The notes beneath the pieces are model-generated. The model was not told where the DNA came from and made no database searches. It was given only the letters and a program-made list of their open reading frames with translations. DNA of 64,000 bases from Escherichia phage APECc02, in the sequence record NC_041869.1; one strand, 5' to 3'. Positions 1 through 64,000 of the stretch are shown here, in pieces. Each line of letters starts with the position of its first letter. Positions within the stretch are counted from its first letter, which is position 1. Both the position numbers and the translations under genes were made by a program.

Positions 1-79
1 GCATGTGCTGATCAGTATTGTCCTGATGGTCAGTGATCTATTGGAAACGGTTGGCACCTTGTTTTAAAGAGCGGTAAAA

Positions 80-271
80 ATGAATATCGAACAAGTTAGA
101 AAGGTATTAGCGGTACTGCGTTACCATAATCATAGAAAGGTCATAGACGATCCTGATTATGTTGATTCAAGCCTGGAAGGGGATACACTACAAGCCATAA
201 GTAACATGCAAGAATTGCTAAAGCGCATGACAGAGAAAAACCGACCGGACTACATAGGCGAAAAAATATAA
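80..271 (+). CDS. hypothetical protein
   Basis: ORF from track, purine-rich RBS-like motif upstream, followed by hairpin plus T-run. Confidence 0.45.
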   Translation: MNIEQVRKVLAVLRYHNHRKVIDDPDYVDSSLEGDTLQAISNMQELLKRMTEKNRPDYIGEKI

Positions 272-287
272 TCCTTATTGACTAGAA

Positions 288-316
288 AACAGGGCTTGCA
301 ATGGTCCTGTTTTTTG
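288..316 (+). terminator. rho-independent terminator-like hairpin (AACAGG...CCTGTT + TTTTTG)
   Basis: inverted repeat followed by T-run read directly. Confidence 0.55.
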
Positions 317-482
317 TTATACTTATTCCACGGCAGGCACCTGGTGACGGGGGGAGACAACCACCGGGCCTGCCTGTCATATAAGAACTATAAAAACCGT
401 TGACATCTGCCAGGGGGTGGGGTAACATTTATCTTGAAGGGGCAAAAGTGCCCACACAACAACCAGAAGAGAGGAAAACATT

Positions 483-755
483 ATGTCAAGCTGGATTAAT
501 CAAGAAGTCGAATCACGTTTTAATGCTATTTGGGATCTCATCGAAAAAGAAGACGGCACATCAAGCCCCTACCTCAACAATTTGGAATTCCATTTTGTGG
601 AAGCGATGAACGCAGAACATGATCACGAAGGTGGCGCGGATGAGTTCGCTAAAGGTTATGGCTTTAACAATGCCAACGAAATGATCGAGGCGGTAGTACT
701 CCAGGCTGAGGAAGATTATCAATTAAAAACGCTTGAATTCTGCCGCCGCAAGTAA
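483..755 (+). CDS. hypothetical acidic protein
   Basis: ORF with AGAGAGGA RBS. Confidence 0.5.
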   Translation: MSSWINQEVESRFNAIWDLIEKEDGTSSPYLNNLEFHFVEAMNAEHDHEGGADEFAKGYGFNNANEMIEAVVLQAEEDYQLKTLEFCRRK

Positions 756-815
756 TAAGATAATGACACGGGCCAAAAGGCCCACTAATCAGAACCACAC
801 AAAGAGAGAAAGAAA

Positions 816-1034
816 ATGACAACCCGTAAAATTAAAGTTGTTTGCATTGAATCGACTGGGGGCGCTTTTGTAGTTGGTCAGGAATATAATGCGGTTTTAA
901 TGGGTACGGATTGGAAGGTTAAAGGCCTTAATGGTTACGAGTACGGCACTACTTGCGGCTTGCGTGGTCGAATCGGATACGTGAGTTTAGACAATAAAGA
1001 AAAATTTGTTTTCGACACCGTTGTGAGTAAATAG
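816..1034 (+). CDS. hypothetical protein
   Basis: ORF with AAGAGAGA RBS. Confidence 0.5.
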   Translation: MTTRKIKVVCIESTGGAFVVGQEYNAVLMGTDWKVKGLNGYEYGTTCGLRGRIGYVSLDNKEKFVFDTVVSK

Positions 1035-1111
1035 CATGAATTGCTAAAGACTGATCTGCGAACTGCTGTATTATCAACTAATCAAAACGAACCACATAAA
1101 GAGGAAACATC

Positions 1112-1375
1112 ATGAAACGTCTGGATCAGCTTAAATTAGTTCAGTACATGGCCTACAGAATTCTTGAAGTCCAGAAAGGTAGCAAAAAAGAGGTTTGCGA
1201 GAAAGCTTATAAGATCTTCACTCGTAAAAAAGATGATTGGATGTTACGCCAGACCAAAAAGGCTGACATCTTGGGGTACCTGGAAGAAGAGATCCGCCTT
1301 GAAGAGCAAGAAGAGATCCGCCGTAGTGAGGCAGATTATCAGGCAGCTTGGGAAAACTGGATGAGCAACAAATAA
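1112..1375 (+). CDS. hypothetical protein (Lys/Glu-rich)
   Basis: ORF with AAGAGGAAA RBS; overlapping alt-frame ORF 1164-1364 rejected. Confidence 0.5.
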   Translation: MKRLDQLKLVQYMAYRILEVQKGSKKEVCEKAYKIFTRKKDDWMLRQTKKADILGYLEEEIRLEEQEEIRRSEADYQAAWENWMSNK

Positions 1376-1394
1376 TACAACAAGGTGCACGGTC

Positions 1395-1419
1395 AGGGGC
1401 TTAAAGCCCCTTTCTTTTT
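1395..1419 (+). terminator. rho-independent terminator (AGGGGC-TTAAA-GCCCCT + TTCTTTTTG)
   Basis: GC hairpin plus T-run immediately after ORF 1112-1375. Confidence 0.65.
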
Positions 1420-2027
1420 GTCTCCTCTTTTCCTACCACAAATGGCCCCGCCTGGCAAATGGAATAATCAACAAGCCAGCAATTAACCCCACTGTACAAA
1501 CATACATATAAAATAACTATTGCATAATTTTTCATTGTGTGGTAGCAGGGCCATTTTTACACGTTTTTCCTTCCAAAATTGCACGTAATGCAGCATTTGC
1601 ACAAAATTTAACCTGATGCATATCTTCAATAGCTTGTCAACAACTAAAAATCTTTATAAGTCATACACTTACATAACTACAAAAGCGTTTTCTACGTGAA
1701 AAATCGAGTATAACTATAGCCGCCAGATCTCAGAATTTACGTACGCTCGCCATTCTATAGCCTGCTAAGCATTTATTCCAACCATAGAATAACGGAATAG
1801 TCAATACCTGCATAAAATAATTATTCGTGTAAACTGCATAACATAAATCGGCCCAGGTGTCAACATTTTTCGTAAACAGTCTGGAATTGTCACGTTAGGT
1901 TACCATAAGCAGAGAAATCTTTAGTCGTCTAATGTTTACTGTACGTTACTATACTAACTGAAATCATTAGATGACTAATAGAAAGATAAGAAATAATTAA
2001 CAATACAATTATTTTATCTGTAACAAT

Positions 2028-2222
2028 AAGGCAACTATGCAAACGAATGGCATGGCGCGACGGAGTCGCGACATAATATAAAAGCAGTAACCATCACCCC
2101 CGTGATAGTTTGTCTGCAAACTATTAATCAGATCATAGTTGCCTTGTATTTAGTTAATCATGACATAACAAGCAAGGCAACTATAGATCTGCTAATAGTT
2201 GCCCTGCTTTTATATTATGTCA
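2028..2222. repeat. nested inverted repeats: 18-bp perfect arms GACATAATATAAAAGCAG (2070-2087) / CTGCTTTTATATTATGTC (2204-2221); GGCAACTAT motif 4x in alternating orientation; 8-bp stem hairpin 2105-2124
   Basis: read directly from sequence. Confidence 0.7.
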
Positions 2223-2317
2223 TAGAAACACCCGAAGGGGTGACCAAAGGTTACCTGGCATAGCCAGTGAAAGATTATTAACTTGCTAATCTTTATCATG
2301 CAAACGAATGGCATGGC
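2037..2317. repeat. 20-bp perfect direct repeat ATGCAAACGAATGGCATGGC at 2037-2056 and 2298-2317
   Basis: exact match seen in sequence. Confidence 0.8.
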
Positions 2318-2336
2318 TTATCATTTCTGTGTAAAT

Positions 2337-2381
2337 AGTCTATGCGTAAACTGTCAAGGCGTAAACAATCTATGCGTGAAC
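2337..2381. repeat. direct repeats TCTATGCGT(A/G)AAC x2 plus GGCGTAAAC
   Basis: seen in sequence. Confidence 0.6.
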
Positions 2382-2409
2382 AGTGAAACATGAAATAATA
2401 ACAGTTGTT

Positions 2410-2505
2410 ATTGTGTCATATTGTGCTGCAGCGTGTTGAGTATGTTTAAGGTGCCCAGTATGTCACCATTATGTCACTATTGTGTCATAGTGTCATAGTA
2501 TGTCA
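2410..2505. repeat. cluster of short (A/G)TGTCA(C/T) direct repeats, 6-8 copies at ~8-11 bp spacing
   Basis: seen in sequence. Confidence 0.6.
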
Positions 2506-2973
2506 GACAAGTTTTTCCCCTCTTTGTCAAGTGCTGCATGAAAAAATTTACAAGCTGGTATGGTAGCATTTTTGCGGCCTTGTTTACATTCAGTAATGTA
2601 TGTATAACCCTTGATGTGTGGGCGTTTAGACGTCTAGACGGTCAGAAGTCTGCAGGTCAATATCTAATCTATTGGCTGCTAACTATATCCCCCACAAATA
2701 ATAAGAAATATAATTGTTATGTGCGTAAACAGTAACTCATGTTATCAATCCCTGTATGGATCGCCAGTGGTGCGCATAATGGGTATTATGTTAAATTGCC
2801 CGTAATGATAACTATTCTCACAATGATAGGTATTCTCATTCACCCCCACAAGATAGGTTGCAAATGTTGTGCCACTGTGTGAACGGCCTAGCCTATTAAT
2901 TTGCCTCACTGCCTTGATATTTGAGAATTGTTATAAGAATGAGAAGTATTCCCATTTCGTCCGCCTGGCAGCA

Positions 2974-3316
2974 CTCCTGTAGGTCCTGCAAGGACTCTAG
3001 CTGAAAGCTAGACCCTTCGGGCCTCCCTGTAGGTCAGGTCAAAATCGTGGTAGAATTGGGCCTGTTCAGATATTTCTGGCTGACTCTTCAGGTCTGTGTG
3101 GGAAAAGCCAACCTCTCCGGCGGGGCAGGGGGTCATGACGGGAAAATTGCAGGTCAATTAAAAAATTTACGTGGTGTATGAAGCGCTCTTCAGGTAAGGC
3201 ATGTATTATGGGATGAAACCCTCTTCAGGCAATGATATTTGTGGGTGTGATATTTGCTGGAAAGCCAGATATGACGGGACTCCCGGCGGGGCAGGGGTAG
3301 TACAGACAGGGAAAAT
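2974..3316. repeat. GC-rich repeat family: CTCTTCAGG x3 (3085, 3186, 3221), CCGGCGGGGCAGGGG x2 (3117, 3282), ATGACGGGA x2, CCTGTAGGTC x2
   Basis: seen in sequence; no ORF with RBS. Confidence 0.6.
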
Positions 3317-3993
3317 ATGAGAATGTAGTTGGGGAAATTGATCAGACAGGTAGAGTATGGAATATGTTACAAGTATGTTAAATATGGAGGTTGAATATCT
3401 GTAGGATTTGTGTGTAAAATCAAAGACTTAAGGGGTGTTGTGGTATTTTCTATAAATAATTCAAGTTTAATAGGCAATATTTGTCTCTATCCGCTTTGTG
3501 TGGTAAACAGATTCAGATTAGATTGGTTTACAAGTGTATACATAATATACAAATTAAAGATACAAGAAACCCCCCTCCCCCCTTCGGCTACCATTCACCT
3601 TTTCCTCTGACTGGTACTTAAACACTTATTCAGACTCTTCAGGTTATCACCCATATATCATATGGCAGTGACTGGTGTCCTCCGGCCCCTCTTTCGTCAC
3701 CCGTCCGCTTCGCCATGCTAATGCCATAGCTAATGGTTCGGTTGTTCACCCTGTTCACTCAGGTGTATCTCTATACCCCTTCAAACCGAAGAGAACAGAA
3801 AACCCGAATTACTCGGTAAAAGAAAAGAGAAGAACTTAATTTTATCAGGATAGGCAAGAATGTCAAGGCATGACTGCTCACTAAACAAGCAAACAGTCAT
3901 GTGTGGGAGGTAAGTGATTGTGGTGGTAGGAAATTTAGTTGAAAGATGTGTTATAGGTGCTTCCAGCACTTTAGCCGGGCAGCTAATTGTGTG

Positions 3994-4209
3994 TCAGTCC
4001 AGCGGTTCATCCTCTACTTCACTGAAATCAATGTTCATGGTCTCTTCCCAACCATCGATCTCAGCACAAGAGTGGAGTTCTTTAGGGTTTACTCCCAAAG
4101 CCTCAGCAACAGAGTCTATATTTAACACCTCTGGCAGGTATGATTCATCGAATTCAAGGTAAATCAGGCCACGAGTGTTGTCAGCTCCACCAAATATCTC
4201 TATCTTCAT
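3994..4209 (-). CDS. small acidic protein (MKIEI... N-terminus)
   Basis: ORF with GAGGAG RBS; first gene of leftward block. Confidence 0.5.
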   Translation of the reverse strand: MKIEIFGGADNTRGLIYLEFDESYLPEVLNIDSVAEALGVNPKELHSCAEIDGWEETMNIDFSEVEDEPLD

Positions 4210-4330
4210 AAAATCTCCTCTGGGAATGAAAGTGTGAACAGGGTTTTATACGTTCTAATGCACAGGAATTATACACGTTTGCCTCTTCAGGCCATGCTTC
4301 AGCATGAGGAACCTGTGTGGGCTCGGTGCT

Positions 4331-4744
4331 TCATAGTCTACCACCCCTGAACTCTTCGTGCTCAGGCATAATAGAGAACCAGATATCTACGATGTCTTCC
4401 CACGTCAGGTCATCAGCCTCAGGATCTACCTGGAGCGAAGATGAAGAATCTTCAGAATCGAAGTTTTCCTCTTGCACTGGCTCAGTCAAGGGACATATAG
4501 TCACTCCTTTGGATGTCTCTTCAGATGCATGTGTGTTTATCATGTTCCACCCGTGAGTATTCCGGCAACAGCCACTATGGACGTAATGATCATCAGGATC
4601 ACCACCAAAACCTCTGACAATGTTTTCATTGTGTATCCCATATTCTCCAAACGATGTGTGGATACTATCACTGGATCGGTAATGTGTCAACAGAAACGCC
4701 GCGAGGGTTTGGTTAAAATCCGAGCGTATGGTGATTTGGGTCAA
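4331..4744 (-). CDS. hypothetical protein
   Basis: longest ORF co-oriented with block; opposite-strand overlaps rejected. Confidence 0.4.
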   Translation of the reverse strand: MTQITIRSDFNQTLAAFLLTHYRSSDSIHTSFGEYGIHNENIVRGFGGDPDDHYVHSGCCRNTHGWNMINTHASEETSKGVTICPLTEPVQEENFDSEDSSSSLQVDPEADDLTWEDIVDIWFSIMPEHEEFRGGRL

Positions 4745-4903
4745 AACGGACGTGCGTTCTCGCTACGCTCGAAATATGGAGTTGTTTGTAGGGAGCTCTT
4801 AAACGCTCTGTAATGAAATTAACTACCCAAGGTATGCAATCGTGCACCAGACAAAGAAAAGGACGCCACAGAGCGTCCTAGGTGTCTTAAATTTGATATT
4901 TTG

Positions 4904-5215
4904 CTATACCCACGAGGGCTTATCAAGGTTGGAGTAGCTGAAAGGTGTCAAAAGGTGACTGTCAAAATCTCTCAAACTATCCAAATCTTTTTCCTCGTCC
5001 TGACACCATCTGTGCCTACATTTGTTGTTGTAGTGCATGGAATGCATAGCGTTCTGCAACTTAACAGGCACAAGTGATTCAGGAGTAGATAGTATTGTTG
5101 GGTATGCCAGAACCACCTCAAACAGTGGAAACACATCGAAACTAAAGTCTACCTCTGCAGAGGTTGATGGCATATAGGAGTATTTAGCCGCCTTTGTAGA
5201 CATAATCCACCTCAC
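4904..5215 (-). CDS. hypothetical protein
   Basis: ORF, co-oriented, 4-nt overlap with upstream gene. Confidence 0.45.
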   Translation of the reverse strand: MRWIMSTKAAKYSYMPSTSAEVDFSFDVFPLFEVVLAYPTILSTPESLVPVKLQNAMHSMHYNNKCRHRWCQDEEKDLDSLRDFDSHLLTPFSYSNLDKPSWV

Positions 5216-5544
5216 ACAGGTTTGATAATACCTTCACCGAATAGCTCTTCGTATCTAATCTTGTCCGGATCCCACTCCTGTATAATTTCGAAGACAATAT
5301 CCAACCCAGGAACAATCACTTCTCCAGTGTCAAGCTTAGCAAGAACAAAACCGGAAGGTTGAATGGTTTCCCAGTTACGGCGATCAGAATAAAATACTTC
5401 GAAAATATCACCAACCTCAATCCGTTTCTGTTGCTCAAGATGCTGAAGGTTCTCTTTCATACGGATGCAGCGTATTTTTCGTGCAGGCCATAGACCACCT
5501 GCATCACGTTCATTCAATTCTTTTACAGTGATCGGTATACCCAT
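5212..5544 (-). CDS. hypothetical protein
   Basis: ORF co-oriented. Confidence 0.5.
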   Translation of the reverse strand: MGIPITVKELNERDAGGLWPARKIRCIRMKENLQHLEQQKRIEVGDIFEVFYSDRRNWETIQPSGFVLAKLDTGEVIVPGLDIVFEIIQEWDPDKIRYEELFGEGIIKPV

Positions 5545-5564
5545 CTCAAGTCTCCTTCATGGAT

Positions 5565-5593
5565 AGTAAAAAGAGGGGCCTAAGCCCCCCCTC
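5565..5593 (-). terminator. hairpin terminator (AGAGGGG...CCCCTCT, T-run on minus strand)
   Basis: inverted repeat plus T-run downstream of gene 5601-5906. Confidence 0.5.
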
Positions 5594-5600
5594 TTTGTCA

Positions 5601-5906
5601 TTATTCTACAGAGCGTTTGAACAGAATGTCTGCCTCAGACATGTGCTCAACCTCTTCTTCGATTTTAGCTCGACGTTTTTCAGCCTCATATCGAATATCG
5701 AACTCGGTAGCCACCAGAGATTTGATGAATTTAGGAGAATACAGATGATCCTGCTTCTCAACAAGAATGATATCCTTGATGGCATCTTTCAAATCTTTAA
5801 TCTGAAGCTGGAGTTCCACCAGTTCTTCAATTGTTTTGCGAAGGCGATCACGTTCTGCAGTGTCAGAAGGAAGAGAGGTGAACAGTTCAACTTTAGATTT
5901 AGCCAT
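5601..5906 (-). CDS. hypothetical coiled-coil protein
   Basis: ORF, charged/heptad-like composition. Confidence 0.5.
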   Translation of the reverse strand: MAKSKVELFTSLPSDTAERDRLRKTIEELVELQLQIKDLKDAIKDIILVEKQDHLYSPKFIKSLVATEFDIRYEAEKRRAKIEEEVEHMSEADILFKRSVE

Positions 5907-5934
5907 AGTAAGAGTCTCCTTATGTTGTTTTAAA

Positions 5935-6252
5935 TTAACGTTCTACAAAAATACCGTTCAGTTCAATAACCAGGAATTTCTGGTCTTCACTATCGTCTCG
6001 TGCCAGCACCTCACAGACGTATCGGTCATCCCCATCATCATCGCAGTCAAATACAAGACTGAGGACTTTATCATGATAAACCTTCGCCACTACCGCCTCG
6101 TAAGTATTGCCGATTGTGAATCCAAGATAATCTCCAATGCATTTGACAACAACATGATCACCAGCATTCAAGTCAATCTTCGTCATTACTGCGCTCCTTG
6201 GGTAATAATACTGTATGTAAAACTTTAACCAGAGATGTGAATAACGCCCCAA
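5935..6252 (-). CDS. hypothetical protein
   Basis: ORF co-oriented. Confidence 0.5.
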   Translation of the reverse strand: MGRYSHLWLKFYIQYYYPRSAVMTKIDLNAGDHVVVKCIGDYLGFTIGNTYEAVVAKVYHDKVLSLVFDCDDDGDDRYVCEVLARDDSEDQKFLVIELNGIFVER

Positions 6253-6341
6253 AACACACCGATAGCGCTAAAACAGACAAGGCCATCATTAAAGCTTCAG
6301 TAAAATCAGTCACTCCTCACCTCTTGTTAGTCACTATACTG

Positions 6342-6605
6342 TCATTTATCCTTGCCGTCAAGAACTTTTTTAAATCTTTCAGGGATATCGCCTGTTCTTA
6401 GATAGCTCATGACCTCACAAGGTTCCCACTTGAATTTCTTACAAAGCAGGGCGGCTGAGATTGTTTCATTGCGAAAAGAAAGGATATTAATATCCCATTC
6501 TGAGAATCCCAACTTCCGAAGGGTAGCTACAGAAATCCTCACCGCAACCCAGCAGCAAAAACATGCAACAAACGCCACTGCTATAACCCACATCAGGATG
6601 TTCAT
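6342..6605 (-). CDS. small membrane protein (N-terminal TM helix)
   Basis: hydrophobic N-terminus MNILMWVIAVAFVACFCCWVAV. Confidence 0.45.
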   Translation of the reverse strand: MNILMWVIAVAFVACFCCWVAVRISVATLRKLGFSEWDINILSFRNETISAALLCKKFKWEPCEVMSYLRTGDIPERFKKVLDGKDK

Positions 6606-6694
6606 ACAAGCACCTCACTGAAATACAAGACACAGTGTTAAGGTTACAGACCAGCAAATAATTAACAGTGCCGTTGCAACCTTGGCAAGATTTA

Positions 6695-6982
6695 TCATAG
6701 TGCCTCTAAGATTTCATATCCTTCGGGTCGGAATACAAGCCACTCCGTGGCTCCGTTTGGTCGATACGCTTTATACAGAACAACCTGATCTCGGCACATG
6801 CACATAGCTACATAGTTTTCATCCACACCTGCAGCCTGCATTGCAGCTTCTTCTCCGGCAACTGCTTTGCTTACAACCTCCTTAGTAGGCAAGTGTGCGA
6901 TCAGCTCGTCACCATCCTTAATTCCAAAATGGCTGAGTTCTCCATTGGTATCTTTAATCTTAATCTTAACCAAATCTTTCAT
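6695..6982 (-). CDS. hypothetical small protein
   Basis: ORF co-oriented. Confidence 0.5.
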   Translation of the reverse strand: MKDLVKIKIKDTNGELSHFGIKDGDELIAHLPTKEVVSKAVAGEEAAMQAAGVDENYVAMCMCRDQVVLYKAYRPNGATEWLVFRPEGYEILEAL

Positions 6983-7311
6983 TAGTCTTCCTCCAGGTTC
7001 AAAGGTCCTAAGATTTCATATGCCAGATTAGAAGTTACCAGAGGGTCTTCTGCATCTTTAGTATTATACCACCCGTGAATAACCAGAGTCCCACTTTGTT
7101 TCATGTCCAACTGTAACTCTTCTGCCGTTTCCTCATCCAGCTCCAAGATTTCCATAAGGTATTTGATGTTAGGAAGGTATGCAGCTGTTACAGTTCCCTC
7201 CACCAAACCTTCGGGCCAACCTACATCTGGATGACAAGTAGGAACCAGGTTGGTCAGCTTAATGGTGTACGCTTTTTCTGCACGAGCCTTCAGTAACGGG
7301 TCAATCTTCAT
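6982..7311 (-). CDS. hypothetical small acidic protein
   Basis: ORF co-oriented, start/stop overlap. Confidence 0.5.
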   Translation of the reverse strand: MKIDPLLKARAEKAYTIKLTNLVPTCHPDVGWPEGLVEGTVTAAYLPNIKYLMEILELDEETAEELQLDMKQSGTLVIHGWYNTKDAEDPLVTSNLAYEILGPLNLEED

Positions 7312-7661
7312 TATTCGTCCTCCTCTTCGGTGCCTGCTTCCAGTAATAAGTTAAGAATATCTTCTGCACAAGGCTCATAGAACTCTTGGCCTTCATTATC
7401 GATGATTTTGTAGTCATCTCCGCGAATAATCAGAGGATCACTCTCAAAATTATCGAGACCTTTAACAACGACAACACGATCGATTGCCATCATTGTAAGA
7501 ACTTTATCGACATCTTCCTCTGCTACACCATACTGCAGCAGAATGTCTTTGGTAGGAGGAACAGCATCCACCACAACACCGTTACCAAAACCTTCCGGTA
7601 AGTTAGCTAAAATATCTTCCGGAACCACACTAACATCAAAACCAGTAATTTCTACTTTCAT
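7311..7661 (-). CDS. hypothetical small acidic protein (MKVEI...)
   Basis: ORF co-oriented. Confidence 0.5.
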   Translation of the reverse strand: MKVEITGFDVSVVPEDILANLPEGFGNGVVVDAVPPTKDILLQYGVAEEDVDKVLTMMAIDRVVVVKGLDNFESDPLIIRGDDYKIIDNEGQEFYEPCAEDILNLLLEAGTEEEDE

Positions 7662-7922
7662 TTACAGCACCTCTTCGTCAACTACTTCATAAAAATGGCC
7701 TGGGATTGCAATAGCGTTCTCACCTTCACCTACAAACACAGTTCCGTCAAGAATCAACATCATAAGAGTTTCTGGAATATCCTCTTCCTGAACGTTGCCA
7801 AAACCTTTAATCAGCTCGTAGGTTGGAAGATTTACCTCTAAGATGTCACCATCTTTAGAGCGGAAATCAACACCATCCTGAATCTCTGCCATTTCAAGGT
7901 TTTTCAGTTTAATCTTCATCAA
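7662..7922 (-). CDS. hypothetical small acidic protein (MMKIKL...EVVDEEVL)
   Basis: ORF co-oriented. Confidence 0.5.
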   Translation of the reverse strand: MMKIKLKNLEMAEIQDGVDFRSKDGDILEVNLPTYELIKGFGNVQEEDIPETLMMLILDGTVFVGEGENAIAIPGHFYEVVDEEVL

Positions 7923-7998
7923 TCAGTCTCCCGTCTTGTTAAGATGAAGGTATTATTTCACACAGGGTTGGTGTTGTCAACACCTGTGTGCAAGAAAA

Positions 7999-8394
7999 TT
8001 ACTGAAACAGTGCGGATAAATTACCTTCTGGTGGGAACTTATCTGCCAAAAACGGTGTTAGCACAGTAGCCTTCTGAAGATCTGGGGTCCACTCGTTGTT
8101 CAGAACATCCCAGTAGTACGCAATGTTGCTGTGTGGGTGCCGCATTACGAACTTTTTCCCTTCGTAGTCATCTGAAACCTCTACAGAAGAAATAACAACA
8201 GAATCTTCAAGGGTTTCTTCATAGAAAGATCCGCCTTCAAATTTCCAACGAGATGCAAGAGCCCCTGCCTTGAACGCTGCAGATAACGGACTGTCGGCAA
8301 GAACATACATTTCTTGCACTCTGTCGCTGCGATCTTTGCTTCTTACGTTGTATACAGTATCTGAGCTATACTCAACACGGTATAGGCTTACCAT
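7999..8394 (-). CDS. family-B protein (HPxS...YW...WTP motif), paralog of 10202-10612
   Basis: shared motif FVMRHPHSNIAYYWD..WTP vs FVIVHPDSRVKHYWN..WTP. Confidence 0.55.
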   Translation of the reverse strand: MVSLYRVEYSSDTVYNVRSKDRSDRVQEMYVLADSPLSAAFKAGALASRWKFEGGSFYEETLEDSVVISSVEVSDDYEGKKFVMRHPHSNIAYYWDVLNNEWTPDLQKATVLTPFLADKFPPEGNLSALFQ

Positions 8395-8726
8395 TACCGC
8401 ACCTCCTCAATAACTTCCACATCTGAACCCACCACAAATGCAAAAGGACAGGTTTCATGAAAGACATCCGGATCGCCGCCAAGCTTGCTAACAATTTCTC
8501 CACCACTAATAAACACAAGCTCACCGATATTCATCAGATTGCTGAAATAGTATCCATAATGATTAAAGAATGCAGCAGGGTCAGGTAGACTAGTGGCCTC
8601 AAGCACTACATCGGTTGAGGTTACTTTCTTATCATAGCCTCTCGCCTTCTGAGATGCAAGATCTGCAGAATCCTCAGGCGACCGGAGATGCACAGGAATT
8701 GTTTCACCAATAAAGCGTACTTTCAT
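8394..8726 (-). CDS. family-A-like small acidic protein (MKVRF...DVEVIEEVR)
   Basis: ATG at 8726 preferred over upstream non-ATG start in track. Confidence 0.5.
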   Translation of the reverse strand: MKVRFIGETIPVHLRSPEDSADLASQKARGYDKKVTSTDVVLEATSLPDPAAFFNHYGYYFSNLMNIGELVFISGGEIVSKLGGDPDVFHETCPFAFVVGSDVEVIEEVR

Positions 8727-8730
8727 ATTA

Positions 8731-8994
8731 TCACCCAACAACCATAGCTTCAAAAGGGGTCATGAACGAATAAACGGCATCATCATCTGCTTCAGGGAAT
8801 GCTCCCAAAGACTTCATGTCTGAGCCCTTGACAAATACAAGGTTTTGATCAAAGGCTTCTTGGGGGTCAATCCGATACATATCTCGTAGGATATCACTTA
8901 CCTCCTCATCAAGAGGTGAGTATGCTGTGCACGTTTTTCCGATCAAGCTTTGAGAATCAGGGTATCCACCTGAAGTTTTAAAATAAACAATCAT
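8731..8994 (-). CDS. family-A small protein (VFVKGSDMKSLGA motif)
   Basis: motif shared with 10613, 10857, 14516 ORFs. Confidence 0.5.
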   Translation of the reverse strand: MIVYFKTSGGYPDSQSLIGKTCTAYSPLDEEVSDILRDMYRIDPQEAFDQNLVFVKGSDMKSLGAFPEADDDAVYSFMTPFEAMVVG

Positions 8995-9085
8995 ATAGTA
9001 TCACCTCTGGTAAGAGATTGGGATTCCTTTCCCACAAATAATTACAAACCTTCCTTGTCGAGGAAGTATGCTAATCCAAGCAGGA

Positions 9086-9355
9086 TTATTCCTCTACAAT
9101 CTCATACACATCCGGAGTTACAATCAACTCTTCTCCGTTACCCGGTGCAACAAACACCACCATTCCTTCAGGTGTGTGCTTTTTAGCCATCTCGATAACA
9201 TCTTCTCGCAGAGCTGGCTCCATCAGATCAAAACCTTCACCAAGGGCATCACGAACCACCTTCATATAGTCAACTGGTTGTGCTTCGACAATCATGCCTT
9301 CAACCAGTCCACAATTTTTGTCTGCCAGCTCAGTTTGGAATAATTTAATTTTCAT
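9086..9355 (-). CDS. hypothetical small acidic protein (MKIKL...YEIVEE)
   Basis: ORF co-oriented. Confidence 0.5.
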   Translation of the reverse strand: MKIKLFQTELADKNCGLVEGMIVEAQPVDYMKVVRDALGEGFDLMEPALREDVIEMAKKHTPEGMVVFVAPGNGEELIVTPDVYEIVEE

Positions 9356-9381
9356 TTAGAGGTCTCCTCAATTATTTGATA

Positions 9382-9483
9382 TTAATAGCCGTAACCTAAC
9401 ACATTAACTACAACTGCGATTGCAAACATAATTTCAAAGCATGCAATCTCTACATTTGGGACTAATTTCTTAATCACACCCAT
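9382..9483 (-). CDS. possible 33-aa hydrophobic peptide
   Basis: short ORF with GAGGTG RBS in a 150-bp gap; below track size cutoff. Confidence 0.25.
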   Translation of the reverse strand: MGVIKKLVPNVEIACFEIMFAIAVVVNVLGYGY

Positions 9484-9505
9484 TGTAGCACCTCATTCTC
9501 CAAAG

Positions 9506-9811
9506 TCAATCTTTACTTTGCCTCTCCCCCTTACCTTTCTTTCTACCGCACTTAGCCAGTTGACGTGCTGCAACATCTACCATACGGTCAGTTGCCTCGT
9601 AAGCATCACTGCCTTTAGCTTTGGCAATAACTTCTTTTCCAGAATTGTCAAAAATGAACGCCATAACTTCCTGGTGATCATTTTCAACTTTTACACTCAC
9701 ACGTGCATAGTTGGCAGAGGGGTGCAAACGCTCCAGCTTAGACATTTTGTTGGAAATGAAAGACACCATACCTTCAGTGATTTCTACGTTGCCAGTGATT
9801 TCAATTTGCAT
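9506..9811 (-). CDS. hpf: ribosome hibernation promoting factor / RaiA (YfiA) family
   Basis: MQIEITGNVEITEG..KLE..VKVE..ARQLAK aligns along its length with bacterial HPF. Confidence 0.8.
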   Translation of the reverse strand: MQIEITGNVEITEGMVSFISNKMSKLERLHPSANYARVSVKVENDHQEVMAFIFDNSGKEVIAKAKGSDAYEATDRMVDVAARQLAKCGRKKGKGERQSKD

Positions 9812-9830
9812 AACGTGTTCCTTTTAAAGA

Positions 9831-9849
9831 AGAGGGGACCAAACCCTCT
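9831..9849 (-). terminator. hairpin (AGAGGG-GACCAAA-CCCTCT)
   Basis: inverted repeat with T-rich flank on minus strand. Confidence 0.4.
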
Positions 9850-9893
9850 TTGAAAACAATGATACTAAATCTGAAGCGTTGTGTCAACAGTTT

Positions 9894-10184
9894 TTACAGA
9901 TTGTTGTCGATAGTTTTTAAAATATCCACAGCAAGATCTGCCATTTTTCGAACATACTCTGCAAACTCAACAGGATCCTTGATCAAAGAATTCACAGGGT
10001 CGTACCCTAGAGCGTTCAAAATGGTTGCAGCATCTACAACCTTCTCATCATTTGCGAAGATCTCTCCGTCAAACTTGTAGGTCCATTTTGAGTCAACCTT
10101 AGCAGAGCAGGGTTTGTCCATGCTTGTTACACCATCGTCTTTAAACTCTCCTGCGTTATCAATATTCAGAACTAAATCCATCAT
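9894..10184 (-). CDS. hypothetical protein
   Basis: ORF co-oriented. Confidence 0.5.
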   Translation of the reverse strand: MMDLVLNIDNAGEFKDDGVTSMDKPCSAKVDSKWTYKFDGEIFANDEKVVDAATILNALGYDPVNSLIKDPVEFAEYVRKMADLAVDILKTIDNNL

Positions 10185-10201
10185 AGTGGCACCTCACTGT
10201 T

Positions 10202-10612
10202 TCAGTTTAGCTTTTCTTCAACAACCCCATAACTTGGGGCAGAGTCAAGAGCTTTCTGGTTTAAAAGTGGTGTAGCAGAATCTGCAAACGGTGTCCAAGT
10301 TTTTGTTCTGGCATTCCAGTAATGCTTCACTCTAGAATCTGGGTGCACTATAACAAAAACTTTTTCACTTGTCAACACATTAATTTCTTCCACACCTTTG
10401 CTGATAATTTCTCCGTCATATCCCCCGGTCTGGTATCCTTCGTACCAGGTTCTTGCATAGGCATAGCCAGCCTGCCAGCATGCAGCCTCCTCCGAGGTGG
10501 AGACTACGTAGAAGTCTTTCTCAAATTCTGGGATACGCCCTTGCTTTACGCTCCAAGCTCCGCGAATTTTCATTGTAACTTTGAACAGTTTATTTTTCAC
10601 AACGGTTACCAA
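10202..10612 (-). CDS. family-B protein, paralog of 7999-8394
   Basis: shared HPxS..YW..WTP..TP(F/L)L motif. Confidence 0.55.
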   Translation of the reverse strand: MVTVVKNKLFKVTMKIRGAWSVKQGRIPEFEKDFYVVSTSEEAACWQAGYAYARTWYEGYQTGGYDGEIISKGVEEINVLTSEKVFVIVHPDSRVKHYWNARTKTWTPFADSATPLLNQKALDSAPSYGVVEEKLN

Positions 10613-10867
10613 TCACAGCTCTACAATATCTGCATCTGACCCTGCCCCAAAGGCATAATAGGACTCTTCCCCGAAATAATATTCCGGTGCACCAGCAGCG
10701 ATCAGGTCTGATCCCAAGATAAACACCACGTTGTGGCCTACATAACTGTGATGTTGCCGCACAGGATCATCCCACGGCAACCCTTCAAAGTATACCGCAG
10801 GAACGACCTTTCCCTTCAGGAAGGATTGTCCCAAGTAGACGTTAGAATCAAGAATTTTAACCTTCAT
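10613..10867 (-). CDS. family-A small protein (MKVKIL...GSDLIAAGA...DIVEL)
   Basis: paralogous to 10857-11084 and 14516-14749. Confidence 0.55.
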   Translation of the reverse strand: MKVKILDSNVYLGQSFLKGKVVPAVYFEGLPWDDPVRQHHSYVGHNVVFILGSDLIAAGAPEYYFGEESYYAFGAGSDADIVEL

Positions 10868-11084
10868 GATCGTCCTCCACTATCTCTACATCCTCACCAA
10901 GGGCAAAGTTGTAGGTCCACTGACTGTCAAAGCAGTCCTGAGATGCACCAGCGGCAATAAGATCTGCACCTTTTATTTTTAAAAGGTCAGGATAATCTTC
11001 GTTAGGGATAGCGGTAAACACTTTCCCCACTAAGGGCTCCTGACCAATATAGAAGCTTGAATCTAAAACTTTAACTTTCATCAA
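10857..11084 (-). CDS. family-A small protein (MMKVKVL...GADLIAAGA...VEIVED)
   Basis: paralog; tandem with 10613-10867. Confidence 0.55.
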   Translation of the reverse strand: MMKVKVLDSSFYIGQEPLVGKVFTAIPNEDYPDLLKIKGADLIAAGASQDCFDSQWTYNFALGEDVEIVEDDHEG

Positions 11085-11368
11085 CGGTCTCCCTCAGGCG
11101 GTTGTGGGACGTAAACACTGTTACGAATATCGTCAGCAGTGTAGTAATAAGTGGTTCCAACCCTGTCTCGGGCTGCAATGTACTCTGCTATACCAATAAG
11201 TGCCATTGATTTGGTGGCGTATCTTCCCAACTCGTTAGCTCCCCAGTAGAATTTAGACCAGTAGGGAATAAGACCGAACAAATATACCTTTTGACGAACT
11301 TCCCAGTAAGTGCCTTTTCCGACAAGTTTAAACTCTACTTCACTACTGTTAATCTTTTTCATTATCAA
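11081..11368 (-). CDS. hypothetical protein
   Basis: ORF co-oriented, overlapping stops. Confidence 0.5.
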   Translation of the reverse strand: MIMKKINSSEVEFKLVGKGTYWEVRQKVYLFGLIPYWSKFYWGANELGRYATKSMALIGIAEYIAARDRVGTTYYYTADDIRNSVYVPQPPEGDR

Positions 11369-11661
11369 TCTCCCTCTACCGTGGTCGGATTGTCAGTAAG
11401 AAATTGAGCATTGGCTGGAGGCACGCCTGACATTTTCCACACAACCATAAGTTTGTAACCAGGCACTCTATTAAGTGCAGATCGAGTAGAGTTTGTGCAC
11501 GTATACTTTCGCTTTCCAAACCCGTTCTCCATCATAATCCAGTACCCAGTATCTTTGTCACCAGGTATCGGTAGACCACCTTCATCAACCCACTGAATGG
11601 ACCACGGCACGATGGCTACAGCTTTATATTTAAACTTTTTAAACCACTCAAAAAGTTTCAT
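11365..11661 (-). CDS. hypothetical protein
   Basis: ORF co-oriented. Confidence 0.5.
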   Translation of the reverse strand: MKLFEWFKKFKYKAVAIVPWSIQWVDEGGLPIPGDKDTGYWIMMENGFGKRKYTCTNSTRSALNRVPGYKLMVVWKMSGVPPANAQFLTDNPTTVEGD

Positions 11662-11756
11662 AATTCAGCCTCGCATAGACATAATCACTATAAACAGGCA
11701 AACAATGAATCCGAATGCCACGCCACCCATAAACGTTAATATTGATGCAATCATAG

Positions 11757-11942
11757 TCAATCAGCCTCGCTTGGCAACTCTTCTACCTTAACATGCCGAA
11801 AAGTGTTACCGTAATGGTTGATCCATGACATCAGCTCGCTTTCTTGCTCTTCCTCTGGGATGAACTCTCGAATGCTGACAAGTTTTAAGAAAACCCAATC
11901 ACAATCTGCACCCATTCTACCAGACAGGCAATAGTGCTTCAT
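11757..11942 (-). CDS. hypothetical small protein
   Basis: ORF co-oriented. Confidence 0.4.
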   Translation of the reverse strand: MKHYCLSGRMGADCDWVFLKLVSIREFIPEEEQESELMSWINHYGNTFRHVKVEELPSEAD

Positions 11943-11960
11943 AAAACCCTCCCGCCTGGT

Positions 11961-12155
11961 TTAGAATATTGCTTCTTCCATTGCGCCTGAGAGCAACAAA
12001 GAGGTGATCTGGCTAACATTCATCTCAGACTCTACTTCCTCCCCTTTGAAAGGTTCGCGGCAGAATAGGACTGTTTCAGGACTTTTACTTCGAACAATAT
12101 AATACAAATCATTCAATGTGTTGTAGTAATAAGTGTTAAAACGTAAGTTTTTCAT
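11961..12155 (-). CDS. hypothetical small protein
   Basis: ORF co-oriented. Confidence 0.4.
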   Translation of the reverse strand: MKNLRFNTYYYNTLNDLYYIVRSKSPETVLFCREPFKGEEVESEMNVSQITSLLLSGAMEEAIF

Positions 12156-12439
12156 TTTCTAGTCCTCTTCTTAGATTTTTGGGGAGAAACGCTTTCTGCA
12201 ATACGAGACAGACGTTCTTCTGAAGCCTTACCTACTCCAGGTTTTTTGAGTGGATTATCTTTATGACCACAATCCAACTGGATATTGGATACCTCTCCAA
12301 CTTTGTAAGTCAATTCTAGCAAAAGGTTGTCGTCCTTGTCAAATGTTTTTACGATAAATTTTTTATCGTTCTCCTGAACTTCATATCTGGTACCTGCAGT
12401 ATACAGCATGGTGCCATCAGCATAGGATATCCAGATCAT
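12152..12439 (-). CDS. hypothetical protein (basic C-terminus)
   Basis: ORF co-oriented. Confidence 0.45.
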   Translation of the reverse strand: MIWISYADGTMLYTAGTRYEVQENDKKFIVKTFDKDDNLLLELTYKVGEVSNIQLDCGHKDNPLKKPGVGKASEERLSRIAESVSPQKSKKRTRK

Positions 12440-12783
12440 TGAGCCTCCTTTTGCTGCAACAGCATTAACTCTTTGTTAGAGATCTTTACTGCTGTTTTTA
12501 TTGTTCCATCTTCACGAAACCACGACCAGAACTCTACAGTGTCACCACTATCAAGTAAAGCATGCCCATGGTAAAAATCTTTGTCCTTAGACAGTTTCTC
12601 ATCTATATCTGCATCAACACATTCGTGATCCATAGCATTTTGCCTGAACGCATCGGTTATGCCAATGCACGCCTTGCTCTCAAGACTGGTATATCCGATA
12701 TCTTTTAATTCAGTTTCCCAAGTCCAGTACCCTATAAAAGCTAAAACAGCTACCCACAGTAATAACGTTTTAATCTTTGGCAT
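12436..12783 (-). CDS. membrane-anchored or secreted protein (N-terminal signal/TM)
   Basis: N-terminus MPKIKTLLLWVAVLAFIGYW. Confidence 0.45.
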   Translation of the reverse strand: MPKIKTLLLWVAVLAFIGYWTWETELKDIGYTSLESKACIGITDAFRQNAMDHECVDADIDEKLSKDKDFYHGHALLDSGDTVEFWSWFREDGTIKTAVKISNKELMLLQQKEAQ

Positions 12784-12845
12784 TCTCTCTACCTCTTTCT
12801 TAGTTTATTTCACTATGGCACATCCTTTGTGCCATATCTCAACTA

Positions 12846-13316
12846 CTACTTAAATAGTAGTTCAAAATAGTGCAAAATTAACAGAAGTTGAACTACACCT
12901 AGTGCAACGGCAAGTATGTTAATCTTAGAATCGAAAAACTTCTTAACTTTTACTCTAAAAGGTTCCTTAATGTCCTTTACGATCCTATCTATAGATGACC
13001 TCATATCTCTGATTACCATCCTGAACATTAAAGACGGATGCTCCCCCATCTCTGTAACGGAATCGAAAACATACTCTCTTCGGTCATAAGGGCCGCCAGC
13101 TCTGCGTATTAACCTCTCCACAGAGACCTCGAACGTCACACCTGTAACGTAATCATCTATAACAAGTCGTGACGGGTCTTTACCTTTACTATCAAGAGGT
13201 ATCAAAGTTATCTTTCCAGATTTTGTTAAAATTTCCCCTTTTTCAAGCAAGGTGTACCAATGCTCTCTGCCAAGACTGTTGAGGCACGTTTTTACATATT
13301 TAACAAACATCGTCAC
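12846..13316 (-). CDS. tail-anchored membrane protein (C-terminal TM)
   Basis: C-terminal hydrophobic stretch INILAVALGVVQLLLILHYF. Confidence 0.45.
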   Translation of the reverse strand: MTMFVKYVKTCLNSLGREHWYTLLEKGEILTKSGKITLIPLDSKGKDPSRLVIDDYVTGVTFEVSVERLIRRAGGPYDRREYVFDSVTEMGEHPSLMFRMVIRDMRSSIDRIVKDIKEPFRVKVKKFFDSKINILAVALGVVQLLLILHYFELLFK

Positions 13317-13718
13317 CCCTCATCGCACGTCTGATATAACCACTCTATAAAATCTTGATACCATTCGCCCTCTGAGCGCTCCGTAGGCCAATAATCTTCA
13401 CCCTCTCGTGCATTAAAATCTGAGTATTCAACTTTCCACTCCTTTACCAGCTCGTGGAGAAGGTTTTCAGCCTGCTCTAAAGATTTATTTTTTTACCATT
13501 GCTGTCTCCTTTTTCAAGATAGTTATACATCAGAACTGCACCACCTAAGATGGCTACCAGTAACAATACCCCAGATAGCATCTCAATAAACATGGCTTGA
13601 AACACTGGAAGGCCTCCCTAAATTAACGCACCATTTTAAATACATGCTCTTTTCCCATAAAGGTGCCTGGCTAAGATCTGCGTAGAACGCAATCTCTTTA
13701 AGAACAGTATAAACAGTT

Positions 13719-13955
13719 TTAGGTGCGGTCTCCATCCCTACCCTCCTTTTTCTCCTTACGGATATTCTTGTAGTAATCAACCAAGCACATTATCACGATG
13801 AAGATAACAACAGGCCAAAAAGGTGCAGCAGTGATGATGGTGATAAAATCATCAAACTTCACCCTTCGTCTGGACACGATGCATACACCTGTCAAGAATA
13901 CCGCTGTTATAACGGACATTACCAGGTAACCTATTAGCACAACATTTATACTCAT
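13719..13955 (-). CDS. two-TM membrane protein with charged C-terminus (holin-like topology)
   Basis: two hydrophobic helices then KNIRKEKKEGRDGDRT. Confidence 0.35.
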   Translation of the reverse strand: MSINVVLIGYLVMSVITAVFLTGVCIVSRRRVKFDDFITIITAAPFWPVVIFIVIMCLVDYYKNIRKEKKEGRDGDRT

Positions 13956-13985
13956 TGGTCCTCCCTTTGTAGGTTAAATTGTATA

Positions 13986-14519
13986 CTACAAATGGTCGCT
14001 GAGGGTGTCAAGAAAATTATCCCGTTCTTTCTCAGAGTTTTCATGTGTGTAGCTGAAAAACATATCGAGAATAACCTTATTGATATATTCCAGCTCCTCT
14101 GTGTTCAGATGCTTAGCAGGATCTACAATGACATCCCAAATATCATACAGACCGCACTCATGATACCCATAACGCCACTCAATTGTCAAGCTGAGCGGCA
14201 AATCTTTACCTTCACAAACAACCTTCCATCTACATATGTTGGTATCTGGTCGTACCTGTGCACGGTACACCTGCACAAAATCCAATTTGAATTTGAGGTA
14301 CTCGTCATACAATTTAAGCACAAAGCTCTCGATTTGTGGAGACACTTTTGCAGCAAACTGTGCGTATTTGTACTTGCACTGGATGATCTTTCTGCGTTTT
14401 GCAGTTAAATTTTTTGCCGCCAGTTGTTCTTCAGTGTATCTCCACCTACGATCAACAAACGCAACAGGGTCTTTGTCCCCATAGAGGTCTTCCCAGTTAA
14501 TCAGAAGCATACCTGTCAC
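13986..14519 (-). CDS. hypothetical protein
   Basis: ORF co-oriented. Confidence 0.5.
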   Translation of the reverse strand: MTGMLLINWEDLYGDKDPVAFVDRRWRYTEEQLAAKNLTAKRRKIIQCKYKYAQFAAKVSPQIESFVLKLYDEYLKFKLDFVQVYRAQVRPDTNICRWKVVCEGKDLPLSLTIEWRYGYHECGLYDIWDVIVDPAKHLNTEELEYINKVILDMFFSYTHENSEKERDNFLDTLSDHL

Positions 14520-14749
14520 TCCTCCACAACTTCAAGGCCTTTACCGCCTCGCTCTGGCAGATTACTTAAAGATAGGTAATACATATAATCAGGAGAGATC
14601 CTGCCAGACTCTGCACCTGCAGCTAGTAAATCCTTCCCTTTAACCAGGACAACATTCTCGTTTGCAGATAGCCGTTTTGCTTCCACAATTTTACCAACAC
14701 AGTCAACCAAGGAAGGGTACCCTAAATCTGTAAGAAATTTAACTTTCAT
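14516..14749 (-). CDS. family-A small protein (MKVKFL...GKDLLAAGA...LEVVEE)
   Basis: paralog of 10613 and 10857 ORFs. Confidence 0.55.
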   Translation of the reverse strand: MKVKFLTDLGYPSLVDCVGKIVEAKRLSANENVVLVKGKDLLAAGAESGRISPDYMYYLSLSNLPERGGKGLEVVEE

Positions 14750-14786
14750 GCTACCTCCTACCTACCATCCCTGGTAAGATAAATTA

Positions 14787-15185
14787 TTACTGAACAGAGC
14801 GCGGTGCTGGGAAGGATAACTCTTCTAAAGAGAAGATTTCATTTCCTACCACCCAAGTTGCTGGGTCATCTGGATCAACAGGTTGGATAATCATTACCTC
14901 ATCCGCCTCGCACACACGTTTCCCACCCATAGTAGCGTCAGCCACTAACATACGCGGCTCTTCAGAAATGCACAGGTAGCCACCTCGGCCCACTGTTCCT
15001 TCCACGGGATCCTGCCCTTTGACCACAATGAATACCTTCTCTCCTGTGGCGATATTACTTTTCACACTAACAGTTTGACCAACTTTAGATGTACCGATCT
15101 TGGTGGCTTCAAACATTAAATCCCGAATTACTGTTGCATAGTTGCCGGACACTTTCTTACCTTCTTTAGTAATCTCAATCTTCAT
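14787..15185 (-). CDS. hypothetical protein (MKIEI...)
   Basis: ORF co-oriented. Confidence 0.5.
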   Translation of the reverse strand: MKIEITKEGKKVSGNYATVIRDLMFEATKIGTSKVGQTVSVKSNIATGEKVFIVVKGQDPVEGTVGRGGYLCISEEPRMLVADATMGGKRVCEADEVMIIQPVDPDDPATWVVGNEIFSLEELSFPAPRSVQ

Positions 15186-15457
15186 AATCTAGGCTCCTTA
15201 AATGAATCTATGTAATCAATTAAATCCCAAGCATCGCGATGGGCTGTCAGAGGGTATACTTCTCCGAGAGGGATCATAGCAATAAGTCTATCAAAAACCC
15301 AGTCTGGACGCAACATTTTATGGTGATATTCCCACTCACCTTCCACAGATTTTTTCTGAGTTATCAGGATCTCTGTGTAGTGTTTCTCCTGTCTTGAGTA
15401 GATTGAAAATGACTTGTACATAAATGACCCCCTCTTGTTGAAAACAACAATACACAA
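15182..15457 (-). CDS. hypothetical protein
   Basis: ORF co-oriented. Confidence 0.45.
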   Translation of the reverse strand: MCIVVFNKRGSFMYKSFSIYSRQEKHYTEILITQKKSVEGEWEYHHKMLRPDWVFDRLIAMIPLGEVYPLTAHRDAWDLIDYIDSFKEPRL

Positions 15458-15772
15458 CTACCAGGTTACTGTCAAGTAGGCAACCGTATTATTTTTCTCT
15501 GGGGAGATGCCAACAACATCTACCTGCAGACCTCCTGCCCTTAAATCTCCAACAATGTGAGGGAAGTAATCTGAGAGATGCGAGGGTAGATTTATCGAAA
15601 ATCCGCACCCCAGAAAGCCTGCTAACGCTTTATTTTGTATCTCCCCCACAATCGCATCATAAATGGAGTTAAGCTCGTCAGGGAGCGTTACAGGACGTTT
15701 TAGCGCTAACTGGTGTAATTTGTCCTTAGCACTCATTTTCATTTCAGGTCTACCTCTGGAGGTGCCAACCAC
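15458..15772 (-). CDS. hypothetical protein
   Basis: ORF co-oriented. Confidence 0.45.
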   Translation of the reverse strand: MVGTSRGRPEMKMSAKDKLHQLALKRPVTLPDELNSIYDAIVGEIQNKALAGFLGCGFSINLPSHLSDYFPHIVGDLRAGGLQVDVVGISPEKNNTVAYLTVTW

Positions 15773-16272
15773 ATAAACGGCGGCAAGTCTAAACGGTTTT
15801 TCTTATCCCACACAAAATATGCATATGCTTGCCCGTCAGTTCTGCCGTTTGATTGAAATGATGGACGCTTAGATATTGTGATCACAGTAGTAGGTGCATT
15901 ATCAAGCCACCATTCAAATCTGGCTTTGCTTTCCAGAAAATTAAGACGCAAAAGCATAATAACTACGTCAGCATCTTTCAACGCCTTGTCTACAAACTCA
16001 CGAGCCAGGCTGTATGGTGGGTTGGTGATAATACAGTCAACATGGTTGTATTCTGTATTCAGATAGTCAACACCTTCTTGTATTTCTCCCCATGCAGATC
16101 CTAACGGCATACGGGAGTAGAACACACCTGAGGCACTATTCCTGCAAGGCTCTAAGTAGGTCCAGTCTTCTGGGAACGGAATAAGGTCATACAGCCCTTC
16201 TGCACACCACTCCGGTGTCACATACTCATCGTAGGCGTTACGTTGTTCATCAGGTTTTCGAGCACAAGTCAT
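15739..16272 (-). CDS. DNA N6-adenine (amino) methyltransferase, small NPPY-motif type
   Basis: catalytic motif IV CIITNPPYSL. Confidence 0.6.
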   Translation of the reverse strand: MTCARKPDEQRNAYDEYVTPEWCAEGLYDLIPFPEDWTYLEPCRNSASGVFYSRMPLGSAWGEIQEGVDYLNTEYNHVDCIITNPPYSLAREFVDKALKDADVVIMLLRLNFLESKARFEWWLDNAPTTVITISKRPSFQSNGRTDGQAYAYFVWDKKNRLDLPPFMWLAPPEVDLK

Positions 16273-16290
16273 GCAAATCTCCAGATCATA

Positions 16291-16312
16291 AAAGCCCTCC
16301 GAAGAGGGCTTT
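16291..16312 (-). terminator. hairpin AAAGCCCTC-CGAA-GAGGGCTTT
   Basis: perfect 9-bp stem with tetraloop between genes. Confidence 0.4.
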
Positions 16313-16323
16313 AGAATTAATGT

Positions 16324-17373
16324 TTAAGCTTCTTCGACAATTCCTGCACCCAGGATTTTTTCATTGAGCTCTTTTGCTGTTTTAATAATATTGTCCACCA
16401 GACGCTTGCGAGTCTTATCTTTTACCTTAACCTCTTCACCGCCGTTTAGGGTTGTCTTCAATTGGGACAAAATGTCTTGAAGTTCAACGACAGAGAATCG
16501 CTGCAGATCTTCTGAGGTAATCTCACCTAAGGCAATCTTAACGGTCTCACCACTTTCCATCTGCAGGTTCAGGAACACAGTGTGAACATCACCTTTCGAA
16601 CCACCAGCTTTTGCAGATTCAACAGCATGAACTAACTCATCTAAAGAGGTACACTGGTGAATCTCCGGGAGACCTGCTTCACCTAACACACCTTCTTCAT
16701 CACCTTTTGCCAGAAGCTTTTTCGGTTTTTGTCCGTTCTGGATGCGTTGTATGTTACCTTCATCCAGAATGATAGCTCCAGTTCGAGCTGCCAGCTCCTC
16801 TCCGTCCAACCACACTTCACCACCAGCTGTGATGGATGCGATCTCATCTTCTGTCAGCACCCAACCGTAGTATTTTTCGATCAGGCGTTCGAAACGCTTT
16901 TTCCAGTAGCTGACCTGAGTATTCATGTTCACACCGTTACCATAAGTGCCACCTTGATAGTAGTGGAACATAAATTCTGTGTCCGGAGCCACAGTACGTT
17001 CTTTGCAACCCAGCCATAAGATTGTTCCCGCAGAGCAGCACATCCCTTCCGCATGTGCAACAACGCTTGCCTGAGACTCGCGGAATGCCTGCAGATAAGC
17101 CATCGCAATGTGCACGCAACCACCAGGGCTGTTAATGATCACTCGAATGCTTTCTTCAGGCTGAGCCATACGGATCGTCTGCAGGCGAGACATATGATCC
17201 TGCAGGTCTTCCAAATCGTCGATATAAAGAACGTGGTCAACAACAGGTGTTGGGTAGCTGTATGTCTCCATAATACCACCCGGCATACCGAACATTTTAT
17301 TACTCATAGGTTCGAAACCGTTCTGTTTTTCTTTCATGCCGTGTACCATGGTGCTGCGAGGTGTTAAATTCAT
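16324..17373 (-). CDS. ClpP-like serine peptidase (S14 fold) with C-terminal extension
   Basis: INSPGG motif, Ser in CCSAGT, His in MFHYYQGG, matching ClpP catalytic layout. Confidence 0.65.
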   Translation of the reverse strand: MNLTPRSTMVHGMKEKQNGFEPMSNKMFGMPGGIMETYSYPTPVVDHVLYIDDLEDLQDHMSRLQTIRMAQPEESIRVIINSPGGCVHIAMAYLQAFRESQASVVAHAEGMCCSAGTILWLGCKERTVAPDTEFMFHYYQGGTYGNGVNMNTQVSYWKKRFERLIEKYYGWVLTEDEIASITAGGEVWLDGEELAARTGAIILDEGNIQRIQNGQKPKKLLAKGDEEGVLGEAGLPEIHQCTSLDELVHAVESAKAGGSKGDVHTVFLNLQMESGETVKIALGEITSEDLQRFSVVELQDILSQLKTTLNGGEEVKVKDKTRKRLVDNIIKTAKELNEKILGAGIVEEA

Positions 17374-17433
17374 GAGAAATCCTTAATATTGGAAGTTGAA
17401 AGCTATTTATTTAAACCTGATTCACATTTACCT

Positions 17434-17745
17434 TTATTTAGCAATCACTAGTGAATACTTACGATTGTCAGAAGCATCACAGCTCAATGATTGCCAGTCT
17501 ACCACATACCACGTATCATTGTCAACAATTACTTTATCGCCTGTTCTGTAGCAGGTACTGCTTTCAATAATCCGAGACTCGATAAAGAATCTGTGTCGGC
17601 GCTCACGTAGCAACGCTAAGTTGATTATATTACCACCGCTGTCCTTGATCCACACATTCTTGGATCCTTTATTTGCCAAAATTGTCTCGCCGTTGTAGAC
17701 AAACAGGCAGTATATTTTATTCAGTTTCTCTTGTATTGTAGCCAT
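17434..17745 (-). CDS. hypothetical protein
   Basis: ORF with AGAGAGAAGGA RBS downstream of promoter. Confidence 0.5.
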   Translation of the reverse strand: MATIQEKLNKIYCLFVYNGETILANKGSKNVWIKDSGGNIINLALLRERRHRFFIESRIIESSTCYRTGDKVIVDNDTWYVVDWQSLSCDASDNRKYSLVIAK

Positions 17746-17773
17746 ACTGTCCTTCTCTCTGTTTTGTCCGATA

Positions 17774-17802
17774 ATAATATCTAAAGCTTACCTATTTGTC
17801 AA
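17774..17802 (-). promoter_or_regulatory. sigma70-type promoter on minus strand (TTGACA-N17-TATTAT)
   Basis: plus-strand ATAATA 17774-17779 and TGTCAA 17797-17802. Confidence 0.55.
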
Positions 17803-17846
17803 CAACTGTTTTAGATATTTAAGGGTGGAATAACCACCCTTCTGTA

Positions 17847-18635
17847 TTACTCGGAAACAGGGGTCCAAATATGATTTGCACGATCCTCAATAAGATTGAG
17901 TGCGATCTGACGACCCAACCCGGAACGAACGACATCGTCTGGACTATCAAAGCTGATCATTCCAACCTCAGGATCTGGATGACGAGTAAAGAAATCCGTC
18001 ACCCATGCAAGGCCAGATTTACCAGGGATGTCACGTTGGCTATTATCACCCATAATTACAAGGGTGGCCTGATCAGAGATCCTTGTGATAATTGACAACA
18101 TTTCTTCAGGGTTAGTTTGCTGTGCCTCGTCAATCAGGACAAAGCATCGCTCATCGAAACTACGACCACGAATGCTTTCAACTTCACAAATCTCGATACG
18201 ACTGTTCTGACCGTCTCCCAGCATTGCGGCAAAAGCACCTTTGCCAACACGACGACAAATCGTGTCCATCATGCTTCGAAGATAGGGCCACAGTTTCTGC
18301 ATTGCATTTCCGGGTTTAAATCCTGAAGTCTTTCCTGTCTGGACGTAAGGACGTGCAACAATGATCTTATCAATCTCGTTCTTACGCAGAAGATCACCTG
18401 CATATGCAGATGCCATAAATGTCTTACCGGATCCAAACACACCGTTTACAATAATAATCTTACGTGACCCCAGATAATCAAGATACTTTTGCTGCTTCTT
18501 ATTCATTGGTCGGAGAGCTGGAGCGGTGTGCTCTCTTTCGTCAGCAAATTTCTCAGCAGCCTTACGCAGGCGATCAGATTTGCGAGCCTCTCTAGCTTCA
18601 TCACGCATGCGTTTTGTTTCTTTAGCTCGACCCAT
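17847..18635 (-). CDS. phoH: PhoH-like ATPase
   Basis: Walker A GVFGSGKTF plus PhoH-like downstream blocks; AAGGAG RBS. Confidence 0.8.
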   Translation of the reverse strand: MGRAKETKRMRDEAREARKSDRLRKAAEKFADEREHTAPALRPMNKKQQKYLDYLGSRKIIIVNGVFGSGKTFMASAYAGDLLRKNEIDKIIVARPYVQTGKTSGFKPGNAMQKLWPYLRSMMDTICRRVGKGAFAAMLGDGQNSRIEICEVESIRGRSFDERCFVLIDEAQQTNPEEMLSIITRISDQATLVIMGDNSQRDIPGKSGLAWVTDFFTRHPDPEVGMISFDSPDDVVRSGLGRQIALNLIEDRANHIWTPVSE

Positions 18636-18673
18636 GTTGGGACTCCTTTCAGATTGAGATGTGCCAAGTACTT

Positions 18674-19024
18674 TTACTGCAACAGTTTTTCAATAGCCGC
18701 TTCCATGCTGCTTGCAACAGCCTGAACTCGGATATTCATCTCTTCTTGGTGGATCAGCTCCTTAAGCTCTTTAATGGTAAATTCTTTAGAGAAACCTTCC
18801 ACCATAATCTTGTGCAAGGCTTCTTGCGTGTCTACTTGCAAGAACTTTTCCAGTTTGTTGGCAGAGGCTTCTAAATCAGCCCGAATACGAGGGTCATCTG
18901 TGCGATTCAGCATTAGGCGTAAGCCATCAAGATTAGTAGAAATAGCATCTGCATGTTGAGTAACTAACCGTGGCAAAATGAGGTCTACAAACTTATTAGC
19001 CAAATCGATACGTTCTTGTGTCAC
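18674..19024 (-). CDS. hypothetical protein (GTG start)
   Basis: ORF co-oriented; GTGA overlap with upstream small ORF. Confidence 0.45.
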   Translation of the reverse strand: MTQERIDLANKFVDLILPRLVTQHADAISTNLDGLRLMLNRTDDPRIRADLEASANKLEKFLQVDTQEALHKIMVEGFSKEFTIKELKELIHQEEMNIRVQAVASSMEAAIEKLLQ

Positions 19025-19134
19025 TGTTGCACCCCCTCTTCATCTTCATGATGTTTCTTTTCACGCTTGTGTTTTTTCTTAAGCTCAAGCGCAATCTCTT
19101 TCTTGTACGCCTTCTTCAAGGCTTTTTTAGCCAT
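19021..19134 (-). CDS. possible 37-aa Lys-rich peptide
   Basis: GGAGG RBS 7 nt upstream of ATG; stop overlaps next start; below track cutoff. Confidence 0.3.
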   Translation of the reverse strand: MAKKALKKAYKKEIALELKKKHKREKKHHEDEEGVQQ

Positions 19135-19196
19135 TTGGCACCTCCTCTGCTTTCATTACGCTAATTATAACCAACTTAACAAAACTTTGTCAACAA

Positions 19197-19670
19197 TTAG
19201 TCAACCTGAACCCAACCACCTGCTGCCTTTTTAAACATTCTTTGGTTATCACTACCTCTGAAGGGTTTTTTGGTTGGGTTATCTTTTTCGTACTTACCAT
19301 CCATAATGTAATCGACACTATCTTTAATGTAATCGGGAACCTCTTCAAACAAATACCCTGTGTACACCCAGATAGTTTTTGTGTTGCCGAAGTGTTCACG
19401 GATAGCGCTAATGATCGAGTACATACCCTCAATATTGTAAGGCGCTAAAGGTTCGCCACCGCATAATGTAACGCCAGTAATGTGTTTCGGCTCTATAGAG
19501 TGAAGTATACTCTCAATAGTGTCATTTGTTAACGGTTCCCCTTTAGCTGGTGACCAAACACTTTTGTTTTGGCAACCGACGCAGTGATGTGGGCAACCAG
19601 AACAGAACACCGTTGTCCTAATGCCTGGGCCGTCAACCATGCTACACTCTATAATATTAACAACATTCAT
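19197..19670 (-). CDS. nrdG: anaerobic ribonucleotide reductase activating protein (radical SAM)
   Basis: CSGCPHHCVGCQN cysteine motif; adjacent to nrdD. Confidence 0.85.
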   Translation of the reverse strand: MNVVNIIECSMVDGPGIRTTVFCSGCPHHCVGCQNKSVWSPAKGEPLTNDTIESILHSIEPKHITGVTLCGGEPLAPYNIEGMYSIISAIREHFGNTKTIWVYTGYLFEEVPDYIKDSVDYIMDGKYEKDNPTKKPFRGSDNQRMFKKAAGGWVQVD

Positions 19671-19903
19671 TCCTTATCCTCTTTTAGGTAAGGATATTCA
19701 GGCCCACAATAAGCTCTATCCAAGAAAACAGCTTCTTCCCCTCTGGAATCAGTAGATCTATAATACCCATCACCATGGTAACTAACGAACCAGTGGCACC
19801 CATCATCGCTTTCTACTGTTGTGGCTCTGTCCGAATGAAAGATAATTTCGTAATCCTTACCGAATGTAAACCATCTGTTAGCTTTTACACAGACACCTAT
19901 CAT
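19667..19903 (-). CDS. hypothetical protein
   Basis: ORF overlapping nrdG start by 4 nt. Confidence 0.45.
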   Translation of the reverse strand: MIGVCVKANRWFTFGKDYEIIFHSDRATTVESDDGCHWFVSYHGDGYYRSTDSRGEEAVFLDRAYCGPEYPYLKEDKE

Positions 19904-20054
19904 AAGGAACCTCTCTTCTGTGGTGTGCTTCTATTCAAGATAAACCTATAAAAGTCCATTTGATGAAGCCGTATAACTTTTTATACTTACGCTTCAGTGC
20001 TAACAATTTTATCTTGATTTTCTTGATAGATTCCCGCATTTCGACCCCTTATGC

Positions 20055-20171
20055 TTATAAGTACTCCGCATCGCATTCAGGGCAATGCCAAATAAAATCG
20101 TCCAGTGCCTTGCACCAACGAAGATTGCAACGACAACCACACTTGCAAATTTTATAAATACCTTTAGACAT
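20055..20171 (-). CDS. possible 38-aa Cys-rich zinc-ribbon peptide
   Basis: AGGGGGGG RBS; C-x-C-x-C...C-x2-C pattern; below track cutoff. Confidence 0.3.
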   Translation of the reverse strand: MSKGIYKICKCGCRCNLRWCKALDDFIWHCPECDAEYL

Positions 20172-20235
20172 ACTGTACCCCCCTAGCTCACTGTGTGTCA
20201 ATAATATGCCACATCCTTGTGGCTTTTGTCAAGTA

Positions 20236-22359
20236 TCAGCAACTACAACTTCCATAGTGCTTAACTCGCTCGATAACTTCCGCTTGCTTACCTTTATTGT
20301 AAGGACGGGAGTTAGGACTGGAAAGGTATCCAGACACACGTCGAATTACACTGATCGTTCCCTCTTCATGGTTTCCACACTCTGGGCATACAAAGCCTTT
20401 AGCTGTTGCACTGAACTCACCAGAGAAACCACACTTGAGACATTTATCCACAGGTTGGTTAATACCAAAATACATAATATGTTTATACCCGAAGTCAACA
20501 AGAGCCTCTAAAGCATCCAGGTTGTTTTTCAGGTTAGGTGTCTCTACGTATCCAATGTTGCCACCAGAGGAGATCATAGCAAAACCTTCCTCATACTCCC
20601 ACTTATCAAAAGGAGAGCTATTTATCCACACTGGCTGATGGAAACTGTTGGTGAGATATTCATGCTCGTGCTTTAACACTTCTGGATATTCACGATCCAG
20701 ACAGGTTGCAGCTTTATAGCATAGACTCTCAGAAGGAGTGCCGTACAAGCTAAATGCTAGTCTACTTTCCTTCTTGTATCGCTCACAAGCATCTCTCATG
20801 TGCTGAAGGATTCCAAGAGCTAAAGCCTTGTCACCTTCTCTGCCCAAAATCTGACAGGTTTCATACACACCAATATACCCAATACTGATGGAAGCGTACC
20901 CGTCATAGAAGAGTTTATCAATACTTTCTTCGGGATCCAGGCGAGCAAGAGCGCCTTCACACCACATGATGGGGTTCTGCCCTGCCTTTGTTCCTTTTAG
21001 ACGGTTAACCCTTACAAGGTGAGCCTCGTATGCAAGATCCAAGTATTCGTCAAGAACTGCAAAGAAATCAACACCTTCCGTCTTAGCTTTTGCCGCAATC
21101 ATTGGCAGGTTAAGGCTAACAACGCCTAAGTTAAATCTGCCAAGGTATTTCTCCTCGCCTGTTTCCAAGTCATTGTATTTACTAAGAAAACTCCTGCAAC
21201 CCATGCTAGTTACTTTGCCATCTGTCGAGCCTGTCACTTTTCTATTTAGTGGTACAGATACGAAGTCAGGATAGATACGTTCTGCACAGCATTCCAGAGC
21301 TAATCGTTTCAAATCATAGTTAGGATCCCCAGGGTTCATGTTGACACCCTCTTCCAGGAAGAACAGCACTTTAGGGAACACAGGTGTGATACGTTCTTCA
21401 CCAAGACCCATTTTGTGGACTTTCAAGTAGTTTTTGGTAATCATTCTACCAAAGACCGAGGTATCTAGTCCTAAACTTAATGTGATGAATGGAGTTTGCC
21501 CGTTGACAGAGGTTAACGTATTGATTTGATAGAGCAAAGTCTGCATGCTGTCAAATACATCTTTATCTGTCATTTGCATTGCAACAGTTTCAGCATCCGG
21601 CAACCAATGTTCCTGGCAAAATTTAAGGTTCTTCTCATAGGTTGCTTCAGCATACTGTGCCAGATAATGATCAATATGGCTCATAGTCTGACCACCATAT
21701 TGAGCACTAGCTACCGCGCTAGAGATTTGACTAAGGATTGTTGTTGCAACCCCTATTGACTTCGGCTTACTGACATGGGCGTTGCCAATGTTGAATCCGT
21801 TTTCCAACATATCTGGATAATTTACCAAACAACAGTTTGTTAACGGGCTGATCAAGTAGTCAAGATCATGCACATGGATGAAGCCTTTATTGTGCTCTTC
21901 TGAAACACGGTCTGGCAGGATCTGTGTTGATGCAAGGTGTTTGCTAAGGATGCCTGCAAGCAGGTCACGATGAGTGTGTACATGATTAGTGGGCTTATTT
22001 GCGTTTTCTTTTGTAAATTCATCACAAGTTCGATCCAAGAAGCCACTAATATCTGCAAGCAGTTTTCCACCTGCCTCTCTGTTATTATCTCTTGTCTGTC
22101 TATACTGGATGTATTCTCTGGCTGCACATTTTAAACCCATATCCATAAGAGCATCTTCAACAAGGATATGGATATTTTTTACAGAGATCGTGCACTGGTC
22201 GGTTGGCAGATTGTTAGCAACAACTTCATTAACCGCACAAGCGATCCGGTAAGCTTCTTCTTCAGTATGCCCAGACTCAAGTAAGGCGGACTCTGCCGCC
22301 TTGATCACCTTAATTCCGTTATAGAACTCTTCTCTACCGTCCCGTTTTACAACTTTCAC
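20236..22359 (-). CDS. nrdD: anaerobic ribonucleoside-triphosphate reductase
   Basis: 707 aa, C-terminal glycyl-radical-like RVSGY and Cys-rich zinc site. Confidence 0.85.
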   Translation of the reverse strand: MKVVKRDGREEFYNGIKVIKAAESALLESGHTEEEAYRIACAVNEVVANNLPTDQCTISVKNIHILVEDALMDMGLKCAAREYIQYRQTRDNNREAGGKLLADISGFLDRTCDEFTKENANKPTNHVHTHRDLLAGILSKHLASTQILPDRVSEEHNKGFIHVHDLDYLISPLTNCCLVNYPDMLENGFNIGNAHVSKPKSIGVATTILSQISSAVASAQYGGQTMSHIDHYLAQYAEATYEKNLKFCQEHWLPDAETVAMQMTDKDVFDSMQTLLYQINTLTSVNGQTPFITLSLGLDTSVFGRMITKNYLKVHKMGLGEERITPVFPKVLFFLEEGVNMNPGDPNYDLKRLALECCAERIYPDFVSVPLNRKVTGSTDGKVTSMGCRSFLSKYNDLETGEEKYLGRFNLGVVSLNLPMIAAKAKTEGVDFFAVLDEYLDLAYEAHLVRVNRLKGTKAGQNPIMWCEGALARLDPEESIDKLFYDGYASISIGYIGVYETCQILGREGDKALALGILQHMRDACERYKKESRLAFSLYGTPSESLCYKAATCLDREYPEVLKHEHEYLTNSFHQPVWINSSPFDKWEYEEGFAMISSGGNIGYVETPNLKNNLDALEALVDFGYKHIMYFGINQPVDKCLKCGFSGEFSATAKGFVCPECGNHEEGTISVIRRVSGYLSSPNSRPYNKGKQAEVIERVKHYGSCSC

Positions 22360-22634
22360 TTTTTCTCTCCAAAACCATTCTTAACAAAAGAGATGAAATC
22401 GTCGGCACCGCCTATATGGATACTGTCAAGATTGCTTTCTAAGAAGATTTGCGGCAACGTTCTGGGGACAATTGGACTACACTTCTCAATAAGCTCTTCT
22501 TTTGTGTAGCCCTCGCCAAGTGTCTTATATACAAAAGGCAGACCTTTGCTGATTGCAAATTCTTTTGCTCTGACACAATGTGGGCAGTTATCCTTACCGT
22601 AAATGATGATGAAAAAAGATTTTTCGCAGCTCAT
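22356..22634 (-). CDS. glutaredoxin / NrdH-like redoxin
   Basis: CPHC active site in thioredoxin-fold context, between nrdD and nrdB. Confidence 0.75.
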   Translation of the reverse strand: MSCEKSFFIIIYGKDNCPHCVRAKEFAISKGLPFVYKTLGEGYTKEELIEKCSPIVPRTLPQIFLESNLDSIHIGGADDFISFVKNGFGEKK

Positions 22635-22637
22635 ATA

Positions 22638-23726
22638 TTAAAACTCCCAAATTTCTTCTTCAGCGTCGTTAACAGTTGTGTTGACGCGGTAGTCAGTGTT
22701 CGACATTTCTTGGTTCGCCGTCTGTTGCAATGAAGGTTTCATCCACACCTGCATAAACGGTAGCGGGTCCTTTGCTGGCGGCACAAAGTCTTTGTCGATG
22801 TCGTAGTAATCATAAATTGGTGAGCAGTTATAGTCAACCCACTCTTTAAGCAACGGTGAGTTAAGACCTATAATCGCTCTTCCTTCGCTGAAAATATAGT
22901 CACTCCAACCGTACTCTTTGGTTCGTACTTCATCAAGAATCTCTTTTAACTCCCCCTTTATCTCAAGGAAGCTTTTCTCCCATGCGGGATCATTAAGCAG
23001 GATATCAATGATGGCAAAATCACCTTTCGAATGTAGCATTTCGTCAAGCATGATTTTTTGAACAAGCTGCGCCACCTGAACAAAGATACCCTGTTCAGCT
23101 ACTGCGAAAGTGCATGCAAAACTTGCAATAAACTCAATACTTTCCAGAGCTAAAAGTGCAAAAAGCGCTCTAAGAATGCATTTCCGCACAACATCTTCTT
23201 CAACACTAGAAGGATCCAGTCGGTATTTTGCACCAATAACCTCTAGCTCTTGCATGTATTTGACAATAACACCGGATCTGCTCAGAACGTTTTGGTTTTC
23301 CTGAATCTCTTCTATAATCTCACGGGCATTGGGGAGGCATTGTCTAACAATCTCTGAGTAAGTTAGTGCGTGAAGAACTTCAATCTCCGACTGTTTCATC
23401 AATAGAGTGAAAAGCTCACTATTAGTGATGAACGGTGAAAAGAGGCAGATGATCGATCTTGCCGCAACGCTATCAGCCTCCCATTGCCACATCAAGGTCT
23501 GTACCATCACGTCATAAGTTGACTTTGAGCATGTTACAAAATCTGAAATAGATTGCGACAAATCCACTTCATCCTCTGCCCAATCTTGTTCTTTTTGTTT
23601 TTTGTATAGTTCAAACAGTTGTGGATATTTTTTGTTGATAGAGTCGTACATACCCATTTGCTGTCCTAAAAACAGCGGATAGTCACCAGTTTTATGAGCG
23701 GTGTTCTCAGCATTAAATACAGCCAT
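22638..23726 (-). CDS. nrdB: ribonucleotide reductase class Ia beta subunit
   Basis: 362 aa, di-iron ferritin-like composition; operon position next to nrdA. Confidence 0.8.
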   Translation of the reverse strand: MAVFNAENTAHKTGDYPLFLGQQMGMYDSINKKYPQLFELYKKQKEQDWAEDEVDLSQSISDFVTCSKSTYDVMVQTLMWQWEADSVAARSIICLFSPFITNSELFTLLMKQSEIEVLHALTYSEIVRQCLPNAREIIEEIQENQNVLSRSGVIVKYMQELEVIGAKYRLDPSSVEEDVVRKCILRALFALLALESIEFIASFACTFAVAEQGIFVQVAQLVQKIMLDEMLHSKGDFAIIDILLNDPAWEKSFLEIKGELKEILDEVRTKEYGWSDYIFSEGRAIIGLNSPLLKEWVDYNCSPIYDYYDIDKDFVPPAKDPLPFMQVWMKPSLQQTANQEMSNTDYRVNTTVNDAEEEIWEF

Positions 23727-23740
23727 TATTCTAACCTCTA

Positions 23741-23758
23741 AAATGGGGCCGAAGCCCC
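23741..23758 (-). terminator. intercistronic hairpin GGGGC-CGAA-GCCCC
   Basis: stem-loop between nrdA and nrdB. Confidence 0.35.
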
Positions 23759-23765
23759 TTTAAAA

Positions 23766-26081
23766 TTATAGTGCACAACTTTCGCAATACGGATCTTCAA
23801 CTGAACTATCTGCAATCAAAGGATAGTTCTTTCTGGTTTCATCTTCAGCCTGTTTCTTGGCATGAAGTTCCTCTGCCAAGGAGTCACCAGCACCAACCCT
23901 AGAGTTTAAATAATACCATGTCTTCATCCCGAATTTAGTGGCACGGATAAGGTACCCTAGCTGCTCCTTCATTGAAATTTTACCATCTTTCAACTTGGTG
24001 TAGTCTATGTATAAATCCGCGCTGATTGCCTGACCTGTGAATTTTTGAATCACGGCATACATATCGATCATGTCGTTAGTATCAACGTCCCAAGCCGAAG
24101 TGTAATACTCTTTCAACTCATCATAGTCAGGAACGATAAACAGCACCTGCCCTTGTGGCGACTTTTTAAAGATAATGTGCTCACGGACAGGATAAACCCC
24201 GTTAGTGGTGTTTGTTGCCAGCGAAGAGCTTTCATTAGGCATATATGCTTCAAGAACGCTATTACGTAGCCCACCATTCTCAATGATTTCTTTACGTAAC
24301 CCTTCCCAATCCTGTTTAAGAGAAGGATCTTTCACCACGCTATCGACCTCTTTGTTATAGGTGTCGATTGGTAACCAACCTTCTGGATATTTTGTTTTAT
24401 GCATCCACTCGCAGACACCACGCTCTTTTGCCAACCGTAAACTTGCCTTATGCAAGCTGTAGCTGTGAAGTTCTGCAAGATCGTGAACGAGCTGTTTACT
24501 TTCAGGAGACCCGTAAGTAACCTTGTGGCTGGCAATAAAATGTGCAACATTGGTAAGGCCAACCCCGATGGATCTGCGTTTTTTAACTGTGCTTTCCATA
24601 TTTTCATACGGATATGTCATGATTTCCATAACATTGTCAATCATAAGCACCGTATAGTATGCAACATCCTCATACTCCTCTGGAGTAACCCTCCCAGCTA
24701 CAAGAGATGACAGGAAGCACAATGCAACCTCTCCATCATCAGCATCGTACTTGAAGATATTACGCATATCTGAATAGCCTTTTGTCGGGAGGGCTATTTC
24801 TGCACACAGGTTGCTTGAATAGATCACATCTTTAAAAGGTGTATGTCTATTCATCTCATCTGTCCAGTATACGTACAGCCTTCCCACCTCAGTGCGCTGC
24901 GTGATCAGTTCAACAGCAAGATCTCTAGCTCGGATCCATGTTTTAGGAATACTGTCATCTTTAGCAATACGATCAACCTCTGCATCAAACTCCTCCATAG
25001 ACATGGTGAAGATACCCTCATGCAGTTGAGGCGCGTGCTTATAAGAAACAAGCATCCAATCTAAATTCTTAGCCACACGGTTGATAAACGACCTATTAAT
25101 ACCGATGGAGTAGTCCATGGTGTTGATTCTTTTTGAAGCAACAGTCATAGGGTTTCTCAAACGGATTAGCTCATCAATCTGCGGGTCCAGTGCAAGGAAT
25201 GATACTGTTGCAGAACCACCACGTGATTGTTGTCTGTTCTCCTTAACCCCAGCATCAATACCTCGATAATATGGAATCTTACCCATGTGTTTAATAGTGT
25301 TACCACGAACACCATCGCCTGCAGATCTTGAGGATAAGTAGTAGCCGATACCTGCTTGATTAACCGTCATTGTGTACGCAACTTCACGTGCCACACCAAT
25401 AGATTTTGCTGTATCGTCAGCTTTTATTACACAACAAGATGCATACCCTGTCTTACCTGTGCGCAGCCCGTTTAAGTACGGTGTCGGGGCATTGATCTTT
25501 AAGTCGGACAGATACGTGTATAATTTTACAACATCGTTGATACGACGTTCTTTCGGCATATTCTTCATGACAGCCATTGCTATCCCCATAAACATCATCT
25601 GGGGAGATTCAAACAAGGTGTCTTTAAGAGTATCCTTGATCCCATATTTGTCGCGAAACTGTTTAAGGACTGCATAGCCATAACCGAGATCTTTACTGTG
25701 GTCAATAACAGCGTCTAAAGTGTTTAGCTCGGTAAAGCTATAGCCCATATCCTCCCAATACCCTTTCTCAACCATGGTATTGTAAAATGATGGTAAGGAA
25801 GGGATCTTTGTAAACCCTCCAAAAGCCTCTTTATAAATCTGACCAATAAGAACACGACCAGCCATACGGGAATGTGCTTCGTCTTTACGGCTAACACAGG
25901 AGTCTATGATAGCTTGGTTAACTTCTTTGGTTGTACATCCATCATACAGTCGTTTGTATGCATCCAGTGCAATGTGTGACCAATTGCCGTTACCGTCGTC
26001 ACCGAAAATAGCTGCCTTATTTAAACGTTCTGGATCGAATGCCACTTCACATCCGTTGCTTTTAATTACCTTGGTGATCAA
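23766..26081 (-). CDS. nrdA: ribonucleotide reductase class Ia alpha subunit
   Basis: 771 aa, N-terminal ATP-cone-like region, C-terminal CESC-like tail. Confidence 0.85.
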   Translation of the reverse strand: MITKVIKSNGCEVAFDPERLNKAAIFGDDGNGNWSHIALDAYKRLYDGCTTKEVNQAIIDSCVSRKDEAHSRMAGRVLIGQIYKEAFGGFTKIPSLPSFYNTMVEKGYWEDMGYSFTELNTLDAVIDHSKDLGYGYAVLKQFRDKYGIKDTLKDTLFESPQMMFMGIAMAVMKNMPKERRINDVVKLYTYLSDLKINAPTPYLNGLRTGKTGYASCCVIKADDTAKSIGVAREVAYTMTVNQAGIGYYLSSRSAGDGVRGNTIKHMGKIPYYRGIDAGVKENRQQSRGGSATVSFLALDPQIDELIRLRNPMTVASKRINTMDYSIGINRSFINRVAKNLDWMLVSYKHAPQLHEGIFTMSMEEFDAEVDRIAKDDSIPKTWIRARDLAVELITQRTEVGRLYVYWTDEMNRHTPFKDVIYSSNLCAEIALPTKGYSDMRNIFKYDADDGEVALCFLSSLVAGRVTPEEYEDVAYYTVLMIDNVMEIMTYPYENMESTVKKRRSIGVGLTNVAHFIASHKVTYGSPESKQLVHDLAELHSYSLHKASLRLAKERGVCEWMHKTKYPEGWLPIDTYNKEVDSVVKDPSLKQDWEGLRKEIIENGGLRNSVLEAYMPNESSSLATNTTNGVYPVREHIIFKKSPQGQVLFIVPDYDELKEYYTSAWDVDTNDMIDMYAVIQKFTGQAISADLYIDYTKLKDGKISMKEQLGYLIRATKFGMKTWYYLNSRVGAGDSLAEELHAKKQAEDETRKNYPLIADSSVEDPYCESCAL

Positions 26082-26386
26082 TTTGCTTCCTCCACTTCAT
26101 TAACGTATTTATCAAGGCAGGTATCAGTATCTTGCTGGATAAAGGTATCCTCTTCTACAGAGATATTTATAATTTTACCTGTATACTCGTCATAATAAAC
26201 ATCATCATACATTTTAATATCGTTTGTCAGGCCGTTGAACCAAAGCCAACCAACATATTCTGCCCGACTTGCAAAACCAAGATCCTTCCACTTGGAGTTA
26301 TGACTCATCTTCACCACCTTAGCTTTCAATACCGAATAATTTTTCCAGGCGATGCAGATCTTCAAAATTGAAAGGTTCATCAACAA
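26078..26386 (-). CDS. hypothetical protein
   Basis: ORF co-oriented; start may be downstream of track start. Confidence 0.45.
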   Translation of the reverse strand: MLMNLSILKICIAWKNYSVLKAKVVKMSHNSKWKDLGFASRAEYVGWLWFNGLTNDIKMYDDVYYDEYTGKIINISVEEDTFIQQDTDTCLDKYVNEVEEAN

Positions 26387-26819
26387 TATGAATATCTTCA
26401 GCCTTTTCAGATTGTTTTGTATACTTTCTTACATTAACACGATCCTCTACGGGGATATCATACGGGAGATCTTGAACAAGCATTGCCTCACCAGGTGCTT
26501 TATCTACATCTAAAATATCTACACCGTTATACATTTGTGGGTATCTAAAGTCTGCACGCATGACACCAGCAAATACATCTGCCTTTCGATAATGTGTTGG
26601 CTTATTTTTGCATCGAACGTTTTTTCCACGAAGAACATCAATACTTTTTAAATCAAACCCTACGGCAAAGAGTGCAGCTCGGAGACCGTTTCGTGTGCGA
26701 ACGTTAAACCCGGGGACGGTAGATAGAAAATCTAAAGTAACTGAAATAAATGTCTTTTTAGGAATCATAACATTACTCATATCTGTCTCCATTTCTGGCT
26801 CACCAACAAAGTGAGCCAT
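26319..26819 (-). CDS. hypothetical protein
   Basis: ORF; promoter at 26821-26849 suggests a later Met as true start. Confidence 0.45.
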   Translation of the reverse strand: MAHFVGEPEMETDMSNVMIPKKTFISVTLDFLSTVPGFNVRTRNGLRAALFAVGFDLKSIDVLRGKNVRCKNKPTHYRKADVFAGVMRADFRYPQMYNGVDILDVDKAPGEAMLVQDLPYDIPVEDRVNVRKYTKQSEKAEDIHIVDEPFNFEDLHRLEKLFGIES

Positions 26820-26820
26820 T

Positions 26821-26849
26821 ATTATAGATTATCTAATACTATTAGTCAA
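26821..26849 (-). promoter_or_regulatory. sigma70-type promoter on minus strand (TTGACT-N17-TATAAT)
   Basis: plus-strand ATTATA 26821-26826 and AGTCAA 26844-26849. Confidence 0.55.
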
Positions 26850-26878
26850 CACAAAAGTTACCTATCGCTGTGATAGGA

Positions 26879-27862
26879 TTAACCTTTCACGAAGTGGTTA
26901 TTAAGCAGTTGTCTGTGCTGAACCCACCCACAAAAGTTGGCAGACCAGAATTTACCATCACGGTCTTGATGGGTTACACCTTCCTGCCAAGTACTGATGT
27001 CTTGTGTGATTTCACATGAAGACAGGTAGTAGTTTAAACGTTCCATTGCGTTATCGTGATCCATAGGTGTTGCCTGGTGCTCGTAAGGGCTTGCATGAAT
27101 ACGATCCCCACCAATCAATTTTTTAGCCACACTATCTGCCTTTTCAAACGTGCTGTCAATATTTCGATAAGATACTTGTGCACAGCAACTAGCACTGATA
27201 GACAGAGCTTCTTTAGTATCGAGAATGCAGAGCTTTCCTTCTGTGTCACGTACAGCGTAGTTAAACTCTCCGTCCAAATAAACGTGCTCTACATATGGGG
27301 TGTGCCATTGACCCGGTTTAAGGATTTCAGGAGTGCTATTCTCAAGAGCCTCCCACATACAACTAGCTAACATCTGAATCGTAGGATCCGCATCGTGCCA
27401 GCAACGGAGGTGGAAAAAATTATTCCACTCGGTGCTTGTTACAACTGTTTTCATGCGCTGGAACGGCTCCACTAAGCGGTTACATACTTGCTTATGGTAA
27501 CCAGCAAGGGCGAACTTCTCTGCATGCCAAGCGGCGTTTTTTGCAGCTTCTTTCCAAAACTCTTCAGGAGTTAGCTCCATGTCAGTGTACTCTACACGGA
27601 TCTTTTGATCGTGTTCCCCACCATCTTCCATTCCTCGCTTATTTACACCGAAGCGAACTGGCATTGCCGGATTCTCCACAATCTGTTGCAGCATCTTGCC
27701 GACAGGTACTGCACGGGAAGACATGGCGTTTCGGCTGAACACTCGGTGCGTCATAAGCTCTGAGTGAATAATTCGAGGATACTCTAGTTCAAAAGTGGTG
27801 ATACGCTTACCTTTCTCGGAAATGCTGTCAGCAATAATCTTTGCAGTGCACAGTTTTAGCAT
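26879..27862 (-). CDS. thyX: ThyX (Thy1) family flavin-dependent thymidylate synthase-like protein
   Basis: THRVFSRNAMSSR aligns with the ThyX RHR-x7-S signature, first Arg replaced by Thr. Confidence 0.55.
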   Translation of the reverse strand: MLKLCTAKIIADSISEKGKRITTFELEYPRIIHSELMTHRVFSRNAMSSRAVPVGKMLQQIVENPAMPVRFGVNKRGMEDGGEHDQKIRVEYTDMELTPEEFWKEAAKNAAWHAEKFALAGYHKQVCNRLVEPFQRMKTVVTSTEWNNFFHLRCWHDADPTIQMLASCMWEALENSTPEILKPGQWHTPYVEHVYLDGEFNYAVRDTEGKLCILDTKEALSISASCCAQVSYRNIDSTFEKADSVAKKLIGGDRIHASPYEHQATPMDHDNAMERLNYYLSSCEITQDISTWQEGVTHQDRDGKFWSANFCGWVQHRQLLNNHFVKG

Positions 27863-28062
27863 TATTTAGCTCTCCTTGTTTTAATTTTGGAAATTTCGTC
27901 TGGGTTTATGTTGGCCTTAAATGCAAGGTATCTGTTGAACATGTCAGAGCACATATCTTGGGTGATCCTAGAGGCATACACTAGCTTACCTCCTAGATCA
28001 TACACCTCTAGCCAGTCACCGTATCTGACTACAGGATCGCCACCTTTAGAACATCTGCCCAT
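27862..28062 (-). CDS. hypothetical small protein
   Basis: ORF co-oriented. Confidence 0.4.
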   Translation of the reverse strand: MGRCSKGGDPVVRYGDWLEVYDLGGKLVYASRITQDMCSDMFNRYLAFKANINPDEISKIKTRRAK

Positions 28063-28063
28063 T

Positions 28064-28657
28064 TCAAATACCTTCTAAAAATTTTCCTATTTTATACCAG
28101 CTATTAGCGGTATAGTCAACACTGACCTTTAACTCCTCGAATTGCTCATAAGGCGTATCTTTTAGGATTTTAATAACTTCAGGTCGTGAAGCGAATTGGT
28201 TCAGGTATTCATGCCTGTCATCAATTATAACATCTACAGCCACATTTCCTTTGAAATGTGTGGCGTAGAATCCGTGGCCCTGGGTGTGATCGTCCAGATC
28301 CATAAAATCACTGGTCCAACGCTTTAAGAACCTTGATTTAGATGCAAGGTGACCTTTCTTGCATACCGAGATAAATGCAAGCTTGTGACCACGAGCCACC
28401 AAATCTTTCATAACCTCAATAGCCCCCTCTTCAGGCTTAAGGAAGTCGTAGAGGAACGGATCACTCCAGAAATCAAAAGGTCCTATGATGTTTTCTTTGG
28501 GACGATCAGGCCAATACTTTGACAGATCGTAATACATTAGCCCATTAGAAGGTTTAGCTACTGTCTTACTGGCTGGACCATACAAACGCTCCAACCACTC
28601 CCACCATGCTGTTCCTGAATCTACCAGTGTCAGATCTACATCAATTCCGATTAACAT
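28064..28657 (-). CDS. HAD-superfamily hydrolase, deoxyribonucleotidase-like
   Basis: N-terminal DxDxT motif IDVDLT. Confidence 0.55.
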   Translation of the reverse strand: MLIGIDVDLTLVDSGTAWWEWLERLYGPASKTVAKPSNGLMYYDLSKYWPDRPKENIIGPFDFWSDPFLYDFLKPEEGAIEVMKDLVARGHKLAFISVCKKGHLASKSRFLKRWTSDFMDLDDHTQGHGFYATHFKGNVAVDVIIDDRHEYLNQFASRPEVIKILKDTPYEQFEELKVSVDYTANSWYKIGKFLEGI

Positions 28658-29265
28658 TCTTCTTGGGCCTCTTTAGCATCAATATACTTGCACACAATCT
28701 CCGATGCACACTCCCAAGGTGCACCTTCAGGGTTTACAACATCAAACTCAACCCCTTTTATTCCGTTCTTTTCCAGACTTAGATAGGTTCTGGAATCATT
28801 TCCCCAGTCATATCCTACACGGTGAATACGGAACAACAACAGATCTCCACCTGTGCTGTATGCGTACTCGCTAAGGCATGCCAGCTCCTCTTTGAATCCC
28901 CCATCGGAGTAAACAATAACCCCTTTACCTTCAGGGAAATCTTTCTTCAAAGATGCGACTGCGGCTTTACCGAAAGCATCTTCACCAAAGATAGGTTTAA
29001 TCAGATTTTCACTACAATGGATCATCCATTCTCGCGGAGAAACATGCTTGCCGTCTATCATTAAGAAAGGGCAAGGCTCTTCTTTGTAGTGACGGTCATA
29101 AAGTGCATTCCAGAGTTGAGGAGTTACACCAGCTGCCTTAATTGCCACACTGAAGAGCATTTCCTTAACCTCGCGGTGGTGTGAGTTAGGAATAGCTTCC
29201 AACAAGAGATCTGCAATGTGATCCTTACCACTGCTGGGTGGGGCGTTAAGAACAATAATATCCAT
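28651..29265 (-). CDS. deoxynucleoside monophosphate kinase-like (T4 gp1-like)
   Basis: N-terminus IIVLNAPPSSGKDHIADLL resembles T4 dNMP kinase. Confidence 0.55.
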   Translation of the reverse strand: MDIIVLNAPPSSGKDHIADLLLEAIPNSHHREVKEMLFSVAIKAAGVTPQLWNALYDRHYKEEPCPFLMIDGKHVSPREWMIHCSENLIKPIFGEDAFGKAAVASLKKDFPEGKGVIVYSDGGFKEELACLSEYAYSTGGDLLLFRIHRVGYDWGNDSRTYLSLEKNGIKGVEFDVVNPEGAPWECASEIVCKYIDAKEAQEEC

Positions 29266-29468
29266 TAAAAACCTCCGTGGTATTCTTCAACTGCATCAAT
29301 AATACTTTTACACTTATCTACCAGCTCGTTAGCCACTACAGAATCGTCTTCCCAAACAGCCTCCTCAATCTGATCAAGCAATGATCGCATCTTACTCATC
29401 ATTTCTGGGATAAAGTTTTCTGAAAAGCTGTCTGGAATTGTTAACTCTAGTGTCATTTCGGTCTCCAA
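29265..29468 (-). CDS. hypothetical small acidic protein
   Basis: ORF co-oriented. Confidence 0.4.
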   Translation of the reverse strand: METEMTLELTIPDSFSENFIPEMMSKMRSLLDQIEEAVWEDDSVVANELVDKCKSIIDAVEEYHGGF

Positions 29469-29483
29469 TCATACTATGCGTTA

Positions 29484-29942
29484 TTAGAAGTTTGTTTTTA
29501 CACGTCCCTTCTCATCAACCTCGTTGTTAGCTAAAAGCGTTACAAAGTCTGTGAAACGAACATGAAGAACCCTTTTCTTATCAAGGTATCCTAAAGCCAC
29601 CCCTGAGAAATTTAGCATCAAAGGGGCTAAAGAAGCTCTGGCACTGAAATGCTGTTGTTCTACCCTTCCAACACCCTTAGTGTAGGATGGGTTAAGATTG
29701 TAAGTTCTGAATCCCAGTTTTGTTGGAGCTTTAGAATTAAAAACGACTTTATAGCGTTTCTTACTCAACTTATGCTCCAGGATAAGCATTCCCTTATCAC
29801 CTTTGATAAGTTGAAAATCTGTAAAGTGCTCTTTTAAGACGAAAGGTAGTGCCAGTCCCATCGCCTGTCCTCTTTGTACCGCTGTCTCACCAAAAGCTTT
29901 TGCATCAGTAAGTTCTTTGGTCAAGTCTATGCTTTTGATCAT
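29484..29942 (-). CDS. hypothetical protein
   Basis: ORF co-oriented. Confidence 0.45.
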   Translation of the reverse strand: MIKSIDLTKELTDAKAFGETAVQRGQAMGLALPFVLKEHFTDFQLIKGDKGMLILEHKLSKKRYKVVFNSKAPTKLGFRTYNLNPSYTKGVGRVEQQHFSARASLAPLMLNFSGVALGYLDKKRVLHVRFTDFVTLLANNEVDEKGRVKTNF

Positions 29943-30753
29943 ACCTGGTCTCCAAAATGTATTGTAGTTCTTTCTTACCTATACTCTTCATTCCAGCAGT
30001 CTTACCTGCTTCTTCTTGAAAAGAAGAATAGCATTCAGCAAACACTCTGTCAACACCGTTAACTAAAGATTTTATGAAATATGTTGATTCTTCAGATTTT
30101 GGGTCATCATCCCCCAATACTTTTCCAGCATTATACCCAACACGTCTTACACAGAAGTCGTAGTCATCTGGTGTGCTAAAAGAAAATAACTTATTCTCTC
30201 CAATCTCTACAGGATCCCTATTGCACGCCTTTTTCTCCCAAATTTGGAAAACACATGGCACGTCATAAGGTTTGCCATTAAGTAAAAACGAATTCTTAGG
30301 GCACCTTTCGCTGTAGACAAGGTGCATCGACATGTCCAGTTTGTTTGCAAAAAATATTTTTTCAAATGTCCGTGGCAAGATGAAGGCTATAGCCCCTCCA
30401 AGCTCTAGCAATGATGCACAATGGTTAAAGAATTTGCAAGCTAAGGATGAATTCTTGCCAAATGGTGGGTTACCTATGAAGACATCTGCCTTGGGATGCA
30501 CCTCCAAGAAGTTTGCCTGAATGCACGGTGTTGGTCCTTCAAATTCAGGATCTGGTACTAAATCGTACGACAGTATCTCTGAAAATAGTTTTGAAAAAGA
30601 ACCCCTTCCAGCAGAAGGCTCAACGTATGCACAATTCCCATACTTATCTTTTACTTTACCAACAAGATATTCTGCATACTCAGGGTTTGTGTAGTATTTG
30701 TCGTTGGACTCTTTCTTGCTCAAAGTGCCTCCAAAAGGAAAAGGGAGGCGCAA
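29905..30753 (-). CDS. DNA amino-methyltransferase (N6A or N4C)
   Basis: motif I EPSAGRGSF and motif IV FIGNPPFG. Confidence 0.65.
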   Translation of the reverse strand: MRLPFPFGGTLSKKESNDKYYTNPEYAEYLVGKVKDKYGNCAYVEPSAGRGSFSKLFSEILSYDLVPDPEFEGPTPCIQANFLEVHPKADVFIGNPPFGKNSSLACKFFNHCASLLELGGAIAFILPRTFEKIFFANKLDMSMHLVYSERCPKNSFLLNGKPYDVPCVFQIWEKKACNRDPVEIGENKLFSFSTPDDYDFCVRRVGYNAGKVLGDDDPKSEESTYFIKSLVNGVDRVFAECYSSFQEEAGKTAGMKSIGKKELQYILETRYDQKHRLDQRTY

Positions 30754-30760
30754 GCCTCCC
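30725..30760 (-). terminator. hairpin GGGAGGC-GCAA-GCCTCCC with T-rich tail on minus strand
   Basis: inverted repeat plus TTTTCCTTTT. Confidence 0.5.
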
Positions 30761-30768
30761 TATAATTG

Positions 30769-31752
30769 TTAGATTATCTGAATCAGGGTATTTTTCATTT
30801 CTTCTCTGGTTCGGATGTTGTTACGGTCACGAACAACAGATCCACAACCTTCGCAGCGGTATGTTTTAAATGCACTCAGTTGAGTATACGCCAAAGCTTC
30901 TTCCTCGTGAAGGTGTTCTCCACCACAGCGTGGGCAACGAACTTTTGGCTCCTCATCCTGGTAGTACAATGACATGTTGGGGTGCTGCTTAGCAAACGGG
31001 CGAGCCAGCAAATACAGGCCTTCCAGAGATAGGATATCGCCAACATTGTACTCCCGCATCTGTTTAAACGCCTCAAGATCACCGTGAACACACTTGATCC
31101 ACATTTCAAATGTGTGGTCAATCAGTTTCTGTCGGGCAAGTTGGAAGTATTTGCATGCATACTCCAAAGTGTTTGCATTCAAACGGAATGCCTTCTTGAT
31201 CATTTTAAGGGTGTCAACCTCTTTGTAGGGGCTTGTTGGAGGCAATCCGTGAAATGCAAATCGTTGGTTGGCCCACCCACAGTCAAAACCTGAATTGTGG
31301 GCTACTGCGATATCACATTTATCCAGATAATACCACAAATCCTGAATCAATTCGAGATCATTGTGAATATCCTCATCCCACATTTTGTAATCAGGAAGAG
31401 CGCAGTCAACCACACTAGGACTGTCTAACCACTTACCTGCGAAAGTTAGCATGTAGGGCATAATTTCAATACCGCAGGTTTGAATGTTGGTCTTATAGTG
31501 CCCAAAGAACCAGCCGTTTGTTGGAGATGTCTCTGTATCATACACCCAAACTTTAGCACCTTTGTGCTCTTCAAGGAAACGCTCCGTTGCTTCTCCTACA
31601 ATCTCTGACATATTCTCTTGTGCACGTTTAAGCTGTAGTCGGATCCAGCTCTCACGTGACTCACGGCCTAAAAATTCACGAGCAATTTGTCTATTAGTGT
31701 ATCCCTGTTGCTTTAGTGTTAAAATTTGCTCAAGAGTTAACTTTGTCATCAT
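30769..31752 (-). CDS. DnaQ-like 3'-5' exonuclease domain protein with N-terminal HTH-like and C-terminal zinc ribbon
   Basis: VWVYDTETS acidic motif, later H/D residues, CPRCGG...CEGCG. Confidence 0.4.
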   Translation of the reverse strand: MMTKLTLEQILTLKQQGYTNRQIAREFLGRESRESWIRLQLKRAQENMSEIVGEATERFLEEHKGAKVWVYDTETSPTNGWFFGHYKTNIQTCGIEIMPYMLTFAGKWLDSPSVVDCALPDYKMWDEDIHNDLELIQDLWYYLDKCDIAVAHNSGFDCGWANQRFAFHGLPPTSPYKEVDTLKMIKKAFRLNANTLEYACKYFQLARQKLIDHTFEMWIKCVHGDLEAFKQMREYNVGDILSLEGLYLLARPFAKQHPNMSLYYQDEEPKVRCPRCGGEHLHEEEALAYTQLSAFKTYRCEGCGSVVRDRNNIRTREEMKNTLIQII

Positions 31753-31764
31753 CGTTAAGATTCC

Positions 31765-31986
31765 TTAGTAAAACTGAAGAATGTCTTTTAAAGCGAAGTC
31801 ACGATATTCGCCCTTGTCTACATCGAAGGCACGCATCAACCACTGCTCTTCTTTATGATACTCTGTAGAGCCAAACCATAAATTAGGCTCAGTAACGCAG
31901 CGATCTGCAACAACACCTTTCCAGTTACGGTATTTCATCCTGATCAGGACTGAGTCGCAAGGATTGAATACCTTTTTCATCCCCAT
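31765..31986 (-). CDS. hypothetical small protein
   Basis: ORF co-oriented. Confidence 0.4.
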   Translation of the reverse strand: MGMKKVFNPCDSVLIRMKYRNWKGVVADRCVTEPNLWFGSTEYHKEEQWLMRAFDVDKGEYRDFALKDILQFY

Positions 31987-32530
31987 AGAAATCTCTCTCC
32001 TCAGTTTTCTTTATAAACTCCTGCATGTAGGACTCAATAGCCTCATGCTTGGTGCACTCTGGATTAATGACAAGATTGAGATCTGATTCTGCTCGTGCAA
32101 TGATCGTAGCTTTAGAGCATCTCCTCAAGAACTTTGTCATATCATCTCTGTAGTTTTTGTGGAGCGGGAAGTCGCTGTAGTCTTTCTCCAAATAGTCAGC
32201 CATCCGGCGCAACGCCTCTGATAAACTGCAATCTGTATACTCGTTACAGTATTTCATCCAGTATTTAAGCACATACCCCTCAAAGGTATTAGTGCATTGT
32301 GACAAAACACCCCTGCAACGACCAGTCAGATGGTCATGATCCAAACAAGGCTTACGAAGTGGCTCGCACAAGATCGGATCAAGACCATCCTGCTCCTCTG
32401 ACAATTCTTTTCGAAAGTTGGCTATGTCCTTAGAATCTTTTAACCACCCGTTATGAACGGGGGCTTTGACAGCTTTCTTTCTTATTTTACGCTTTGCGAT
32501 AATCCCTCCAGATGCGCCCTGCCTATCCAA
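31925..32530 (-). CDS. recombination endonuclease VII (T4 gp49-like)
   Basis: C-x2-C...LDHDH..G..RG.L..C.N motif and C-terminal similarity to T4 Endo VII. Confidence 0.65.
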   Translation of the reverse strand: MDRQGASGGIIAKRKIRKKAVKAPVHNGWLKDSKDIANFRKELSEEQDGLDPILCEPLRKPCLDHDHLTGRCRGVLSQCTNTFEGYVLKYWMKYCNEYTDCSLSEALRRMADYLEKDYSDFPLHKNYRDDMTKFLRRCSKATIIARAESDLNLVINPECTKHEAIESYMQEFIKKTEERDFYGDEKGIQSLRLSPDQDEIP

Positions 32531-33111
32531 TAAGCATCTGCGAGATCGGCCTTACCTTGTACCAAATTGATCCCATCTAGGAACCCAGGTTCAGATACTT
32601 CGCAGGCCTTAACCATCAACTTTTTATCCATCGTAACAGGTTTCTTCACAGTATGCTCTTTACCTGTCTTTTTGTCAAGCTTTTTCTTCTCCTCGAAAGC
32701 AAGTTCCTCAGGAAGATGACTACGAGCAAACTTTTTGGCAGTTGTTGGTGTCACTGTGTGGACCTTAAACAGGCCGTCATTTTCACAATCGGCTAAGGCA
32801 TCCCAAAGCATAACTTCAAGACCGTAAAACAACCCAGCCAGTTCACGTGTGGCATCCCCGCGTGATCCAAAGGAAAGCCCTTCCATAACTACGGTGTCAA
32901 CGCCGTGCGTGTGGATATAATATCTGACCTGTTTGCAGATCCAGTCAATACGCTCAGCAGCTGTTGCAAAAGAAACCGTCCCTGGTTTCTTCTCTTTTGC
33001 AGATGAGCTTTGAGTTCGTAACACAACCTTATGAACAGGCTTTCCATCGTCCCATACAACGCAAGCTGTGTGCGTCAACGACTGGTCTATGGATAATAGA
33101 CGCTCTCTCAT
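32482..33111 (-). CDS. RuvC-like Holliday junction resolvase
   Basis: LSIDQSL..ACVV, VVMEG, DAYWIGRAH mirror RuvC catalytic D/E/D/H layout. Confidence 0.5.
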   Translation of the reverse strand: MRERLLSIDQSLTHTACVVWDDGKPVHKVVLRTQSSSAKEKKPGTVSFATAAERIDWICKQVRYYIHTHGVDTVVMEGLSFGSRGDATRELAGLFYGLEVMLWDALADCENDGLFKVHTVTPTTAKKFARSHLPEELAFEEKKKLDKKTGKEHTVKKPVTMDKKLMVKACEVSEPGFLDGINLVQGKADLADAYWIGRAHLEGLSQSVK

Positions 33112-33443
33112 GCTTCTTCGTCCTCCTCTCCTTCATCAGGAGCGTAAGCCTTATCTTTGAACAAGACGAGAGAGCAAAGCTTAACATCTGTTTCCACACT
33201 GGTGAACATGCATAACCGCTCGCCCTCAATCAGCTCACAATCCTCTTTTAAAACAGCAGACCATACACGGTCATCTGCGTAATCATCCGTGTACAGGATG
33301 TATGAAATGGTGTCATCTTCATACAACCGCCACATACCTGTGGCAACAACGAATGTATTTTTTGTTTTAAGTGTCCCTGTTGTGTGATCATCCTCAAAAA
33401 CAGCTTCCATAATTGCGTTATCTACAGAATTTTTAGTCATCAA
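33108..33443 (-). CDS. hypothetical protein
   Basis: ORF co-oriented. Confidence 0.45.
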   Translation of the reverse strand: MMTKNSVDNAIMEAVFEDDHTTGTLKTKNTFVVATGMWRLYEDDTISYILYTDDYADDRVWSAVLKEDCELIEGERLCMFTSVETDVKLCSLVLFKDKAYAPDEGEEDEEA

Positions 33444-34579
33444 ATTGCTCCAACATTTCTAAGAACGTTAACAAGTTTTGTTTGATCATTGAATGTTCGC
33501 TTCATATACAAACAGTCAAAAATTATACTCATCCATTGACCTACGGAAATTCTACGATCAATACCATTGAAGTCAGTATACTTAACAACACCTTTCGGGA
33601 ACCACTTCTTGTACTGATCAATAATAGCCATCCACATCTCCTTTGGAGTGCTGCACTGAGACAGTAGGTAGAATGCTGAGGCATCTCCGAACTTACCCTT
33701 ACCGATAAGTCCCTGATACGGCTTGATGTTGTCAGCAGAGTCACCACACAGCATTTGGTATCCGAAGAACAGCATTCCGTAACCACCAACCTCTCCATTA
33801 GGCTTCATGAAGATGTTCCCCATACCGTTATCGATCAGCATAGGGGTTTCCCTTACAAAATCTCCCTTATCGTTTCGCATGGGATCGAACACAAGCCCCG
33901 GTAGTGTTCTTTGGTCCTTATCAATAGAGATAATAAACTTGTTGAACTTACCTGTTTTTTGGTAGTGGTTCCAACCTTCAAATTGCTGGATAGCTAACCA
34001 GTCATCAGCCTCGATACCGTTGATCACTTGAGCATTATACTGCTTTTGGAGATACTGTCTTGCATCTCCAAGCAGCAGTGGTCGAAGAGTATTGTTACGG
34101 TTGGCTTTGTATCTTTCCGGCATTGGAAGATCTAGTCTGAAGTTACCTGTGCCTCCCAACACCCCGACACATCGCTCTTCCGGAATACCAAGATAGTTAA
34201 GAACTGCATTTGCCTTACATTTTATTGTGTGCAAGCAGTTCTCTACAGGGTCAGGTGTTTGGATATCCAAGACATCAAAATCTTCACGTGTCCACGGAAT
34301 AAACTCCTTACCAGACTTTTTACATGCGGCTTCACGGTTGGTATTCTCAGCTTTTAGCCAACCACCAACGGTGTTCTTCTGACGCCCCCAGAACTCTGTT
34401 CGTGTTTTAAACATCTTCTTACGTCCGGAGGCTTTGTGTGTTACCTCAATTGTCCTTTTTTCACAACTTGCTGCAGCTTGATATGCAACCTGATCGAAGT
34501 CATAATAAACTATAGCGTCAGGTTCAAGAAGATCAGCCAGACAATCTATGGACTCAATAAGTGGATATTCTCTACTCAA
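33440..34579 (-). CDS. 5'-3' exonuclease / flap endonuclease (RNase H-like)
   Basis: YKANR and GIEADD motifs typical of FEN/5'-exo family. Confidence 0.6.
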   Translation of the reverse strand: MSREYPLIESIDCLADLLEPDAIVYYDFDQVAYQAAASCEKRTIEVTHKASGRKKMFKTRTEFWGRQKNTVGGWLKAENTNREAACKKSGKEFIPWTREDFDVLDIQTPDPVENCLHTIKCKANAVLNYLGIPEERCVGVLGGTGNFRLDLPMPERYKANRNNTLRPLLLGDARQYLQKQYNAQVINGIEADDWLAIQQFEGWNHYQKTGKFNKFIISIDKDQRTLPGLVFDPMRNDKGDFVRETPMLIDNGMGNIFMKPNGEVGGYGMLFFGYQMLCGDSADNIKPYQGLIGKGKFGDASAFYLLSQCSTPKEMWMAIIDQYKKWFPKGVVKYTDFNGIDRRISVGQWMSIIFDCLYMKRTFNDQTKLVNVLRNVGAI

Positions 34580-34880
34580 AGACCCTCCTGTTAGTTATTC
34601 TGCAAGATGGTTGGATGCTGTAATGGAATGCATCATCACTCTCTGCAATAAGTGACTCAACATCCCAATACTTTTCAAAAAGGAACGGATTAGACCCCCA
34701 GTGGTGGGTTATTTTCATCAAGGAGTCTGGTATCATATAACCACAGATCTTAATTACATCGCCAGGTTGAATTGTGTTTTCATGAAGGTTGCTTGCCTTC
34801 TTCAGAATCATACCTTTATGATTCTCGTTTGCATACAACTGGACAATATCTTTATCTTCAACAATAAAAATTTTAAGCAT
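34572..34880 (-). CDS. hypothetical protein
   Basis: ORF with AGGAGAA RBS downstream of promoter. Confidence 0.5.
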   Translation of the reverse strand: MLKIFIVEDKDIVQLYANENHKGMILKKASNLHENTIQPGDVIKICGYMIPDSLMKITHHWGSNPFLFEKYWDVESLIAESDDAFHYSIQPSCRITNRRVFE

Positions 34881-34914
34881 ACCTAGTTCTCCTAGTTTAT
34901 AGATATCTGACCGA

Positions 34915-34944
34915 TAATATCAGATTAATAACACTTTTGTCAAG
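34915..34944 (-). promoter_or_regulatory. sigma70-type promoter on minus strand (TTGACA-N18-TATTAT)
   Basis: plus-strand ATAATA 34915-34920 and TGTCAA 34939-34944. Confidence 0.5.
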
Positions 34945-35233
34945 ACTTTTTAGTCTTTCTTGGAGAGCTTTTTGTTGATCTTTTCCTTTTGTGGTAGATT
35001 CCAAGTGCAGCGTTTTCTTGGGCGCACGTTTTAACAGTTCTCAGACAAGAGCTTTCAGCTTTAGGCAGGTTTAACTCCCACCAACCAAGCCAGTAAAGTT
35101 CTGATTCAGACAACTGCTCAGATTCAGCCTTCCGATACAAGGCTTGCATACCTCTGATGATATCGTCCAGAGGTGTATCGAATACAAAAGCTGTCTTATC
35201 GAATTTCTCTTTTACAGATCTCTTAGCCATCAA
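34940..35233 (-). CDS. hypothetical protein
   Basis: ORF co-oriented. Confidence 0.45.
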   Translation of the reverse strand: MMAKRSVKEKFDKTAFVFDTPLDDIIRGMQALYRKAESEQLSESELYWLGWWELNLPKAESSCLRTVKTCAQENAALGIYHKRKRSTKSSPRKTKKS

Positions 35234-35687
35234 GGTAACCCTCTATCCACGAAAAGTCAGTCTTCCATTCTGGAACTTTACTAAGCTCGCGCCACTCTGC
35301 AAAGCAGTCTCGGTAATACGCCTCTGCCATACCTCTGGTGATCTTATTCACCTTAGCCAACTGATTAACTGCCTGAGCATACTTTCCACGGATATTTGCT
35401 AATCCAGGATGTACCGATGTGTGACAATCTGGGCACAACGCTATCAGTCCGACAAGCCGGATCACTCCCTCTTCGAAAGTGTAAAGTTCATGACACTCCA
35501 CTGGATGTTTGCTGCCTTTACCGCCGCACACCTCGCAAGTGTAGTTTGCCTCTCTGTAGCACTTCTTACGGATCTTATCCCACTCACTCTTCTTCACAGC
35601 GTTTCGGAGGTTATTATACCAAGCTGTTTCTGGGATCAGTTGCACAATAAGCCTGCGTTCAGACCTCATTAAACGTCCGTCTTCCAC
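35223..35687 (-). CDS. zinc-binding protein, possible HNH-type nuclease
   Basis: CEVCGG..H..ECH...CPDCH cysteine/histidine pattern. Confidence 0.35.
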   Translation of the reverse strand: MEDGRLMRSERRLIVQLIPETAWYNNLRNAVKKSEWDKIRKKCYREANYTCEVCGGKGSKHPVECHELYTFEEGVIRLVGLIALCPDCHTSVHPGLANIRGKYAQAVNQLAKVNKITRGMAEAYYRDCFAEWRELSKVPEWKTDFSWIEGYLDG

Positions 35688-35696
35688 GTATCCCCC

Positions 35697-35918
35697 TTAT
35701 TCAAAGAAATGGGTGCGAGGGCAGGAACCTGCCTCGCCTTGTTTCACAAGCTCGTAGAGCTCACCTTGGCTTGTCTCATAAAGGCAAATACGTTTACCAT
35801 TGTCCCGATACACATCGACAAGATACGCTGTTTCACCTGCAAACACGACACCACAGGCCAGACATGCTGCCATGAACAAAATTGCCAACAGAAAATCTTT
35901 CATGGTTAAACACTCCAT
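35697..35918 (-). CDS. small secreted or membrane protein downstream of endolysin
   Basis: N-terminal hydrophobic MKDFLLAILFMAACLACGVVFAG. Confidence 0.4.
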   Translation of the reverse strand: MECLTMKDFLLAILFMAACLACGVVFAGETAYLVDVYRDNGKRICLYETSQGELYELVKQGEAGSCPRTHFFE

Positions 35919-35966
35919 AACATTTTATGAGGTAACAATACCACGTCCGTGTGGTTATGTCAATGA

Positions 35967-36437
35967 TCAATCCAGGACAATGCCGCCTGCCTTTTTAAAC
36001 ACCTCGATCAACTTCTCGATCTTCTGTTCATGCTGACCATATCCCGCGCCGGGTAACGAAGCCCAGCGGGAACGGCATTTGCGGATAGCTTCGTGGATAC
36101 GCCCTTCGTCAATGTCGGCGAGAGCCTTGCACTCACGGATCAGTTGCAACGCAATCTTGTCCTGACTGGCAGGGCCAAAATCTGGTAATCCTAACTGTTT
36201 CATGTAGTGTTTAGCAAACTTCTCCAAAACCTGGTAACGACCAGCAGCGGAGGAGGTAAGTTTAGCATTTAGCTTAACGTAAACACCTGGATGCTTGCTG
36301 TAATCGCTGAACAGCTTGCCGCCGACTATGACATCGTACCCCCGATCCTTGGTAGGTTGTCTACCATTATCTGTTCCTTCCGAATATGCGATCATATCCA
36401 AGAAAGCTTTTCGTTGAACATTTTTATCAAGTTTCAT
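35967..36437 (-). CDS. endolysin, lambda R-like lytic transglycosylase
   Basis: QRKAFLDMIAYSEGTDNGRQ...GRYQ...WASLPGAGYGQ matches lambda R nearly motif for motif. Confidence 0.9.
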   Translation of the reverse strand: MKLDKNVQRKAFLDMIAYSEGTDNGRQPTKDRGYDVIVGGKLFSDYSKHPGVYVKLNAKLTSSAAGRYQVLEKFAKHYMKQLGLPDFGPASQDKIALQLIRECKALADIDEGRIHEAIRKCRSRWASLPGAGYGQHEQKIEKLIEVFKKAGGIVLD

Positions 36438-36561
36438 TTTTCATACTCTCCAGTTTGCTCATAACTAACCCGATCAACAACACTGCATAGTGTGGTTATG
36501 TAGGTGCCAATTGAAAAACCATCATTCAATTGGCTACCGTTACCTACTAAACCATCCTACA

Positions 36562-37845
36562 TCATTCCAGAACCTCCCAAGTATCTGGGTTAACATTTCG
36601 GACGCAGATACCGACAGGGAATTGGTAGTTGTTGTCTTCTGTCCTTGCTTGATATTTGAAGGTGACAAACTTGCCGATCATTTCCTGCATCCTGTCATAG
36701 CTACGCTCCTCGTGCGTGCCTTTCATCTTCATTTTAACAACAACACCTTCCTTGTCAACACAGATAAGAACACCTTCATCATTCTTATCTTTCTCAACGT
36801 CAATAACTTTCACCTCTGCGTCGTTGAACTTTTTCCATTTCAATGCTTCAGATGTTCGCTGACCATACTCATATTTACCACAGAAGTTACGCATAATGGT
36901 ACCTTCATATCCTTCAGACATAAATATACCAACAGACTCTTCGCACCGATCAACCGTATATGCAAGCTCTGCATCAACAACCTTAATATGATCAAGCATC
37001 AAAGAAGTAATAGCACCGTTTGCCTCCATAAGATCCTTACAGCGACCAGACTCTGTTTCAGGATCCCACCACACCTTATCGCTAGGAATATCGAAAATAT
37101 GATACTCTAAGTCGTAGCTGCAGTACCCTCCGTAACGCAAATCATCACGAACAGGCTCAACATCAACAGGAATGTCCACCTTGTTGAAGTTTTTGTATGT
37201 TGCTAAACCTGCTTTAATCGCAGCCTGACGGCGTTTTTTATCTGCCTTGTAGTCTTTATCGATCTCGGCCTGAATTTCTTCCTGTGTGCGCCACCGTTTA
37301 GCAAGAGACACTATTTTCTGCAGAGGCAGACCATGAATATAGAGCTCTCCGTCGAGCTGTTTAATCCCGGTGGTTAGGTGGAAAGAGCGAAGTTGCTCCA
37401 GAAGCTTTCCTTGAATAGGGTAGGACTTATTACCACGGGAAATAAATTTAGGCTCACCATTCTGGAAAACAACAAGTAGACGAAGGCCATCTAACTTACG
37501 CAAGATCCAGCAAGGTAATTTAAGTGCCTTGCCACGCTTCAGGTAGTCATGCACCAACATGGGTAAAAGATCAACACCTTGCTCACAATCTTCCATACTC
37601 TCCACGTACCCGAGTCGGACCTGTTTTTCCCACTTACTGATCGCTTCCAGCTCGGCCTGTTGCTCAGCTGTAGTTTCATTGGCGCGACCCACGTTCTTAG
37701 GTGTGCAGATCGTCTCTTTGTATTGCAGTTTACCATCAAGCTTGCCAAACTCTACGATAACCTTATCACCATCCGTGAATACTTTCCACTGTTGGTAGCT
37801 GCCATCTTTGTTCAGTGCGTACAGTGTTGTTTTGATTTGATGCAT
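36562..37845 (-). CDS. ATP-dependent DNA ligase
   Basis: adenylation motif I KLDGLR, motif IV-like EGYEGTIM, motif V KWKK. Confidence 0.8.
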   Translation of the reverse strand: MHQIKTTLYALNKDGSYQQWKVFTDGDKVIVEFGKLDGKLQYKETICTPKNVGRANETTAEQQAELEAISKWEKQVRLGYVESMEDCEQGVDLLPMLVHDYLKRGKALKLPCWILRKLDGLRLLVVFQNGEPKFISRGNKSYPIQGKLLEQLRSFHLTTGIKQLDGELYIHGLPLQKIVSLAKRWRTQEEIQAEIDKDYKADKKRRQAAIKAGLATYKNFNKVDIPVDVEPVRDDLRYGGYCSYDLEYHIFDIPSDKVWWDPETESGRCKDLMEANGAITSLMLDHIKVVDAELAYTVDRCEESVGIFMSEGYEGTIMRNFCGKYEYGQRTSEALKWKKFNDAEVKVIDVEKDKNDEGVLICVDKEGVVVKMKMKGTHEERSYDRMQEMIGKFVTFKYQARTEDNNYQFPVGICVRNVNPDTWEVLE

Positions 37846-38114
37846 TACTCGGCCTCTTCCTTAAAAATTTTAAACATCTCTTCTTTACTCATTACCAACC
37901 AGTCCCCCATAAAATCAACAAGCCAATCACCCTGGTACAAGACTAGGTTACCAAACGGCTCTACAAGCTCACACATGCGACGAAGATCTCTGGTCCGAAC
38001 AGGTGACGATGTAAACACACCTGTATCAATCCACCGTTGCAGATCAGATACTGATGAAGAGCTTCCGTCAAACTGGTGTGCTTCTACAGGTTTAGCAAGA
38101 TTAAATAACGGCAT
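37845..38114 (-). CDS. hypothetical protein
   Basis: ORF co-oriented. Confidence 0.45.
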   Translation of the reverse strand: MPLFNLAKPVEAHQFDGSSSSVSDLQRWIDTGVFTSSPVRTRDLRRMCELVEPFGNLVLYQGDWLVDFMGDWLVMSKEEMFKIFKEEAE

Positions 38115-38439
38115 TGCAGTCCTCCTTATCTAATAGATCTTTTATTGGGTAAACAAGCAGGTGTGGATCGTAATAATTTATAGTTTTATTCTGCCACACT
38201 ATGAACTTAATTACAACTAAATTTACCACATCTTTATCTCCATGTAGTCCAACACACAGATTTGTCCATATTTTGTGGTTGAATACTTTGCTGTCGATGT
38301 AGATCTTAGTGTCAAACTTATCCTCTATCCTGCCTATAAGTTTAACCAACTCTTTCATCTGATCCCCAAACACAGCATCGTTTTCAAGATCTCTAGAGTG
38401 CTTGTACATAACTATCTGCCTCACTTGCATACTTTCCAC
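38101..38439 (-). CDS. hypothetical protein
   Basis: ORF co-oriented. Confidence 0.45.
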   Translation of the reverse strand: MESMQVRQIVMYKHSRDLENDAVFGDQMKELVKLIGRIEDKFDTKIYIDSKVFNHKIWTNLCVGLHGDKDVVNLVVIKFIVWQNKTINYYDPHLLVYPIKDLLDKEDCNAVI

Positions 38440-38472
38440 AACAAGTAAAGCCGGGTAATCCCGGCCATGTTG

Positions 38473-39186
38473 TTAAATATACTCTGCTACATCCTTGAAG
38501 CTCGAAGGCTTCATGATCTTACCTTTACTGTCAAGGAATATGATAACTTTATTACCGTTGTAGAATTCTTCCTTAGCAACAAAACCTTCATATCGACCAT
38601 CAAAGCGTCGCTCAAGATCTTTAATCTCCAACTCTATGAGTTGTTCAGCAGGCATATCTGCACTGGCACCGTGTGAATACCGTAGATGGTTGACCCGTGC
38701 AAACTTGCTGTCATTCGATTTGAGAACCTTACGCATCATCCCGCACACATCGCCGCGAAGCTGGAACAGCAAAGCTGTTGACAACTCCGCTAAACGGTAA
38801 GCTGACGCTCTTTGCTTGGATGTGTTTTTCGCAGCGATCAGTGTGTCATAGAACTCACCGATCTTGAACTTAAGACCTTGTGGATTATCAAACAGGTTTG
38901 ACCACTTTTCGTGATTGTCATTAACAAGATAAGCTGCATAACTTGTGACAACGTGAAGATCGCAGGCCTCCTTTAGCAGGTGATCTCCACCATCACCTTT
39001 CTCCAGCTCTTCCAAAACTTCATTGAACTCTTCCTCAATGAAGCTAAGCTGTAATTCGAATGGTGTGTATGATTTTTTCACTTTAGCTGCCACACGGTTC
39101 CAGTTTTCCACCCAGTTGGCAGACCAAAGGTAGTTTTCAGGTTGGGATAGTTTTTCCAGGTTGTCAATTAATTTAGTATTCAGCAT
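38473..39186 (-). CDS. hypothetical protein, possibly MazG-like
   Basis: acidic helix EEEFNEVLEELEKGD; weak. Confidence 0.3.
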   Translation of the reverse strand: MLNTKLIDNLEKLSQPENYLWSANWVENWNRVAAKVKKSYTPFELQLSFIEEEFNEVLEELEKGDGGDHLLKEACDLHVVTSYAAYLVNDNHEKWSNLFDNPQGLKFKIGEFYDTLIAAKNTSKQRASAYRLAELSTALLFQLRGDVCGMMRKVLKSNDSKFARVNHLRYSHGASADMPAEQLIELEIKDLERRFDGRYEGFVAKEEFYNGNKVIIFLDSKGKIMKPSSFKDVAEYI

Positions 39187-39199
39187 TAAAGGTCTCCTT

Positions 39200-39961
39200 T
39201 TAAAGTTCCATAAAGTTTTCTACAGTCTCAATGAATGTTTTATCAGAGAAGGCATCAACCGCACCGTTAAACCAAACTGGGATGCCGCGATCCTCATACT
39301 GGTAAATATCACTACGTGAAATGCCATTCTCCTCTAGATGCTGTGAGTCGTATTTATTAACGATCAGTAGTTTGGTTCCCTTATTGCAGGCAGGGAATAG
39401 CTCCCAGTTAAAATTGATAACTGTGTTGGAGCACCCTACAAGGATAACCATATCATTGCTCGTAAGAGAAGTCAACAGGTCATACATGTCTGTATACTTC
39501 GGAGCTACTTCTCCGAAGAACACCACATTAGGCTTAACCCAGGTATACTTTCCTGCGTCTACCTCAGAGTATCCAATGTCCTTAATGACGTCACTTCCTT
39601 CATCGTCCTCATAGACTATTTCTGGCAAATACCCGTGGACATGTAAAATATCTTCATGTTTTACACCAGCACGCTCCAGCAAATCATCTACATTGGTGGT
39701 AAGGTTGATCACACGACCAGACCAGCGGGAATACCACTCAGCGATCCGAAGATGTGCAAGGTTAGGCTCAACACTGCCTAAAGCTACACGACGTGCATTG
39801 TAAAAGTCATGCACCTTATAGTAGTTCTTGGCAAAGGTGTGGATGTTGCACACCTCATCGATGCTGAAATTCTCCCACATTGCAGTGCTACCAGATCGGA
39901 AAGTGGGAATACCAGATTCAGCGCTCAAACCAGCACCGGAGATAATAATCAGTCGTCGCAT
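39200..39961 (-). CDS. Sir2 (sirtuin) family NAD-binding protein, lacking canonical Zn-binding Cys pairs
   Basis: SGAGLSAESGIPTFR, LHVHG, VVFFGE, ILVGCS motifs. Confidence 0.75.
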   Translation of the reverse strand: MRRLIIISGAGLSAESGIPTFRSGSTAMWENFSIDEVCNIHTFAKNYYKVHDFYNARRVALGSVEPNLAHLRIAEWYSRWSGRVINLTTNVDDLLERAGVKHEDILHVHGYLPEIVYEDDEGSDVIKDIGYSEVDAGKYTWVKPNVVFFGEVAPKYTDMYDLLTSLTSNDMVILVGCSNTVINFNWELFPACNKGTKLLIVNKYDSQHLEENGISRSDIYQYEDRGIPVWFNGAVDAFSDKTFIETVENFMEL

Positions 39962-39969
39962 AAGTGTCC

Positions 39970-40320
39970 TCAGTAGATGTTTTGTTTAATCTCTATTCCA
40001 AACTTTTTAAACGAGTCAGCTGCAAGCATGAATTTACGAGCCGCTGATGGGTTAGAAGTATGCACGAAAATCTTCACGTTGTCAACTACAGGAGGCTTAC
40101 CAAATACAAATTTTTCCTCTAGGATGCAGAAGCAATCGTATCCTTCAAAAATTTCTCCCAAGTCGCTGTCAAAATGCCACTCAGAAACTCGTCTATAAAG
40201 CTTTCTCTTGTCATTGATGAAATCCATAAACTCAGAAGAGTTCTTCAGCCAAAGAGCATCTTGGAGCCCGTAATTTGACGGATCTCTCAAGTCATCCAGC
40301 CACACAATCAACTTCTTCAT
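39970..40320 (-). CDS. hypothetical protein adjacent to Sir2-like gene
   Basis: ORF co-oriented; no motif recognised. Confidence 0.45.
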   Translation of the reverse strand: MKKLIVWLDDLRDPSNYGLQDALWLKNSSEFMDFINDKRKLYRRVSEWHFDSDLGEIFEGYDCFCILEEKFVFGKPPVVDNVKIFVHTSNPSAARKFMLAADSFKKFGIEIKQNIY

Positions 40321-41252
40321 TGCATATAGTCCTCGTTGTGGAAATAGTAGTCAAGTATCTCGCGGCGTTCCTGCTCAAGGAGACAGTTCCACACATCTTC
40401 TGTGTAATTGCTACGAATGAAGTTTACCATGCCGTAAAACTCTTCGTCAACACGTTTAAAGATATCCTCATCCCAAATCTTCCAAGCTTTACCTCTCATT
40501 ACGGCCTTCCGTGCCAAATAGTACGGAGACTTGATCTTCAGCTGCAGATCATAAGGGTAGTAAGGCTTACGAATCATATACCCTTCACCTCTTGTTTCTG
40601 CAGCTAATTCTTTTGCATAACTGAACGGAATTTCACGCACAGTGTGAGGACGTTTTGCACCAAGGTATTTGGCAATCCCATCTAAAGCTGCCTCTGGTAG
40701 CATTATTCCAGAATCATTATATCTGCAACCTATCAAATATGCGCCATGATCTTCCTGAACAATATGCGGATCTGAAGGGTGACAAATTTCAAACATGAAT
40801 GTCATGTTTTCATTGCCCATAACCTTCTTGATAAGATCTAAATTACCACATTGCTCCTGGATGGTTTCCTTTGCGAGGTTACAATATGGAGAATCAAGAG
40901 ATCCGGTTGTTGAGAACAATAGTTCACCTTTATGAGAGGATACCACACCAAGGAATCCGTTCTTTTTCTCTACCGCCGTCACAAGCTTATTGTCAGGCAG
41001 GTTGGTGGAGTTTTCTCCCAAGTTAAACACTTTTGTGAAGGGCCATGCCACAACATTTCCTTCATTACCGACAACAATGCCTCGGCACTCCAGTAAACGA
41101 GGGGACAAATGCCATAAATTGTTGTAAAATACTTTTCTGGCATATTTATAGATCTTTAACCCAAGATCCGGGTAATATCTACTGGTTACAAGACCTTTGT
41201 CAACTAGGTCGTCTGCATTAAAATACTTCATCATACGTTCCTCATTTGTCAT
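40317..41252 (-). CDS. RNA ligase 1 (T4 RnlA-like)
   Basis: LLECRGIVV, FTKVFNLGEN, KKNG adenylation motif, LLFSTTGSLDS match T4 Rnl1 blocks. Confidence 0.8.
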   Translation of the reverse strand: MTNEERMMKYFNADDLVDKGLVTSRYYPDLGLKIYKYARKVFYNNLWHLSPRLLECRGIVVGNEGNVVAWPFTKVFNLGENSTNLPDNKLVTAVEKKNGFLGVVSSHKGELLFSTTGSLDSPYCNLAKETIQEQCGNLDLIKKVMGNENMTFMFEICHPSDPHIVQEDHGAYLIGCRYNDSGIMLPEAALDGIAKYLGAKRPHTVREIPFSYAKELAAETRGEGYMIRKPYYPYDLQLKIKSPYYLARKAVMRGKAWKIWDEDIFKRVDEEFYGMVNFIRSNYTEDVWNCLLEQERREILDYYFHNEDYMQ

Positions 41253-41295
41253 TTTGTCAGTCTATCCTGCCACACAAATAACCTAGTGTCAACAC

Positions 41296-41324
41296 TTGAA
41301 ATTAACAAAACAGTTAGGTATACT
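41296..41324 (+). promoter_or_regulatory. sigma70-type promoter (TTGAAA-N17-TATACT)
   Basis: hexamers read directly; upstream of kinase gene. Confidence 0.5.
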
Positions 41325-41352
41325 ATCGTTGAAATTAAAACGGAGTATTACT

Positions 41353-41763
41353 ATGTCTAAAATGCTATATATCGTGCGTGGTCTACCAGGGTCTGGCAAA
41401 TCAACACTGGCAAATGCGCTATCTTTAGAAGGTCTGTATCCACATTTTGAGAACGACATGTTCTGGTACGACGATGATGGAAATTACAACTGGGATGCAA
41501 GTAAAGTAACACTTGCAGCAAAATGGTGCAAAGATAACGTAGAAGATATGATGCGTATGGGATACGACCGTATCGTGGTAAGTAATACGTTTACAAAAGA
41601 AAAATATGTGCAAGAATATATTGACATGGCGATCAGTCATGGGTATAGTTATACCGTGATCGTGGTTGAAAACCGCCATGGTAATAAAAGCATTCATGAT
41701 GTTCCAGACAGGGTTGTGGATCGTATGGAACGCCAGCTTAAAAATTGCATTAAACTTAAATGA
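41353..41763 (+). CDS. polynucleotide 5'-kinase (T4 Pnk kinase-domain-like)
   Basis: Walker A GLPGSGKST; start taken at MSKMLYIV with GGAG RBS. Confidence 0.65.
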   Translation: MSKMLYIVRGLPGSGKSTLANALSLEGLYPHFENDMFWYDDDGNYNWDASKVTLAAKWCKDNVEDMMRMGYDRIVVSNTFTKEKYVQEYIDMAISHGYSYTVIVVENRHGNKSIHDVPDRVVDRMERQLKNCIKLK

Positions 41764-41770
41764 GGAATGT

Positions 41771-42325
41771 ATGAAATACTTTGTAACAAGCGACACACAC
41801 TTTCTCCACCAGCGGGTCATGGAGTTCGACTCATGTCAAAAACACAGATCTCAGTATGATCACAATCTTGACAGTATGAATGCGGGAATCATCACCGAGT
41901 GGAACTCTGTTGTGTCACCTGCAGACACTGTGTTCCACCTGGGAGATATTGCGTGCACTAATGATAAGAATATCAACAAATTGCTCCCAGATGTTCTAAA
42001 TATGTTGAACGGACATATTATTCTTGTTCGTGGTAACCATGACACAAGGACGACTGTCAGAATTATGAAAGAGTTCGGTCATGAGGTTGTAGATTATTAC
42101 GAGCTTCGCCACAACAAGAATTTGATCTGTATGAGCCATTACCAGTTTGCAAAGTGGAACAGAAAGCCTCACGGATCAGTCCAACTGTTCGGTCATGCTC
42201 ACGGAACCACACAGCAGTTGTTTGGCAGGCAGTTTGATGTCGGTTGGGATGTGTGGGGGAGACTCTTACCATTAGAAGAGGCATACCGTATTGCAATGAG
42301 TCTTGCTATTGACAGCGGGGAGTAA
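41771..42325 (+). CDS. calcineurin-like metallophosphoesterase
   Basis: DTHF, GD, GNHD motifs; start at MKYFV with GAGGA RBS. Confidence 0.65.
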   Translation: MKYFVTSDTHFLHQRVMEFDSCQKHRSQYDHNLDSMNAGIITEWNSVVSPADTVFHLGDIACTNDKNINKLLPDVLNMLNGHIILVRGNHDTRTTVRIMKEFGHEVVDYYELRHNKNLICMSHYQFAKWNRKPHGSVQLFGHAHGTTQQLFGRQFDVGWDVWGRLLPLEEAYRIAMSLAIDSGE

Positions 42326-42372
42326 TCCCTGCTATTTTAAAGAAAATTGCCACACAAGGAGAATCAGGAGAT

Positions 42373-42723
42373 ATGAAAGATGGGGATAAGCTGCTATATC
42401 TTAAAGTCCCCCTTGAAATACTGTCTATGTCAAAAGTTTTGAATGACACAACTGGGGAGGTTGTTGTTCTTGACTTGTATGACAAGATCGTATACTGCTA
42501 CCTGCACAACTGGTATAAGCTTGGAGGAAGTTCACGCTTCACACCCAGCACAAGGAAAATTGCAGCAGATGTTGGGATAAAGAAAACAAAAGCAGCAGCG
42601 TGCGTTAAAACTTTAGAATGTGCAGGAGTGGTTGAAATATCCACACAAGGGAGAGGTAAAAGATGCACATTTTCCAAAGTTTTGCCACCAGAAGAGGTTA
42701 TTCGAATGTCAACAACTGGTTAG
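42373..42723 (+). CDS. hypothetical protein, possible DNA-binding
   Basis: ORF with AAGGAGAA RBS; immediately upstream of iteron array. Confidence 0.45.
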   Translation: MKDGDKLLYLKVPLEILSMSKVLNDTTGEVVVLDLYDKIVYCYLHNWYKLGGSSRFTPSTRKIAADVGIKKTKAAACVKTLECAGVVEISTQGRGKRCTFSKVLPPEEVIRMSTTG

Positions 42724-42796
42724 ACCAGTAAAAACTTAAATATCTGTACTATAAGGATTCGTATGTTTTATGTTCGCTCTGGAACAGAGGTTAGTA

Positions 42797-42880
42797 ACTG
42801 TCCGTGATACGGACACTACTGTCCGTCACGCGGACACATCTGCCCGTAATACGGACACTAACTGTCCGTGATACGGACAC
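42797..42880. repeat. four tandem ~21-bp iterons, each palindromic (CTGTCCGT-N4-ACGGACAC)
   Basis: copies at 42797, 42818, 42839, 42861. Confidence 0.8.
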
Positions 42881-42884
42881 ATAA

Positions 42885-43015
42885 AGAATATAACTAAAAT
42901 AACTAAATAATAAAAAATAAAAGATCTAGTACTTATGGTACTAAGTACATATACTTAACTTATGTAGAATATACTAGATCCTAAGTACCATGTTTTAAAT
43001 TTATTACTTACTATG
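42885..43015. other. AT-rich tract with short direct/inverted repeats (CTAAGTAC, AGTACT)
   Basis: composition and repeats seen directly. Confidence 0.6.
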
Positions 43016-43020
43016 GGTAG

Positions 43021-43270
43021 TGTCGGCCCTTCATTGGCACTCGCCTACGAGGGGCGAGATGCCGGGCCTCCCTGGTGCACACAATAACAGAAGTGCATAC
43101 ATGCAGGTCTGTTAACATGTGTGGGAGCGAAGCGATAGCGCAGGCCAAAGGCCGAGCACTGATGTGGACCACCGACGAAAGCTTGCCAGCGCCGTAAGGA
43201 GTCGGTTGAGAGTCTCCCGCGCGAGCTTGGATGAAGTTTATGTGTGGAAACGGACAAGAAGGCCCCTAAA
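43021..43270. other. GC-rich ORF-free island with multiple hairpins (candidate structured RNA or acquired fragment)
   Basis: marked GC shift versus flanks; no plus-strand ORF; several GC stems. Confidence 0.35.
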
Positions 43271-43383
43271 TCGCTCCACAGCTATATAAACTATACCAGG
43301 TAAGGCAATCGCACCAGTTTGATAGAAAAGCTCGTTACAAAGCGATACAGTGAGTTTTTCTATAACTTGAAGAGGAGGTAGTT

Positions 43384-43962
43384 ATGAGTCCACGCAAAGA
43401 TGACCGTGAAAAGATTGCAAAACGTTATCAGAATGAAGAACAGATGGAGAAAACTTTCAAGTGGAAGCCAGGTTTCCAGCGTAATCATTCTAACGCTCGT
43501 GATCGTAAGCATCCGGATAAGTGGTTAACACCGCCAAATGATGGCATTCAGGTTGGTGATGAGAAGGAGCTGTCACCTGGAAAAGATGGCAACTACATTC
43601 GAACTAAGGAAGCAGGTCCAAAGGATGACAGCTATCTTGTAGATAAGGTTCTTGACGGTGTTGATGTAGGTGTTGACACTGTACGAAACCTTTTTCTTGG
43701 TTGGTATCGCACAGGGTTTTTCGACATCAAGGCTATTCGTCGTGTTTGTGATATTAAAAAGTCTGCCTACGATGATGATTCCCTACATCGCACTCTGAGA
43801 CAATACTCAGAGAGATACGGTCATCCAGTTATCACTCTTGACGATATTAACGAAGTTATGTATCATGTAGAGGTTGTTGCAGGTAGGTTCGGTGATGCAT
43901 ATCTCGGTATTCTCTCTGCAAAGGATGAGGTAATGTTAAATAAGATTTACTATGAACGCTGA
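43384..43962 (+). CDS. hypothetical protein
   Basis: ORF with GAAGAGGAGG RBS. Confidence 0.55.
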   Translation: MSPRKDDREKIAKRYQNEEQMEKTFKWKPGFQRNHSNARDRKHPDKWLTPPNDGIQVGDEKELSPGKDGNYIRTKEAGPKDDSYLVDKVLDGVDVGVDTVRNLFLGWYRTGFFDIKAIRRVCDIKKSAYDDDSLHRTLRQYSERYGHPVITLDDINEVMYHVEVVAGRFGDAYLGILSAKDEVMLNKIYYER

Positions 43963-44161
43963 GGGGCGATTAATGAACAATCCGGTAGCAAAGAACTGTA
44001 ATAAATTCAACAAGTCTGCGATTCACACTGACAGGAAAAAGAGTTGGTTTCCTGACATTGACGAGGAGCTTGAGAGTTACTTTGAAGATTTAGTCACCAA
44101 TGCAGAGGAGGTTGCGATTAAAGAATACGCAGACAGGAGGGATAAGGCCGGAATCTGTTGA
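43952..44161 (+). CDS. hypothetical small protein
   Basis: ORF with GAGGGG RBS. Confidence 0.45.
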   Translation: MNAEGRLMNNPVAKNCNKFNKSAIHTDRKKSWFPDIDEELESYFEDLVTNAEEVAIKEYADRRDKAGIC

Positions 44162-44186
44162 CAAAAATAATGTTACCTGATAAGAT
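44158..44186 (+). promoter_or_regulatory. sigma70-type promoter (TTGACA-N17-TAAGAT)
   Basis: hexamers read directly. Confidence 0.5.
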
Positions 44187-44237
44187 CTGCAATATGATGT
44201 GATACAATTTTAACTTACGAGGTCTACAGGTAATGCT

Positions 44238-44480
44238 ATGTTTAAGGTTAAGCTCGTTTTTCGTTCCATGAATGAGGATTATTTAGAAGATGAAGGTGAA
44301 TTTCGTGCACTGGATGATGCAATAGATTTTGCCAACGACTTAGCTTGTATGAATACGGGTTATGGGCTATGCTGTTGGGATGGTGGTGTTCAGATCGGTG
44401 ATAGCAAGATCTTCTACTTCTACCCTGAGCCCGATAACAAACAAATTAAGTATGTTTTATTTATTTGTGCTTTACAATGA
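44238..44480 (+). CDS. hypothetical small acidic protein
   Basis: ORF downstream of promoter. Confidence 0.45.
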   Translation: MFKVKLVFRSMNEDYLEDEGEFRALDDAIDFANDLACMNTGYGLCCWDGGVQIGDSKIFYFYPEPDNKQIKYVLFICALQ

Positions 44481-44767
44481 GGTTGTTTTCGTGTATCATG
44501 ATGAATATCCAATTTAAAGATGAATTTGATGGCTTTATCTCCGGATGCTTTGAAACAGGGTTCGGAGAAGGCTGAGTTACCCTTAGAGGGCTTGATAGTG
44601 CACCACACTTAAAATGGTAGGGGCAGCCAGCACATGACGATGTGACCCCAGCCAACCTGTAATAAGGTCGAGCCAAAGCGCGGTAATGGGCTCTGGTAAC
44701 CCACTTGTTGGGTCTTGCTGGTCCAGGACGCTGGACAAGTCGCAGGGAATACCACCCTGCGGCGAAC

Positions 44768-44796
44768 TTGACAATCAGTATTTGCTATGATAAAAT
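44768..44796 (+). promoter_or_regulatory. sigma70-type promoter (TTGACA-N17-TAAAAT)
   Basis: hexamers read directly. Confidence 0.55.
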
Positions 44797-44824
44797 CCAC
44801 CTATCACGTGATAATGGAGGAAAC

Positions 44825-45163
44825 ATGGCGGATACAACTAAAAAGCGTCGCCGTAGAGGCAGACCTCTGAAAGAGGAGTCCAACGCCATTCAGCTAGAGA
44901 AGAACATCCTTGATATGAAGGAATCTTTTATAGCGATGGTTCCAGAAGCTCACAAAGTTTTAAGAGAGCTGATGTTGGACCCGAAAACCAAACAAAATAT
45001 TCGTCAAAGCATTGCAGAGTATGTTCTTGATAAGGCAGACCGAATGCAGGAAGAATATGATGAGATGTTTGGTGAAGAGGAAGAGGTGGTAGTAGAAGAG
45101 GCTGAAAAACCAGCACCTTTTATGCCATTTACCACAGAAATACAGCCTGTTGGCAATAGTTAA
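44825..45163 (+). CDS. hypothetical DNA-binding protein (KKRRRRGRP basic N-terminus, acidic C-terminus)
   Basis: ATG with GGAGGAAA RBS just downstream of promoter. Confidence 0.5.
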   Translation: MADTTKKRRRRGRPLKEESNAIQLEKNILDMKESFIAMVPEAHKVLRELMLDPKTKQNIRQSIAEYVLDKADRMQEEYDEMFGEEEEVVVEEAEKPAPFMPFTTEIQPVGNS

Positions 45164-45172
45164 AATATTTTC

Positions 45173-45201
45173 TTGACAAACTTTGCTTAACAGTGTAATA
45201 T
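45173..45201 (+). promoter_or_regulatory. sigma70-type promoter upstream of tRNA cluster (TTGACA-N17-TAATAT)
   Basis: hexamers read directly. Confidence 0.55.
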
Positions 45202-45259
45202 TGTAAACATGGTCTCCCACCTTTTCTGGCGGCTAAGGTGTAAAAGAAAGCCACCCAGT

Positions 45260-45334
45260 GCCCTGTTAGCTTAGTGGATAAAGCAGCGGCCTTCTAAGCC
45301 GTTGACACTGGTTCGAGTCCAGTACGGGGTGCCA
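45260..45334 (+). tRNA. tRNA-Arg (anticodon TCT), CCA encoded
   Basis: cloverleaf folded by hand: 7-bp acceptor, anticodon loop CTTCTAA, GTTCGAGTC T-loop. Confidence 0.75.
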
Positions 45335-45338
45335 AATT

Positions 45339-45425
45339 GGGGAGTTATCCCGTAGAGGTAGCGGTGTAGACTGTAAATCTATTGTCATTGCGACTCGGGT
45401 GGTTCGACTCCACCACTCCCCACCA
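45339..45425 (+). tRNA. tRNA-Tyr (anticodon GTA), long variable arm
   Basis: anticodon arm AGACTGTAAATCT identical to bacterial tRNA-Tyr; acceptor pairs; CCA encoded. Confidence 0.8.
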
Positions 45426-45539
45426 AATTTACATTTTTAAATGCATAAATCATACAGATAATGGCATTGATATTTATCGTCGTTTATACTAGTCACTAAC
45501 TGCTCGAAAATCAGTGTCATTATCAGTATTGTTTATAAA

Positions 45540-45630
45540 TGAGGGTAGGGAGCAATGGTGCTCAAGCGGTCTTGAAAACCGTCCCGTTGAGGATGACTCG
45601 ATGATGGTTCGATTCCATTACCCTCAGCCA
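45540..45630 (+). tRNA. tRNA-Ser (anticodon TGA), long variable arm
   Basis: anticodon loop CTTGAAA, long variable arm, T-loop TTCGATT; 5' boundary uncertain by 1 nt. Confidence 0.65.
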
Positions 45631-45728
45631 TATTGTTGACCTTGTAATTAAGCGAAAGCCGGAAGCAGAACCGGATTATCAAATGTTACAGTCGTCATCG
45701 CCGACTAGCAACATGGTCAACATACTGA

Positions 45729-45825
45729 GCTAGGTAAGCCCTTTGGCAAGGGCGAGGATTTTTAATCCTGAAAATAGACGAGGTAGTCGTTGAATACATA
45801 GGTGGTTCGATTCCATCACCTAGCA
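45729..45825 (+). ncRNA. atypical tRNA-like element (acceptor and T-arm intact; possible TTT anticodon; ~31-nt variable region)
   Basis: GCTAGGT/ACCTAGC acceptor pairing and GGTTCGATTCC T-arm, but non-canonical middle. Confidence 0.3.
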
Positions 45826-45832
45826 CCTTTTT

Positions 45833-45908
45833 GCTGATGTAGCACAATTGGTAGTGCAATTGATTTGTAATCAATAGGTTGCAGGTTCGAGTCCTGCTAT
45901 CAGCACCA
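45833..45908 (+). tRNA. tRNA-Thr (anticodon TGT), CCA encoded
   Basis: acceptor GCTGATG, D-arm GCAC..GTGC, anticodon loop TTTGTAA. Confidence 0.75.
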
Positions 45909-45909
45909 T

Positions 45910-45984
45910 GGCCCTGTAGCTGGAAGGTTCAAGCAAGCGACTCATAATCGCCAGACGGTGGTTCAATTCCACCCAGGGCCACCA
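45910..45984 (+). tRNA. tRNA-Met or Ile2 (anticodon CAT), CCA encoded
   Basis: acceptor GGCCCTG/CAGGGCC, anticodon loop CTCATAA. Confidence 0.75.
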
Positions 45985-45995
45985 AATAATAAATA

Positions 45996-46072
45996 CTCCG
46001 CGTAGCTCAGCTTGGTAGAGCGCCTGATTTGGGATCAGGAGGTCGAGTGTTCGAATCACTCCGTGGAGACCA
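45996..46072 (+). tRNA. tRNA-Pro (anticodon TGG), CCA encoded
   Basis: canonical D-arm TAGCTCAGCTTGGTAGAGC, anticodon loop TTTGGGA. Confidence 0.75.
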
Positions 46073-46118
46073 CTTTCAGTTATACTTTAAACATATACAA
46101 ACAAAAGGAACCTTTAAA

Positions 46119-46388
46119 ATGTATACACTTAAAATTGTAGAGCGTGTAAATCCAACCCATACTGTAGATTTTCGTGACGATTTCAATCCTCTGGCTGTAA
46201 ATCTTCGAGAGTCATATCATGAACTCAGCTGCGATGCAGTGGTGGTCTTTTTTGAAGACAACTCTGAAGGGGCAGTAGCTTGTGTTGTTGATAGTGAGCA
46301 GAAGTTTTATATTTACAGAGATGTAGATGCATACTTGATGAATGAAAATGCAGTTACTGTTAGAATCATCCACCGAGTGCCTCGATAA
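46119..46388 (+). CDS. hypothetical protein
   Basis: start at MYTLKIV (track start overlaps tRNA-Pro); AAAGGA RBS. Confidence 0.5.
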   Translation: MYTLKIVERVNPTHTVDFRDDFNPLAVNLRESYHELSCDAVVVFFEDNSEGAVACVVDSEQKFYIYRDVDAYLMNENAVTVRIIHRVPR

Positions 46389-46440
46389 GTATTAGTCTCC
46401 TTTTAGTTAGTTTCGATCTATTTAGGTTACTCAATTTTAA

Positions 46441-46484
46441 CCCGCCCCGTTAGCTGTATAGCTGTATAGCTGCGGGGTTTTTTC
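46441..46484 (+). terminator. hairpin terminator with three AGCTGTAT repeats in loop, then TTTTTT
   Basis: CCCCG...CGGGG stem plus T-run. Confidence 0.55.
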
Positions 46485-46501
46485 GTTTCTGGAGCCTTAA
46501 A

Positions 46502-46900
46502 ATGATTTCAGTTTTAACATGGCTGAGTAGGTATAGAGGGATCATAAAAGGTTTAGTTTTTGCAGCTGCGCTAGGTACAGCTTATCTTGGGGCCGTATAT
46601 TGGTTTAACTCTAAGCTTAATGAAGCCTACCAAGAGGGTGTGTCAGCAACAGAGTTAAAGTGGGAACGGATCCTTGATCAGCAACAAAAGCAGGCCGACA
46701 AAATTAAAATGGGCCACGCAGAGGAGGTTAAAAACCTTGAAAAATCCCTTTCTGATCTGCAGGATAAATTAAATATGGCTGAGAAGGCAGGTAAAGAAAA
46801 GCAGATTATCTACCTCCAGTCACCTGAAGGCAAGAAGTCAACACTTCCTGATCAGCTTATAGATATTTATAATGAGAGTATCAATCAGGAGGATCAATGA
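46502..46900 (+). CDS. i-spanin-like (N-terminal TM plus coiled coil)
   Basis: TM helix GLVFAAALGTAYLGAVYWF then charged helical region; overlaps o-spanin start. Confidence 0.55.
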   Translation: MISVLTWLSRYRGIIKGLVFAAALGTAYLGAVYWFNSKLNEAYQEGVSATELKWERILDQQQKQADKIKMGHAEEVKNLEKSLSDLQDKLNMAEKAGKEKQIIYLQSPEGKKSTLPDQLIDIYNESINQEDQ

Positions 46901-47184
46901 GAGTTGCTACACTGTTTATTGCGTGCTTGTTATTATGTGGGTGTGCAACCAGCGTTGAGAGAGAATACAAGATTGACCCTCCGGATGTAGGAAGGTTGAT
47001 TGTTAAACCCCCGGAAGGTGCCATGAAACCACCTGCTAAAGCTATGCCTTTGAAGAAAGGTGCTCCAGATGCAGTAAATTCTGGCATTATGAGGGATAAT
47101 AATTTGTCTTGTAGCAATGATAGAGCTAAATTGATCATTTTGCAAGACTATATTAGAACACTGTTTCCAAAGGAGAGAGGTTAA
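46897..47184 (+). CDS. o-spanin-like outer membrane lipoprotein
   Basis: lipobox-like LLLCGC after signal sequence, Pro-rich mature region. Confidence 0.55.
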   Translation: MRVATLFIACLLLCGCATSVEREYKIDPPDVGRLIVKPPEGAMKPPAKAMPLKKGAPDAVNSGIMRDNNLSCSNDRAKLIILQDYIRTLFPKERG

Positions 47185-47618
47185 TGTCTAAGATTTCTAA
47201 GATTTACGGACCGTGTTCTGAAAAGCAGAAGATGATCCTCGAAAACGATGCAGATATTTTGGTAATCGGCGGTGCCGCAGGGTCTGGCAAGTCGTTCCTC
47301 TTGCAGTTGATGCCGCTTAAAATTATTGATGACCCACACAGCTCTGTGGTTATGTTCCGAAGAACAACCCCGCAGTTGGAAGGTGAGGGTGGACTATGGC
47401 CTAAAGCAGTAGCTATTTATAGTGATCTGCCTGAAAACATTAAGCCAAAGTTTAGAGAGAAGGATCATAAGTTCATTTTTCCACGGTTTGATCCGAGCAC
47501 TGGCAAGTGGGATAGAAGCAAAAAGGGAGCTGTTGTAAAATACTGCCACATGGAGTATGTACAAGATAAGCTTAACCATCAGGGGCTTGAGTACACCATG
47601 GTTTGCTTCGATGAGGGT
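47184..47618 (+). CDS. terminase large subunit, exon 1 (ATPase Walker A to Walker B)
   Basis: Walker A VIGGAAGSGKSF; reading frame ends at MVCFDEG then TAA at inferred intron start. Confidence 0.7.
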
Positions 47619-47668
47619 TAATTTGTAGCTCTCGTAAAACCTCCCTAATTGCGGGGAAATCTTTATTA

Positions 47669-47697
47669 TTGACACCACCAACCTGTTATGGTAACAT
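47669..47697 (+). promoter_or_regulatory. sigma70-type promoter inside intron (TTGACA-N17-TAACAT)
   Basis: hexamers read directly, upstream of intron ORF. Confidence 0.45.
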
Positions 47698-47836
47698 AAT
47701 AGAGGCTTCGAAGAGAGATCGAAGGTATGGTAACAGTGTGTTAATTTAGATAATCCGCAGCGAAGCATCCGAGAGGATGAACGTTCAACGACTAGTCGAA
47801 AGACGTAGAATCAAGCGATTCGAAACGGGAGGGTGA

Positions 47837-48427
47837 ATGTGTAATACTAAAAAATGTATGGATTGCCAAAGAGTTCTGCCTATTGATGATTTCTTTTTAT
47901 CATCTAAGAGCAAGGATGGATACTCAGGTACATGCAAGGAATGCTATATGTACTACAGGAAGGGTGGATCTCGTAAAAACAAAAATATGGTTAAGAGAGA
48001 TGACGCAGCATTGTTTATTCAAGACTTGCTGAAGAAAGGTGAACTTTTTGAATGCAAATCTTGTCATGAAAGTATGCTCGCTGATAGTTTTTACACAAAA
48101 CGTGACTATGGTAAAGTATATCTGGTTACGAACAGGTGTAAGATGTGTGAAAAGTTTTATCAGATTGAGAAGAAATTTCACATAACAAAAGATGAATACT
48201 ATCGTCTACTCTCAGATCAAGATCATAAGTGTGCCATTTGTAGAATATCTCTTAATGAGTATAGGACGCAAGGGTACAGAGATTTCTTTTGTGTTGATCA
48301 TGACCATAAAACTGGTGCTGTAAGAGGGTTGCTTTGTGATAAATGCAACAGAGCTTTAGGTTTCTTCCAAGAAGATGAGGAAACTATTCTTAGAGCGGCA
48401 GAGTATTTACACATTCATAAGATATAG
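47837..48427 (+). CDS. Endo VII-like HNH homing endonuclease (intron-encoded)
   Basis: CAICRISL...CVDHDHKTGAVRGLLCDKCNRALGFF matches T4 Endo VII zinc/HNH motif. Confidence 0.7.
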   Translation: MCNTKKCMDCQRVLPIDDFFLSSKSKDGYSGTCKECYMYYRKGGSRKNKNMVKRDDAALFIQDLLKKGELFECKSCHESMLADSFYTKRDYGKVYLVTNRCKMCEKFYQIEKKFHITKDEYYRLLSDQDHKCAICRISLNEYRTQGYRDFFCVDHDHKTGAVRGLLCDKCNRALGFFQEDEETILRAAEYLHIHKI

Positions 48428-48501
48428 TCTGGTCTGCATGGAGACATGCAGCTGCCTGAAAATGGCGGGGCAAGACTAGCGACCTTGCCCGAACATAAAC
48501 G

Positions 48502-49623
48502 ACACAGTTCGAATGGGAGCAGATAGACTATCTGATGTCTCGTCTGCGATCTCAGTCAAAGTATCCATCAAGAATGGTTATCAGCTGTAACCCTGATTCA
48601 GAACACATGCTTGCCAAACTGGTTAGGTGGTGGTTGGACGATGAAGGGTATCCAGATCCGGAGAAATGTGGTAAGAAAAGGTATTTTATCAGGCGTGACG
48701 GTGAATTTATCTGGGGAGACTCTAAAGAGGAGTTGATAGAGAAATACACCACGGTTAACGGACTGGGTGTGGAGATCAAGCCAAGACCGTTGTCATTCTC
48801 GTTTATAGGCGCAACAATATTCGATAATCCTGTCTGCTTGAGAGACAACCCAGAATACCTTGCTTTCCTTGAAGGTCTGCCTGAGCTTGAAAAAGCCCAG
48901 CTTCTTCATGGTAACTGGTTTGCAAAGCCTGAGGGTGCAAACTATTTTCAAAGATCTTTCCTTCGTGATGCCGATAGAGTACCTCTTGGATCAGTGTCTT
49001 GCAGGGCATGGGATAAAGCAGGAACCGAGAGAACTTCCGGTAATAAATTTCCTGACTTTACCGCCAGTGTCAAGGTAAGTAAAGATAGCGACGGCTTTTA
49101 TTACCTGTCCGGGGATTATTGTCCTGAGAACGTGGATGACGGGAGGTATTCCACAGGTCTGGAAGGCAAGTTCTGTAAAAAGGCTGGTGAACGAGATGTG
49201 ATCATCAGGAAACAGGCGCAGTTTGATGGTGATGATTGTATAATCGTATTCTCTGTGGACCCCGGTCAGGCAGGTAAGAGTGAGTTCTTAACCTCCTCCA
49301 GATCCTTGCTTGCCGAAGGGTTTAGGGTTGAAGAAGACCCAATGCCTTCCAACAAATCTAAACTGACAAGGTTCTCACCTTTTGCCAATCTTGCCCAACA
49401 AGGAATGGTGAGGATTGTAAAATCCAGTTTCCATCCTGATACTCTGGAAGCATTTCTGACTGAACTTGAAAAATTCAACGGGGAAAGATCAACATTTAAC
49501 AGAAAAGACGACTGGGCCGACTGTGTAGCTTCTGCGATTAATTTCCTGGAGAAAGAGGAGGTAGCACTTCCTTGTGTGATTCCATCAATCTCATCACCTT
49601 CTATGTTCAAGCGTTTTATCTAA
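48502..49623 (+). CDS. terminase large subunit, exon 2 (nuclease domain)
   Basis: frame open from 48499; contiguous with exon 1 if intron removed; exact 5' boundary inferred. Confidence 0.6.
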   Translation, partial: TQFEWEQIDYLMSRLRSQSKYPSRMVISCNPDSEHMLAKLVRWWLDDEGYPDPEKCGKKRYFIRRDGEFIWGDSKEELIEKYTTVNGLGVEIKPRPLSFSFIGATIFDNPVCLRDNPEYLAFLEGLPELEKAQLLHGNWFAKPEGANYFQRSFLRDADRVPLGSVSCRAWDKAGTERTSGNKFPDFTASVKVSKDSDGFYYLSGDYCPENVDDGRYSTGLEGKFCKKAGERDVIIRKQAQFDGDDCIIVFSVDPGQAGKSEFLTSSRSLLAEGFRVEEDPMPSNKSKLTRFSPFANLAQQGMVRIVKSSFHPDTLEAFLTELEKFNGERSTFNRKDDWADCVASAINFLEKEEVALPCVIPSISSPSMFKRFI

Positions 49624-49626
49624 GTG

Positions 49627-49655
49627 TTGCCAATCTTAATTAGATGTGGTAGAAT
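49627..49655 (+). promoter_or_regulatory. sigma70-type promoter (TTGCCA-N17-TAGAAT, TGn-extended)
   Basis: hexamers read directly. Confidence 0.5.
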
Positions 49656-49673
49656 AGAGTAATCGGAGATACT

Positions 49674-49701
49674 AGCCCTCTAACACGAGGGCTATTTTGT
49701 T
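49674..49701 (+). promoter_or_regulatory. leader hairpin plus T-run between promoter and portal start (attenuator-like)
   Basis: AGCCCTC-TAACAC-GAGGGCT then ATTTTGTT. Confidence 0.35.
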
Positions 49702-49725
49702 ATACTGTTTTGAGGGGTAAAGCTT

Positions 49726-51282
49726 GTGTCCAAAAAGAACCGCAGGAAACACAACGCCACAGCCAAAACTGTGAATAAATCTGGGAACGCAGGCGCACCA
49801 ACTCATAATGTTCGTATGAGTGAGATCGGTTCTGGCGCACTTTCCCAAATTATGGCAGAATCGCAATCTATGATGGTTGAGGAATTGCGTTGGCCTCAGC
49901 TGATTGCCACCGTGGAGACTATGAAATGTGATTCCACAGTTGCTACTGCCTTAGATACAAAATATGTTTTCATCACGAAAGCATTCAATGATTTTAAGAT
50001 CCTCTATAATGTTAAAAGTGAAGACTCTAAGAAAGCTGCCGAGCTTATAGAGTATTCTTTGCGTAATTTGGCAAACCAACAAACTCTTCGAGATATTGCA
50101 AGAAGCGCAGCTACCTTTAACGAGTATGGTTTTTCACTGTTTGAGAAAGTATACCGCAGAGAGAAAGAAGGTAAATATGCCGGGATGCTTCTTATTGATA
50201 AAATTGCATTCCGACCTCAGGCCAGTTTGTCCAGATCAGAGCCGTTTGTCTTTGACAAGAATAGTAGAACACTGACAGGTATTTATCAATCACCTAATGC
50301 ATTTCTAAACACTCAGAATGCACGCTGGGCTGGACCTCTTGCTGCAATGCCTTCAAAAGGCTTTAATGAGCCTGAAATTTTCATCCCTGCTAAAAAGCTT
50401 ATGCTCATGACCCTGTCAGGAACAGAATCTAACCCTGCAGGTGTGTCACCGATGATAGGTTGCTACAGATCTTTCCGTGAGAAAGTTCTGATTGAAAACC
50501 TTGAGGTTGTTGGCTGTTCCAAAGACCTTGGTGGTGTGCTTGAGCTGAAAATTCCTTCCAATATTTTGAACAAGGCCAGCATTGACCCGAATTCAATGGA
50601 AGGGAGAATGGTTGCAGACCTTATGCTTGACGCAGCAAACGCCCATAGTGGTGAGCAAAGTTTCTTTATACTTCCGTCTGATAGAGATAAGTCTGGTAAA
50701 GAGCTTTACTCCATGACCCTGAAGGGGGTTGACGGTATGGGTAAGCAGTATTCCACTAAAGATTTGATTGATGCCCGTAAGAAGGCGATTCTTGACCGTT
50801 TCGGTGCTGGCTTTATTAACCTCGGTAACGATAACGTTGGATCCTTCTCTCTGTCTGAGTCAAAACAGTCTATCCATGGTCATTTTGTTCAGCGTGATAT
50901 AGATATTATCACTGAGGCCTTCAATAAAGATCTTATTCCACAGCTTCTGGCATTGAATGGTATCATCCTTGAAGATGATGATATGCCTAAACTGAAACCT
51001 GGTCTGATTGAAGAAGTGGATATGGAGAGCTTCTCCAAGTTTGTCCAGAGGATCGGTGCTGTAGGTTACTTGCCAAAAACTCCTGCAGTAATTAATAAGA
51101 TTCTTGAAGTTGGCGGGTTTGATGAAAGATTTGACGAGGACATGGATCAGGAAGAGCTGATGAAGCTCTTGGGCCAGGACATTAGTAGGGCTGGTGATGG
51201 AATGGCTGCAGGATCCACTGGCAACGGCACTTCTAAGATGTCATCAACCAGAGATAATTCCATATCCAACATGGAAAATTAA
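49726..51282 (+). CDS. portal protein (GTG start)
   Basis: 518 aa immediately after terminase; GAGGGG RBS; call by position and size. Confidence 0.55.
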   Translation: MSKKNRRKHNATAKTVNKSGNAGAPTHNVRMSEIGSGALSQIMAESQSMMVEELRWPQLIATVETMKCDSTVATALDTKYVFITKAFNDFKILYNVKSEDSKKAAELIEYSLRNLANQQTLRDIARSAATFNEYGFSLFEKVYRREKEGKYAGMLLIDKIAFRPQASLSRSEPFVFDKNSRTLTGIYQSPNAFLNTQNARWAGPLAAMPSKGFNEPEIFIPAKKLMLMTLSGTESNPAGVSPMIGCYRSFREKVLIENLEVVGCSKDLGGVLELKIPSNILNKASIDPNSMEGRMVADLMLDAANAHSGEQSFFILPSDRDKSGKELYSMTLKGVDGMGKQYSTKDLIDARKKAILDRFGAGFINLGNDNVGSFSLSESKQSIHGHFVQRDIDIITEAFNKDLIPQLLALNGIILEDDDMPKLKPGLIEEVDMESFSKFVQRIGAVGYLPKTPAVINKILEVGGFDERFDEDMDQEELMKLLGQDISRAGDGMAAGSTGNGTSKMSSTRDNSISNMEN

Positions 51283-51301
51283 AAATTATCAACACAGGGG
51301 G

Positions 51302-51330
51302 TTGCAAAACCTCCTTTGGCGTGATAAAAT
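51302..51330 (+). promoter_or_regulatory. sigma70-type promoter (TTGCAA-N17-TAAAAT)
   Basis: hexamers read directly. Confidence 0.5.
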
Positions 51331-51349
51331 AATCCACATGGGGAATAAG

Positions 51350-51769
51350 ATGCCACAGGAAGAAATGATTTCCTACGAAATCATCTACGAACCTGACACT
51401 AAAGATGCTCACGGTGAGTGGATGAGTAAAGACACCATCAAAAAGGCTAAAGATAACTGGGACGCAGCATACGCCGCAGGCCTAGTTTCTGAAAACCTTT
51501 TTCACTTGACCTCTACAGATGCTTTCACTATTGAAAAGACGTGGATTCAAGAAGAGTTTGATGTTGTAGTAATTGGCACTGAGCAGGTCATCAAGGCTGG
51601 CTCTTGGGTTGCTAAAGTTAAATACAATAATCCTGAATTATGGGAAGCTAAGAAGGCTGGCATTGTTGGTGGCCTAAGCATTCAGGCAACAGGTAATGTT
51701 GATGAAGAAACTGGTGAAATTACCAACGTAAACTTCGGGATCAGTGTTGTAGAAGAGGGCAATGAATAA
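51350..51769 (+). CDS. head morphogenesis protein, function unknown
   Basis: start at MPQEEM downstream of promoter. Confidence 0.45.
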   Translation: MPQEEMISYEIIYEPDTKDAHGEWMSKDTIKKAKDNWDAAYAAGLVSENLFHLTSTDAFTIEKTWIQEEFDVVVIGTEQVIKAGSWVAKVKYNNPELWEAKKAGIVGGLSIQATGNVDEETGEITNVNFGISVVEEGNE

Positions 51770-52746
51770 TGTCTGAAAAAACGATTACTATTAAAGAGAA
51801 GGGGATTGCCCTGTGCCATAAGGCGCAAGGCTATAGCGCTAACAACAGACCTGTATCTCTTTTGATGAAGAGTGATCTTAAGCCTGAGCAGTTAACAGAC
51901 GATATTGTTAAGGCACTTCGCCAAGTTACTGTGGAGCTTAGTTTTGAAGAATACCTGCGTCGTTTCTTCGATATGTGGTATGATGATGCTAAAGCACTTG
52001 CACACATGCTCGGTTTTGAGATTGAAGAGGAGGCTTGGGCTAAAGAGCATCCTGATTGGGAATGGGCGCAAGCTGACGCAGAGTCTTGTATTGCATGGCT
52101 GGAAGAGCGTTGTGATAACGTGACCATTCATAAAGCTGCAAAAGAAGGTAAGCAGCTTAGCGTGGTAGATCAGTACAGCCTGTTAAAAACACAACAGATT
52201 TTTGAACAAGTAACCGCTGATCTCTTCGATAAAGAAGGGAACCTGATCAAGGCGGTACAGGAACCCGCTGAGGTGGATAAAACTGCCGAGGTGGATGATG
52301 TTGCAAAATCCGCAAATACCGAGGAGAATCCGGTGGACGTAACCAAAACTAAAGAGTATCTGGATCTGCTGAAGCAAGTAGAAGAGCTGAAAGCAACCCA
52401 GAGTAAAGCTGAAGAAATCATCAAGGCCCAGGTTGAAGTTGAAAAAGCTAAAATGCTGACTAAGGCTCAAGCTTTAAGCTTTGTTGGTGAAGAAGATCAT
52501 GCAACCCTGGTTGACTTCATGCTGGAAAAAGCTAACGAACCTATCGTAGCTATGCTGGAGAAAGCTCAAGCAAAAATTGAAGAGCTGGAAGCAGAGGTGC
52601 ATAAAACCAAAGAAGAGTTTGCCACCACTGAACATGGTAATGATGGCGAACCTGTTGTGGATGATATTGCGAAATCCGCAGAAGAAATTCTTGCTGAAAA
52701 CGTTGCAAAAGCACTTGCTCGTGCACGTGCAGAATCTACCAAATAA
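51769..52746 (+). CDS. scaffolding protein-like (acidic, coiled-coil)
   Basis: Glu/Lys/Ala-rich helical composition; position before capsid gene. Confidence 0.5.
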   Translation: MSEKTITIKEKGIALCHKAQGYSANNRPVSLLMKSDLKPEQLTDDIVKALRQVTVELSFEEYLRRFFDMWYDDAKALAHMLGFEIEEEAWAKEHPDWEWAQADAESCIAWLEERCDNVTIHKAAKEGKQLSVVDQYSLLKTQQIFEQVTADLFDKEGNLIKAVQEPAEVDKTAEVDDVAKSANTEENPVDVTKTKEYLDLLKQVEELKATQSKAEEIIKAQVEVEKAKMLTKAQALSFVGEEDHATLVDFMLEKANEPIVAMLEKAQAKIEELEAEVHKTKEEFATTEHGNDGEPVVDDIAKSAEEILAENVAKALARARAESTK

Positions 52747-52765
52747 GACATTAACGGGGAAATAA

Positions 52766-53155
52766 ATGATTACCGCTCAATATTCTGATATCGTGCTCGG
52801 CAAAGTTGATTCTAGCGATGCTGGCTACAATTTTAAAGAGATGGAAATTACACTGACAGAGCACCATCATGCTGGTACTGTTGTAACAGAAACTGGCACT
52901 ATCGCTAACGATGATGGCTCAGACGTTTATGGTGTTCTTGTAGACCGAGCTCTGGTAAAAGATGCAGGAAAAGTTCATCTCGCTGAGCCTCTGCAAACAG
53001 GTCAGAAATATAAACTGGTTGTTGCAGTTCACGGTGTTACCTTTGCAAAAGATAAGCTGCTAGGGTCTAACGGTGAAGCAGCTAAGCAGGCTGTTCTTGA
53101 AAAGCTGGAAGCTCTGGGTAACAAAGTTCACGTCCAGACTCTTGGTGAAGAGTAA
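52766..53155 (+). CDS. head decoration-like protein
   Basis: 129 aa immediately before major capsid gene. Confidence 0.4.
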   Translation: MITAQYSDIVLGKVDSSDAGYNFKEMEITLTEHHHAGTVVTETGTIANDDGSDVYGVLVDRALVKDAGKVHLAEPLQTGQKYKLVVAVHGVTFAKDKLLGSNGEAAKQAVLEKLEALGNKVHVQTLGEE

Positions 53156-53203
53156 GCCCTAAATTGTTCGGGAAAATATTTAAGTTTTACTTTGGAGAAA
53201 TAA

Positions 53204-54211
53204 ATGATTACTCGTAAAGATGAATTTGGCATTGTTGATTTAGGTGCTACTCTGGACCTTGTTCCGCGTCAATTCCGACTGATTACTGGTATGGATCTGT
53301 TCGAAACCCGTCTCGGCACCTCAACAATTGCTCAGATTGAGCGTGTTGATGAAGTTGTAACCGACATTCCGGCACGCCGTCGTGGTGGTGAGCGTAACTA
53401 CGTTGGTAGTGAACGTGCTCAGGTTAAAAACCTGAACATCCCGTTCTTCCCTCTGGACAAAGGCATCACCGCAGCAGATGTTCAGAACTTCCGTCGTTAC
53501 TTCACCCCTGATGCTCCGAAAACTGTTCAGGACGTAGTAACCCGCGTTGTTCGCCGTATCCGTGTTTCTCATGAAGCACTGCGTGAGAAAGCGCTGTTCC
53601 AGGCTATTCTGGGTAAATCCTATGCACCTGGTGACACAACCTGTCAGTATGACTACTACACTCTGTGGGGTGTGTCTCAGAAGTCTGTTGAGATTGACCC
53701 TGCAAAAGCAGATCAGGATCCGATGGAGGTTCTGGAAGAAGCTCGTCTGCACATCGCGCTGCAAGCTGGCGATAACGCAGCTGGCTATCGTATTGTAGCC
53801 CTGTGCTCACCAGAGTTCTTCAGTGCTATTACCCATCACCCTCTGGTAGAACTGGCATACACCTATTACGGCTCTGCTCAGGAACCTCTGCGTCGCCGTC
53901 TGGGTGCTGGCGGTCAAGACAGCGTATACCGTGTGTTTGAGCATAAAGGTATCACCTTTATCGAAGATATCTCTGGCAATATTCCTAAGAAAGAAGCTCG
54001 CATTCTGCCGATGGGTATTGATCAGATGTTCCAGCTGCACTTTGCTCCGGCAGACGATGTTAACGAAGCAAACACTCCAGCACAGGAACTGTACATGTGG
54101 TATAAACACTCTGCATACCTGCGTGAAGAGAAGATTGAATCTGAAACTTCCATGCTGGCAGTTAACACCCGCCCAGAGCTGGTTGTTAAAGTAACTCTGA
54201 AAAGTGAATAA
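53204..54211 (+). CDS. major capsid protein
   Basis: 335 aa, codon usage biased to CGT/CTG/GGT, strong terminator downstream; position. Confidence 0.6.
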   Translation: MITRKDEFGIVDLGATLDLVPRQFRLITGMDLFETRLGTSTIAQIERVDEVVTDIPARRRGGERNYVGSERAQVKNLNIPFFPLDKGITAADVQNFRRYFTPDAPKTVQDVVTRVVRRIRVSHEALREKALFQAILGKSYAPGDTTCQYDYYTLWGVSQKSVEIDPAKADQDPMEVLEEARLHIALQAGDNAAGYRIVALCSPEFFSAITHHPLVELAYTYYGSAQEPLRRRLGAGGQDSVYRVFEHKGITFIEDISGNIPKKEARILPMGIDQMFQLHFAPADDVNEANTPAQELYMWYKHSAYLREEKIESETSMLAVNTRPELVVKVTLKSE

Positions 54212-54234
54212 TCACTAAGGTGATTCATCCCATA

Positions 54235-54266
54235 TGGGGAGGGGGTTCTCCCCTCCCCTTTTTATT
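54235..54266 (+). terminator. rho-independent terminator (GGGGAGGGG-GTTC-TCCCCTCCCC + TTTTTATTT)
   Basis: perfect 9-bp GC stem plus T-run. Confidence 0.75.
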
Positions 54267-54291
54267 TATTAGGGTTTACCAGGAGTGTCCC

Positions 54292-55137
54292 GTGAAGAGA
54301 GCTGTATATCCAGTTGAGTATGATCCTCTATTAAGAGTTTTCAACAATCAGTTAAGTTTTTATCAATTTTTAGCACAATATAATCCAGAAATCAATGTTG
54401 GTTTATCAGCCCTGCTGCCACCAACAGAATTCGTTATCGGCAGTGTTCACTATCCATGTAGAACGATTGTAGACTTCTTCGAGAAGATTGCAAAACATAC
54501 AGGCCTGCCAATTGATACTGGTATTTCAACTATCCGTATGGGTGTTATTCTTCTGTTCTTCACAGAGAACCTTGATGAAAGCACTTTAACACTGCAAAGC
54601 GGGGATGTCAATATCACACTCACCCCGTCAGTGTTTAAAGAGGTAGATGCGGCTTTCCAAGTTTCCGTGGCAGAGGGCCATCTATGGGACCCTGTAGGGA
54701 TGCCTAAAAAAGTGACCATAAACGATGAGCAATGCAACATTGTTTATGAAGAAGATACCCAAACTTTCACCATTGAGTGGCCTAAGAAACGTTCTCAGGT
54801 TGTAAATCTTGGGCTGGTTTCTACGATAGCTCCACCGCCTGAACCAGAGCCTGAGCCGCCTGTAGGCCCTACTGAACCCAGTGGTGACGGTGAAGAATCT
54901 CCAGATCCGGCTGCACCGGAAGGCACTGAGCAGGATCCTGAACAGGCACAAGAATCAAGATCTTCTCGCAGTGATGTTGATGCCCTACTACAGCAGGCCG
55001 CAGCTCTTAACAACGAAGATGACAAAAGTGGTTCAAAAGATGCACTCCAAACCTTCGCCAAAGAGTACGGTGTTACCTTAAGTAAGGCAAAAACTTTCCA
55101 AAATATGATGAAAGATTTTGAGGCTGCACTGGCATAA
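54292..55137 (+). CDS. structural protein with Pro/Glu-rich linker (GTG start)
   Basis: AGGAG RBS before GTG; track ATG start overlaps terminator. Confidence 0.45.
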   Translation: MKRAVYPVEYDPLLRVFNNQLSFYQFLAQYNPEINVGLSALLPPTEFVIGSVHYPCRTIVDFFEKIAKHTGLPIDTGISTIRMGVILLFFTENLDESTLTLQSGDVNITLTPSVFKEVDAAFQVSVAEGHLWDPVGMPKKVTINDEQCNIVYEEDTQTFTIEWPKKRSQVVNLGLVSTIAPPPEPEPEPPVGPTEPSGDGEESPDPAAPEGTEQDPEQAQESRSSRSDVDALLQQAAALNNEDDKSGSKDALQTFAKEYGVTLSKAKTFQNMMKDFEAALA

Positions 55138-55147
55138 TTTTGTTAAG

Positions 55148-55180
55148 GCCCCTTCCAAATCAGGAATGGGGCTTTATTTT
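55148..55180 (+). terminator. hairpin terminator plus TTTATTTT
   Basis: GCCCCTTCC...GGAATGGGGC stem plus T-run. Confidence 0.55.
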
Positions 55181-55196
55181 TACGAGGTATTTTCAA

Positions 55197-55817
55197 ATGG
55201 CATGGTATGAAGATGAAGAGATTATCACGTCCCCGCCTAACCATGATGGTGTAGTTGATACCCCAGAAGAACCACCAAAAGAAGATCCTGTACCTCCGGA
55301 ACCTGATCCAGACCAACCTCTTATTAATATTATGAGGTTGTTGCTTGGCAATGTTGATGAGGAAACCCTCCCTGACGAGGTAATTAAAACATTCCTTGAC
55401 ATGGAGAAGCTGAAACTAAATTATCCGGCAGACCCTGATAAGCTACCTCTGCTTAAGTACAATGTGCTTGTGCAGCTTGTGCGGTGGCTGATGATGCAGG
55501 AAGTGTCCAGCGGTAATGCAAGTATAACTTCCCGTCTGGAAAAAATAGGTGATGAGACCATAGAGATTCGTGGTGGATCTTCCTACGCCCAATGGAAAGA
55601 CTTTCTTGATTGGCTGCTGGCACACCCTGACTATGTAGATTCTGAGCTGGATGCTTACAGCAGAATGATTATCATTGGTGGTGTTCGTGTAGACGAAGGA
55701 ATTCGGGTTAAATTTAATGAAAACAGCAACGGACCGTTCGATGTCCAGGGGATTACACCTATCAGTGGTCTAAATAACCAACCTCCTCGCCACCCAAGAC
55801 GCAAACGCAGTTTTTAA
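55197..55817 (+). CDS. hypothetical structural protein
   Basis: start at MAWYEDEE. Confidence 0.45.
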   Translation: MAWYEDEEIITSPPNHDGVVDTPEEPPKEDPVPPEPDPDQPLINIMRLLLGNVDEETLPDEVIKTFLDMEKLKLNYPADPDKLPLLKYNVLVQLVRWLMMQEVSSGNASITSRLEKIGDETIEIRGGSSYAQWKDFLDWLLAHPDYVDSELDAYSRMIIIGGVRVDEGIRVKFNENSNGPFDVQGITPISGLNNQPPRHPRRKRSF

Positions 55818-55823
55818 AAATTG

Positions 55824-55852
55824 TTGCTTTTGATGTATCTTTGTGGTAAAAT
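55824..55852 (+). promoter_or_regulatory. sigma70-type promoter (TTGCTT-N17-TAAAAT, TGn-extended)
   Basis: hexamers read directly. Confidence 0.5.
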
Positions 55853-55870
55853 ACATTAGTGAGGGATATA

Positions 55871-56329
55871 ATGCTAAAGGTTAAATGTCAAACAAGGTTC
55901 AACCTAAAGCGCTTAGATCGCTTCTACAAAGACCTTGTGAGACTTGAAAGTAAAACAATAACCTACGGCTTTTATGACGAACCTCACCCGTCAGGCTTAA
56001 ATATGGCAACATTGGCAGCCATTCACAACTTCGGTTGGAACGGGCTGCCTGTTCGCAATTTCATGGAGACAGCCTTTGCATTTCATAGTGCTCAACTGCA
56101 GACTTTGACAGAAAAATTGTTGAGAGCTATGGCTAGAGGATCAAGTGCAGAGGCTATTCTTAAGCAGATGGGGGACACAGGGGCCAAAGCTATCCAGTTT
56201 GTTATTGAGGCTGGGCAGTTTAGTAATCCTACTGTTAGTGAGCAGTGGGCACAAGAAAAGGGCTTCAACGAGGCTATGCGGCATTACGATGTGCTGCTTG
56301 AATCTGCAACCTTTAAAATCGGACAGTAA
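55871..56329 (+). CDS. head-tail joining / virion morphogenesis protein (tentative)
   Basis: start MLKVK with GAGGGA RBS; call by position. Confidence 0.4.
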   Translation: MLKVKCQTRFNLKRLDRFYKDLVRLESKTITYGFYDEPHPSGLNMATLAAIHNFGWNGLPVRNFMETAFAFHSAQLQTLTEKLLRAMARGSSAEAILKQMGDTGAKAIQFVIEAGQFSNPTVSEQWAQEKGFNEAMRHYDVLLESATFKIGQ

Positions 56330-56344
56330 AAATAAGGGGGTTGA

Positions 56345-56770
56345 GTGGCAGCAGGTTATAAGCTGATAGGAAAGAACAGACTAATACCTCGTAAAACATT
56401 CAAAGGTCGCCACAGAGTGTATAACAAAACAGTTGGTGGCCCTTTTGCCAACGAGGGGTTAGAACTTGAGTATGAAGAGTTCGATGTCTTAGAGTGCGTT
56501 GTGCAGCCGTTGACAGGAAGGGCAGCTAAAGATTACTCCTCTCAAATAAACCCTGAAGGTGACAGACAGTACGAGGCTTTTACAGTTTACTCCTCAACCA
56601 AGTTGTATAGTCCGGATGAAGGAACATATGCAATGGCTGACCAAATTCAGCTGCCCGACATCCGTGGTGACTTGAAATGGTTTACTGTTTTAAAATGCGA
56701 TGCATATGTTACCTCTGGTGGTGGGAGATATAGATTTTTTGTGGTAGAAGAGCCTGAAGGAGAAAACTGA
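56345..56770 (+). CDS. hypothetical structural protein (GTG start)
   Basis: AGGGGG RBS. Confidence 0.45.
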   Translation: MAAGYKLIGKNRLIPRKTFKGRHRVYNKTVGGPFANEGLELEYEEFDVLECVVQPLTGRAAKDYSSQINPEGDRQYEAFTVYSSTKLYSPDEGTYAMADQIQLPDIRGDLKWFTVLKCDAYVTSGGGRYRFFVVEEPEGEN

Positions 56771-57321
56771 TGGAAGCTTTCGAAAAAGTTTTTTCTGATC
56801 TTGAAACAACCATTGCTAAGCTCGTCAAGGTTGCCACAGGAAGAACTGTAGTTCTGGCAGAAAGCTTTACCATACCTAAGCCGGAAGGTGAGTTTGTACT
56901 TTTACAAACCTTGGCGATCAATCCAACCACTTGGGAAGATAATGAGTTTCAAGACGCGGAGGGTAATGCCTACGTCACCCACAGTTACACTGTTACTTAT
57001 CTGTTAACAGCTTATCGTGGCAGGGCATATGCTGCACTTAGCAGAGTATTGCAAGCAATAAACCTTCCGATGTTTTATGACAAGTATTTCCCTCTGGGAT
57101 CGTGCTTTGCCTACTCTAACAATTCAACAATCTCACCTCAAAGAGTGCCGTTGAATAAGCAGACGTATGAAAATAGAGCCACTGTGATGCTGACATTTAA
57201 CGTAAGGTTTGTTGAAACAGACATTGGGGCTTTTGAGGATCTTCAGGGAATTAAGGCTGAAATAACCACACACTTCCCTTCACCCAATTCTGGTAAAGCG
57301 GTTACAGACAGTGGTCAGTAA
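56770..57321 (+). CDS. hypothetical structural protein
   Basis: TGATG stop-start overlap with upstream gene. Confidence 0.5.
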   Translation: MEAFEKVFSDLETTIAKLVKVATGRTVVLAESFTIPKPEGEFVLLQTLAINPTTWEDNEFQDAEGNAYVTHSYTVTYLLTAYRGRAYAALSRVLQAINLPMFYDKYFPLGSCFAYSNNSTISPQRVPLNKQTYENRATVMLTFNVRFVETDIGAFEDLQGIKAEITTHFPSPNSGKAVTDSGQ

Positions 57322-57393
57322 TCGTTATAATTGTGTAGTGTAATGATTACACTGCGTGTTTGATATCCGTGCACAGATATTAAGAGGAAACAA

Positions 57394-58770
57394 ATGCCAT
57401 ATTTAGATAAAGTGGTAGATGTTACAGTTAACCTCGGAACCCAGCCTATTGACACTGTAGGTTTCGAAACTCCCCTGTTCATCGCTATCCACAACAACTT
57501 TACTGAGCGAGCTCGCGTATACGCTGAGCTGGATCAGATGGTGGAAGATGGTTTCGCACAAGGCTCTGCAGCGTATGAGTTTGCAGCAAAAGCTTTTGGT
57601 GGTGTATTCCCTCCACAATACGTTATGATCGGCAGACAGGCCAAAGAAAAGACCACTGTAGATTTTAAAGGTATTGCTGCCGCAGCTGATACCGATGTCG
57701 TAATGACTATTGCAAAAGGTAGCTACAATACTTCTTTGATAGTGCCTATCTCTGGTGGAACAGGTGCAACTCAGATTGCAGAGTCAATGAAGACTAAAAT
57801 TGAAGCAGATGATAGCTTGAACGATATCACTGTAGAGGCTGCTGAAGGTGTTCTCACCATCACGGGTGATTGTACTGTTGGTTATCATACTGGCAACTAT
57901 ACAATCAAAAATATCGCCAATGCTGAAAAACCTTCTACAGTAGTTGATAAGATCAATGCTGAGCGTGACAATTGGTACTTCCTGTGCCATGAAGACCACA
58001 CCGACATTGAAGCATGTGCTAAGTGGGCTCAGGCTAACTACAAGCTGCATGTCTACTCTACTGCAGAAGATGTGACTGGTAAAGATAATAACATCGCCAC
58101 CAAACTGATGGCTGCACAATATGACAGTGTTGGCATGTACGATCCTCGTGCTGATAAAGATTTTCCAGAGGGTGGTATCGTAGGCGCTATGGCATCCAAC
58201 GATCCGTCTTACGGTGACAGCTTGCACTTAAAACAGATGCCGGGTGTGATTGCACCATCTCTGACTTTAACTCAGCGTATGGCGATTTGGGAAAACCACG
58301 TTAACTTCTACAGGATGATTAACGGTGTCGGTGCTTTCTGGGAAGGCAAGTGTGCTTCAGGTCAGTATGCAGACGCTATTCGTTTTGCACACTGGATCAA
58401 GTTCAGATCTGAAGAATCCATGTTTGGGTACATGCATCGTCGCTCCAATATGGGTTTAAGCATGAAGATGTCTGATGATGATCTTCCGGTTATCAAGTCT
58501 GTCCTGATGAACAACCCAATCAACACTGGCATTAAGAATGGTGCGATCCTGACAGGTTTCGACGAAGACAATAATGTATTCTACGACCCGATCATCACAG
58601 TTCCTAAACGTGCAGAAATCCCAACCAATCAGTTGGCTGCTCGTGTTCTGGAAGGTGTGAAAGTAGAACTGGTGTATAACAACGCCCTGCACTTCGTTCG
58701 TATCCGGATCAATGTCCTTCTGGACAAAGTTGGTTCTAAATCCACCAATGCTGTTGCAATGACTGAATAA
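57394..58770 (+). CDS. tail sheath protein
   Basis: 458 aa directly upstream of 157-aa tube-sized gene, chaperone and tape measure. Confidence 0.55.
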   Translation: MPYLDKVVDVTVNLGTQPIDTVGFETPLFIAIHNNFTERARVYAELDQMVEDGFAQGSAAYEFAAKAFGGVFPPQYVMIGRQAKEKTTVDFKGIAAAADTDVVMTIAKGSYNTSLIVPISGGTGATQIAESMKTKIEADDSLNDITVEAAEGVLTITGDCTVGYHTGNYTIKNIANAEKPSTVVDKINAERDNWYFLCHEDHTDIEACAKWAQANYKLHVYSTAEDVTGKDNNIATKLMAAQYDSVGMYDPRADKDFPEGGIVGAMASNDPSYGDSLHLKQMPGVIAPSLTLTQRMAIWENHVNFYRMINGVGAFWEGKCASGQYADAIRFAHWIKFRSEESMFGYMHRRSNMGLSMKMSDDDLPVIKSVLMNNPINTGIKNGAILTGFDEDNNVFYDPIITVPKRAEIPTNQLAARVLEGVKVELVYNNALHFVRIRINVLLDKVGSKSTNAVAMTE

Positions 58771-58780
58771 GGAAGCCTAG

Positions 58781-59254
58781 ATGGAAACTCAAATTTTAAC
58801 TCCTTATGCGTATGACCCTAAAAAGGTCAAACTGTATCTGATGCAGCAGCGTGTCACTGGCTTCGCTGCTGACACCAAGATTGTTGTTTCAAGAAACGAA
58901 GACAACATTTACCCTCACGTCGGTGTGGATGGTGAAATGTCTGCGGCTCTGTCTCGTAACCAATCTGGTGTTATGACCGTGTCTTTGCAGAACACTTCTG
59001 TATGGAACGCTTACCTTTCTGACTGGCAGAAACAGGCATCGATTACTGGTCTGGTATTCTTCCCAGTTCTGCTGGAAGGTAGCCAGGGTCCTGGTATTTC
59101 CACAATTGGTTGGATCCAGAAACAGCCTGACCTGACTTACGGAACCGAAGTAGGTCAACTGGACTGGGATATCGGTATTCTGGATGCATGGCTCAACCGT
59201 GATAACATCACTGGTGCTCTTACTGGCCTCGCAGGTCTTGCAGGTATTATCTAA
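58781..59254 (+). CDS. tail tube protein
   Basis: 157 aa after sheath, followed by strong terminator. Confidence 0.55.
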   Translation: METQILTPYAYDPKKVKLYLMQQRVTGFAADTKIVVSRNEDNIYPHVGVDGEMSAALSRNQSGVMTVSLQNTSVWNAYLSDWQKQASITGLVFFPVLLEGSQGPGISTIGWIQKQPDLTYGTEVGQLDWDIGILDAWLNRDNITGALTGLAGLAGII

Positions 59255-59271
59255 GGGCACACTTTAGCATA

Positions 59272-59303
59272 AGCCTCACCTTCGGGTGGGGCTTTTTGCT
59301 TTT
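59272..59303 (+). terminator. rho-independent terminator (AGCCTCACC-TTCG-GGTGGGGCT + TTTTGCTTTT)
   Basis: GC stem, UUCG loop, T-run. Confidence 0.7.
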
Positions 59304-59344
59304 ATGGTTTTGACACACGTTCTTGAATTGCTTGGAAGGTTAAA

Positions 59345-59373
59345 TTGACAATGCACCATAATCATGGTAAAAT
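59345..59373 (+). promoter_or_regulatory. sigma70-type promoter (TTGACA-N17-TAAAAT, TGn-extended)
   Basis: consensus hexamers read directly. Confidence 0.6.
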
Positions 59374-59416
59374 ACACAAATATGGTGCACAACATGACTA
59401 ATAAGGATGCTATAAA

Positions 59417-59890
59417 ATGGCTATAAACTTTAGACCTACAACAGAGATTGATTTAGCAGGGCACAACTTTGTGATCACCCACTGGGGACCGATGAAAGCA
59501 ATGAAAAACATGCCTAAAATCGGTAAGATTGTGGCTGTCCCGCTAGGTGCTATCGGTGGATCTATTATCTCAGGCGGTCAGAACATGGCAGAGGTCCTTC
59601 CTACAGCTCTGGCTTACCTGTTCCAAGAACTTGATGATAACTCTATCGAAGAGTTATTTAAAATTTTGTTCGAAGATATTACCGTAGATGGTGTGGATAA
59701 GCTTAACCCGGATGTTGTGTTTGCAGGGCATCTGCTGGAGATGATTAAGCTGGCAGGTAAGGTTCTGGAGGTTAACTACGGCTGTTTTTTCACACAAGAC
59801 GGTTTAGGAAGCCTTCTGGAGATGTTACAGCAGATGGGTATGATTCAGCAGGTGAACAACCTGGATCAGACTCCGGAAGAGCAGGAATAA
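59417..59890 (+). CDS. tail assembly chaperone (G-like)
   Basis: 157 aa upstream of tape measure; contains slippery heptamer. Confidence 0.6.
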   Translation: MAINFRPTTEIDLAGHNFVITHWGPMKAMKNMPKIGKIVAVPLGAIGGSIISGGQNMAEVLPTALAYLFQELDDNSIEELFKILFEDITVDGVDKLNPDVVFAGHLLEMIKLAGKVLEVNYGCFFTQDGLGSLLEMLQQMGMIQQVNNLDQTPEEQE

Positions 59891-60150
59891 GCAAGGTTGT
59901 TGTGAGGGCCAGTGAGTGGGCAGCCAAGAACAGTTCACTCAACTGGTTCGACTTTCTTTGGTGTAGGGTGCTCAAGAATTTCAAAGGGGAAAATTTTGAA
60001 TCGCTAAATCTTGCAGATATGGCGTATTTCCTGAAGCTCTGTGAGTATCTTGATATCGAAGAATTCCTAGATACCGTCCAAAACAGGGAAATGGAGCGGG
60101 AGCAGAAGGCTGCCGCAGCTGCTGCGAAAGCTAAGCGCAGGAGAGGATAA
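59417..60150 (+). CDS. frameshift-extended tail assembly chaperone isoform (GT-like), about 243 aa
   Basis: joining zero frame to -1 frame at 59791. Confidence 0.5.
59785..59791 (+). other. programmed -1 ribosomal frameshift site T_TTT_TTC
   Basis: X_XXY_YYZ heptamer in zero frame; -1 frame open from 59776 to 60150. Confidence 0.55.
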
Positions 60151-60154
60151 TCTA

Positions 60155-60190
60155 AGGGCCGGATTCCTTTTCTGGGATCTGGCCCTTTTT
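60155..60190 (+). terminator. hairpin plus TTTTTATT
   Basis: GGGCCGGAT...ATCTGGCCC stem. Confidence 0.5.
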
Positions 60191-60204
60191 ATTATGAGGA
60201 AACC

Positions 60205-62541
60205 ATGGCTACAAACAAAATAGTTGCCACAACAGTCAACAAGATTGGCTTTGAGATAGAGAACTCCTCCTACAAAAAAGCTGTAGAGAAAATTCGCAGT
60301 ATTGGGAGGGAGTTCAGGAAACTGGGCGAGGATTTTAACTCAGCCAACCCCATGAGTAGATGGCAGGCGGTAGCTGTTAAAACCCAGCAGACAATGCAGC
60401 GGGTTGCCAGACAGCAATCTCAGGCAAATGCTAAACTGCACAGAGAGAGCGTAGCACAGGCCAAGAAAGAGGCTGCAGTAAGGGCTGCAATAGAACGTAG
60501 GGAGAATGCGAGACGTAAACAAGCTGTAGGTAATCTTACCGCTAAAAATCCAGAAATGGCTAGGATGCGTAAGTTCTACCAGCAGCAAGCTAAAGAGGCC
60601 AAAAAGGCTGCCAAATCTGCACCAGTGTCTTACGGTGGTTATAAGGCACCTAAGGCAAGAGTTTTGGCTAATGCCAAATCTTTCAAATATATCCCAGGTA
60701 ACCCTAATATGGGTGGTGTGGCTTCCGACCCTAACCTTGTGAAAGCTCAGACAGCCGCTATGAATCGTTATCATAGACAGCTAAGAAGAGACAGTAAAGC
60801 TGGTATGGATAATAGGCTTATGTCGGATCGTGAGGCAAGGAGAACCCACCTCTACAACTCCGCGATAAGACTTTCTGCCAAGTATGGGGCCGGATTCCGT
60901 GGAAGCTTGCCAGGATACTCAGAGTTAGAGTCCAGGTTTGCTCGCGGGGAGATGAAGAAGTCAACCTTTAACGCCCACCTGTCAGCGCTGCAGTCTGGGT
61001 TTAAAAGCGCCACCAGCCAAACGCTTACACTAGGCGATGCCATGAGAGACTTACGTAGATCTGTTATTAATGCAACAGCTGCGTATACAGCTTTTTCTGG
61101 ATTTGCTGCGGTTAACAGATCCGGTCACATGATGGAGGGGGCAAGTGCTGCTCTTACTGCTGTCACTGGAGATCCAAACAAAGCCAACAGTGAGGTTGCG
61201 TTTGTCCAGCAAGAGGCTATGCGTCTTGGTTTTGATCTCAAATCTGGTCTTCAAGGTTACGCCCAGATGTCGGTAAACGCCAAAAACCAGATGACAAATC
61301 AGGAAGTGCATGAGCTGTTTTCTGCATACTCCCAGTATGCTGCTGCTTATGGTGCCGATGAGGTAAAATACCAGCGCGGTATTATGGCTATCCAACAGAT
61401 GCTTGGCAAGGGACAAGTAATGTCCGAAGAACTGAAGCAACAACTTGCTGAAGCATTGCCTGGTGCATACGAACCTTTTATCAAGGCCACCAAAGAGGCT
61501 TTTGGTCTTTCTGAACTCTCCATGGATCAGTTCATGGACATGATGAAGAAAGGTGAGGTTAAAACAGCCAAGATCATGAAGTATGTGGCTAAGTACATGA
61601 ACGAGGCATCTGCAGCTGGTTATGAAAGAATGCAGAAGTCTAACGTGCTGGCAGAAAACAGACTGAAAACCTTCATCGAACTGACTCGTCAGAAACTGTT
61701 CACCCGTTGGTCTGACGAACTAACAGAGTTCTATTATACACTAATCCGCACTGGTGAGACTCTGCAATTTGTGTGGGATGCCTCTGGTGATTTTGTTAGC
61801 GGGTTTGTGAGAGGCCTTAACTGGGTAGTTGGTGAACTAAACAACACTATAGTCAAGATCCGCATGTTTTTCCTTGAATGGGGGATTAAATGGGGATTCA
61901 TAACAGCTAAGACGAAGGAATATTCTGAAGAGCTTCATGACACCTTTAGCTATGCTAAATGGGCAGGGTTTGCTGCTGCCATCATGCTGGTAGTCAACGC
62001 CCTAACAAAAGGTTTTGTCATGGCATCCATGCTTGTAAAAACCTTTAAATTCCTTAACTCTCTAAGGGGTGCAGCTGGAGCAGCGGGTGCCGCTACTACA
62101 GAAGGATCTGGTGGTGGAGCTCCGGCAGGAAAAGGTGGGGGTGGCCTCAAGACACCTGGTGGCAAAGTTGGTCTGCTCGGTAAGCTGGGCATTATCGGTA
62201 CAATACTAAGCGCCGGGGAATTATTTAATGACCGTTACAACCCACTAAGTGAAAGAAATCAGCAGCTAGATACTATCAGCGATATGATTCGCAAAGATAT
62301 CATATCGGGAGGTAACGGGTTTGTTAATCCTTTGGACACCTTACCTGGCGGGACTCTTCCGTTGCCGGGTGGCCCTGGTTTTGCTTCTCAATTAAGAACT
62401 ATGGAAATGCTACCTTTAGAGATCAGTGATGGGAAAATCACGATTTCAATAGATGAGGGTGAGTTTAACAAAATATTTGATGCAAAACTTGAGTGGGAGA
62501 ACAATAAAGATATCAACTTCATGTCTACCGACCTTTGGTAA
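60205..62541 (+). CDS. tail tape measure protein
   Basis: 778 aa, Ala/Gln-rich helical N-part, hydrophobic segments, Gly-rich tract. Confidence 0.7.
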   Translation: MATNKIVATTVNKIGFEIENSSYKKAVEKIRSIGREFRKLGEDFNSANPMSRWQAVAVKTQQTMQRVARQQSQANAKLHRESVAQAKKEAAVRAAIERRENARRKQAVGNLTAKNPEMARMRKFYQQQAKEAKKAAKSAPVSYGGYKAPKARVLANAKSFKYIPGNPNMGGVASDPNLVKAQTAAMNRYHRQLRRDSKAGMDNRLMSDREARRTHLYNSAIRLSAKYGAGFRGSLPGYSELESRFARGEMKKSTFNAHLSALQSGFKSATSQTLTLGDAMRDLRRSVINATAAYTAFSGFAAVNRSGHMMEGASAALTAVTGDPNKANSEVAFVQQEAMRLGFDLKSGLQGYAQMSVNAKNQMTNQEVHELFSAYSQYAAAYGADEVKYQRGIMAIQQMLGKGQVMSEELKQQLAEALPGAYEPFIKATKEAFGLSELSMDQFMDMMKKGEVKTAKIMKYVAKYMNEASAAGYERMQKSNVLAENRLKTFIELTRQKLFTRWSDELTEFYYTLIRTGETLQFVWDASGDFVSGFVRGLNWVVGELNNTIVKIRMFFLEWGIKWGFITAKTKEYSEELHDTFSYAKWAGFAAAIMLVVNALTKGFVMASMLVKTFKFLNSLRGAAGAAGAATTEGSGGGAPAGKGGGGLKTPGGKVGLLGKLGIIGTILSAGELFNDRYNPLSERNQQLDTISDMIRKDIISGGNGFVNPLDTLPGGTLPLPGGPGFASQLRTMEMLPLEISDGKITISIDEGEFNKIFDAKLEWENNKDINFMSTDLW

Positions 62542-62552
62542 TAAACTGTGCA

Positions 62553-62578
62553 AGGGGGCTCCGGCCCCCTTTATTTTA
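62553..62578 (+). terminator. hairpin GGGGGC-TCCG-GCCCCC plus TTTATTTT
   Basis: GC stem plus T-run after tape measure gene. Confidence 0.6.
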
Positions 62579-62584
62579 TCGGTG

Positions 62585-62613
62585 TTGTAAAAACGGCTAT
62601 TTTATGATACAAT
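62585..62613 (+). promoter_or_regulatory. sigma70-type promoter (TTGTAA-N17-TACAAT)
   Basis: hexamers read directly. Confidence 0.45.
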
Positions 62614-62646
62614 ATCTAGATGGTATCGGAGTGTCCTGGAGAGGTT

Positions 62647-63531
62647 ATGCCAAGCAATATAGTTGATGAAAAAGACCTGTACAAGCCTCAAGAGGTTAAA
62701 TCTCCAAAGGCTGAAAAGGCAGAGCAGCAAACTGAAAGCGATGTAAAGTACACTATGTTTGTCAGCGGTCTTAACTATGGCGGTCGCAATACGGGGATGA
62801 AGGGTAAAAACTTTACTAACGATCTTGCCATTATCTTCGATCAGGTTGAGAATTACTCTTTCAAACATTCTGTTGATAAGACTGGGTTTGCGGTGGAAGA
62901 TAAATCTACCCTGTCAGACCACGCCGTAATTAAAGATGGTGTATTTTCTTTTACTGGTAGGGTAAATACATCCCCACACATAATCTATGAGCAAAACTAC
63001 ATTGATAGGAATACTGACTCTAAAAACCCTGCAGCATCTATGCGACCAGGCGCTGCATTGGAGGCTTTGACTGAGATTATCAATAAGCGACAGTTGGTTT
63101 CTTTGGTTACCGAGGAGAGACTTCTTGAGAACTACATCATAACCAGTCTTTCTGCCAACAAGTCTGTTGGTGAAGGCGCTGCAATGGTGTTTGATGTAGA
63201 ACTTACAGAGTTCCGCACATTCTACTTGAATAAGGTTGTTAATGCAACTGTATACAGCAATCCTAAGAAAGTAGGCAAGACCCAACAAAAAGGCGCTGTC
63301 AACGACTGTAAGAATGGTAGTAACGTAGGTAACAAGAGGGACACAGGAGCATTCGCAGACACTGCATCCACAAACGCTGCAGAGGAGTGGCAGCCATACA
63401 AATCTATGATGTGGACAGATGAAAACGGTGTTACCCAATCGGCTGCGGATTGGTATTATCAGGAATATGGAAGACCTTCTACCATAGTCCCATCTGAGCA
63501 GGGAAACTACAACAAAGTTAACGGGAAATAA
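62647..63531 (+). CDS. tail protein downstream of tape measure
   Basis: start at MPSNIVDE with GGAGAGG RBS. Confidence 0.45.
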   Translation: MPSNIVDEKDLYKPQEVKSPKAEKAEQQTESDVKYTMFVSGLNYGGRNTGMKGKNFTNDLAIIFDQVENYSFKHSVDKTGFAVEDKSTLSDHAVIKDGVFSFTGRVNTSPHIIYEQNYIDRNTDSKNPAASMRPGAALEALTEIINKRQLVSLVTEERLLENYIITSLSANKSVGEGAAMVFDVELTEFRTFYLNKVVNATVYSNPKKVGKTQQKGAVNDCKNGSNVGNKRDTGAFADTASTNAAEEWQPYKSMMWTDENGVTQSAADWYYQEYGRPSTIVPSEQGNYNKVNGK

Positions 63532-63543
63532 GGGGAGCGTATA

Positions 63544-63924
63544 ATGGAGCTTAAAGATTGGTGCATAATCACCTTTGTGTGGGACATTGACGGCTTTCCT
63601 GACCAAACCATGCGTGTTGTTTTAGACAATGAAACGTATGAAATGCGTATGCAATGGAATGAGAGGGATGAGTCCTGGTGGTTATCTCTTGGTCCAGTAG
63701 GTGATAGCCCTTTAGTAACCAGAAAAGTAACAGCTTGTCAAGATATTTTAGACGGGCTGCATTACAGAGATGATTTACCGAAAGGAAGACTGATGGTGCT
63801 GTCGTTTAAAGACGATCAATATTGGGGTAGAGTTGGAAGATATAACCTTGGGGCGAGATCTGAGCTACAACTTGTATACGGCACCCCGGTTGATCTTTAC
63901 AAGGAACAGCAAGGGTTAGAATAA
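63544..63924 (+). CDS. hypothetical tail protein
   Basis: AAGGGGAG RBS. Confidence 0.45.
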   Translation: MELKDWCIITFVWDIDGFPDQTMRVVLDNETYEMRMQWNERDESWWLSLGPVGDSPLVTRKVTACQDILDGLHYRDDLPKGRLMVLSFKDDQYWGRVGRYNLGARSELQLVYGTPVDLYKEQQGLE

Positions 63925-64000
63925 TGGCAGAGTACAGACGTAGAACATGGCGATTATTGTTTGGTCGTCCTGTAGAACATGGCGGCAAATCAAAAACCAA
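63924..64000 (+). CDS. hypothetical protein, 5' fragment (runs off window)
   Basis: ATG overlapping upstream stop (TAATG). Confidence 0.35.
   Translation, partial: MAEYRRRTWRLLFGRPVEHGGKSKT

What the first reader, a model, noticed from the sequence alone, without database searches (positions are those of the whole stretch)
1380..3990. 2.6-kb repeat-dense non-coding region between convergent gene blocks
Contains an 18-bp perfect inverted repeat pair (2070-2087 / 2204-2221) enclosing nested palindromes, a 20-bp perfect direct repeat 261 bp apart, clustered TGTCA-type short repeats and GC-rich repeated motifs (CCGGCGGGGCAGGGG, CTCTTCAGG). There is no convincing ORF with an RBS. Candidate functions: packaging or terminal-repeat boundary, replication origin, recombination hotspot, or non-coding RNA genes.
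Basis: seen in the sequence. Interest (0 to 1): 0.6.

Follow-up and report, generated by a model that had tools for sequence, protein, structure and literature searches.

The report
Phage genome ends and terminal repeat
This gene-free 2.6-kb stretch of an rV5-like coliphage is where the packaged DNA molecule starts and stops: it holds the ~460-bp direct terminal repeat, already reported for close relatives, with conserved repeat-rich non-coding arms of unknown function on either side.

Summary
The window is a Vequintavirus (rV5-like coliphage).

The decisive feature was missed. Window 2506-2965 is 95-97% identical to the 459-bp direct terminal repeat found at both ends of three relatives' GenBank records (Gotham, HdK5, ECP2309). 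Five more records are opened exactly at 2505|2506 or 2965|2966. The region is therefore the concatemer junction: left arm, terminal repeat (DTR), right arm, between two gene blocks that converge on the genome ends.

The flagged repeats lie in the arms, not in the DTR:
- The hairpin cassette (2070-2221) is missing from phage FV3.
- The GTAAAC and TGTCA arrays abut the left cut site and vary in copy number.
- The DTR is conserved, while indel-rich zones flank it.

One sub-element is new. A strong sigma-70 promoter (3866->3839, minus strand) drives about 260 nt that are nearly invariant across relatives only 84-96% identical elsewhere. This unit ends at a G6AG6 tract followed by 29%-GC DNA. It could be an ncRNA, a primer or a packaging signal; the data cannot say which.

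Verdict: a known kind of feature, already reported for this genus, although the literature disagrees on the packaging type. Modest interest.

The parts
1395..1411 (+). Intrinsic terminator that closes the plus-strand gene block (last gene 1112-1375).
   Evidence: 7-bp stem, 5 GC pairs, T-run. It is annotated as a terminator at the homologous place in Murica, Gotham and HdK5.
1412..2036 (.). Left arm, distal part: AT-rich (34% GC) conserved non-coding DNA. It includes a hairpin near 1918-1984.
   Evidence: 82-98% identity in 50-bp bins across 20 relatives, with no intact or codon-biased ORF. GC content. Fold z = -2.9 for 1890-2029 on the plus strand.
2037..2317 (.). Cassette bounded by two perfect 20-bp direct repeats (2037-2056 and 2298-2317). 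Phage FV3 lacks exactly one repeat period (261 bp) and keeps a single repeat copy.
   Evidence: (D6) and the alignment.
2070..2221 (.). About 150-nt snap-back hairpin or cruciform. Its base is the 18-bp perfect inverted repeat. Inside are ATAGTT...AACTAT dyads (2105-2124, 2135-2184, 2179-2200).
   Evidence: I1, I7, I14. The single-stranded DNA fold of 2015-2325 gives -65.6 kcal/mol, z = -8.95. Sliding-window z is -3 to -6 on both strands. These close dyads occur nowhere else in the 64 kb. The block is invariant in 18 of 19 relatives.
2222..2273 (.). Hairpin module that varies by presence or absence among relatives. It is 88% identical to a non-coding stretch of 13.7-kb phage-like E. coli plasmids.
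2331..2387 (.). GTAAAC-type tandem array with a 15-17-bp unit; 3.6 copies here, roughly 1-7 in relatives.
   Evidence: (D1).
2440..2505 (.). TGTCA-type array with 8-11-bp units, ending exactly at the left DTR boundary (...GTATGTCA|GACAAG). Relatives carry 1-6 units and only the last unit is constant.
   Evidence: (D2).
2506..2965 (.). Direct terminal repeat (460 bp), present once here because the assembly is collapsed. In the virion it would sit at both ends. It is non-coding.
   Evidence: 94.8-97.2% identical to the 459 bp that are the same at both ends of Gotham and HdK5; ECP2309 also carries an identical 459 bp at both ends, mapping to 2965 and 2506. Annotated as repeat_region in Gotham. 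Pr121LW is opened at 2505|2506 and four bov records at 2965|2966. Korf 2019 (PMC6563267) and Dias 2020 (PMC7471380) report it. 92-98% conserved, with indel-rich zones on either side.
2804..2954 (.). Four 15-bp dyad boxes (TGAkAAn-N-ATTCTCA) arranged as two pairs with 18-bp spacing: 2806, 2824, 2922 and 2940. Presumed protein-binding sites inside the DTR.
   Evidence: (D3). The 25-mer 2915-2939 is 24/25 identical to a non-coding stretch of plasmid pE275a_13.
2966..3050 (.). Right flank of the DTR. Twelve conserved bases (TGGCAGCACTCC) are followed by an indel-rich zone. HdK5, rV5, Murica, FV3 and slur16 have a deletion between two CTCCTGTAGGTC repeats.
3078..3320 (+). Two G-rich modules (3078-3150 and 3217-3320), each carrying CTCTTCAGG, TGTGGG, GAAAGCCA, CCGGCGGGGCAGGGG and GAC(A)GGGAAAAT. 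A further CTCTTCAGG lies at 3186. The second module is conserved; the first is variable.
   Evidence: (D5, D9, D11, D12). GC skew +0.28.
3400..3569 (.). AT-rich segment (29% GC). Its right-hand part (about 3490-3569) is poorly conserved in sequence and cannot be aligned in the most distant relatives; 3400-3489 is well conserved.
3570..3832 (-). Ultra-conserved non-coding unit. It is the predicted transcript from the promoter at 3866->3839 and ends at G6AG6 (3582->3570) followed by U-rich sequence.
   Evidence: Only 11 variable columns in 247 nt among 22 distinct sequences, including an 84%-identical metagenome relative. No ORF signal. No Rfam match. No compensatory changes available to test a structure.
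3839..3866 (-). Strong sigma-70-type promoter (TTGACA-16-TG-TAAAAT) reading towards the DTR, with no ORF downstream.
   Evidence: 11/12 matches, extended -10. It is one of 14 sites scoring at least 11/12 in 64 kb. The spacer and flanking bases are altered only in IMGVR1; CM1 has one -35 substitution.
3869..3901 (-). Hairpin (CATGACTG...CAGTCATG) between the last minus-strand gene (stop at 3994) and the promoter.
   Evidence: Read directly from the sequence. The minus-strand window 3850-3989 folds with z = -3.7.

Best explanation
The region is the genome-end (concatemer-junction) region of a Vequintavirus. Window 2506-2965 is the roughly 460-bp direct terminal repeat (DTR). In replicating concatemers and in collapsed assemblies it occurs once; in the virion it sits at both ends. 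The mature molecule, read in window orientation, would start at 2506, run rightwards around the whole genome, and end at 2965. The two gene blocks are therefore transcribed towards the two physical ends. Each end carries about 1 kb of non-coding 'arm' between the last gene and the DTR.

Inferred mechanism, by analogy with T7-type packaging. Terminase cuts at fixed sites at or near 2505|2506 and 2965|2966, and the DTR is duplicated by DNA synthesis during packaging. The short-repeat arrays that abut the cut sites, the dyad boxes inside the DTR and the same-strand CTCTTCAGG copies are the likely binding sites for the terminase or its accessory proteins. The strong promoter at 3866 transcribes towards the junction, as phiOR does in T7.

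Shown versus inferred. The position and boundaries of the DTR are shown by homology. The absence of coding capacity, the conservation pattern and the dispensability of the hairpin cassette are also shown. The cutting and duplication chemistry and the role of each arm element are inferred.
For: (1) Three GenBank records from three laboratories carry an identical 459 bp at both ends: Gotham, HdK5 and ECP2309. These map to window 2506-2965; Gotham and HdK5 match at 94.8-97.2%.
(2) Pr121LW is linearised exactly at 2505|2506, and four bov records exactly at 2965|2966.
(3) Published statements agree. [quoted passage not shown] (4) The conservation profile changes sharply close to the reported boundaries. 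The DTR is 92-98% identical. Identity falls to 35-65% in 2200-2500 and 57-72% in 2950-3050, with many indels.
(5) A second genus of the subfamily shows the same layout. KPP-1 (Mydovirus) has a 514-bp DTR supported by doubled read coverage and a PhageTerm 'T7 type' call. It sits in a 1.8-kb gene-poor gap between convergent gene blocks. A 21-bp perfect inverted repeat lies about 310 bp outside that DTR, and an ATAGTT-N9-AACTAT dyad lies 96 bp outside it (PMC9862379).
(6) The T7 right end shows the analogous parts. Short-repeat arrays lie just left of the terminal repeat, and phiOR lies 550 bp upstream pointing at it.
(7) The region is truly non-coding.
Against: The window holds only one copy of the repeat and no read data, so the ends of this particular phage are inferred by homology. 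The literature disagrees. rV5 was described as circularly permuted (PMC3606486). PhageTerm called four bov vequintaviruses 'circular permutated' (PMC8407724). It called BpE1AUH headful with partial permutation (PMC13211470). Boundary sequences of KPP-1 and the window are not significantly similar (best shuffle p = 0.02, the other 0.26), so the cross-genus support is architectural only. No terminase-binding site has been defined for this subfamily. FV3 lacks the hairpin cassette, and Gotham and HdK5 keep a single TGTCA unit, so those elements cannot be essential parts of the mechanism.
Confidence: 0.8

Rival explanations
1. The region holds a pac site for headful packaging. Virion DNA would be terminally redundant and circularly permuted, and the 459-bp 'repeat' in some records would be an assembly or curation artefact.
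For: rV5 was called circularly permuted. PhageTerm gave 'circular permutated' for four bov phages and 'headful (PAC)' for BpE1AUH. The CM1 assembly carries an odd tandem duplication of 64 bp of flank plus the DTR, which shows that assemblers mishandle this locus.
Against: Three laboratories independently deposited ends with the same 459-bp repeat and the same two boundaries. Dias et al. report the same start sequence for packaging in all virions and no sign of permutation. KPP-1 shows doubled coverage confined to 514 bp. An assembler's k-mer overlap is 55-127 bp, not 459 bp. The conservation profile changes sharply close to the two boundaries. PhageTerm reports permutation by default when library preparation erases the ends.
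Confidence: 0.08
2. The arms contain the phage replication origin, possibly alongside the termini. One candidate is iteron-like arrays plus AT-rich DNA in the left arm. The other, in the right arm, is a transcription-primed origin: promoter 3866, a G-rich transcript, a G6AG6 tract, then a 29%-GC unwinding element.
For: The GTAAAC and TGTCA arrays are iteron-like. AT-rich blocks lie at 1412-2036 (34% GC) and 3400-3569 (29% GC). The strong promoter is followed by 262 nt with G>C on the RNA strand (skew -0.31 on the plus strand), ending in G6AG6 directly before the AT-rich block. Kropinski et al. saw a skew change here.
Against: The skew change coincides with the switch in transcription direction, as the authors themselves note. 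No DnaA box with one mismatch or fewer lies in the region, and only one IHF core is present. Array copy number drops to one unit in viable relatives, and the hairpin cassette is absent from FV3. No initiator gene lies next to the region. Nothing here tests replication.
Confidence: 0.2
3. The functionally important content is one or more non-coding RNA genes, above all the roughly 260-nt unit 3832->3570 on the minus strand.
For: The promoter is of the phage's own early class and has no ORF downstream. Near-invariance starts at the promoter and stops at the G-tract and U-rich end. Only 11 of 247 columns vary across genomes that differ by 4-16% elsewhere. In the same comparison the neighbouring gene has accumulated many third-position changes. 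Most variable sites fall in hairpin loops or unpaired positions.
Against: Folding is no better than for shuffled sequence (z = -1.4; sliding windows are unremarkable). No pair shows a compensatory change, so the structure is untestable. There is no Rfam match even at E = 10. No homologue appears in KPP-1 or anywhere else searched. No canonical terminator is present. No transcript data exist.
Confidence: 0.35
4. The arms are decayed genes or neutral spacer with no function.
For: No ORFs are present. Short upstream-type motifs (CCACACA) are scattered in the right arm. Many indels occur near the DTR.
Against: Most of both arms is conserved as well as, or better than, the flanking genes. That includes a 300-bp block at 97-100% identity. 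The repeats are far beyond chance. The same architecture recurs in another genus.
Confidence: 0.04

Closest known systems
Direct terminal repeats of Vequintavirus phages Gotham, HdK5/EdH4 and ECP2309 (GenBank MT682716, MK373780, PP464953)
   Same: The sequence is homologous: Gotham and HdK5 are 95-97% identical over the 460 bp, and ECP2309 maps to the same interval. The two boundaries are the same, and so is the position between the same gene blocks.
   Different: Those records and papers give only the repeat length. None describes the arms, the hairpin cassette, the arrays or the conserved promoter unit. This window shows the collapsed single-copy form and lacks the ORF164 gene that some relatives carry at the left edge.
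Bacteriophage T7 concatemer junction (160-bp terminal repeat, SRL/SRR short-repeat arrays, phiOR promoter)
   Same: A short non-coding DTR with fixed ends. Arrays of short repeats abut the repeat. A promoter a few hundred bp away reads towards the junction, and the DTR is duplicated during packaging (PMC4281155; my own knowledge of T7 biology).
   Different: The repeat is three times longer. The arms are about 1 kb each instead of 0.2-0.5 kb. Genes on both sides point towards the ends, whereas T7 early genes point inwards from the left end. The promoter is of the host sigma-70 type, not a phage RNA polymerase promoter. There is no sequence or protein homology. A 150-nt perfect-stem hairpin has no clear counterpart in the T7 right end.
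Klebsiella phage KPP-1 (Mydovirus, Vequintavirinae) terminus
   Same: A 514-bp DTR in a gene-poor gap between convergent gene blocks. A long perfect inverted repeat lies about 300 bp outside the DTR. An ATAGTT...AACTAT dyad and AATGAGAAT boxes lie near or inside the DTR.
   Different: There is no alignable sequence beyond 10-17-nt motifs. Boundary similarity is not significant. The flanking genes are unrelated. The ultra-conserved unit is absent.
Transcription-primed origins (ColE1 RNA II, T4 oriF/oriG, mitochondrial LSP-CSBII)
   Same: A promoter, then a G-rich transcript ending in a G-run (G6AG6, close to the G6AG8 of human CSBII), then an AT-rich stretch. The comparison rests on my own knowledge and is a lead only.
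   Different: There is no evidence of R-loop formation, primer processing or replication start here. No homology. The host RNA polymerase is not known to stop at such tracts.

Membership tests
Short direct terminal repeat (fixed-end, T7-type) phage genome terminus | The same sequence is present at both ends of the virion DNA. | tested here: met
   Met for close relatives. Gotham, HdK5 and ECP2309 each carry an identical 459 bp at both record ends, homologous to window 2506-2965. It cannot be seen in this window, which holds one collapsed copy.
Short direct terminal repeat (fixed-end, T7-type) phage genome terminus | Ends are unique and not permuted, shown by read-start pile-ups and doubled coverage over the repeat. 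| not testable with these tools
   No reads are available. The literature is split: fixed ends; 'permuted'.
Short direct terminal repeat (fixed-end, T7-type) phage genome terminus | The repeat boundaries are at conserved positions across relatives. | tested here: met
   Eight records from at least five laboratories start or end at 2505|2506 or 2965|2966. The conservation profile changes sharply close to those positions.
Short direct terminal repeat (fixed-end, T7-type) phage genome terminus | The terminal region is non-coding, with short repeat arrays next to the repeat. | tested here: met
.
Headful pac site | Ends are permuted, terminal redundancy varies in position, and no fixed second end exists. 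| tested here: not met
   Three records share both fixed boundaries. A direct test on this phage needs reads.
Replication origin (iteron/DnaA type) | DnaA boxes or iterons next to an AT-rich unwinding element and an initiator gene. | tested here: inconclusive
   Iteron-like arrays and AT-rich blocks are present. No DnaA box is present and no initiator gene is adjacent. Copy number falls to one unit in relatives.
Structured non-coding RNA gene | Promoter, defined 3' end, conservation, base-pair covariation or membership of a curated family. | tested here: inconclusive
   The promoter and extreme conservation are met for 3570-3866. There is no Rfam family. No pair shows a compensatory change. 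The fold z-score is -1.4.
Fur-regulated operator (7-1-7 box TGATAATnATTATCA) | A close match to the consensus upstream of a regulated promoter. | tested here: inconclusive
   Three of the four DTR dyad boxes (2806, 2824, 2922) match the Fur consensus with 2-3 mismatches, and all four match the phage's own dyad (TGAGAATnATTCTCA) with 2-3 mismatches. The cluster is local but the matches are weak. No promoter is associated. I do not file them as Fur boxes.

The most novel reading that the evidence does not exclude
The sharply bounded, nearly invariant unit at 3570-3866 would be a new genus-specific element that works at the genome end. It comprises an early-type sigma-70 promoter, about 260 nt of ORF-less G-rich transcript, a G6AG6 tract and then 29%-GC DNA, and it lies 600-900 bp from the terminal repeat and reads towards it. 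It could be a non-coding RNA made in large amounts early in infection. It could also be a transcript that primes replication through an R-loop, or one that marks the concatemer junction for the terminase, as phiOR-driven transcription is thought to do in T7. A related lead concerns 13.7-kb phage-like E. coli plasmids, which share short non-coding blocks with the DTR and the left arm. These include a 25-mer followed 22-23 nt later by GCC|TGGCA, the motif at the right boundary. They might be satellites that copy the helper phage's end signals.
Probability: 0.3. Interest if true: 0.6.

Novelty: already known. Interest (0 to 1): 0.3.

Why it matters
Knowing where the physical ends lie matters for correct genome records. 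Most of the roughly 120 deposited vequintavirus genomes are opened arbitrarily and leave this stretch blank. Several papers call the genus 'circularly permuted' or 'headful', while others report fixed 459-bp repeats. The alignment here supports the fixed-end view and gives exact coordinates that can be checked with reads already public.

It also matters for engineering these therapeutic-candidate phages. In vitro packaging, genome rebooting and safe insertion sites all depend on leaving the junction intact.

Finally, it points experimenters to about 2 kb of conserved non-coding DNA whose parts can be deleted one at a time. The hairpin cassette looks dispensable and the 300-bp promoter unit looks indispensable.

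Tried and rejected
- **Rfam.** The whole window at gathering threshold returned only the tRNA cluster. The region at E up to 10 returned only chance microRNA-like hairpin hits.
- **ORFs in the region.** PHROGs and Pfam gave nothing for ten ORFs.
- **More divergent copies.** IMG/VR by flanking protein gave 2 loci and by an 18-mer gave 2 loci. The single metagenome scan gave 10 loci, of which only one (L035, 84% identity) was informative.
- **Flanking gene.** tblastn of the flanking 71-aa protein found it only in Vequintavirus, so it could not be used to find the locus in other genera.
- **KPP-1 versus the window.** tblastx found no shared flanking proteins. The boundary-sequence similarity I thought I saw by eye was not significant on shuffling, so I dropped the claim of a conserved cut-site sequence.
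- **Ultra-conserved block.** An nhmmer profile found no second copy in the window and no copy in KPP-1, the plasmid or T7.
- **T7 hairpin.** I recalled a T7 'hairpin near the right end'. The T7 right end shows only weak 10-15-nt inverted repeats. The hairpin-priming analogy for the cassette therefore stays a lead, weakened further by the FV3 deletion.
- **Fur boxes.** The matches are too weak to claim.
- **Host sequences.** A search of E. coli genomes and plasmids found no host-derived sequence apart from the 52-nt module.
Full report
**What the window is.** The 2.6-kb region matches 120 phage records at 86-96% identity. Nearly all are Escherichia phages of the genus Vequintavirus (rV5-like myoviruses), and some are mislabelled 'Campylobacter phage'. 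In rV5 itself it lies at 104017-106601, between ORF163 and ORF164. It is unannotated there and in most other records. The rV5 genome paper drew it as a grey box 'non-coding ... contained no ORFs'. That paper noted a GC/AT-skew change there and attributed it to the switch in transcription direction. It expected, but did not find, bidirectional terminators, and it called the genome circularly permuted (PMC3606486).

**Observation check.**
- The longest perfect direct and inverted repeats are 20 and 18 nt. In 200 shuffles of the region the maxima were 14 and 13.
- Seven TGTCA copies in 131 bp and five same-strand CTCTTCAGG copies in 1.2 kb have Poisson probabilities of about 1e-8 and 5e-13.
- The region is non-coding. 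The two flanking genes show the expected excess of third-position changes in a 20-genome alignment ([6,2,30] and [4,5,17] variable columns by codon position). Every ORF of 39 aa or more inside the region is flat, and most are interrupted in relatives. None matches PHROGs or Pfam.
- The gene blocks converge. Plus-strand genes end at 1375, followed by a terminator at 1395-1411. Minus-strand genes end at 3994.

**The key result: the physical ends.** In the distant-mode BLAST table, several records break inside the region at the same two points.
- Gotham (MT682716) annotates a 459-bp repeat_region at both ends. [quoted passage not shown]
- HdK5 carries the same 459 bp at both ends. Its paper reports 'short terminal redundancies of 458 bp' for EdH4 and HdK5 (PMC6563267).
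- ECP2309 also has 459 identical bases at both ends.
- All three map to window 2506-2965; Gotham and HdK5 match at 94.8-97.2% identity. The boundaries read ...GTATGTCA|GACAAGTTTTT and ...CATTTCGTCCGCC|TGGCAGCAC.
- Pr121LW is linearised exactly at 2505|2506, and four bov records exactly at 2965|2966.
- The window contains the repeat once, as expected for a collapsed assembly or a concatemer junction.

**Anatomy and conservation.** I aligned window 1100-4250 with 19 relatives.
- Most of the non-coding DNA is as conserved as the flanking genes, at 82-98% identity.
- The DTR is 92-98% identical.
- Two indel-rich zones sit just outside the DTR: 2200-2500 (35-65% identity) and 2950-3050 (57-72%). 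A further variable patch lies at 3100-3150.
- At the left boundary, variable numbers of GTAAAC units (15-17 bp, roughly 1-7 copies) and TGTCA units (1-6 copies) run up to the cut site. Only the last TGTCA unit is constant.
- At the right boundary, 12 bases are conserved. Then five phages have a deletion between two CTCCTGTAGGTC repeats.
- FV3 lacks exactly one period (261 bp) of the 20-bp direct repeat and so has lost the whole hairpin cassette. The cassette is therefore dispensable in at least one deposited phage. One caveat applies: palindromes can be lost during cloning or assembly.
- As single-stranded DNA, 2015-2325 folds to -65.6 kcal/mol (z = -8.95). In a sliding-window scan it is the segment with by far the strongest folding signal, and it is significant on both strands.
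- Inside the DTR lie four 15-bp dyad boxes in two pairs with 18-bp spacing.

**The right arm and the ultra-conserved unit.** The right arm carries two G-rich modules. Four of the five clustered same-strand CTCTTCAGG copies lie in it, and the fifth is at 4283.
- Its most striking part is 3570-3866. A promoter, TTGACA-16-TG-TAAAAT, lies on the minus strand. It is one of 14 sites scoring at least 11/12 in the 64 kb and belongs to the same class as the phage's other early promoters. No ORF follows it.
- From the promoter to a G6AG6 tract (C6TC6 on the plus strand, 3570-3582) the sequence is nearly invariant.
- BLAST of 3540-3990 gives 95-100% identity in 116 of 117 matching records.
- Among 22 distinct sequences only 11 of 247 transcribed columns vary. 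The set includes a metagenome relative that is 84% identical overall. In that relative the neighbouring gene is full of changes and the AT-rich DNA beyond the tract cannot be aligned.
- The variable sites are mostly in loops of small hairpins or unpaired positions.
- Against a structured RNA: the sequence folds no better than shuffles (z = -1.4), no compensatory change exists to test a structure, there is no Rfam match, and no homologue appears outside the genus.
- Downstream of the tract lie 170 bp of 29%-GC DNA.
- I can say the unit is under very strong constraint and looks like a transcription unit. I cannot say what it does.

**A second genus.** KPP-1 (Mydovirus, same subfamily) has a 514-bp DTR, supported by doubled read coverage and a PhageTerm 'T7 type' call (PMC9862379).
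- The DTR also sits in a gene-poor gap of about 1.8 kb between convergent gene blocks.
- A 21-bp perfect inverted repeat enclosing 164 nt lies about 310 bp outside the DTR. An ATAGTT-N9-AACTAT dyad lies 96 bp outside it, and AATGAGAAT boxes lie inside it.
- Sequence similarity to the window is limited to short, roughly collinear minus-strand motifs.
- Boundary similarity is not significant, and the flanking genes are unrelated.
- The architecture is therefore shared across the subfamily, but the sequence is not.

**How it most likely works.**
- Shown: the DTR and its boundaries (by homology), the lack of genes, the conservation pattern, and the arrays abutting the cut site.
- Inferred: as in T7, replication yields concatemers joined through one DTR copy. 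Terminase cuts at fixed sites at the two boundaries, and the DTR is duplicated by DNA synthesis so that each virion gets two copies.
- The arrays, dyad boxes and CTCTTCAGG copies are the obvious candidates for binding terminase or accessory proteins.
- In the orientation used for Gotham, the right end reads genes, then the promoter, then about 870 bp of non-coding DNA, then the DTR. This mirrors T7's gene 19, phiOR, 550 bp, terminal repeat. The T7 right end also has short-repeat arrays just left of the repeat.
- Papers in the library confirm only that terminal-repeat duplication is required and that a hairpin intermediate was seen in T7 (PMC4281155). The detailed T7 model comes from my own knowledge.
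- The indel-rich zones flanking the DTR fit slippage and short-repeat recombination at or near the processing sites.

**Rival explanations.**
- Headful packaging is claimed in three papers. It is contradicted by three records with identical fixed ends, by Dias et al., and by the conservation steps. PhageTerm falls back on 'permuted' when the library erases ends.
- A replication origin cannot be excluded and could coexist with the termini. There are no DnaA boxes, the arrays and the cassette are dispensable or variable, and the skew change is explained by transcription direction.
- An ncRNA is plausible only for the 3570-3832 unit.
- Junk DNA is contradicted by the conservation.

**Comparison, membership and novelty.** The region qualifies as a short-DTR terminus on every feature that could be tested here. 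Read-level proof for this phage cannot be obtained with these tools. The DTR of this genus is already published and annotated in GenBank, so the main finding is already known. What has not been described is the content of the arms: the dispensable hairpin cassette, the variable arrays at the cut site, the dyad boxes, and above all the ultra-conserved promoter-driven unit. I rate overall interest at 0.3. It would rise to about 0.6 if that unit proves to be a functional RNA or primer acting at the genome end.

**Seen in passing.** A 52-nt hairpin module in the left arm (2222-2273) varies by presence or absence among relatives. A 25-mer inside the DTR is followed at conserved spacing by GCC|TGGCA, the motif at the right boundary. 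Both recur in non-coding gaps of 13.7-kb circular E. coli 'plasmids'. These plasmids encode capsid, tape-measure and baseplate proteins 35-52% identical to this phage's. They may be satellite-like elements that share end signals with vequintaviruses. I did not pursue this further.

Noticed in passing
window 2222-2273 and 2915-2969; locus L025 (NZ_CP035869, pE275a_13) 10646-10697 and 8895-8950: Three circular E. coli 'plasmids' of about 13.7 kb encode a major capsid protein, a tape measure protein, a baseplate protein and HTH proteins. tblastx gives 35-52% amino-acid identity to window 55.9-63.3 kb. Their two large unannotated gaps share short blocks with the phage end region: a 52-nt hairpin module (88%), and a 25-mer from inside the DTR (24/25) followed 22-23 nt later by GCCTGGCA, the motif at the right DTR boundary. 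They may be satellites or mini phage-plasmids that share end signals with vequintaviruses.
   Followed up: partly
window 2806-2820, 2824-2838, 2922-2936, 2940-2954; L022 (KPP-1) 4440-4660: Dyad boxes inside the DTR resemble the 7-1-7 Fur box (TGATAATnATTATCA) with 2-3 mismatches. The KPP-1 arm carries closer matches (TGATAAGGATTATCA, TGATAAAAGTTATCA). The matches are too weak to call these host Fur sites, but they are clearly clustered protein-binding-type palindromes.
   Followed up: partly
window-wide; e.g. 452, 795, about 1092 (plus-strand genes) and 2615, 3095, 3497, 3900, 4314, 4655: The heptamer CCACACA (TGTGTGG on the other strand) occurs 15 and 16 times in 64 kb against about 4 expected per strand. 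It sits 20-25 nt upstream of the start codons of several small genes. Seven of the 16 TGTGTGG copies lie in 1536-4655. Its role is unknown; it could be a 5'-UTR, processing or promoter-associated motif.
   Followed up: no
window 45729-45827: Within the seven-tRNA cluster (45260-46072), ARAGORN reports a 99-nt 'tRNA-???' with a four-base anticodon (atcc). Rfam scores it only 35.5 bits. It may be an intron-containing or otherwise unusual tRNA-like gene.
   Followed up: no
after window 1400 (insertion in rV5, navn, ev147, A6-1): The alignment shows a 568-bp insertion at the left edge of the non-coding region in these four relatives. In rV5 it carries a 139-aa gene (ORF164; 'contains Rel homology domain' in the Murica annotation). 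This window and several other relatives (JeffSchatz, slur16, FV3, PMBT16) lack it.
   Followed up: partly
L010 (Shigella phage CM1, MK962749) 1050-2031: The CM1 record carries a perfect tandem duplication of 64 bp of left flank plus the whole DTR. This is most likely an assembly artefact of the terminal repeat and shows how this locus gets misassembled.
   Followed up: partly
literature on the genus: Published packaging calls for Vequintavirus conflict. Searches report 'circularly permuted' or 'headful'. Searches report fixed 458-459-bp terminal repeats. Most GenBank records are opened arbitrarily and leave this region blank. PLSDB entry CP057073 is a whole vequintavirus genome deposited as a plasmid.
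   Followed up: partly
window 1380-3990 versus the whole window: GATC is depleted in the region: 5 sites in 2.6 kb (1.9 per kb) against 5.2 per kb across the 64 kb.
   Followed up: no
window 43162-43222: Another 61-nt stretch is 85% identical to the non-coding gap of plasmid pE275a_13 (7704-7764). It lies in a short-ORF area rich in CCACACA motifs, upstream of the tRNA cluster.
   Followed up: no

What the first reader, a model, noticed from the sequence alone, without database searches (positions are those of the whole stretch)
3994..15185. Expanded family of at least ten small acidic early proteins with shared N-terminal strand and acidic C-terminus
Many adjacent 70-130 aa ORFs begin MK(I/V)(K/E)(I/V) and end with E(I/V)VEE-like acidic tails (3994, 7311, 7662, 8394, 9086, 10613, 10857, 14516, 14787 and others). 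None carries a recognisable catalytic motif. Such arrays in early regions are typical hiding places for anti-restriction, anti-CRISPR or host-shutoff factors.
Basis: partly seen in the sequence, partly recalled or inferred. Interest (0 to 1): 0.65.

Follow-up and report, generated by a model that had tools for sequence, protein, structure and literature searches.

The report
Two paralogous small-barrel protein families
Ten small genes in this rV5-like E. coli phage form two five-member gene families, both predicted to fold as SH3-like barrels. They are real, conserved and dispensable accessory genes of unknown function, and the claim of one ten-member family is only partly right.

Summary
The window is a Vequintavirus (rV5-like E. 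coli myophage), 97-99% identical to published genomes. The motif observation holds. MK[IV][KER][IVFL] starts occur in 9 of 34 genes in the region and 0 of 69 elsewhere in the window.

Leave-one-group-out HMM tests resolve ten ORFs into two robust paralog families.
- **Family A:** 10857, 10613, 14516, 8731, 8394.
- **Family B:** 9086, 7662, 7311, 6982, 6695.

ORFs 3994 and 14787 share only the first 7-8 residues with these families, so they are not supported as members.

AlphaFold models (pLDDT 90-92) make both families five-stranded SH3-like barrels. The N-terminal motif is strand 1 and the acidic C-terminus is strand 5. Common ancestry of A and B is suggestive, not proven (hhalign P about 0.001-0.003).

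The genes are under purifying selection (dN/dS about 0.1). All ten are kept in the same order in a divergent relative. They have almost no relatives outside this phage group.

Published transposon data for the near-identical phage Bas54 show none of them essential on K-12 (seven called non-essential, three intermediate). One tightly coupled A-A-C cassette (8731-8394-7999) is lost on a uropathogenic isolate. That fits a host-adaptation role, although polar effects could explain it.

Anti-restriction and anti-CRISPR roles are untested. An "early" expression class is inferred, not shown.

The parts
10857..11081 (-). Family A member (74 aa, MKVKVLDS...VEIVEDDHEG), first gene of A-A-C cassette 1
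   Evidence: Leave-one-group-out HMM rank 1 of 456 ORFs, E 3e-18. phrog_5009 E 3e-38. AlphaFold model pLDDT 90.5, SH3-like barrel.
10613..10867 (-). Family A member (84 aa), second gene of cassette 1; overlaps the upstream gene by 11 nt
   Evidence: blastp to 10857 E 6e-14. Leave-one-group-out E 2e-20. phrog_5009 E 5e-32.
14516..14749 (-). Family A member (77 aa), solitary copy; closest to the lambdoid-prophage homologue P0032
   Evidence: Leave-one-group-out E 1e-10. phrog_5009 E 8e-36. 46% identical to P0032.
8731..8994 (-). Family A member (87 aa) with an insert between strands 2 and 3; first gene of cassette 2; ortholog of bas54_0152
   Evidence: Leave-one-group-out E 6e-7. 99% identical to bas54_0152. 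Transposon insertions lost on CFE311, log2FC -7.2, q=0.
8394..8726 (-). Family A member (110 aa from the annotated ATG) with a long insert; second gene of cassette 2; ortholog of bas54_0151
   Evidence: Leave-one-group-out E 2e-6. 99% identical to bas54_0151. log2FC -6.2, q=0 on CFE311. Its stop overlaps the start of 7999.
9086..9355 (-). Family B member (89 aa, MKIKLFQT...YEIVEE); ortholog of bas54_0153
   Evidence: Leave-one-group-out E 3.5e-5, rank 1. AlphaFold model pLDDT 92.5, SH3-like barrel with a helical insert. No S30AE match despite the 'sigma 54 modulation factor' label in some records.
7662..7919 (-). Family B member (85 aa)
   Evidence: Leave-one-group-out E 2e-8. blastp to 7311 E 0.003 and to 6695 E 0.011.
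7311..7661 (-). Family B member (116 aa) with an extra acidic C-terminal helix-like tail
   Evidence: Leave-one-group-out E 2.5e-8. It is the best non-A hit of family-A HMMs in 3 of 5 leave-out runs.
6982..7311 (-). Family B member (109 aa)
   Evidence: Leave-one-group-out E 2e-6. The L009 ortholog of 7311 hits it at E 8e-6.
6695..6982 (-). Family B member (95 aa, the motif starts at residue 6: VKIKIKD)
   Evidence: Leave-one-group-out E 4e-6.
7999..8394 (-). Family C paralog (131 aa), third gene of cassette 2; unrelated in sequence to A and B; ortholog of bas54_0150
   Evidence: blastp to 10202 E 6e-8. phrog_7379. hhalign versus A P=0.54 and versus B P=0.17. log2FC -6.8, q=0 on CFE311.
10202..10573 (-). 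Family C paralog (123 aa from the annotated ATG), third gene of cassette 1; ortholog of bas54_0157
   Evidence: phrog_7379. 100% identical to bas54_0157. log2FC -2.1, q=0 on CFE311.
3994..4209 (-).
   Evidence: Leave-one-out rank 25, E 15. hhalign to the B profile aligns residues 1-8 only.
14787..15185 (-).
   Evidence: Leave-one-out rank 12, E 9.3. hhalign to B aligns residues 1-7 only. phrog_5748.
7952..7980 (-). Sigma-70-like promoter (TTGACA-17-AATAAT with TG) in the gap after cassette 2, upstream of the four-gene B run
   Evidence: Consensus scan, 11 of 12 matches. Conserved in Bas54. Function not shown.
9050..9066 (-). Terminator-like hairpin between 9086 and cassette 2
   Evidence: Consensus scan. 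Also present in Bas54. Function not shown.

Best explanation
Ten of the small ORFs are real protein-coding genes that form two five-member paralogous families. Family A is 10857, 10613, 14516, 8731 and 8394. Family B is 9086, 7662, 7311, 6982 and 6695. Both families are predicted to fold as five-stranded SH3-like beta-barrels. The MK(V/I)K(V/I) start is strand 1 and the (Y/V)E(I/V)VE(E/D) end is strand 5. In this fold the first and last strands lie next to each other, so alternating Lys and Glu side chains could pair on the surface while Val and Ile fill the core; that would explain why the two motifs travel together (inference). The families differ in their loop insertions. B has a helical insert between strands 2 and 3. 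A has a GxDLIAAGA helix after strand 3, and some A members have inserts at the same site as B. They probably arose from one ancestral gene by repeated tandem duplication within the rV5-like lineage (probable, not proven). Family A genes recur as adjacent pairs or fused repeats, so they probably act as pairs or oligomers (inference). All ten are accessory genes, dispensable on E. coli K-12 (shown for near-identical orthologs). My best guess at mechanism is that they are small non-enzymatic binding proteins that neutralise or re-tune host proteins, and so adapt the phage to particular hosts. This includes possible counter-defence, with the A-A-C cassette 8731-8394-7999 as the strongest candidate. 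This last step is inferred, not shown.
Against: The A-B homology signal is weak: HH probability is only about 10%, and SH3-like barrels are common and can arise by convergence. Only one member of each family was modelled. No A or B member has a demonstrated partner or activity. Eight of the ten show no phenotype on K-12 or CFE311. The depletion of bas54_0151 and bas54_0152 may be a polar effect on the translationally coupled C gene bas54_0150. The other C paralog (0157) is also depleted while its upstream A genes are not. Low dN/dS does not look like an ongoing arms race at short range. There is no similarity to any known anti-defence family. Vequintavirinae are reported to be very sensitive to restriction-modification.
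Confidence: 0.6

Rival explanations
1. A and B are two unrelated orphan families that converged on a small barrel and on similar terminal strands. There is no ten-member superfamily, only two five-member ones that happen to be neighbours.
For: A-only and B-only HMMs do not detect each other significantly; the best cross hit has E 0.17-5. HH probability is 4-11%. Distant A relatives (P0097-P0103, CHOED) do not bridge to B. PHROGs keeps them apart.
Against: The hhalign alignment is colinear with P 0.001-0.003 and is not reached by 200 shuffles. Both models have the same predicted fold and the same variable-insert site. The two families are interleaved in one gene array. Controls against family C are flat.
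Confidence: 0.3
2. The proteins serve the phage's own programme, for example as regulators of transcription or translation or as assembly or replication accessories, rather than targeting host defence.
For: KOW and NusG/Spt5 domains and ribosomal SH3-like proteins are among the fold matches. A ribosome hibernation factor gene sits inside the array. In Vibrio phage CHOED the A pair lies between the DNA polymerase and an exonuclease. Strong purifying selection and strict conservation across the genus. Three members score 'intermediate' fitness on K-12.
Against: No Pfam KOW or S30AE match. All are dispensable on K-12. The only strong phenotype is host-specific. The lambdoid homologue sits in a typical accessory-gene position.
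Confidence: 0.25
3. The similarity is only start-codon and ribosome-binding-site context (Lys as second codon, GAGGAG at gene ends), and the ORFs are unrelated or not translated.
For: ORFs 3994 and 14787 share nothing beyond residues 1-8. The ribosome hibernation factor also starts MQIEITG. Five acidic ends overlap the next gene's Shine-Dalgarno sequence.
Against: Full-length leave-one-group-out recovery of all ten members. Confident folds. dN/dS about 0.1. The C-terminal EVxEE strand is kept in distant homologues that have no downstream overlap. There is also a transposon phenotype.
Confidence: 0.03
4. They are DNA-mimic anti-restriction proteins of the Ocr/ArdA type.
For: They are small and acidic (pI 4.0-5.4).
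Against: The predicted fold is a compact beta-barrel, not an elongated helical DNA mimic. No Pfam match at E up to 0.1. The BASEL study found Vequintavirinae exceptionally susceptible to restriction-modification systems (PMC8594841). Acidity is shared by most small proteins of the region.
Confidence: 0.05

Closest known systems
phrog_5009 (PHROGs v4, unknown function)
   Same: Contains three of the A members (10613, 10857, 14516; E 5e-32 to 8e-36) and weakly 8731 (E 1e-4).
   Different: PHROGs does not link 8394 (phrog_13661) or any B member; each B member is its own singleton phrog. It carries no fold or function annotation.
SH3-like small beta-barrel fold (SH3 domains, Spt5/NusG KOW, PsaE, retroviral integrase C-terminal domain, Hpy99I barrel)
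   Different: Sequence identity is only 4-24%. No Pfam SH3 or KOW match. There is a large helical insert (B) or an extra helix (A). The proteins are free-standing and acidic rather than domains of larger proteins. No proline-peptide or nucleic-acid binding has been shown.
bas54_0140 (ortholog of window 4904-5203), anti-defence gene against DS-28
   Same: It is in the same gene array, equally small, unannotated and dispensable on K-12, and host-conditionally required on CFE311.
   Different: It has no sequence relationship to A, B or C. It has a validated knockout phenotype, which no A or B member has.
Arrays of small early or accessory genes in large lytic phages (for example the SPO1 host-takeover module and T4 small-ORF clusters; recalled from memory as a lead only)
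   Same: They are tightly packed small ORFs with sigma-70-like promoters, mostly dispensable in the laboratory host.
   Different: Here ten of the genes are demonstrable paralogs with one predicted fold. Timing and toxicity are unknown for this phage.

Membership tests
Family A (proposed here; core equals phrog_5009) | Full-length match to a profile built without the tested ortholog group | tested here: met
   All five recovered at rank 1 of 456 ORFs, E 2e-20 to 2e-6.
Family A (proposed here; core equals phrog_5009) | Signature MKVK(L/I)L..GY..VGKV..A ... G.DLI.AGA ... Y.F ... E(I/V)VE | tested here: met
   Seen in alignments A4 and A8 and in distant relatives P0097-P0103 and CHOED_040C. It is degenerate in 8394 and 8731.
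Family B (proposed here) | Full-length match to a profile built without the tested ortholog group | tested here: met
   All five recovered at rank 1 of 456 ORFs, E 2e-8 to 3.5e-5. ORFs 3994 and 14787 fail.
   hhalign P 0.0009-0.003 but probability only 4-11%. 0 of 200 shuffles reach the local score. No bridging sequence among 1.84 billion representatives.
SH3 domain (Pfam SH3 families) / KOW motif | Match to the curated sequence profile | tested here: not met
   No Pfam family at E up to 0.1 for any of the ten.
Ribosome hibernation factor / sigma-54 modulation protein (PF02482), as some records label the 9086 ortholog | Match to PF02482 | tested here: not met
   9086 has no match. The true homologue is 9506-9811, E 8e-13. 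The label is propagated annotation.
Anti-restriction, anti-CRISPR or other anti-defence proteins | Sequence membership in a described family | tested here: not met
   Only function-unknown PHROGs; no Pfam or NCBIfam hit.
Anti-restriction, anti-CRISPR or other anti-defence proteins | Loss of the gene sensitises the phage to a specific defence system | not testable with these tools
   Only indirect data exist: insertions in the 8731 and 8394 orthologs are lost on CFE311, possibly through polarity on 7999.
Early genes | Transcribed in the first minutes of infection | not testable with these tools
   Sigma-70-like promoters lie in intergenic gaps. The rV5 paper predicts host-type promoters genome-wide but gives no timing data. 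No Vequintavirus transcriptome was found.

The most novel reading that the evidence does not exclude
The tightly coupled three-gene cassette A-A-C, present twice (10857-10613-10202 and 8731-8394-7999), is a previously unrecognised multi-component host-range or counter-defence module. In it a heterodimer of SH3-like A proteins works with the C protein to disable a defence system of uropathogenic E. coli CFE311. The expanded A and B families would then be a diversified set of such binders for different host targets.
Probability: 0.2. Interest if true: 0.65.

Novelty: new member of a known kind. Interest (0 to 1): 0.42.

Why it matters
rV5-like phages are abundant, broad-host-range E. coli phages used in biocontrol and therapy, and about two thirds of their genes have no known function. 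This analysis shows that ten of the "hypothetical" genes collapse into two, possibly one, families of small-barrel proteins. It also shows that family A genes recur as pairs next to a third gene family, and that one such cassette is required on a clinical isolate. Together these turn an anonymous gene block into a short list of concrete experiments on host range and counter-defence. It also corrects a propagated mis-annotation ("sigma 54 modulation factor") and defines two protein families absent from Pfam.

Tried and rejected
1. **Family C as a divergent A domain.** hhalign gives A vs C P=0.54 and B vs C P=0.17, at or below the shuffle mean. Rejected.
2. **The C-terminal part of the triple-A protein P0098 as a C-family fragment.** hhalign P=0.35. 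Rejected.
3. **ORF 9086 as a second hibernation factor.** No PF02482 match. Rejected.
4. **ORFs 3994 and 14787 as members.** Only residues 1-8 align.
5. **Sequence relatives with solved structures.** None for A or B.
6. **NCBIfam.** Only sub-threshold noise.
7. **P0096 (1593 aa).** A spurious hit to a Listeria-Bacteroides repeat protein.
8. **The search for related loci.** A single-protein query gave one false positive inside a high-GC structural gene.
10. **The mBio 2026 defence-island paper.** It contains nothing about these genes.
11. **Vequintavirus transcriptome.** None found.
12. **Other family members in the window.** ORF 37845-38114 appeared weakly in early HMM runs but not in profile tests.
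Full report
**What the window is**

Region 3900-15300 is 97-99% identical over its full length to more than 100 published Vequintavirus (rV5-like) E. coli myophage genomes, including A51.2, slur12 and the BASEL phage JeffSchatz. In those records every gene in the region is "hypothetical" except a ribosome hibernation factor. All genes from 3994 to about 41250 lie on the minus strand.

The flagged block sits between a roughly 2.5 kb non-coding stretch (1400-3990) and the N6-adenine methyltransferase, ClpP-like, PhoH-like and nucleotide-metabolism genes.

**Check of the observation**

- The nine listed ORFs are present as described.
- In a 103-gene set for the window, the start motif MK[IV][KER][IVFL] is found in 9 of 34 genes inside the region and in none of 69 outside. 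A strict acidic C-terminal motif is found in 6 of 34 inside and 0 of 69 outside. The clustering is therefore real.
- ORF 14787 lacks the acidic end.
- Acidity as such is not distinctive, because most small proteins in the region have pI 4-5.7.
- At five gene junctions the terminal Glu-Glu codons (GAGGAG) are also the Shine-Dalgarno sequence of the next, overlapping gene. This contributes to the acidic-tail impression.

**Are they a family?**

All-vs-all blastp gives three groups.

| Group | Members |
|---|---|
| A | 10857, 10613, 14516, 8731, 8394 |
| B | 6695, 7311, 7662, with 9086 and 6982 weakly |
| C | 7999, 10202 |

- Leave-one-out HMMs built from window sequences alone recover every A member (E up to 3e-5) and every B member at rank 1 of 456 ORFs (E 6e-5 to 0.04). 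They do not recover 3994 or 14787.
- Homologue searches in 5.8 billion proteins find only orthologs from rV5-like phages, plus a few divergent A-type proteins.
- A divergent rV5-like contig, L009, has core genes 69-88% identical to the window. It carries all ten genes in the same order at 33-81% identity.
- With these sequences added, I left out whole ortholog groups in turn. Every member returns at rank 1, with A at E 2e-20 to 2e-6 and B at E 2e-8 to 3.5e-5.
- ORFs 3994 and 14787 align to the B profile only over residues 1-8.
- PHROGs places three A members in phrog_5009 and every other member in its own family of unknown function. Pfam and NCBIfam have nothing.

**Is A related to B?**

- Profile-profile comparison gives a colinear alignment with local P 0.0027 and global P 0.00088, but an HH probability of only 4-11%.
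- None of 200 column-shuffled B profiles reaches the local score (real 22.1, shuffle mean 8.9, maximum 17.0). Three of the 200 reach the global score.
- In three of five leave-out runs, the best non-A hit of an A profile among 451 other ORFs is the B member 7311.
- Controls against family C are flat, at P 0.54 and 0.17.
- An exhaustive HMMER scan of 1.84 billion representatives with a joint profile finds only 18 proteins. None of them bridges the two families.

I therefore treat common ancestry as probable (about 0.65-0.7) but unproven.

**Fold**

AlphaFold models were built for 10857 (family A, pLDDT 90.5, pTM 0.79) and 9086 (family B, pLDDT 92.5, pTM 0.73). Both have five strands.

- Strand 1 is residues 2-5, which is the MKVK motif.
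- The last strand is the EIVE motif.
- B carries about 30 helical residues between strands 2 and 3. The A members 10613, 8731 and 8394 have inserts at the same alignment position.
- A has a short helix (G.DLIAAGA) after strand 3.

Foldseek of the B model against viral models finds an 86-residue Vibrio phage Vc1 protein (E 5e-4) and the 6695 ortholog.

**Are they real genes?**

Pooled dN/dS against three 97%-identical relatives is 0.07-0.12 for A, 0.10-0.14 for B and 0.02-0.04 for C. It is about 0.15 for the other genes of the block. At greater depth the B orthologs diverge faster than core enzymes, at 33-58% versus 69-88%.

**Arrangement**

In the direction of transcription the order is:

14787, A(14516), [intervening genes], A(10857)-A(10613)-C(10202), 9894, hibernation factor, B(9086), A(8731)-A(8394)-C(7999), B(7662)-B(7311)-B(6982)-B(6695).

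So there are two A-A-C cassettes and a run of four B genes.

- In cassette 2 the three genes are separated by 4 nt and by an overlapping TAATG.
- Cassette 2 is preceded by a terminator-like hairpin and followed by a strong sigma-70-like promoter.
- A-A adjacency recurs in Vibrio phage CHOED (HH probability 95-97% for both domains). There the first domain is read in frame with an HNH homing endonuclease ORF.
- The metagenomic protein P0098 has three fused A domains.
- Some rV5-like phages carry a chimera of 10857 and 10613 fused at the DLIAAGA segment.
- A single A gene also occurs in lambdoid E. coli prophages and phage mEp013. It sits among about ten small ORFs between the Q antiterminator and the lysis genes.

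**Experimental context from the literature**

The HIDEN-SEQ preprint (10.1101/2025.11.20.689424) reports transposon sequencing of Bas54 (phage MaxBurger). Its genes in this block are 86-100% identical to the window ORFs (94-100% for the A, B and C genes).

On K-12, every A, B and C ortholog is "non-essential" or "intermediate". The table below shows the resampling comparison whose console command contrasts K-12 with the uropathogenic isolate CFE311.

| Bas54 gene(s) | Window ORF(s) | Family | log2FC on CFE311 | q |
|---|---|---|---|---|
| 0150 | 7999 | C | -6.8 (no reads left) | 0 |
| 0151 | 8394 | A | -6.2 (no reads left) | 0 |
| 0152 | 8731 | A | -7.2 (no reads left) | 0 |
| 0157 | 10202 | C | -2.1 | 0 |
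| 0153 | 9086 | B | -2.8 | not significant |
| 0146-0149 | 6695, 6982, 7311, 7662 | B | -0.04 to +0.40 | not significant |
| 0158, 0159, 0166 | 10613, 10857, 14516 | A | -0.30 to +0.98 | not significant |
| 0167 | 14787 | none | +0.65 | not significant |

- These genes are not mentioned in the main text. Knockouts were built only for 0063 and 0140.
- bas54_0140, a validated factor against the predicted system DS-28, is the ortholog of window 4904-5203 and is unrelated to A, B or C.
- Because 0152, 0151 and 0150 are translationally coupled, depletion of the two A genes may be polarity on the C gene. Insertions in 0158 and 0159 do not depress 0157's cassette, but that junction has a 39-nt gap. 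The evidence for family A itself is therefore ambiguous.
- The BASEL paper states that Vequintavirinae are exceptionally susceptible to restriction-modification systems (PMC8594841). This argues against an anti-restriction role.
- The original rV5 genome paper does not mention paralogs or gene duplication.

**Mechanism**

- **Shown:** there are two conserved paralog families, each with a confident SH3-like barrel prediction. They are dispensable on K-12, and one cassette has a host-conditional requirement.
- **Inferred:** A and B share a common origin. Strands 1 and 5 pair, which would explain the linked terminal motifs. A domains act in pairs. The proteins function as small non-enzymatic binders of host or possibly phage proteins that tune the infection to particular hosts.
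- **Not shown:** early timing, any binding partner, or any anti-CRISPR or anti-restriction activity.

**Verdict**

The families are undescribed orphan families in a well-sequenced phage group. They are ordinary in kind, being small accessory proteins with a common fold. They come with a concrete, testable lead, namely the A-A-C cassette that is required on CFE311.

Noticed in passing
window 1400-3990: A non-coding stretch of about 2.5 kb with no ORFs, tRNAs or Rfam hits. It has three tandem 15-nt iteron-like repeats (GCGTAAAC...) at 2331-2387 plus a copy at 2710, perfect 18-nt inverted repeats at 2070-2221, and a 35% GC segment. The equivalent region of Bas54 tolerates no transposon insertions (preprint 10.1101/2025.11.20.689424). 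It is a candidate replication origin.
   Followed up: partly
window 9506-9811 (-): A phage-encoded ribosome hibernation factor (PF02482, E 8e-13) sits in the middle of the small-gene array. It is non-essential in Bas54.
   Followed up: partly
window 9086-9355 (-): Orthologs of this family B gene are labelled 'sigma 54 modulation factor' in several GenBank records (for example nomine_137). There is no S30AE match, so this is a propagated mis-annotation.
   Followed up: yes
window 4904-5203 (-): A 99% ortholog of bas54_0140, reported as required to overcome the predicted defence system DS-28 of E. coli CFE311. It is unrelated to families A, B and C.
   Followed up: partly
window 7999-8394 and 10202-10573 (-): A third paralog pair (family C, phrog_7379), each lying directly downstream of an A-A pair. 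Both orthologs are significantly depleted on CFE311 in the Bas54 Tn-seq tables. The family is restricted to rV5-like phages (8 hits in 5.8 billion proteins).
   Followed up: partly
window junctions at 10867, 8394, 7661, 7311, 6982: The last codons of the upstream gene (GAGGAG, GGAGGA) double as the Shine-Dalgarno sequence of the overlapping downstream gene. This forces Glu-rich C-termini.
   Followed up: yes
P0015, P0018, P0029 (homologues from other rV5-like contigs): Chimeric family A proteins. P0015 and P0018 have the N-terminal half of 10857 joined to the C-terminal half of 10613 at the DLIAAGA segment. P0029 has a lambdoid-type N-terminal half joined to the 10857 C-terminal half. This indicates recombination between paralogs.
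   Followed up: partly
L015 (Vibrio phage CHOED) 4557-5409: An annotated 219-aa 'HNH endonuclease' runs in frame into an A-type domain that starts with its own Met (MQVKLIG...). A second A-type gene follows it. This is probably a homing endonuclease gene inserted just upstream of an A-A pair.
   Followed up: partly
window 45729-45827 (+): Within a seven-tRNA cluster, ARAGORN calls one tRNA of undetermined type with a four-base anticodon (atcc).
   Followed up: no
GenBank MG0656xx records: Eighteen records named 'Campylobacter phage' with host Campylobacter jejuni are about 97% identical to this E. coli rV5-like sequence. The host assignment looks doubtful.
   Followed up: no
Preprint 10.1101/2025.11.20.689424, Extended Data Table 8, sheets S6 and S7: Both sheets (labelled K-12 vs CFE303 and K-12 vs CFE311) carry the same console command using the CFE311 file and report the same number of significant genes (27). 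The CFE303 comparison could therefore not be read.
   Followed up: partly
L013 3990-4775: The divergent A-type protein P0041 (107 aa, with an acidic DPFDDVFDGEI tail) sits directly upstream of an HTH_3 gene in an unrelated small phage contig. This resembles the layout of anti-CRISPR/Aca loci, but it is a single instance.
   Followed up: no

Follow-up and report, generated by a model that had tools for sequence, protein, structure and literature searches.

What does the repeated order of small orphan genes in a large lytic phage tell us about how these genes arose and what they might do? The genomes of large lytic phages contain small uncharacterised early genes by the dozen, and arrays of paralogs are common among them and little studied. 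The window analysed here is a stretch of 64,000 nucleotides from Escherichia phage APECc02 (sequence record NC_041869.1), a Vequintavirus, that is, an rV5-like E. coli myophage. An initial annotation of this window had described two loci with the same order, two genes of a small acidic family A followed by one gene of a family B, and had read them as a segmentally duplicated cassette under diversifying selection. Our analysis defines the two families, with five A and two B copies and a confidently predicted fold for A, and indicates that the copies are old, individually maintained and not rapidly diversifying, and that A and B are separable.

Organization of the A and B genes

All six open reading frames proposed for the two loci proved to be real genes on the minus strand. 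A fifth family A copy, A5, had been missing from the initial annotation.

A1: 8731..8994, minus strand, 87 aa, acidic, pI 4.05; divergent member of family A
A2: 8394..8726, minus strand, 110 aa, acidic; most divergent member of family A, with large insertions
B1: 7999..8394, minus strand, 131 aa, pI 4.7; family B
A3: 10857..11081, minus strand, 74 aa, pI 4.05; family A
A4: 10613..10867, minus strand, 84 aa; family A, nearest paralog A3
B2: 10202..10612, minus strand, 132-136 aa, near-neutral charge; family B
A5: 14516..14749, minus strand, 77 aa; family A

The genes are tightly packed: 4 nt separate A1 from A2, the A2 stop and B1 start overlap in the sequence TAATG, A3 and A4 overlap by 11 nt, and A4 and B2 abut. 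For A3, the ATG at 11081, which overlaps the stop codon of the gene upstream, is a likelier start than the TTG at 11084. The start of B2 is ambiguous (TTG at 10612 or GTG at 10600). One GenBank annotation uses the internal ATG at 10573, which would cut off an N-terminal strand, L(Y/F)(K/R)(V/I), that is conserved and lies upstream of that codon. The 76-nt gap after B1 contains a sigma70-like promoter (7980-7952) for the next genes; this site and a hairpin at 9066-9050 are candidate operon boundaries. In the rV5 genome paper, the small-gene block containing the A and B genes is described as one long transcription unit, with no mention of paralogs or duplications (PMC3606486). That the A and B genes are expressed early we infer solely from where they lie and from promoters that fit the consensus. 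The net charge of A1-A4 ranges from -6 to -10; A5 and B2 do not share this acidity. Adjoining the A and B genes is a third paralog family, of acidic proteins (family C), which was also absent from the initial annotation.

Membership of families A and B

The clearest family A paralogs are A3 and A4, which share 41% identity by blastp (E 1e-14) and 41-49% in the comparison underlying the A tree. Both match phrog_5009 over their full length (2.5e-38 and 4.7e-32), as does A5 (8.3e-36), which is found from A3 by blastp at 6e-7. A1 and A2 share just 21-34% identity with all other A copies. A1 belongs to phrog_13920 and matches phrog_5009 weakly (1.2e-4), and A2 belongs to phrog_13661, has no match to the phrog_5009 profile and aligns with A3 by blastp at 1.3e-4. 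When both are left out of the family HMM, it recovers A2 at 7.9e-6 and A1 at 2.9e-5, with no other extra matches among the 380 ORFs of the window. The proposed paralogy within family A is therefore real, plainly for A3 and A4 and through an independent HMM at about 1e-5 for A1 and A2, which on these profile matches appear to be remote members of family A, not members of phrog_5009. The motifs by which the family had been recognized, MKVK(I/V/F)L and DL(I/L)AAGA, hold for A3, A4 and A5 and are lacking in A1 and A2. In A1, extra residues are inserted between strands 2 and 3, and natural A3/A4 chimeras exist whose junction lies at the DLIAAGA motif. The neighboring family C was compared as a possible relative of A and rejected (hhalign probability 3%).

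The family B pair is equally real. B1 and B2 share 28% identity over 119 aa (blastp, E 7e-10), both match phrog_7379 (B1 over its full length, residues 1-131, at 2.1e-66; B2 over residues 6-136 at 4.9e-74), and an HMM built from the B1 lineage alone retrieves B2 at 2.7e-13 as its sole match among the 380 window ORFs. The core of the motif proposed for the pair, F-V-x-x-H-P-x-S...Y-W...W-T-P, is present in both proteins; the terminal TP(F/L)L segments of the two do not line up in the alignment, being offset by a few residues. Family B is confined to rV5-like phages: it forms four clusters only among 1.84 billion proteins, and the proteins found by an exhaustive HMMER search were all from rV5-like phages, apart from three false positives with repetitive sequence. 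A relationship of B to A or to C was tested and rejected, and so was the idea that the 177-aa gene following A5 is a hidden B copy (hhalign probability 0.2%).

Part of this grouping was already known. PHROGs clusters B1 with B2 (phrog_7379) and A3 with A4 and A5 (phrog_5009), keeps A1 and A2 as separate families, and lists all of them as of unknown function. What is added here is the link of A1 and A2 to phrog_5009, the A fold, the gene order and the comparison of clades. At present the result amounts to describing orphan genes whose clusters PHROGs already contained.

Predicted folds and distant relatives

The AF2 model of A3 (pLDDT 91.6) has five strands, with the GADLIAAGA motif forming a short helix, and it matches an A1 ortholog from phage CM1 with a TM of 0.80. 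Family A is confidently predicted to be a mostly acidic, five-stranded small beta-barrel of about 75 aa, with a conserved turn/helix G-x-(D/E)-L-x-x-x-G-A and a variable insertion site. A sequence-profile search of the PDB gave nothing below E 0.1 for family A, and Foldseek gave no significant PDB match. The top matches, all non-significant (TM 0.38-0.48, E at least 0.8), were SH3-like and KOW-like barrels (ribosomal L21e, L24, SH3 domains), which likewise pack five short strands into a compact barrel but in which no counterpart of the GxDLxxxGA helix was identified. For family B, the AF2 model of B1 (pLDDT 80) suggests an alpha/beta protein of about 130 aa; here too, the PDB sequence-profile search gave nothing below E 0.1 and Foldseek found no significant PDB match.

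In BFVD, small proteins from several phages, T4-like ones included (Merlin, RB49, Sf20, CS01, VpV262), have an A-like predicted fold and a similar length (TM 0.67-0.83, Foldseek probability 0.99-1.00); they are uncharacterised and 14-28% identical to A, so that the relationship is one of predicted structure only. Homologs at the sequence level occur in temperate phages: mEp021_40 and the prophage genes located between Q and the holin gene are 41-49% identical to A5 (46% for prophage protein P0037), and A5, the A copy closest to them, groups with the prophage copy in the tree. These mEp021-type homologs are single genes in a Q-dependent late region, against five A copies in the window. An HMM search found no B gene in the prophage A loci, and when further Q-to-holin genes common to the prophages and this phage were sought, the A gene alone was shared. 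The temperate-phage genes are annotated as hypothetical, and in E. coli genomes PGAP labels the prophage copies 'hypothetical protein' throughout.

Gene order and duplication history

The A-A-B order occurs twice, which is beyond chance whether gene order is fully randomized (P 3e-5) or each A pair is moved as a block (P 1e-3). The proposal that a single segmental duplication of A-A-B produced both modules was not borne out. The A tree pairs A3 with A4, and not A1 with A3 or A2 with A4. Comparison of the modules at the DNA level showed no similarity (best blastn E 0.11); the flanking or residual repeats found there were short and at chance level. The paralogy of B1 and B2 does agree with what a block duplication predicts for the distal genes. 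Since the A tree is based on about 70 aligned residues and the branches of A1 and A2 are long, one A-A-B duplication with later A3/A4 gene conversion could still account for it. Most likely, an ancient A-B unit would have been duplicated first, separate tandem duplications of A would have followed, with A3/A4 the clearest and youngest of them, and all copies would then have been fixed and held under strong purifying selection.

Selection on the A and B copies

We estimated dN/dS from ortholog pairs within the genus, using three related genomes (L009 and L012 among them). Values were 0.03-0.04 for B1, 0.04-0.05 for B2, about 0.06 for A1, A3 and A5, 0.065-0.07 for A2 and 0.10-0.12 for A4, equal to or below those of the flanking genes. 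Few genes of the region are as constrained as B1 and B2, and the B1 protein is at least 97.7% identical across 117 genomes. The diversifying selection suggested for these genes is not supported: the low dN/dS, a pairwise average that could mask isolated sites under positive selection, and the conservation of B1 indicate purifying selection. We conclude that the A and B copies are old, strongly conserved paralogs and not a fast-evolving cassette. Strong purifying selection on all copies further suggests that a separate task is now maintained for every paralog.

Copy number and separability in related phages

A and B genes are present in essentially all deposited Vequintavirus genomes, and copy number varies among related phages. 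Members of one clade (L005) carry five A genes and a B1-like gene only; A3-A4 occur there without B2, whose slot holds an unrelated 96-aa protein. A second clade (L008 and L013-L016) has a single A gene, A5, and a single B2-like gene 4 kb away, so that in its five contigs the B2-like gene has no adjacent A. A5 is the sole A copy retained in all three related clades, and it stands alone, without B nearby, as do the A genes of mEp021-type temperate phages and prophages, which lie between Q and the holin gene. One assembled relative has a disrupted B2. Taken together, these arrangements show that A and B are separable and do not form an obligate A-A-B cassette. A1, A2 and B1 occur together in two clades and are jointly absent from the third, which makes a functional link within the first module possible. 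Such natural variants (the three-clade comparison, the A3/A4 chimera and the disrupted B2) offer a guide to deletions that are likely to be tolerated.

Possible functions and alternative explanations

Scans of A and B against Pfam, NCBIfam and PHROG gave no named function, and these scans and the PDB sequence and fold searches revealed no homology to structural or housekeeping phage proteins, in agreement with the initial annotation. A literature search on rV5/Vequintavirus early genes or anti-defence found nothing relevant. T7 Ocr, T7 Gp2 and T4 Arn are small acidic early phage inhibitors, and A1-A4 are likewise small, net negative and placed among early genes. However, A and B have no sequence or fold likeness to any solved structure, Ocr/ArdA-type DNA mimics gave no match to them in the Pfam, PDB sequence-profile or PDB fold searches, and A5 and B2 differ from these inhibitors in not being acidic. 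An Ocr-like anti-restriction role is also disfavored by the literature, in which Vequintavirinae are described as 'exceptionally susceptible' to restriction-modification (PMC8594841). A and B might be host-takeover or anti-defence effectors; a strictly early takeover role fits poorly with the prophage A copy, which lies in a Q-dependent late region.

We favor, with a probability of about 0.55, the reading that A and B are two old paralogous accessory families of the early block whose products may act as independent small host-directed binders. The A and B proteins would then act without an obligate complex, as small binding proteins on host components during infection, and the A barrel may be a scaffold that is used repeatedly, with a different binding target for each paralog. 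A closer partnership, in which A binds, chaperones or neutralizes the downstream B and both genes were copied together as one functional unit, seems unlikely to us: both B genes do directly follow an A pair, with overlapping or abutting ends, and A1, A2 and B1 are present or missing as a set, but B2-like genes without an adjacent A, A3-A4 next to an unrelated gene, solitary A5 and temperate-phage A genes, and a disrupted B2 all speak against it. Somewhat less likely still is the original proposal of a block-duplicated A-A-B cassette encoding anti-defence or host-takeover effectors and driven apart by an arms race. It would explain small, mostly acidic orphan proteins in an early block, their repeated order, the clade-to-clade changes in copy number and the natural chimeras; it is opposed by dN/dS of 0.03-0.12 with B1 and B2 among the most constrained genes, by a nearly invariant B1, by A copies that do not pair by position between modules and, for an effective Ocr-like function, by the reported restriction sensitivity (PMC8594841).

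Strong purifying selection and near-universal presence in Vequintavirus would also suit a core phage function, as an accessory of replication, transcription or assembly that is not directed at the host. We consider this improbable, given sister clades that lack A1-A4 and one or other B gene, the absence of likeness to any structural or enzymatic family, and the unrelated temperate phages in which one A gene occurs by itself. The idea that the A and B similarities reflect chance or composition, and that some ORFs are not genes, could draw on the 21-34% identity of A1 and A2 to other A copies and on the shortness and acidity of the proteins. It is refuted by independent HMMs that match the proposed members only among 380 ORFs, by concordant PHROG memberships, by the structural match of A1 and by dN/dS far below 1 in every gene.

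More tentatively than in the independent-binder reading, family A may be a widespread, unrecognised barrel that inhibits host or defence factors, its five paralogs here having distinct targets, with B a separate lineage-specific effector built around a conserved His/Ser/Trp pocket. If the A barrel is indeed a general inhibitor scaffold, it would be relevant to anti-defence and host-takeover biology. The phages embraced by this wider proposal are mutually unrelated: rV5-like, T4-like and mEp021-type temperate phages.

Two families of small genes in the early block

The A and B genes lie in a single long minus-strand block of small genes that extends from ~4.9 kb to 41 kb, as judged by GC skew and ORF layout. 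In the rV5 genome paper the small-gene block is described as one transcription unit with sigma70-type promoters, and paralogs or duplications are not mentioned (PMC3606486). More than 100 deposited Vequintavirus genomes, among them rV5, FFH2 and the BASEL phages AlexBoehm and RudolfGeigy, share 97-98.5% identity with the 6-kb stretch around the A/B genes; in their records nearly all genes of this stretch are annotated "hypothetical protein", the sole exception being a ribosome hibernation factor gene. The family members are:

8731-8994, minus strand, A1 (module 1)
8394-8726, minus strand, A2 (module 1)
7999-8394, minus strand, B1 (module 1)
10857-11081, minus strand, A3 (module 2)
10613-10867, minus strand, A4 (module 2)
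10202-10612, minus strand, B2 (module 2)
14516-14749, minus strand, A5

All-against-all blastp of 33 early-block ORFs matched B1 to B2 (28% identity over 119 residues, E 7e-10), A3 to A4 (41% identity, E 1e-14), A2 to A3 (E 1e-4) and A1 to A4 (E 0.014), and added A5, which matches A3 at 6e-7 and A1 at 2e-3. In PHROGs, B1 and B2 each give a full-length match to phrog_7379; A3, A4 and A5 belong to phrog_5009, A1 to phrog_13920 with a further weak match to phrog_5009, and A2 to phrog_13661, all labelled "unknown function". A family A HMM built from A3, A4, A5 and their relatives, with A1 and A2 omitted to prevent circularity, gave only A2 (7.9e-6) and A1 (2.9e-5) as extra matches among the 380 window ORFs of at least 45 aa, and an HMM of the B1 lineage only recovered B2 (2.7e-13) and nothing else among the same ORFs. 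Since the matches are limited to the proposed members, we conclude from these profiles that families A and B are both real. The initial annotation was thus largely right in what it observed: all six of its ORFs were found at its coordinates, A5 was missing from it, and the motifs that it quoted for family A fit A3, A4 and A5 well and A1 and A2 only loosely. The A/B clustering itself was already in PHROGs, to which this analysis newly adds a fifth A copy, the predicted fold, a test of selection, a comparison of clades and the connection between A1/A2 and the A core.

Gene packing and start codons

Module 1 consists of a hairpin (9066-9050), A1 and, after a gap of 4 nt, A2, with the start of B1 inside TAATG; the 76-nt spacer after B1 holds a promoter-like site, TTGACA-17-AATAAT. 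Module 2 is part of a longer gene run, in which the A3 ATG at 11081 overlaps the stop of the upstream gene, A4 opens with an ATG 11 nt inside A3, and B2 starts directly after the A4 stop. In the AlexBoehm record (L001 7702-8073) B2 begins at an internal ATG and has 123 aa, so that the N-terminal strand (window 10573-10612) would be lost. Because this strand, L(Y/F)(K/R)(V/I), is conserved in the alignment of all four B lineages, the predicted start of B2 is TTG 10612 or GTG 10600 rather than that ATG. Within the B2 coding sequence we also noted a near-consensus sigma70 promoter-like site at 10375-10347 (minus strand; TTGACA-17-TATAGT, upstream TG, 11/12 matches).

Module 1 is flanked by members of a third set of paralogs, small and very acidic proteins with net charges of -5 to -22:

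6695-6982, minus strand, third-family member
6982-7311, minus strand, weak fifth member (E 2e-6)
7311-7661, minus strand, third-family member
7662-7919, minus strand, third-family member
9086-9355, minus strand, third-family member

Common to this family, which has four clear members, are an MKIKL start and a YE(I/V)(V/L)EE tail. Kinship with family A was rejected, profile comparison giving only 3% probability.

Duplication history

When the early block is taken as ~45 genes, the probability that both B genes directly follow two A genes is ~3e-5, or ~1e-3 when each A pair is counted as one block. The A-A-B order is therefore beyond chance, and duplication of some A-B unit is probable. Had the whole A-A-B block simply been duplicated, as initially proposed, A1 should be closest to A3 and A2 to A4; the nearest relative of A3 is instead A4, and vice versa (41-49% identity). 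A5 clusters with a prophage homolog, A1 and A2 form long branches with 21-34% identity to all others, and no nucleotide similarity remains between modules 1 and 2. On the most economical reading, an A-B unit would have been duplicated long ago, and A would later have undergone tandem duplications of its own in each copy; the closeness of A3 and A4 may also stem from gene conversion between the two. At the DLIAAGA motif a 23-nt stretch of A3 and A4 is 83% identical, and this motif is also the junction of a 70-aa A3/A4 chimera in assembled relatives within the genus (L017/L018 3001-3213). In another assembled relative (L019 3001-3324) the B2 C-terminus is fused to the downstream gene. These chimeras show that unequal recombination and deletion take place in the early block.

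The gene after B2 (9894-10184) contains 'VDSKWTYKFDGE', resembling the A3 segment 'FDSQWTYNFALGE', and a 27-nt repeat at 78% identity links 10070-10096 in this gene with 10904-10930 in A3; the gene may be what is left of a further A copy.

Selection and distribution among relatives

Each gene was paired with its ortholog in AlexBoehm, S127 BCL3 and one IMG/VR contig, at rising distance. dN/dS was 0.03-0.04 for B1, 0.04-0.05 for B2, about 0.06-0.07 for A1, A2, A3 and A5, and 0.10-0.12 for A4, equal to or below the values of neighbouring genes in this three-genome comparison, and B1 protein identity is at least 97.7% across all 117 records carrying it. These data argue against the diversifying selection suggested earlier and indicate that the A/B genes are real and constrained; together with the A3/A4 pairing, they leave the evolutionary and selective interpretation of the initial annotation largely wrong.

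Exhaustive HMMER search of 1.84 billion representatives with the B profile yielded only four real B clusters: B1, B2, B1-like P0045 and B2-like P0047, the last two on contigs that define two sister clades. The window/rV5 clade has five A genes, B1, B2 and the hibernation factor (HPF) gene. One sister clade (L005-L007) has one-to-one orthologs of all five A genes and a B1-like gene only, the B2 slot being occupied by an unrelated basic 96-aa protein. The other (L008 and L013-L016) has A5 only and one B2-like gene, ~4 kb from A5 and adjoining no A; A1-A4, B1 and the HPF gene are absent from it. Since A3-A4 occur without B2, and a B2-like gene without an adjoining A, A and B are separable, and A1-A2-B1 are present or absent as a set across this small sample of clades. 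Directly after the B1-like gene of its sister clade lies a P22_Y8K6-family gene (PF27050; L005 8467-8763), where the window has nothing, and the early block of a 139-kb metagenomic relative has an inserted TnpB/IS605 OrfB-type gene (PF01385 and PF07282; L008 11532-12644).

Predicted structure and function

The A3 model, of high confidence (pLDDT 91.6, from a 20-sequence alignment), has five short predicted strands, and its conserved G-x-D-L-x-A-A-G-A segment forms a short helix; paralog-specific family A insertions fall between strands 2 and 3. Foldseek gave no significant match in PDB, the best being SH3-like and ribosomal small barrels (E at least 0.8, TM up to 0.48). In BFVD there were many matches to the A3 model among small, uncharacterised proteins of phages (TM 0.6-0.83), including the A1 ortholog from CM1 and, from T4-like phages, proteins of Merlin, RB49 and Sf20. 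The B1 model, of moderate pLDDT (80), comprises a long hairpin, a helix and then a sheet, and has no match in PDB. Neither family matched Pfam, NCBIfam or PDB sequence profiles.

Net charge is -6 to -10 for A1-A4 and B1, and near neutral for A5 and B2. As small, mostly acidic, tightly packed early genes, missing from sister clades yet strongly conserved where present, A and B fit putative accessory proteins that would bind specific host components. Since they occur without each other, we favour independent action of A and B over a complex of the two. Exceptional sensitivity to restriction-modification systems is reported for Vequintavirinae (PMC8594841), which makes an Ocr-like role in anti-restriction unlikely. 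Of 5,426 complete E. coli genomes, 35 carry a family A gene in a prophage, in every case labelled hypothetical, and in mEp021-type temperate phages the family is represented by one gene that lies between those for the Q antiterminator and the holin; this position in the late, Q-dependent region means that the early host takeover proposed in the initial annotation is not the whole story for family A.

Other features of the window

The phage-encoded HPF/RaiA ribosome hibernation factor (9506-9811, minus strand) lies between modules 1 and 2, downstream of a sigma70-like promoter (9887-9859); the PF02482 match was found on its L005 ortholog. Eighteen MG0656xx GenBank records bear the name "Campylobacter phage" and match the E. 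coli rV5-like sequence of the window at 95-98% identity; their host label looks doubtful. ARAGORN located a cluster of seven tRNAs at 45260-46072, including one at 45729-45827 that has a four-base anticodon (atcc) and no assigned type.
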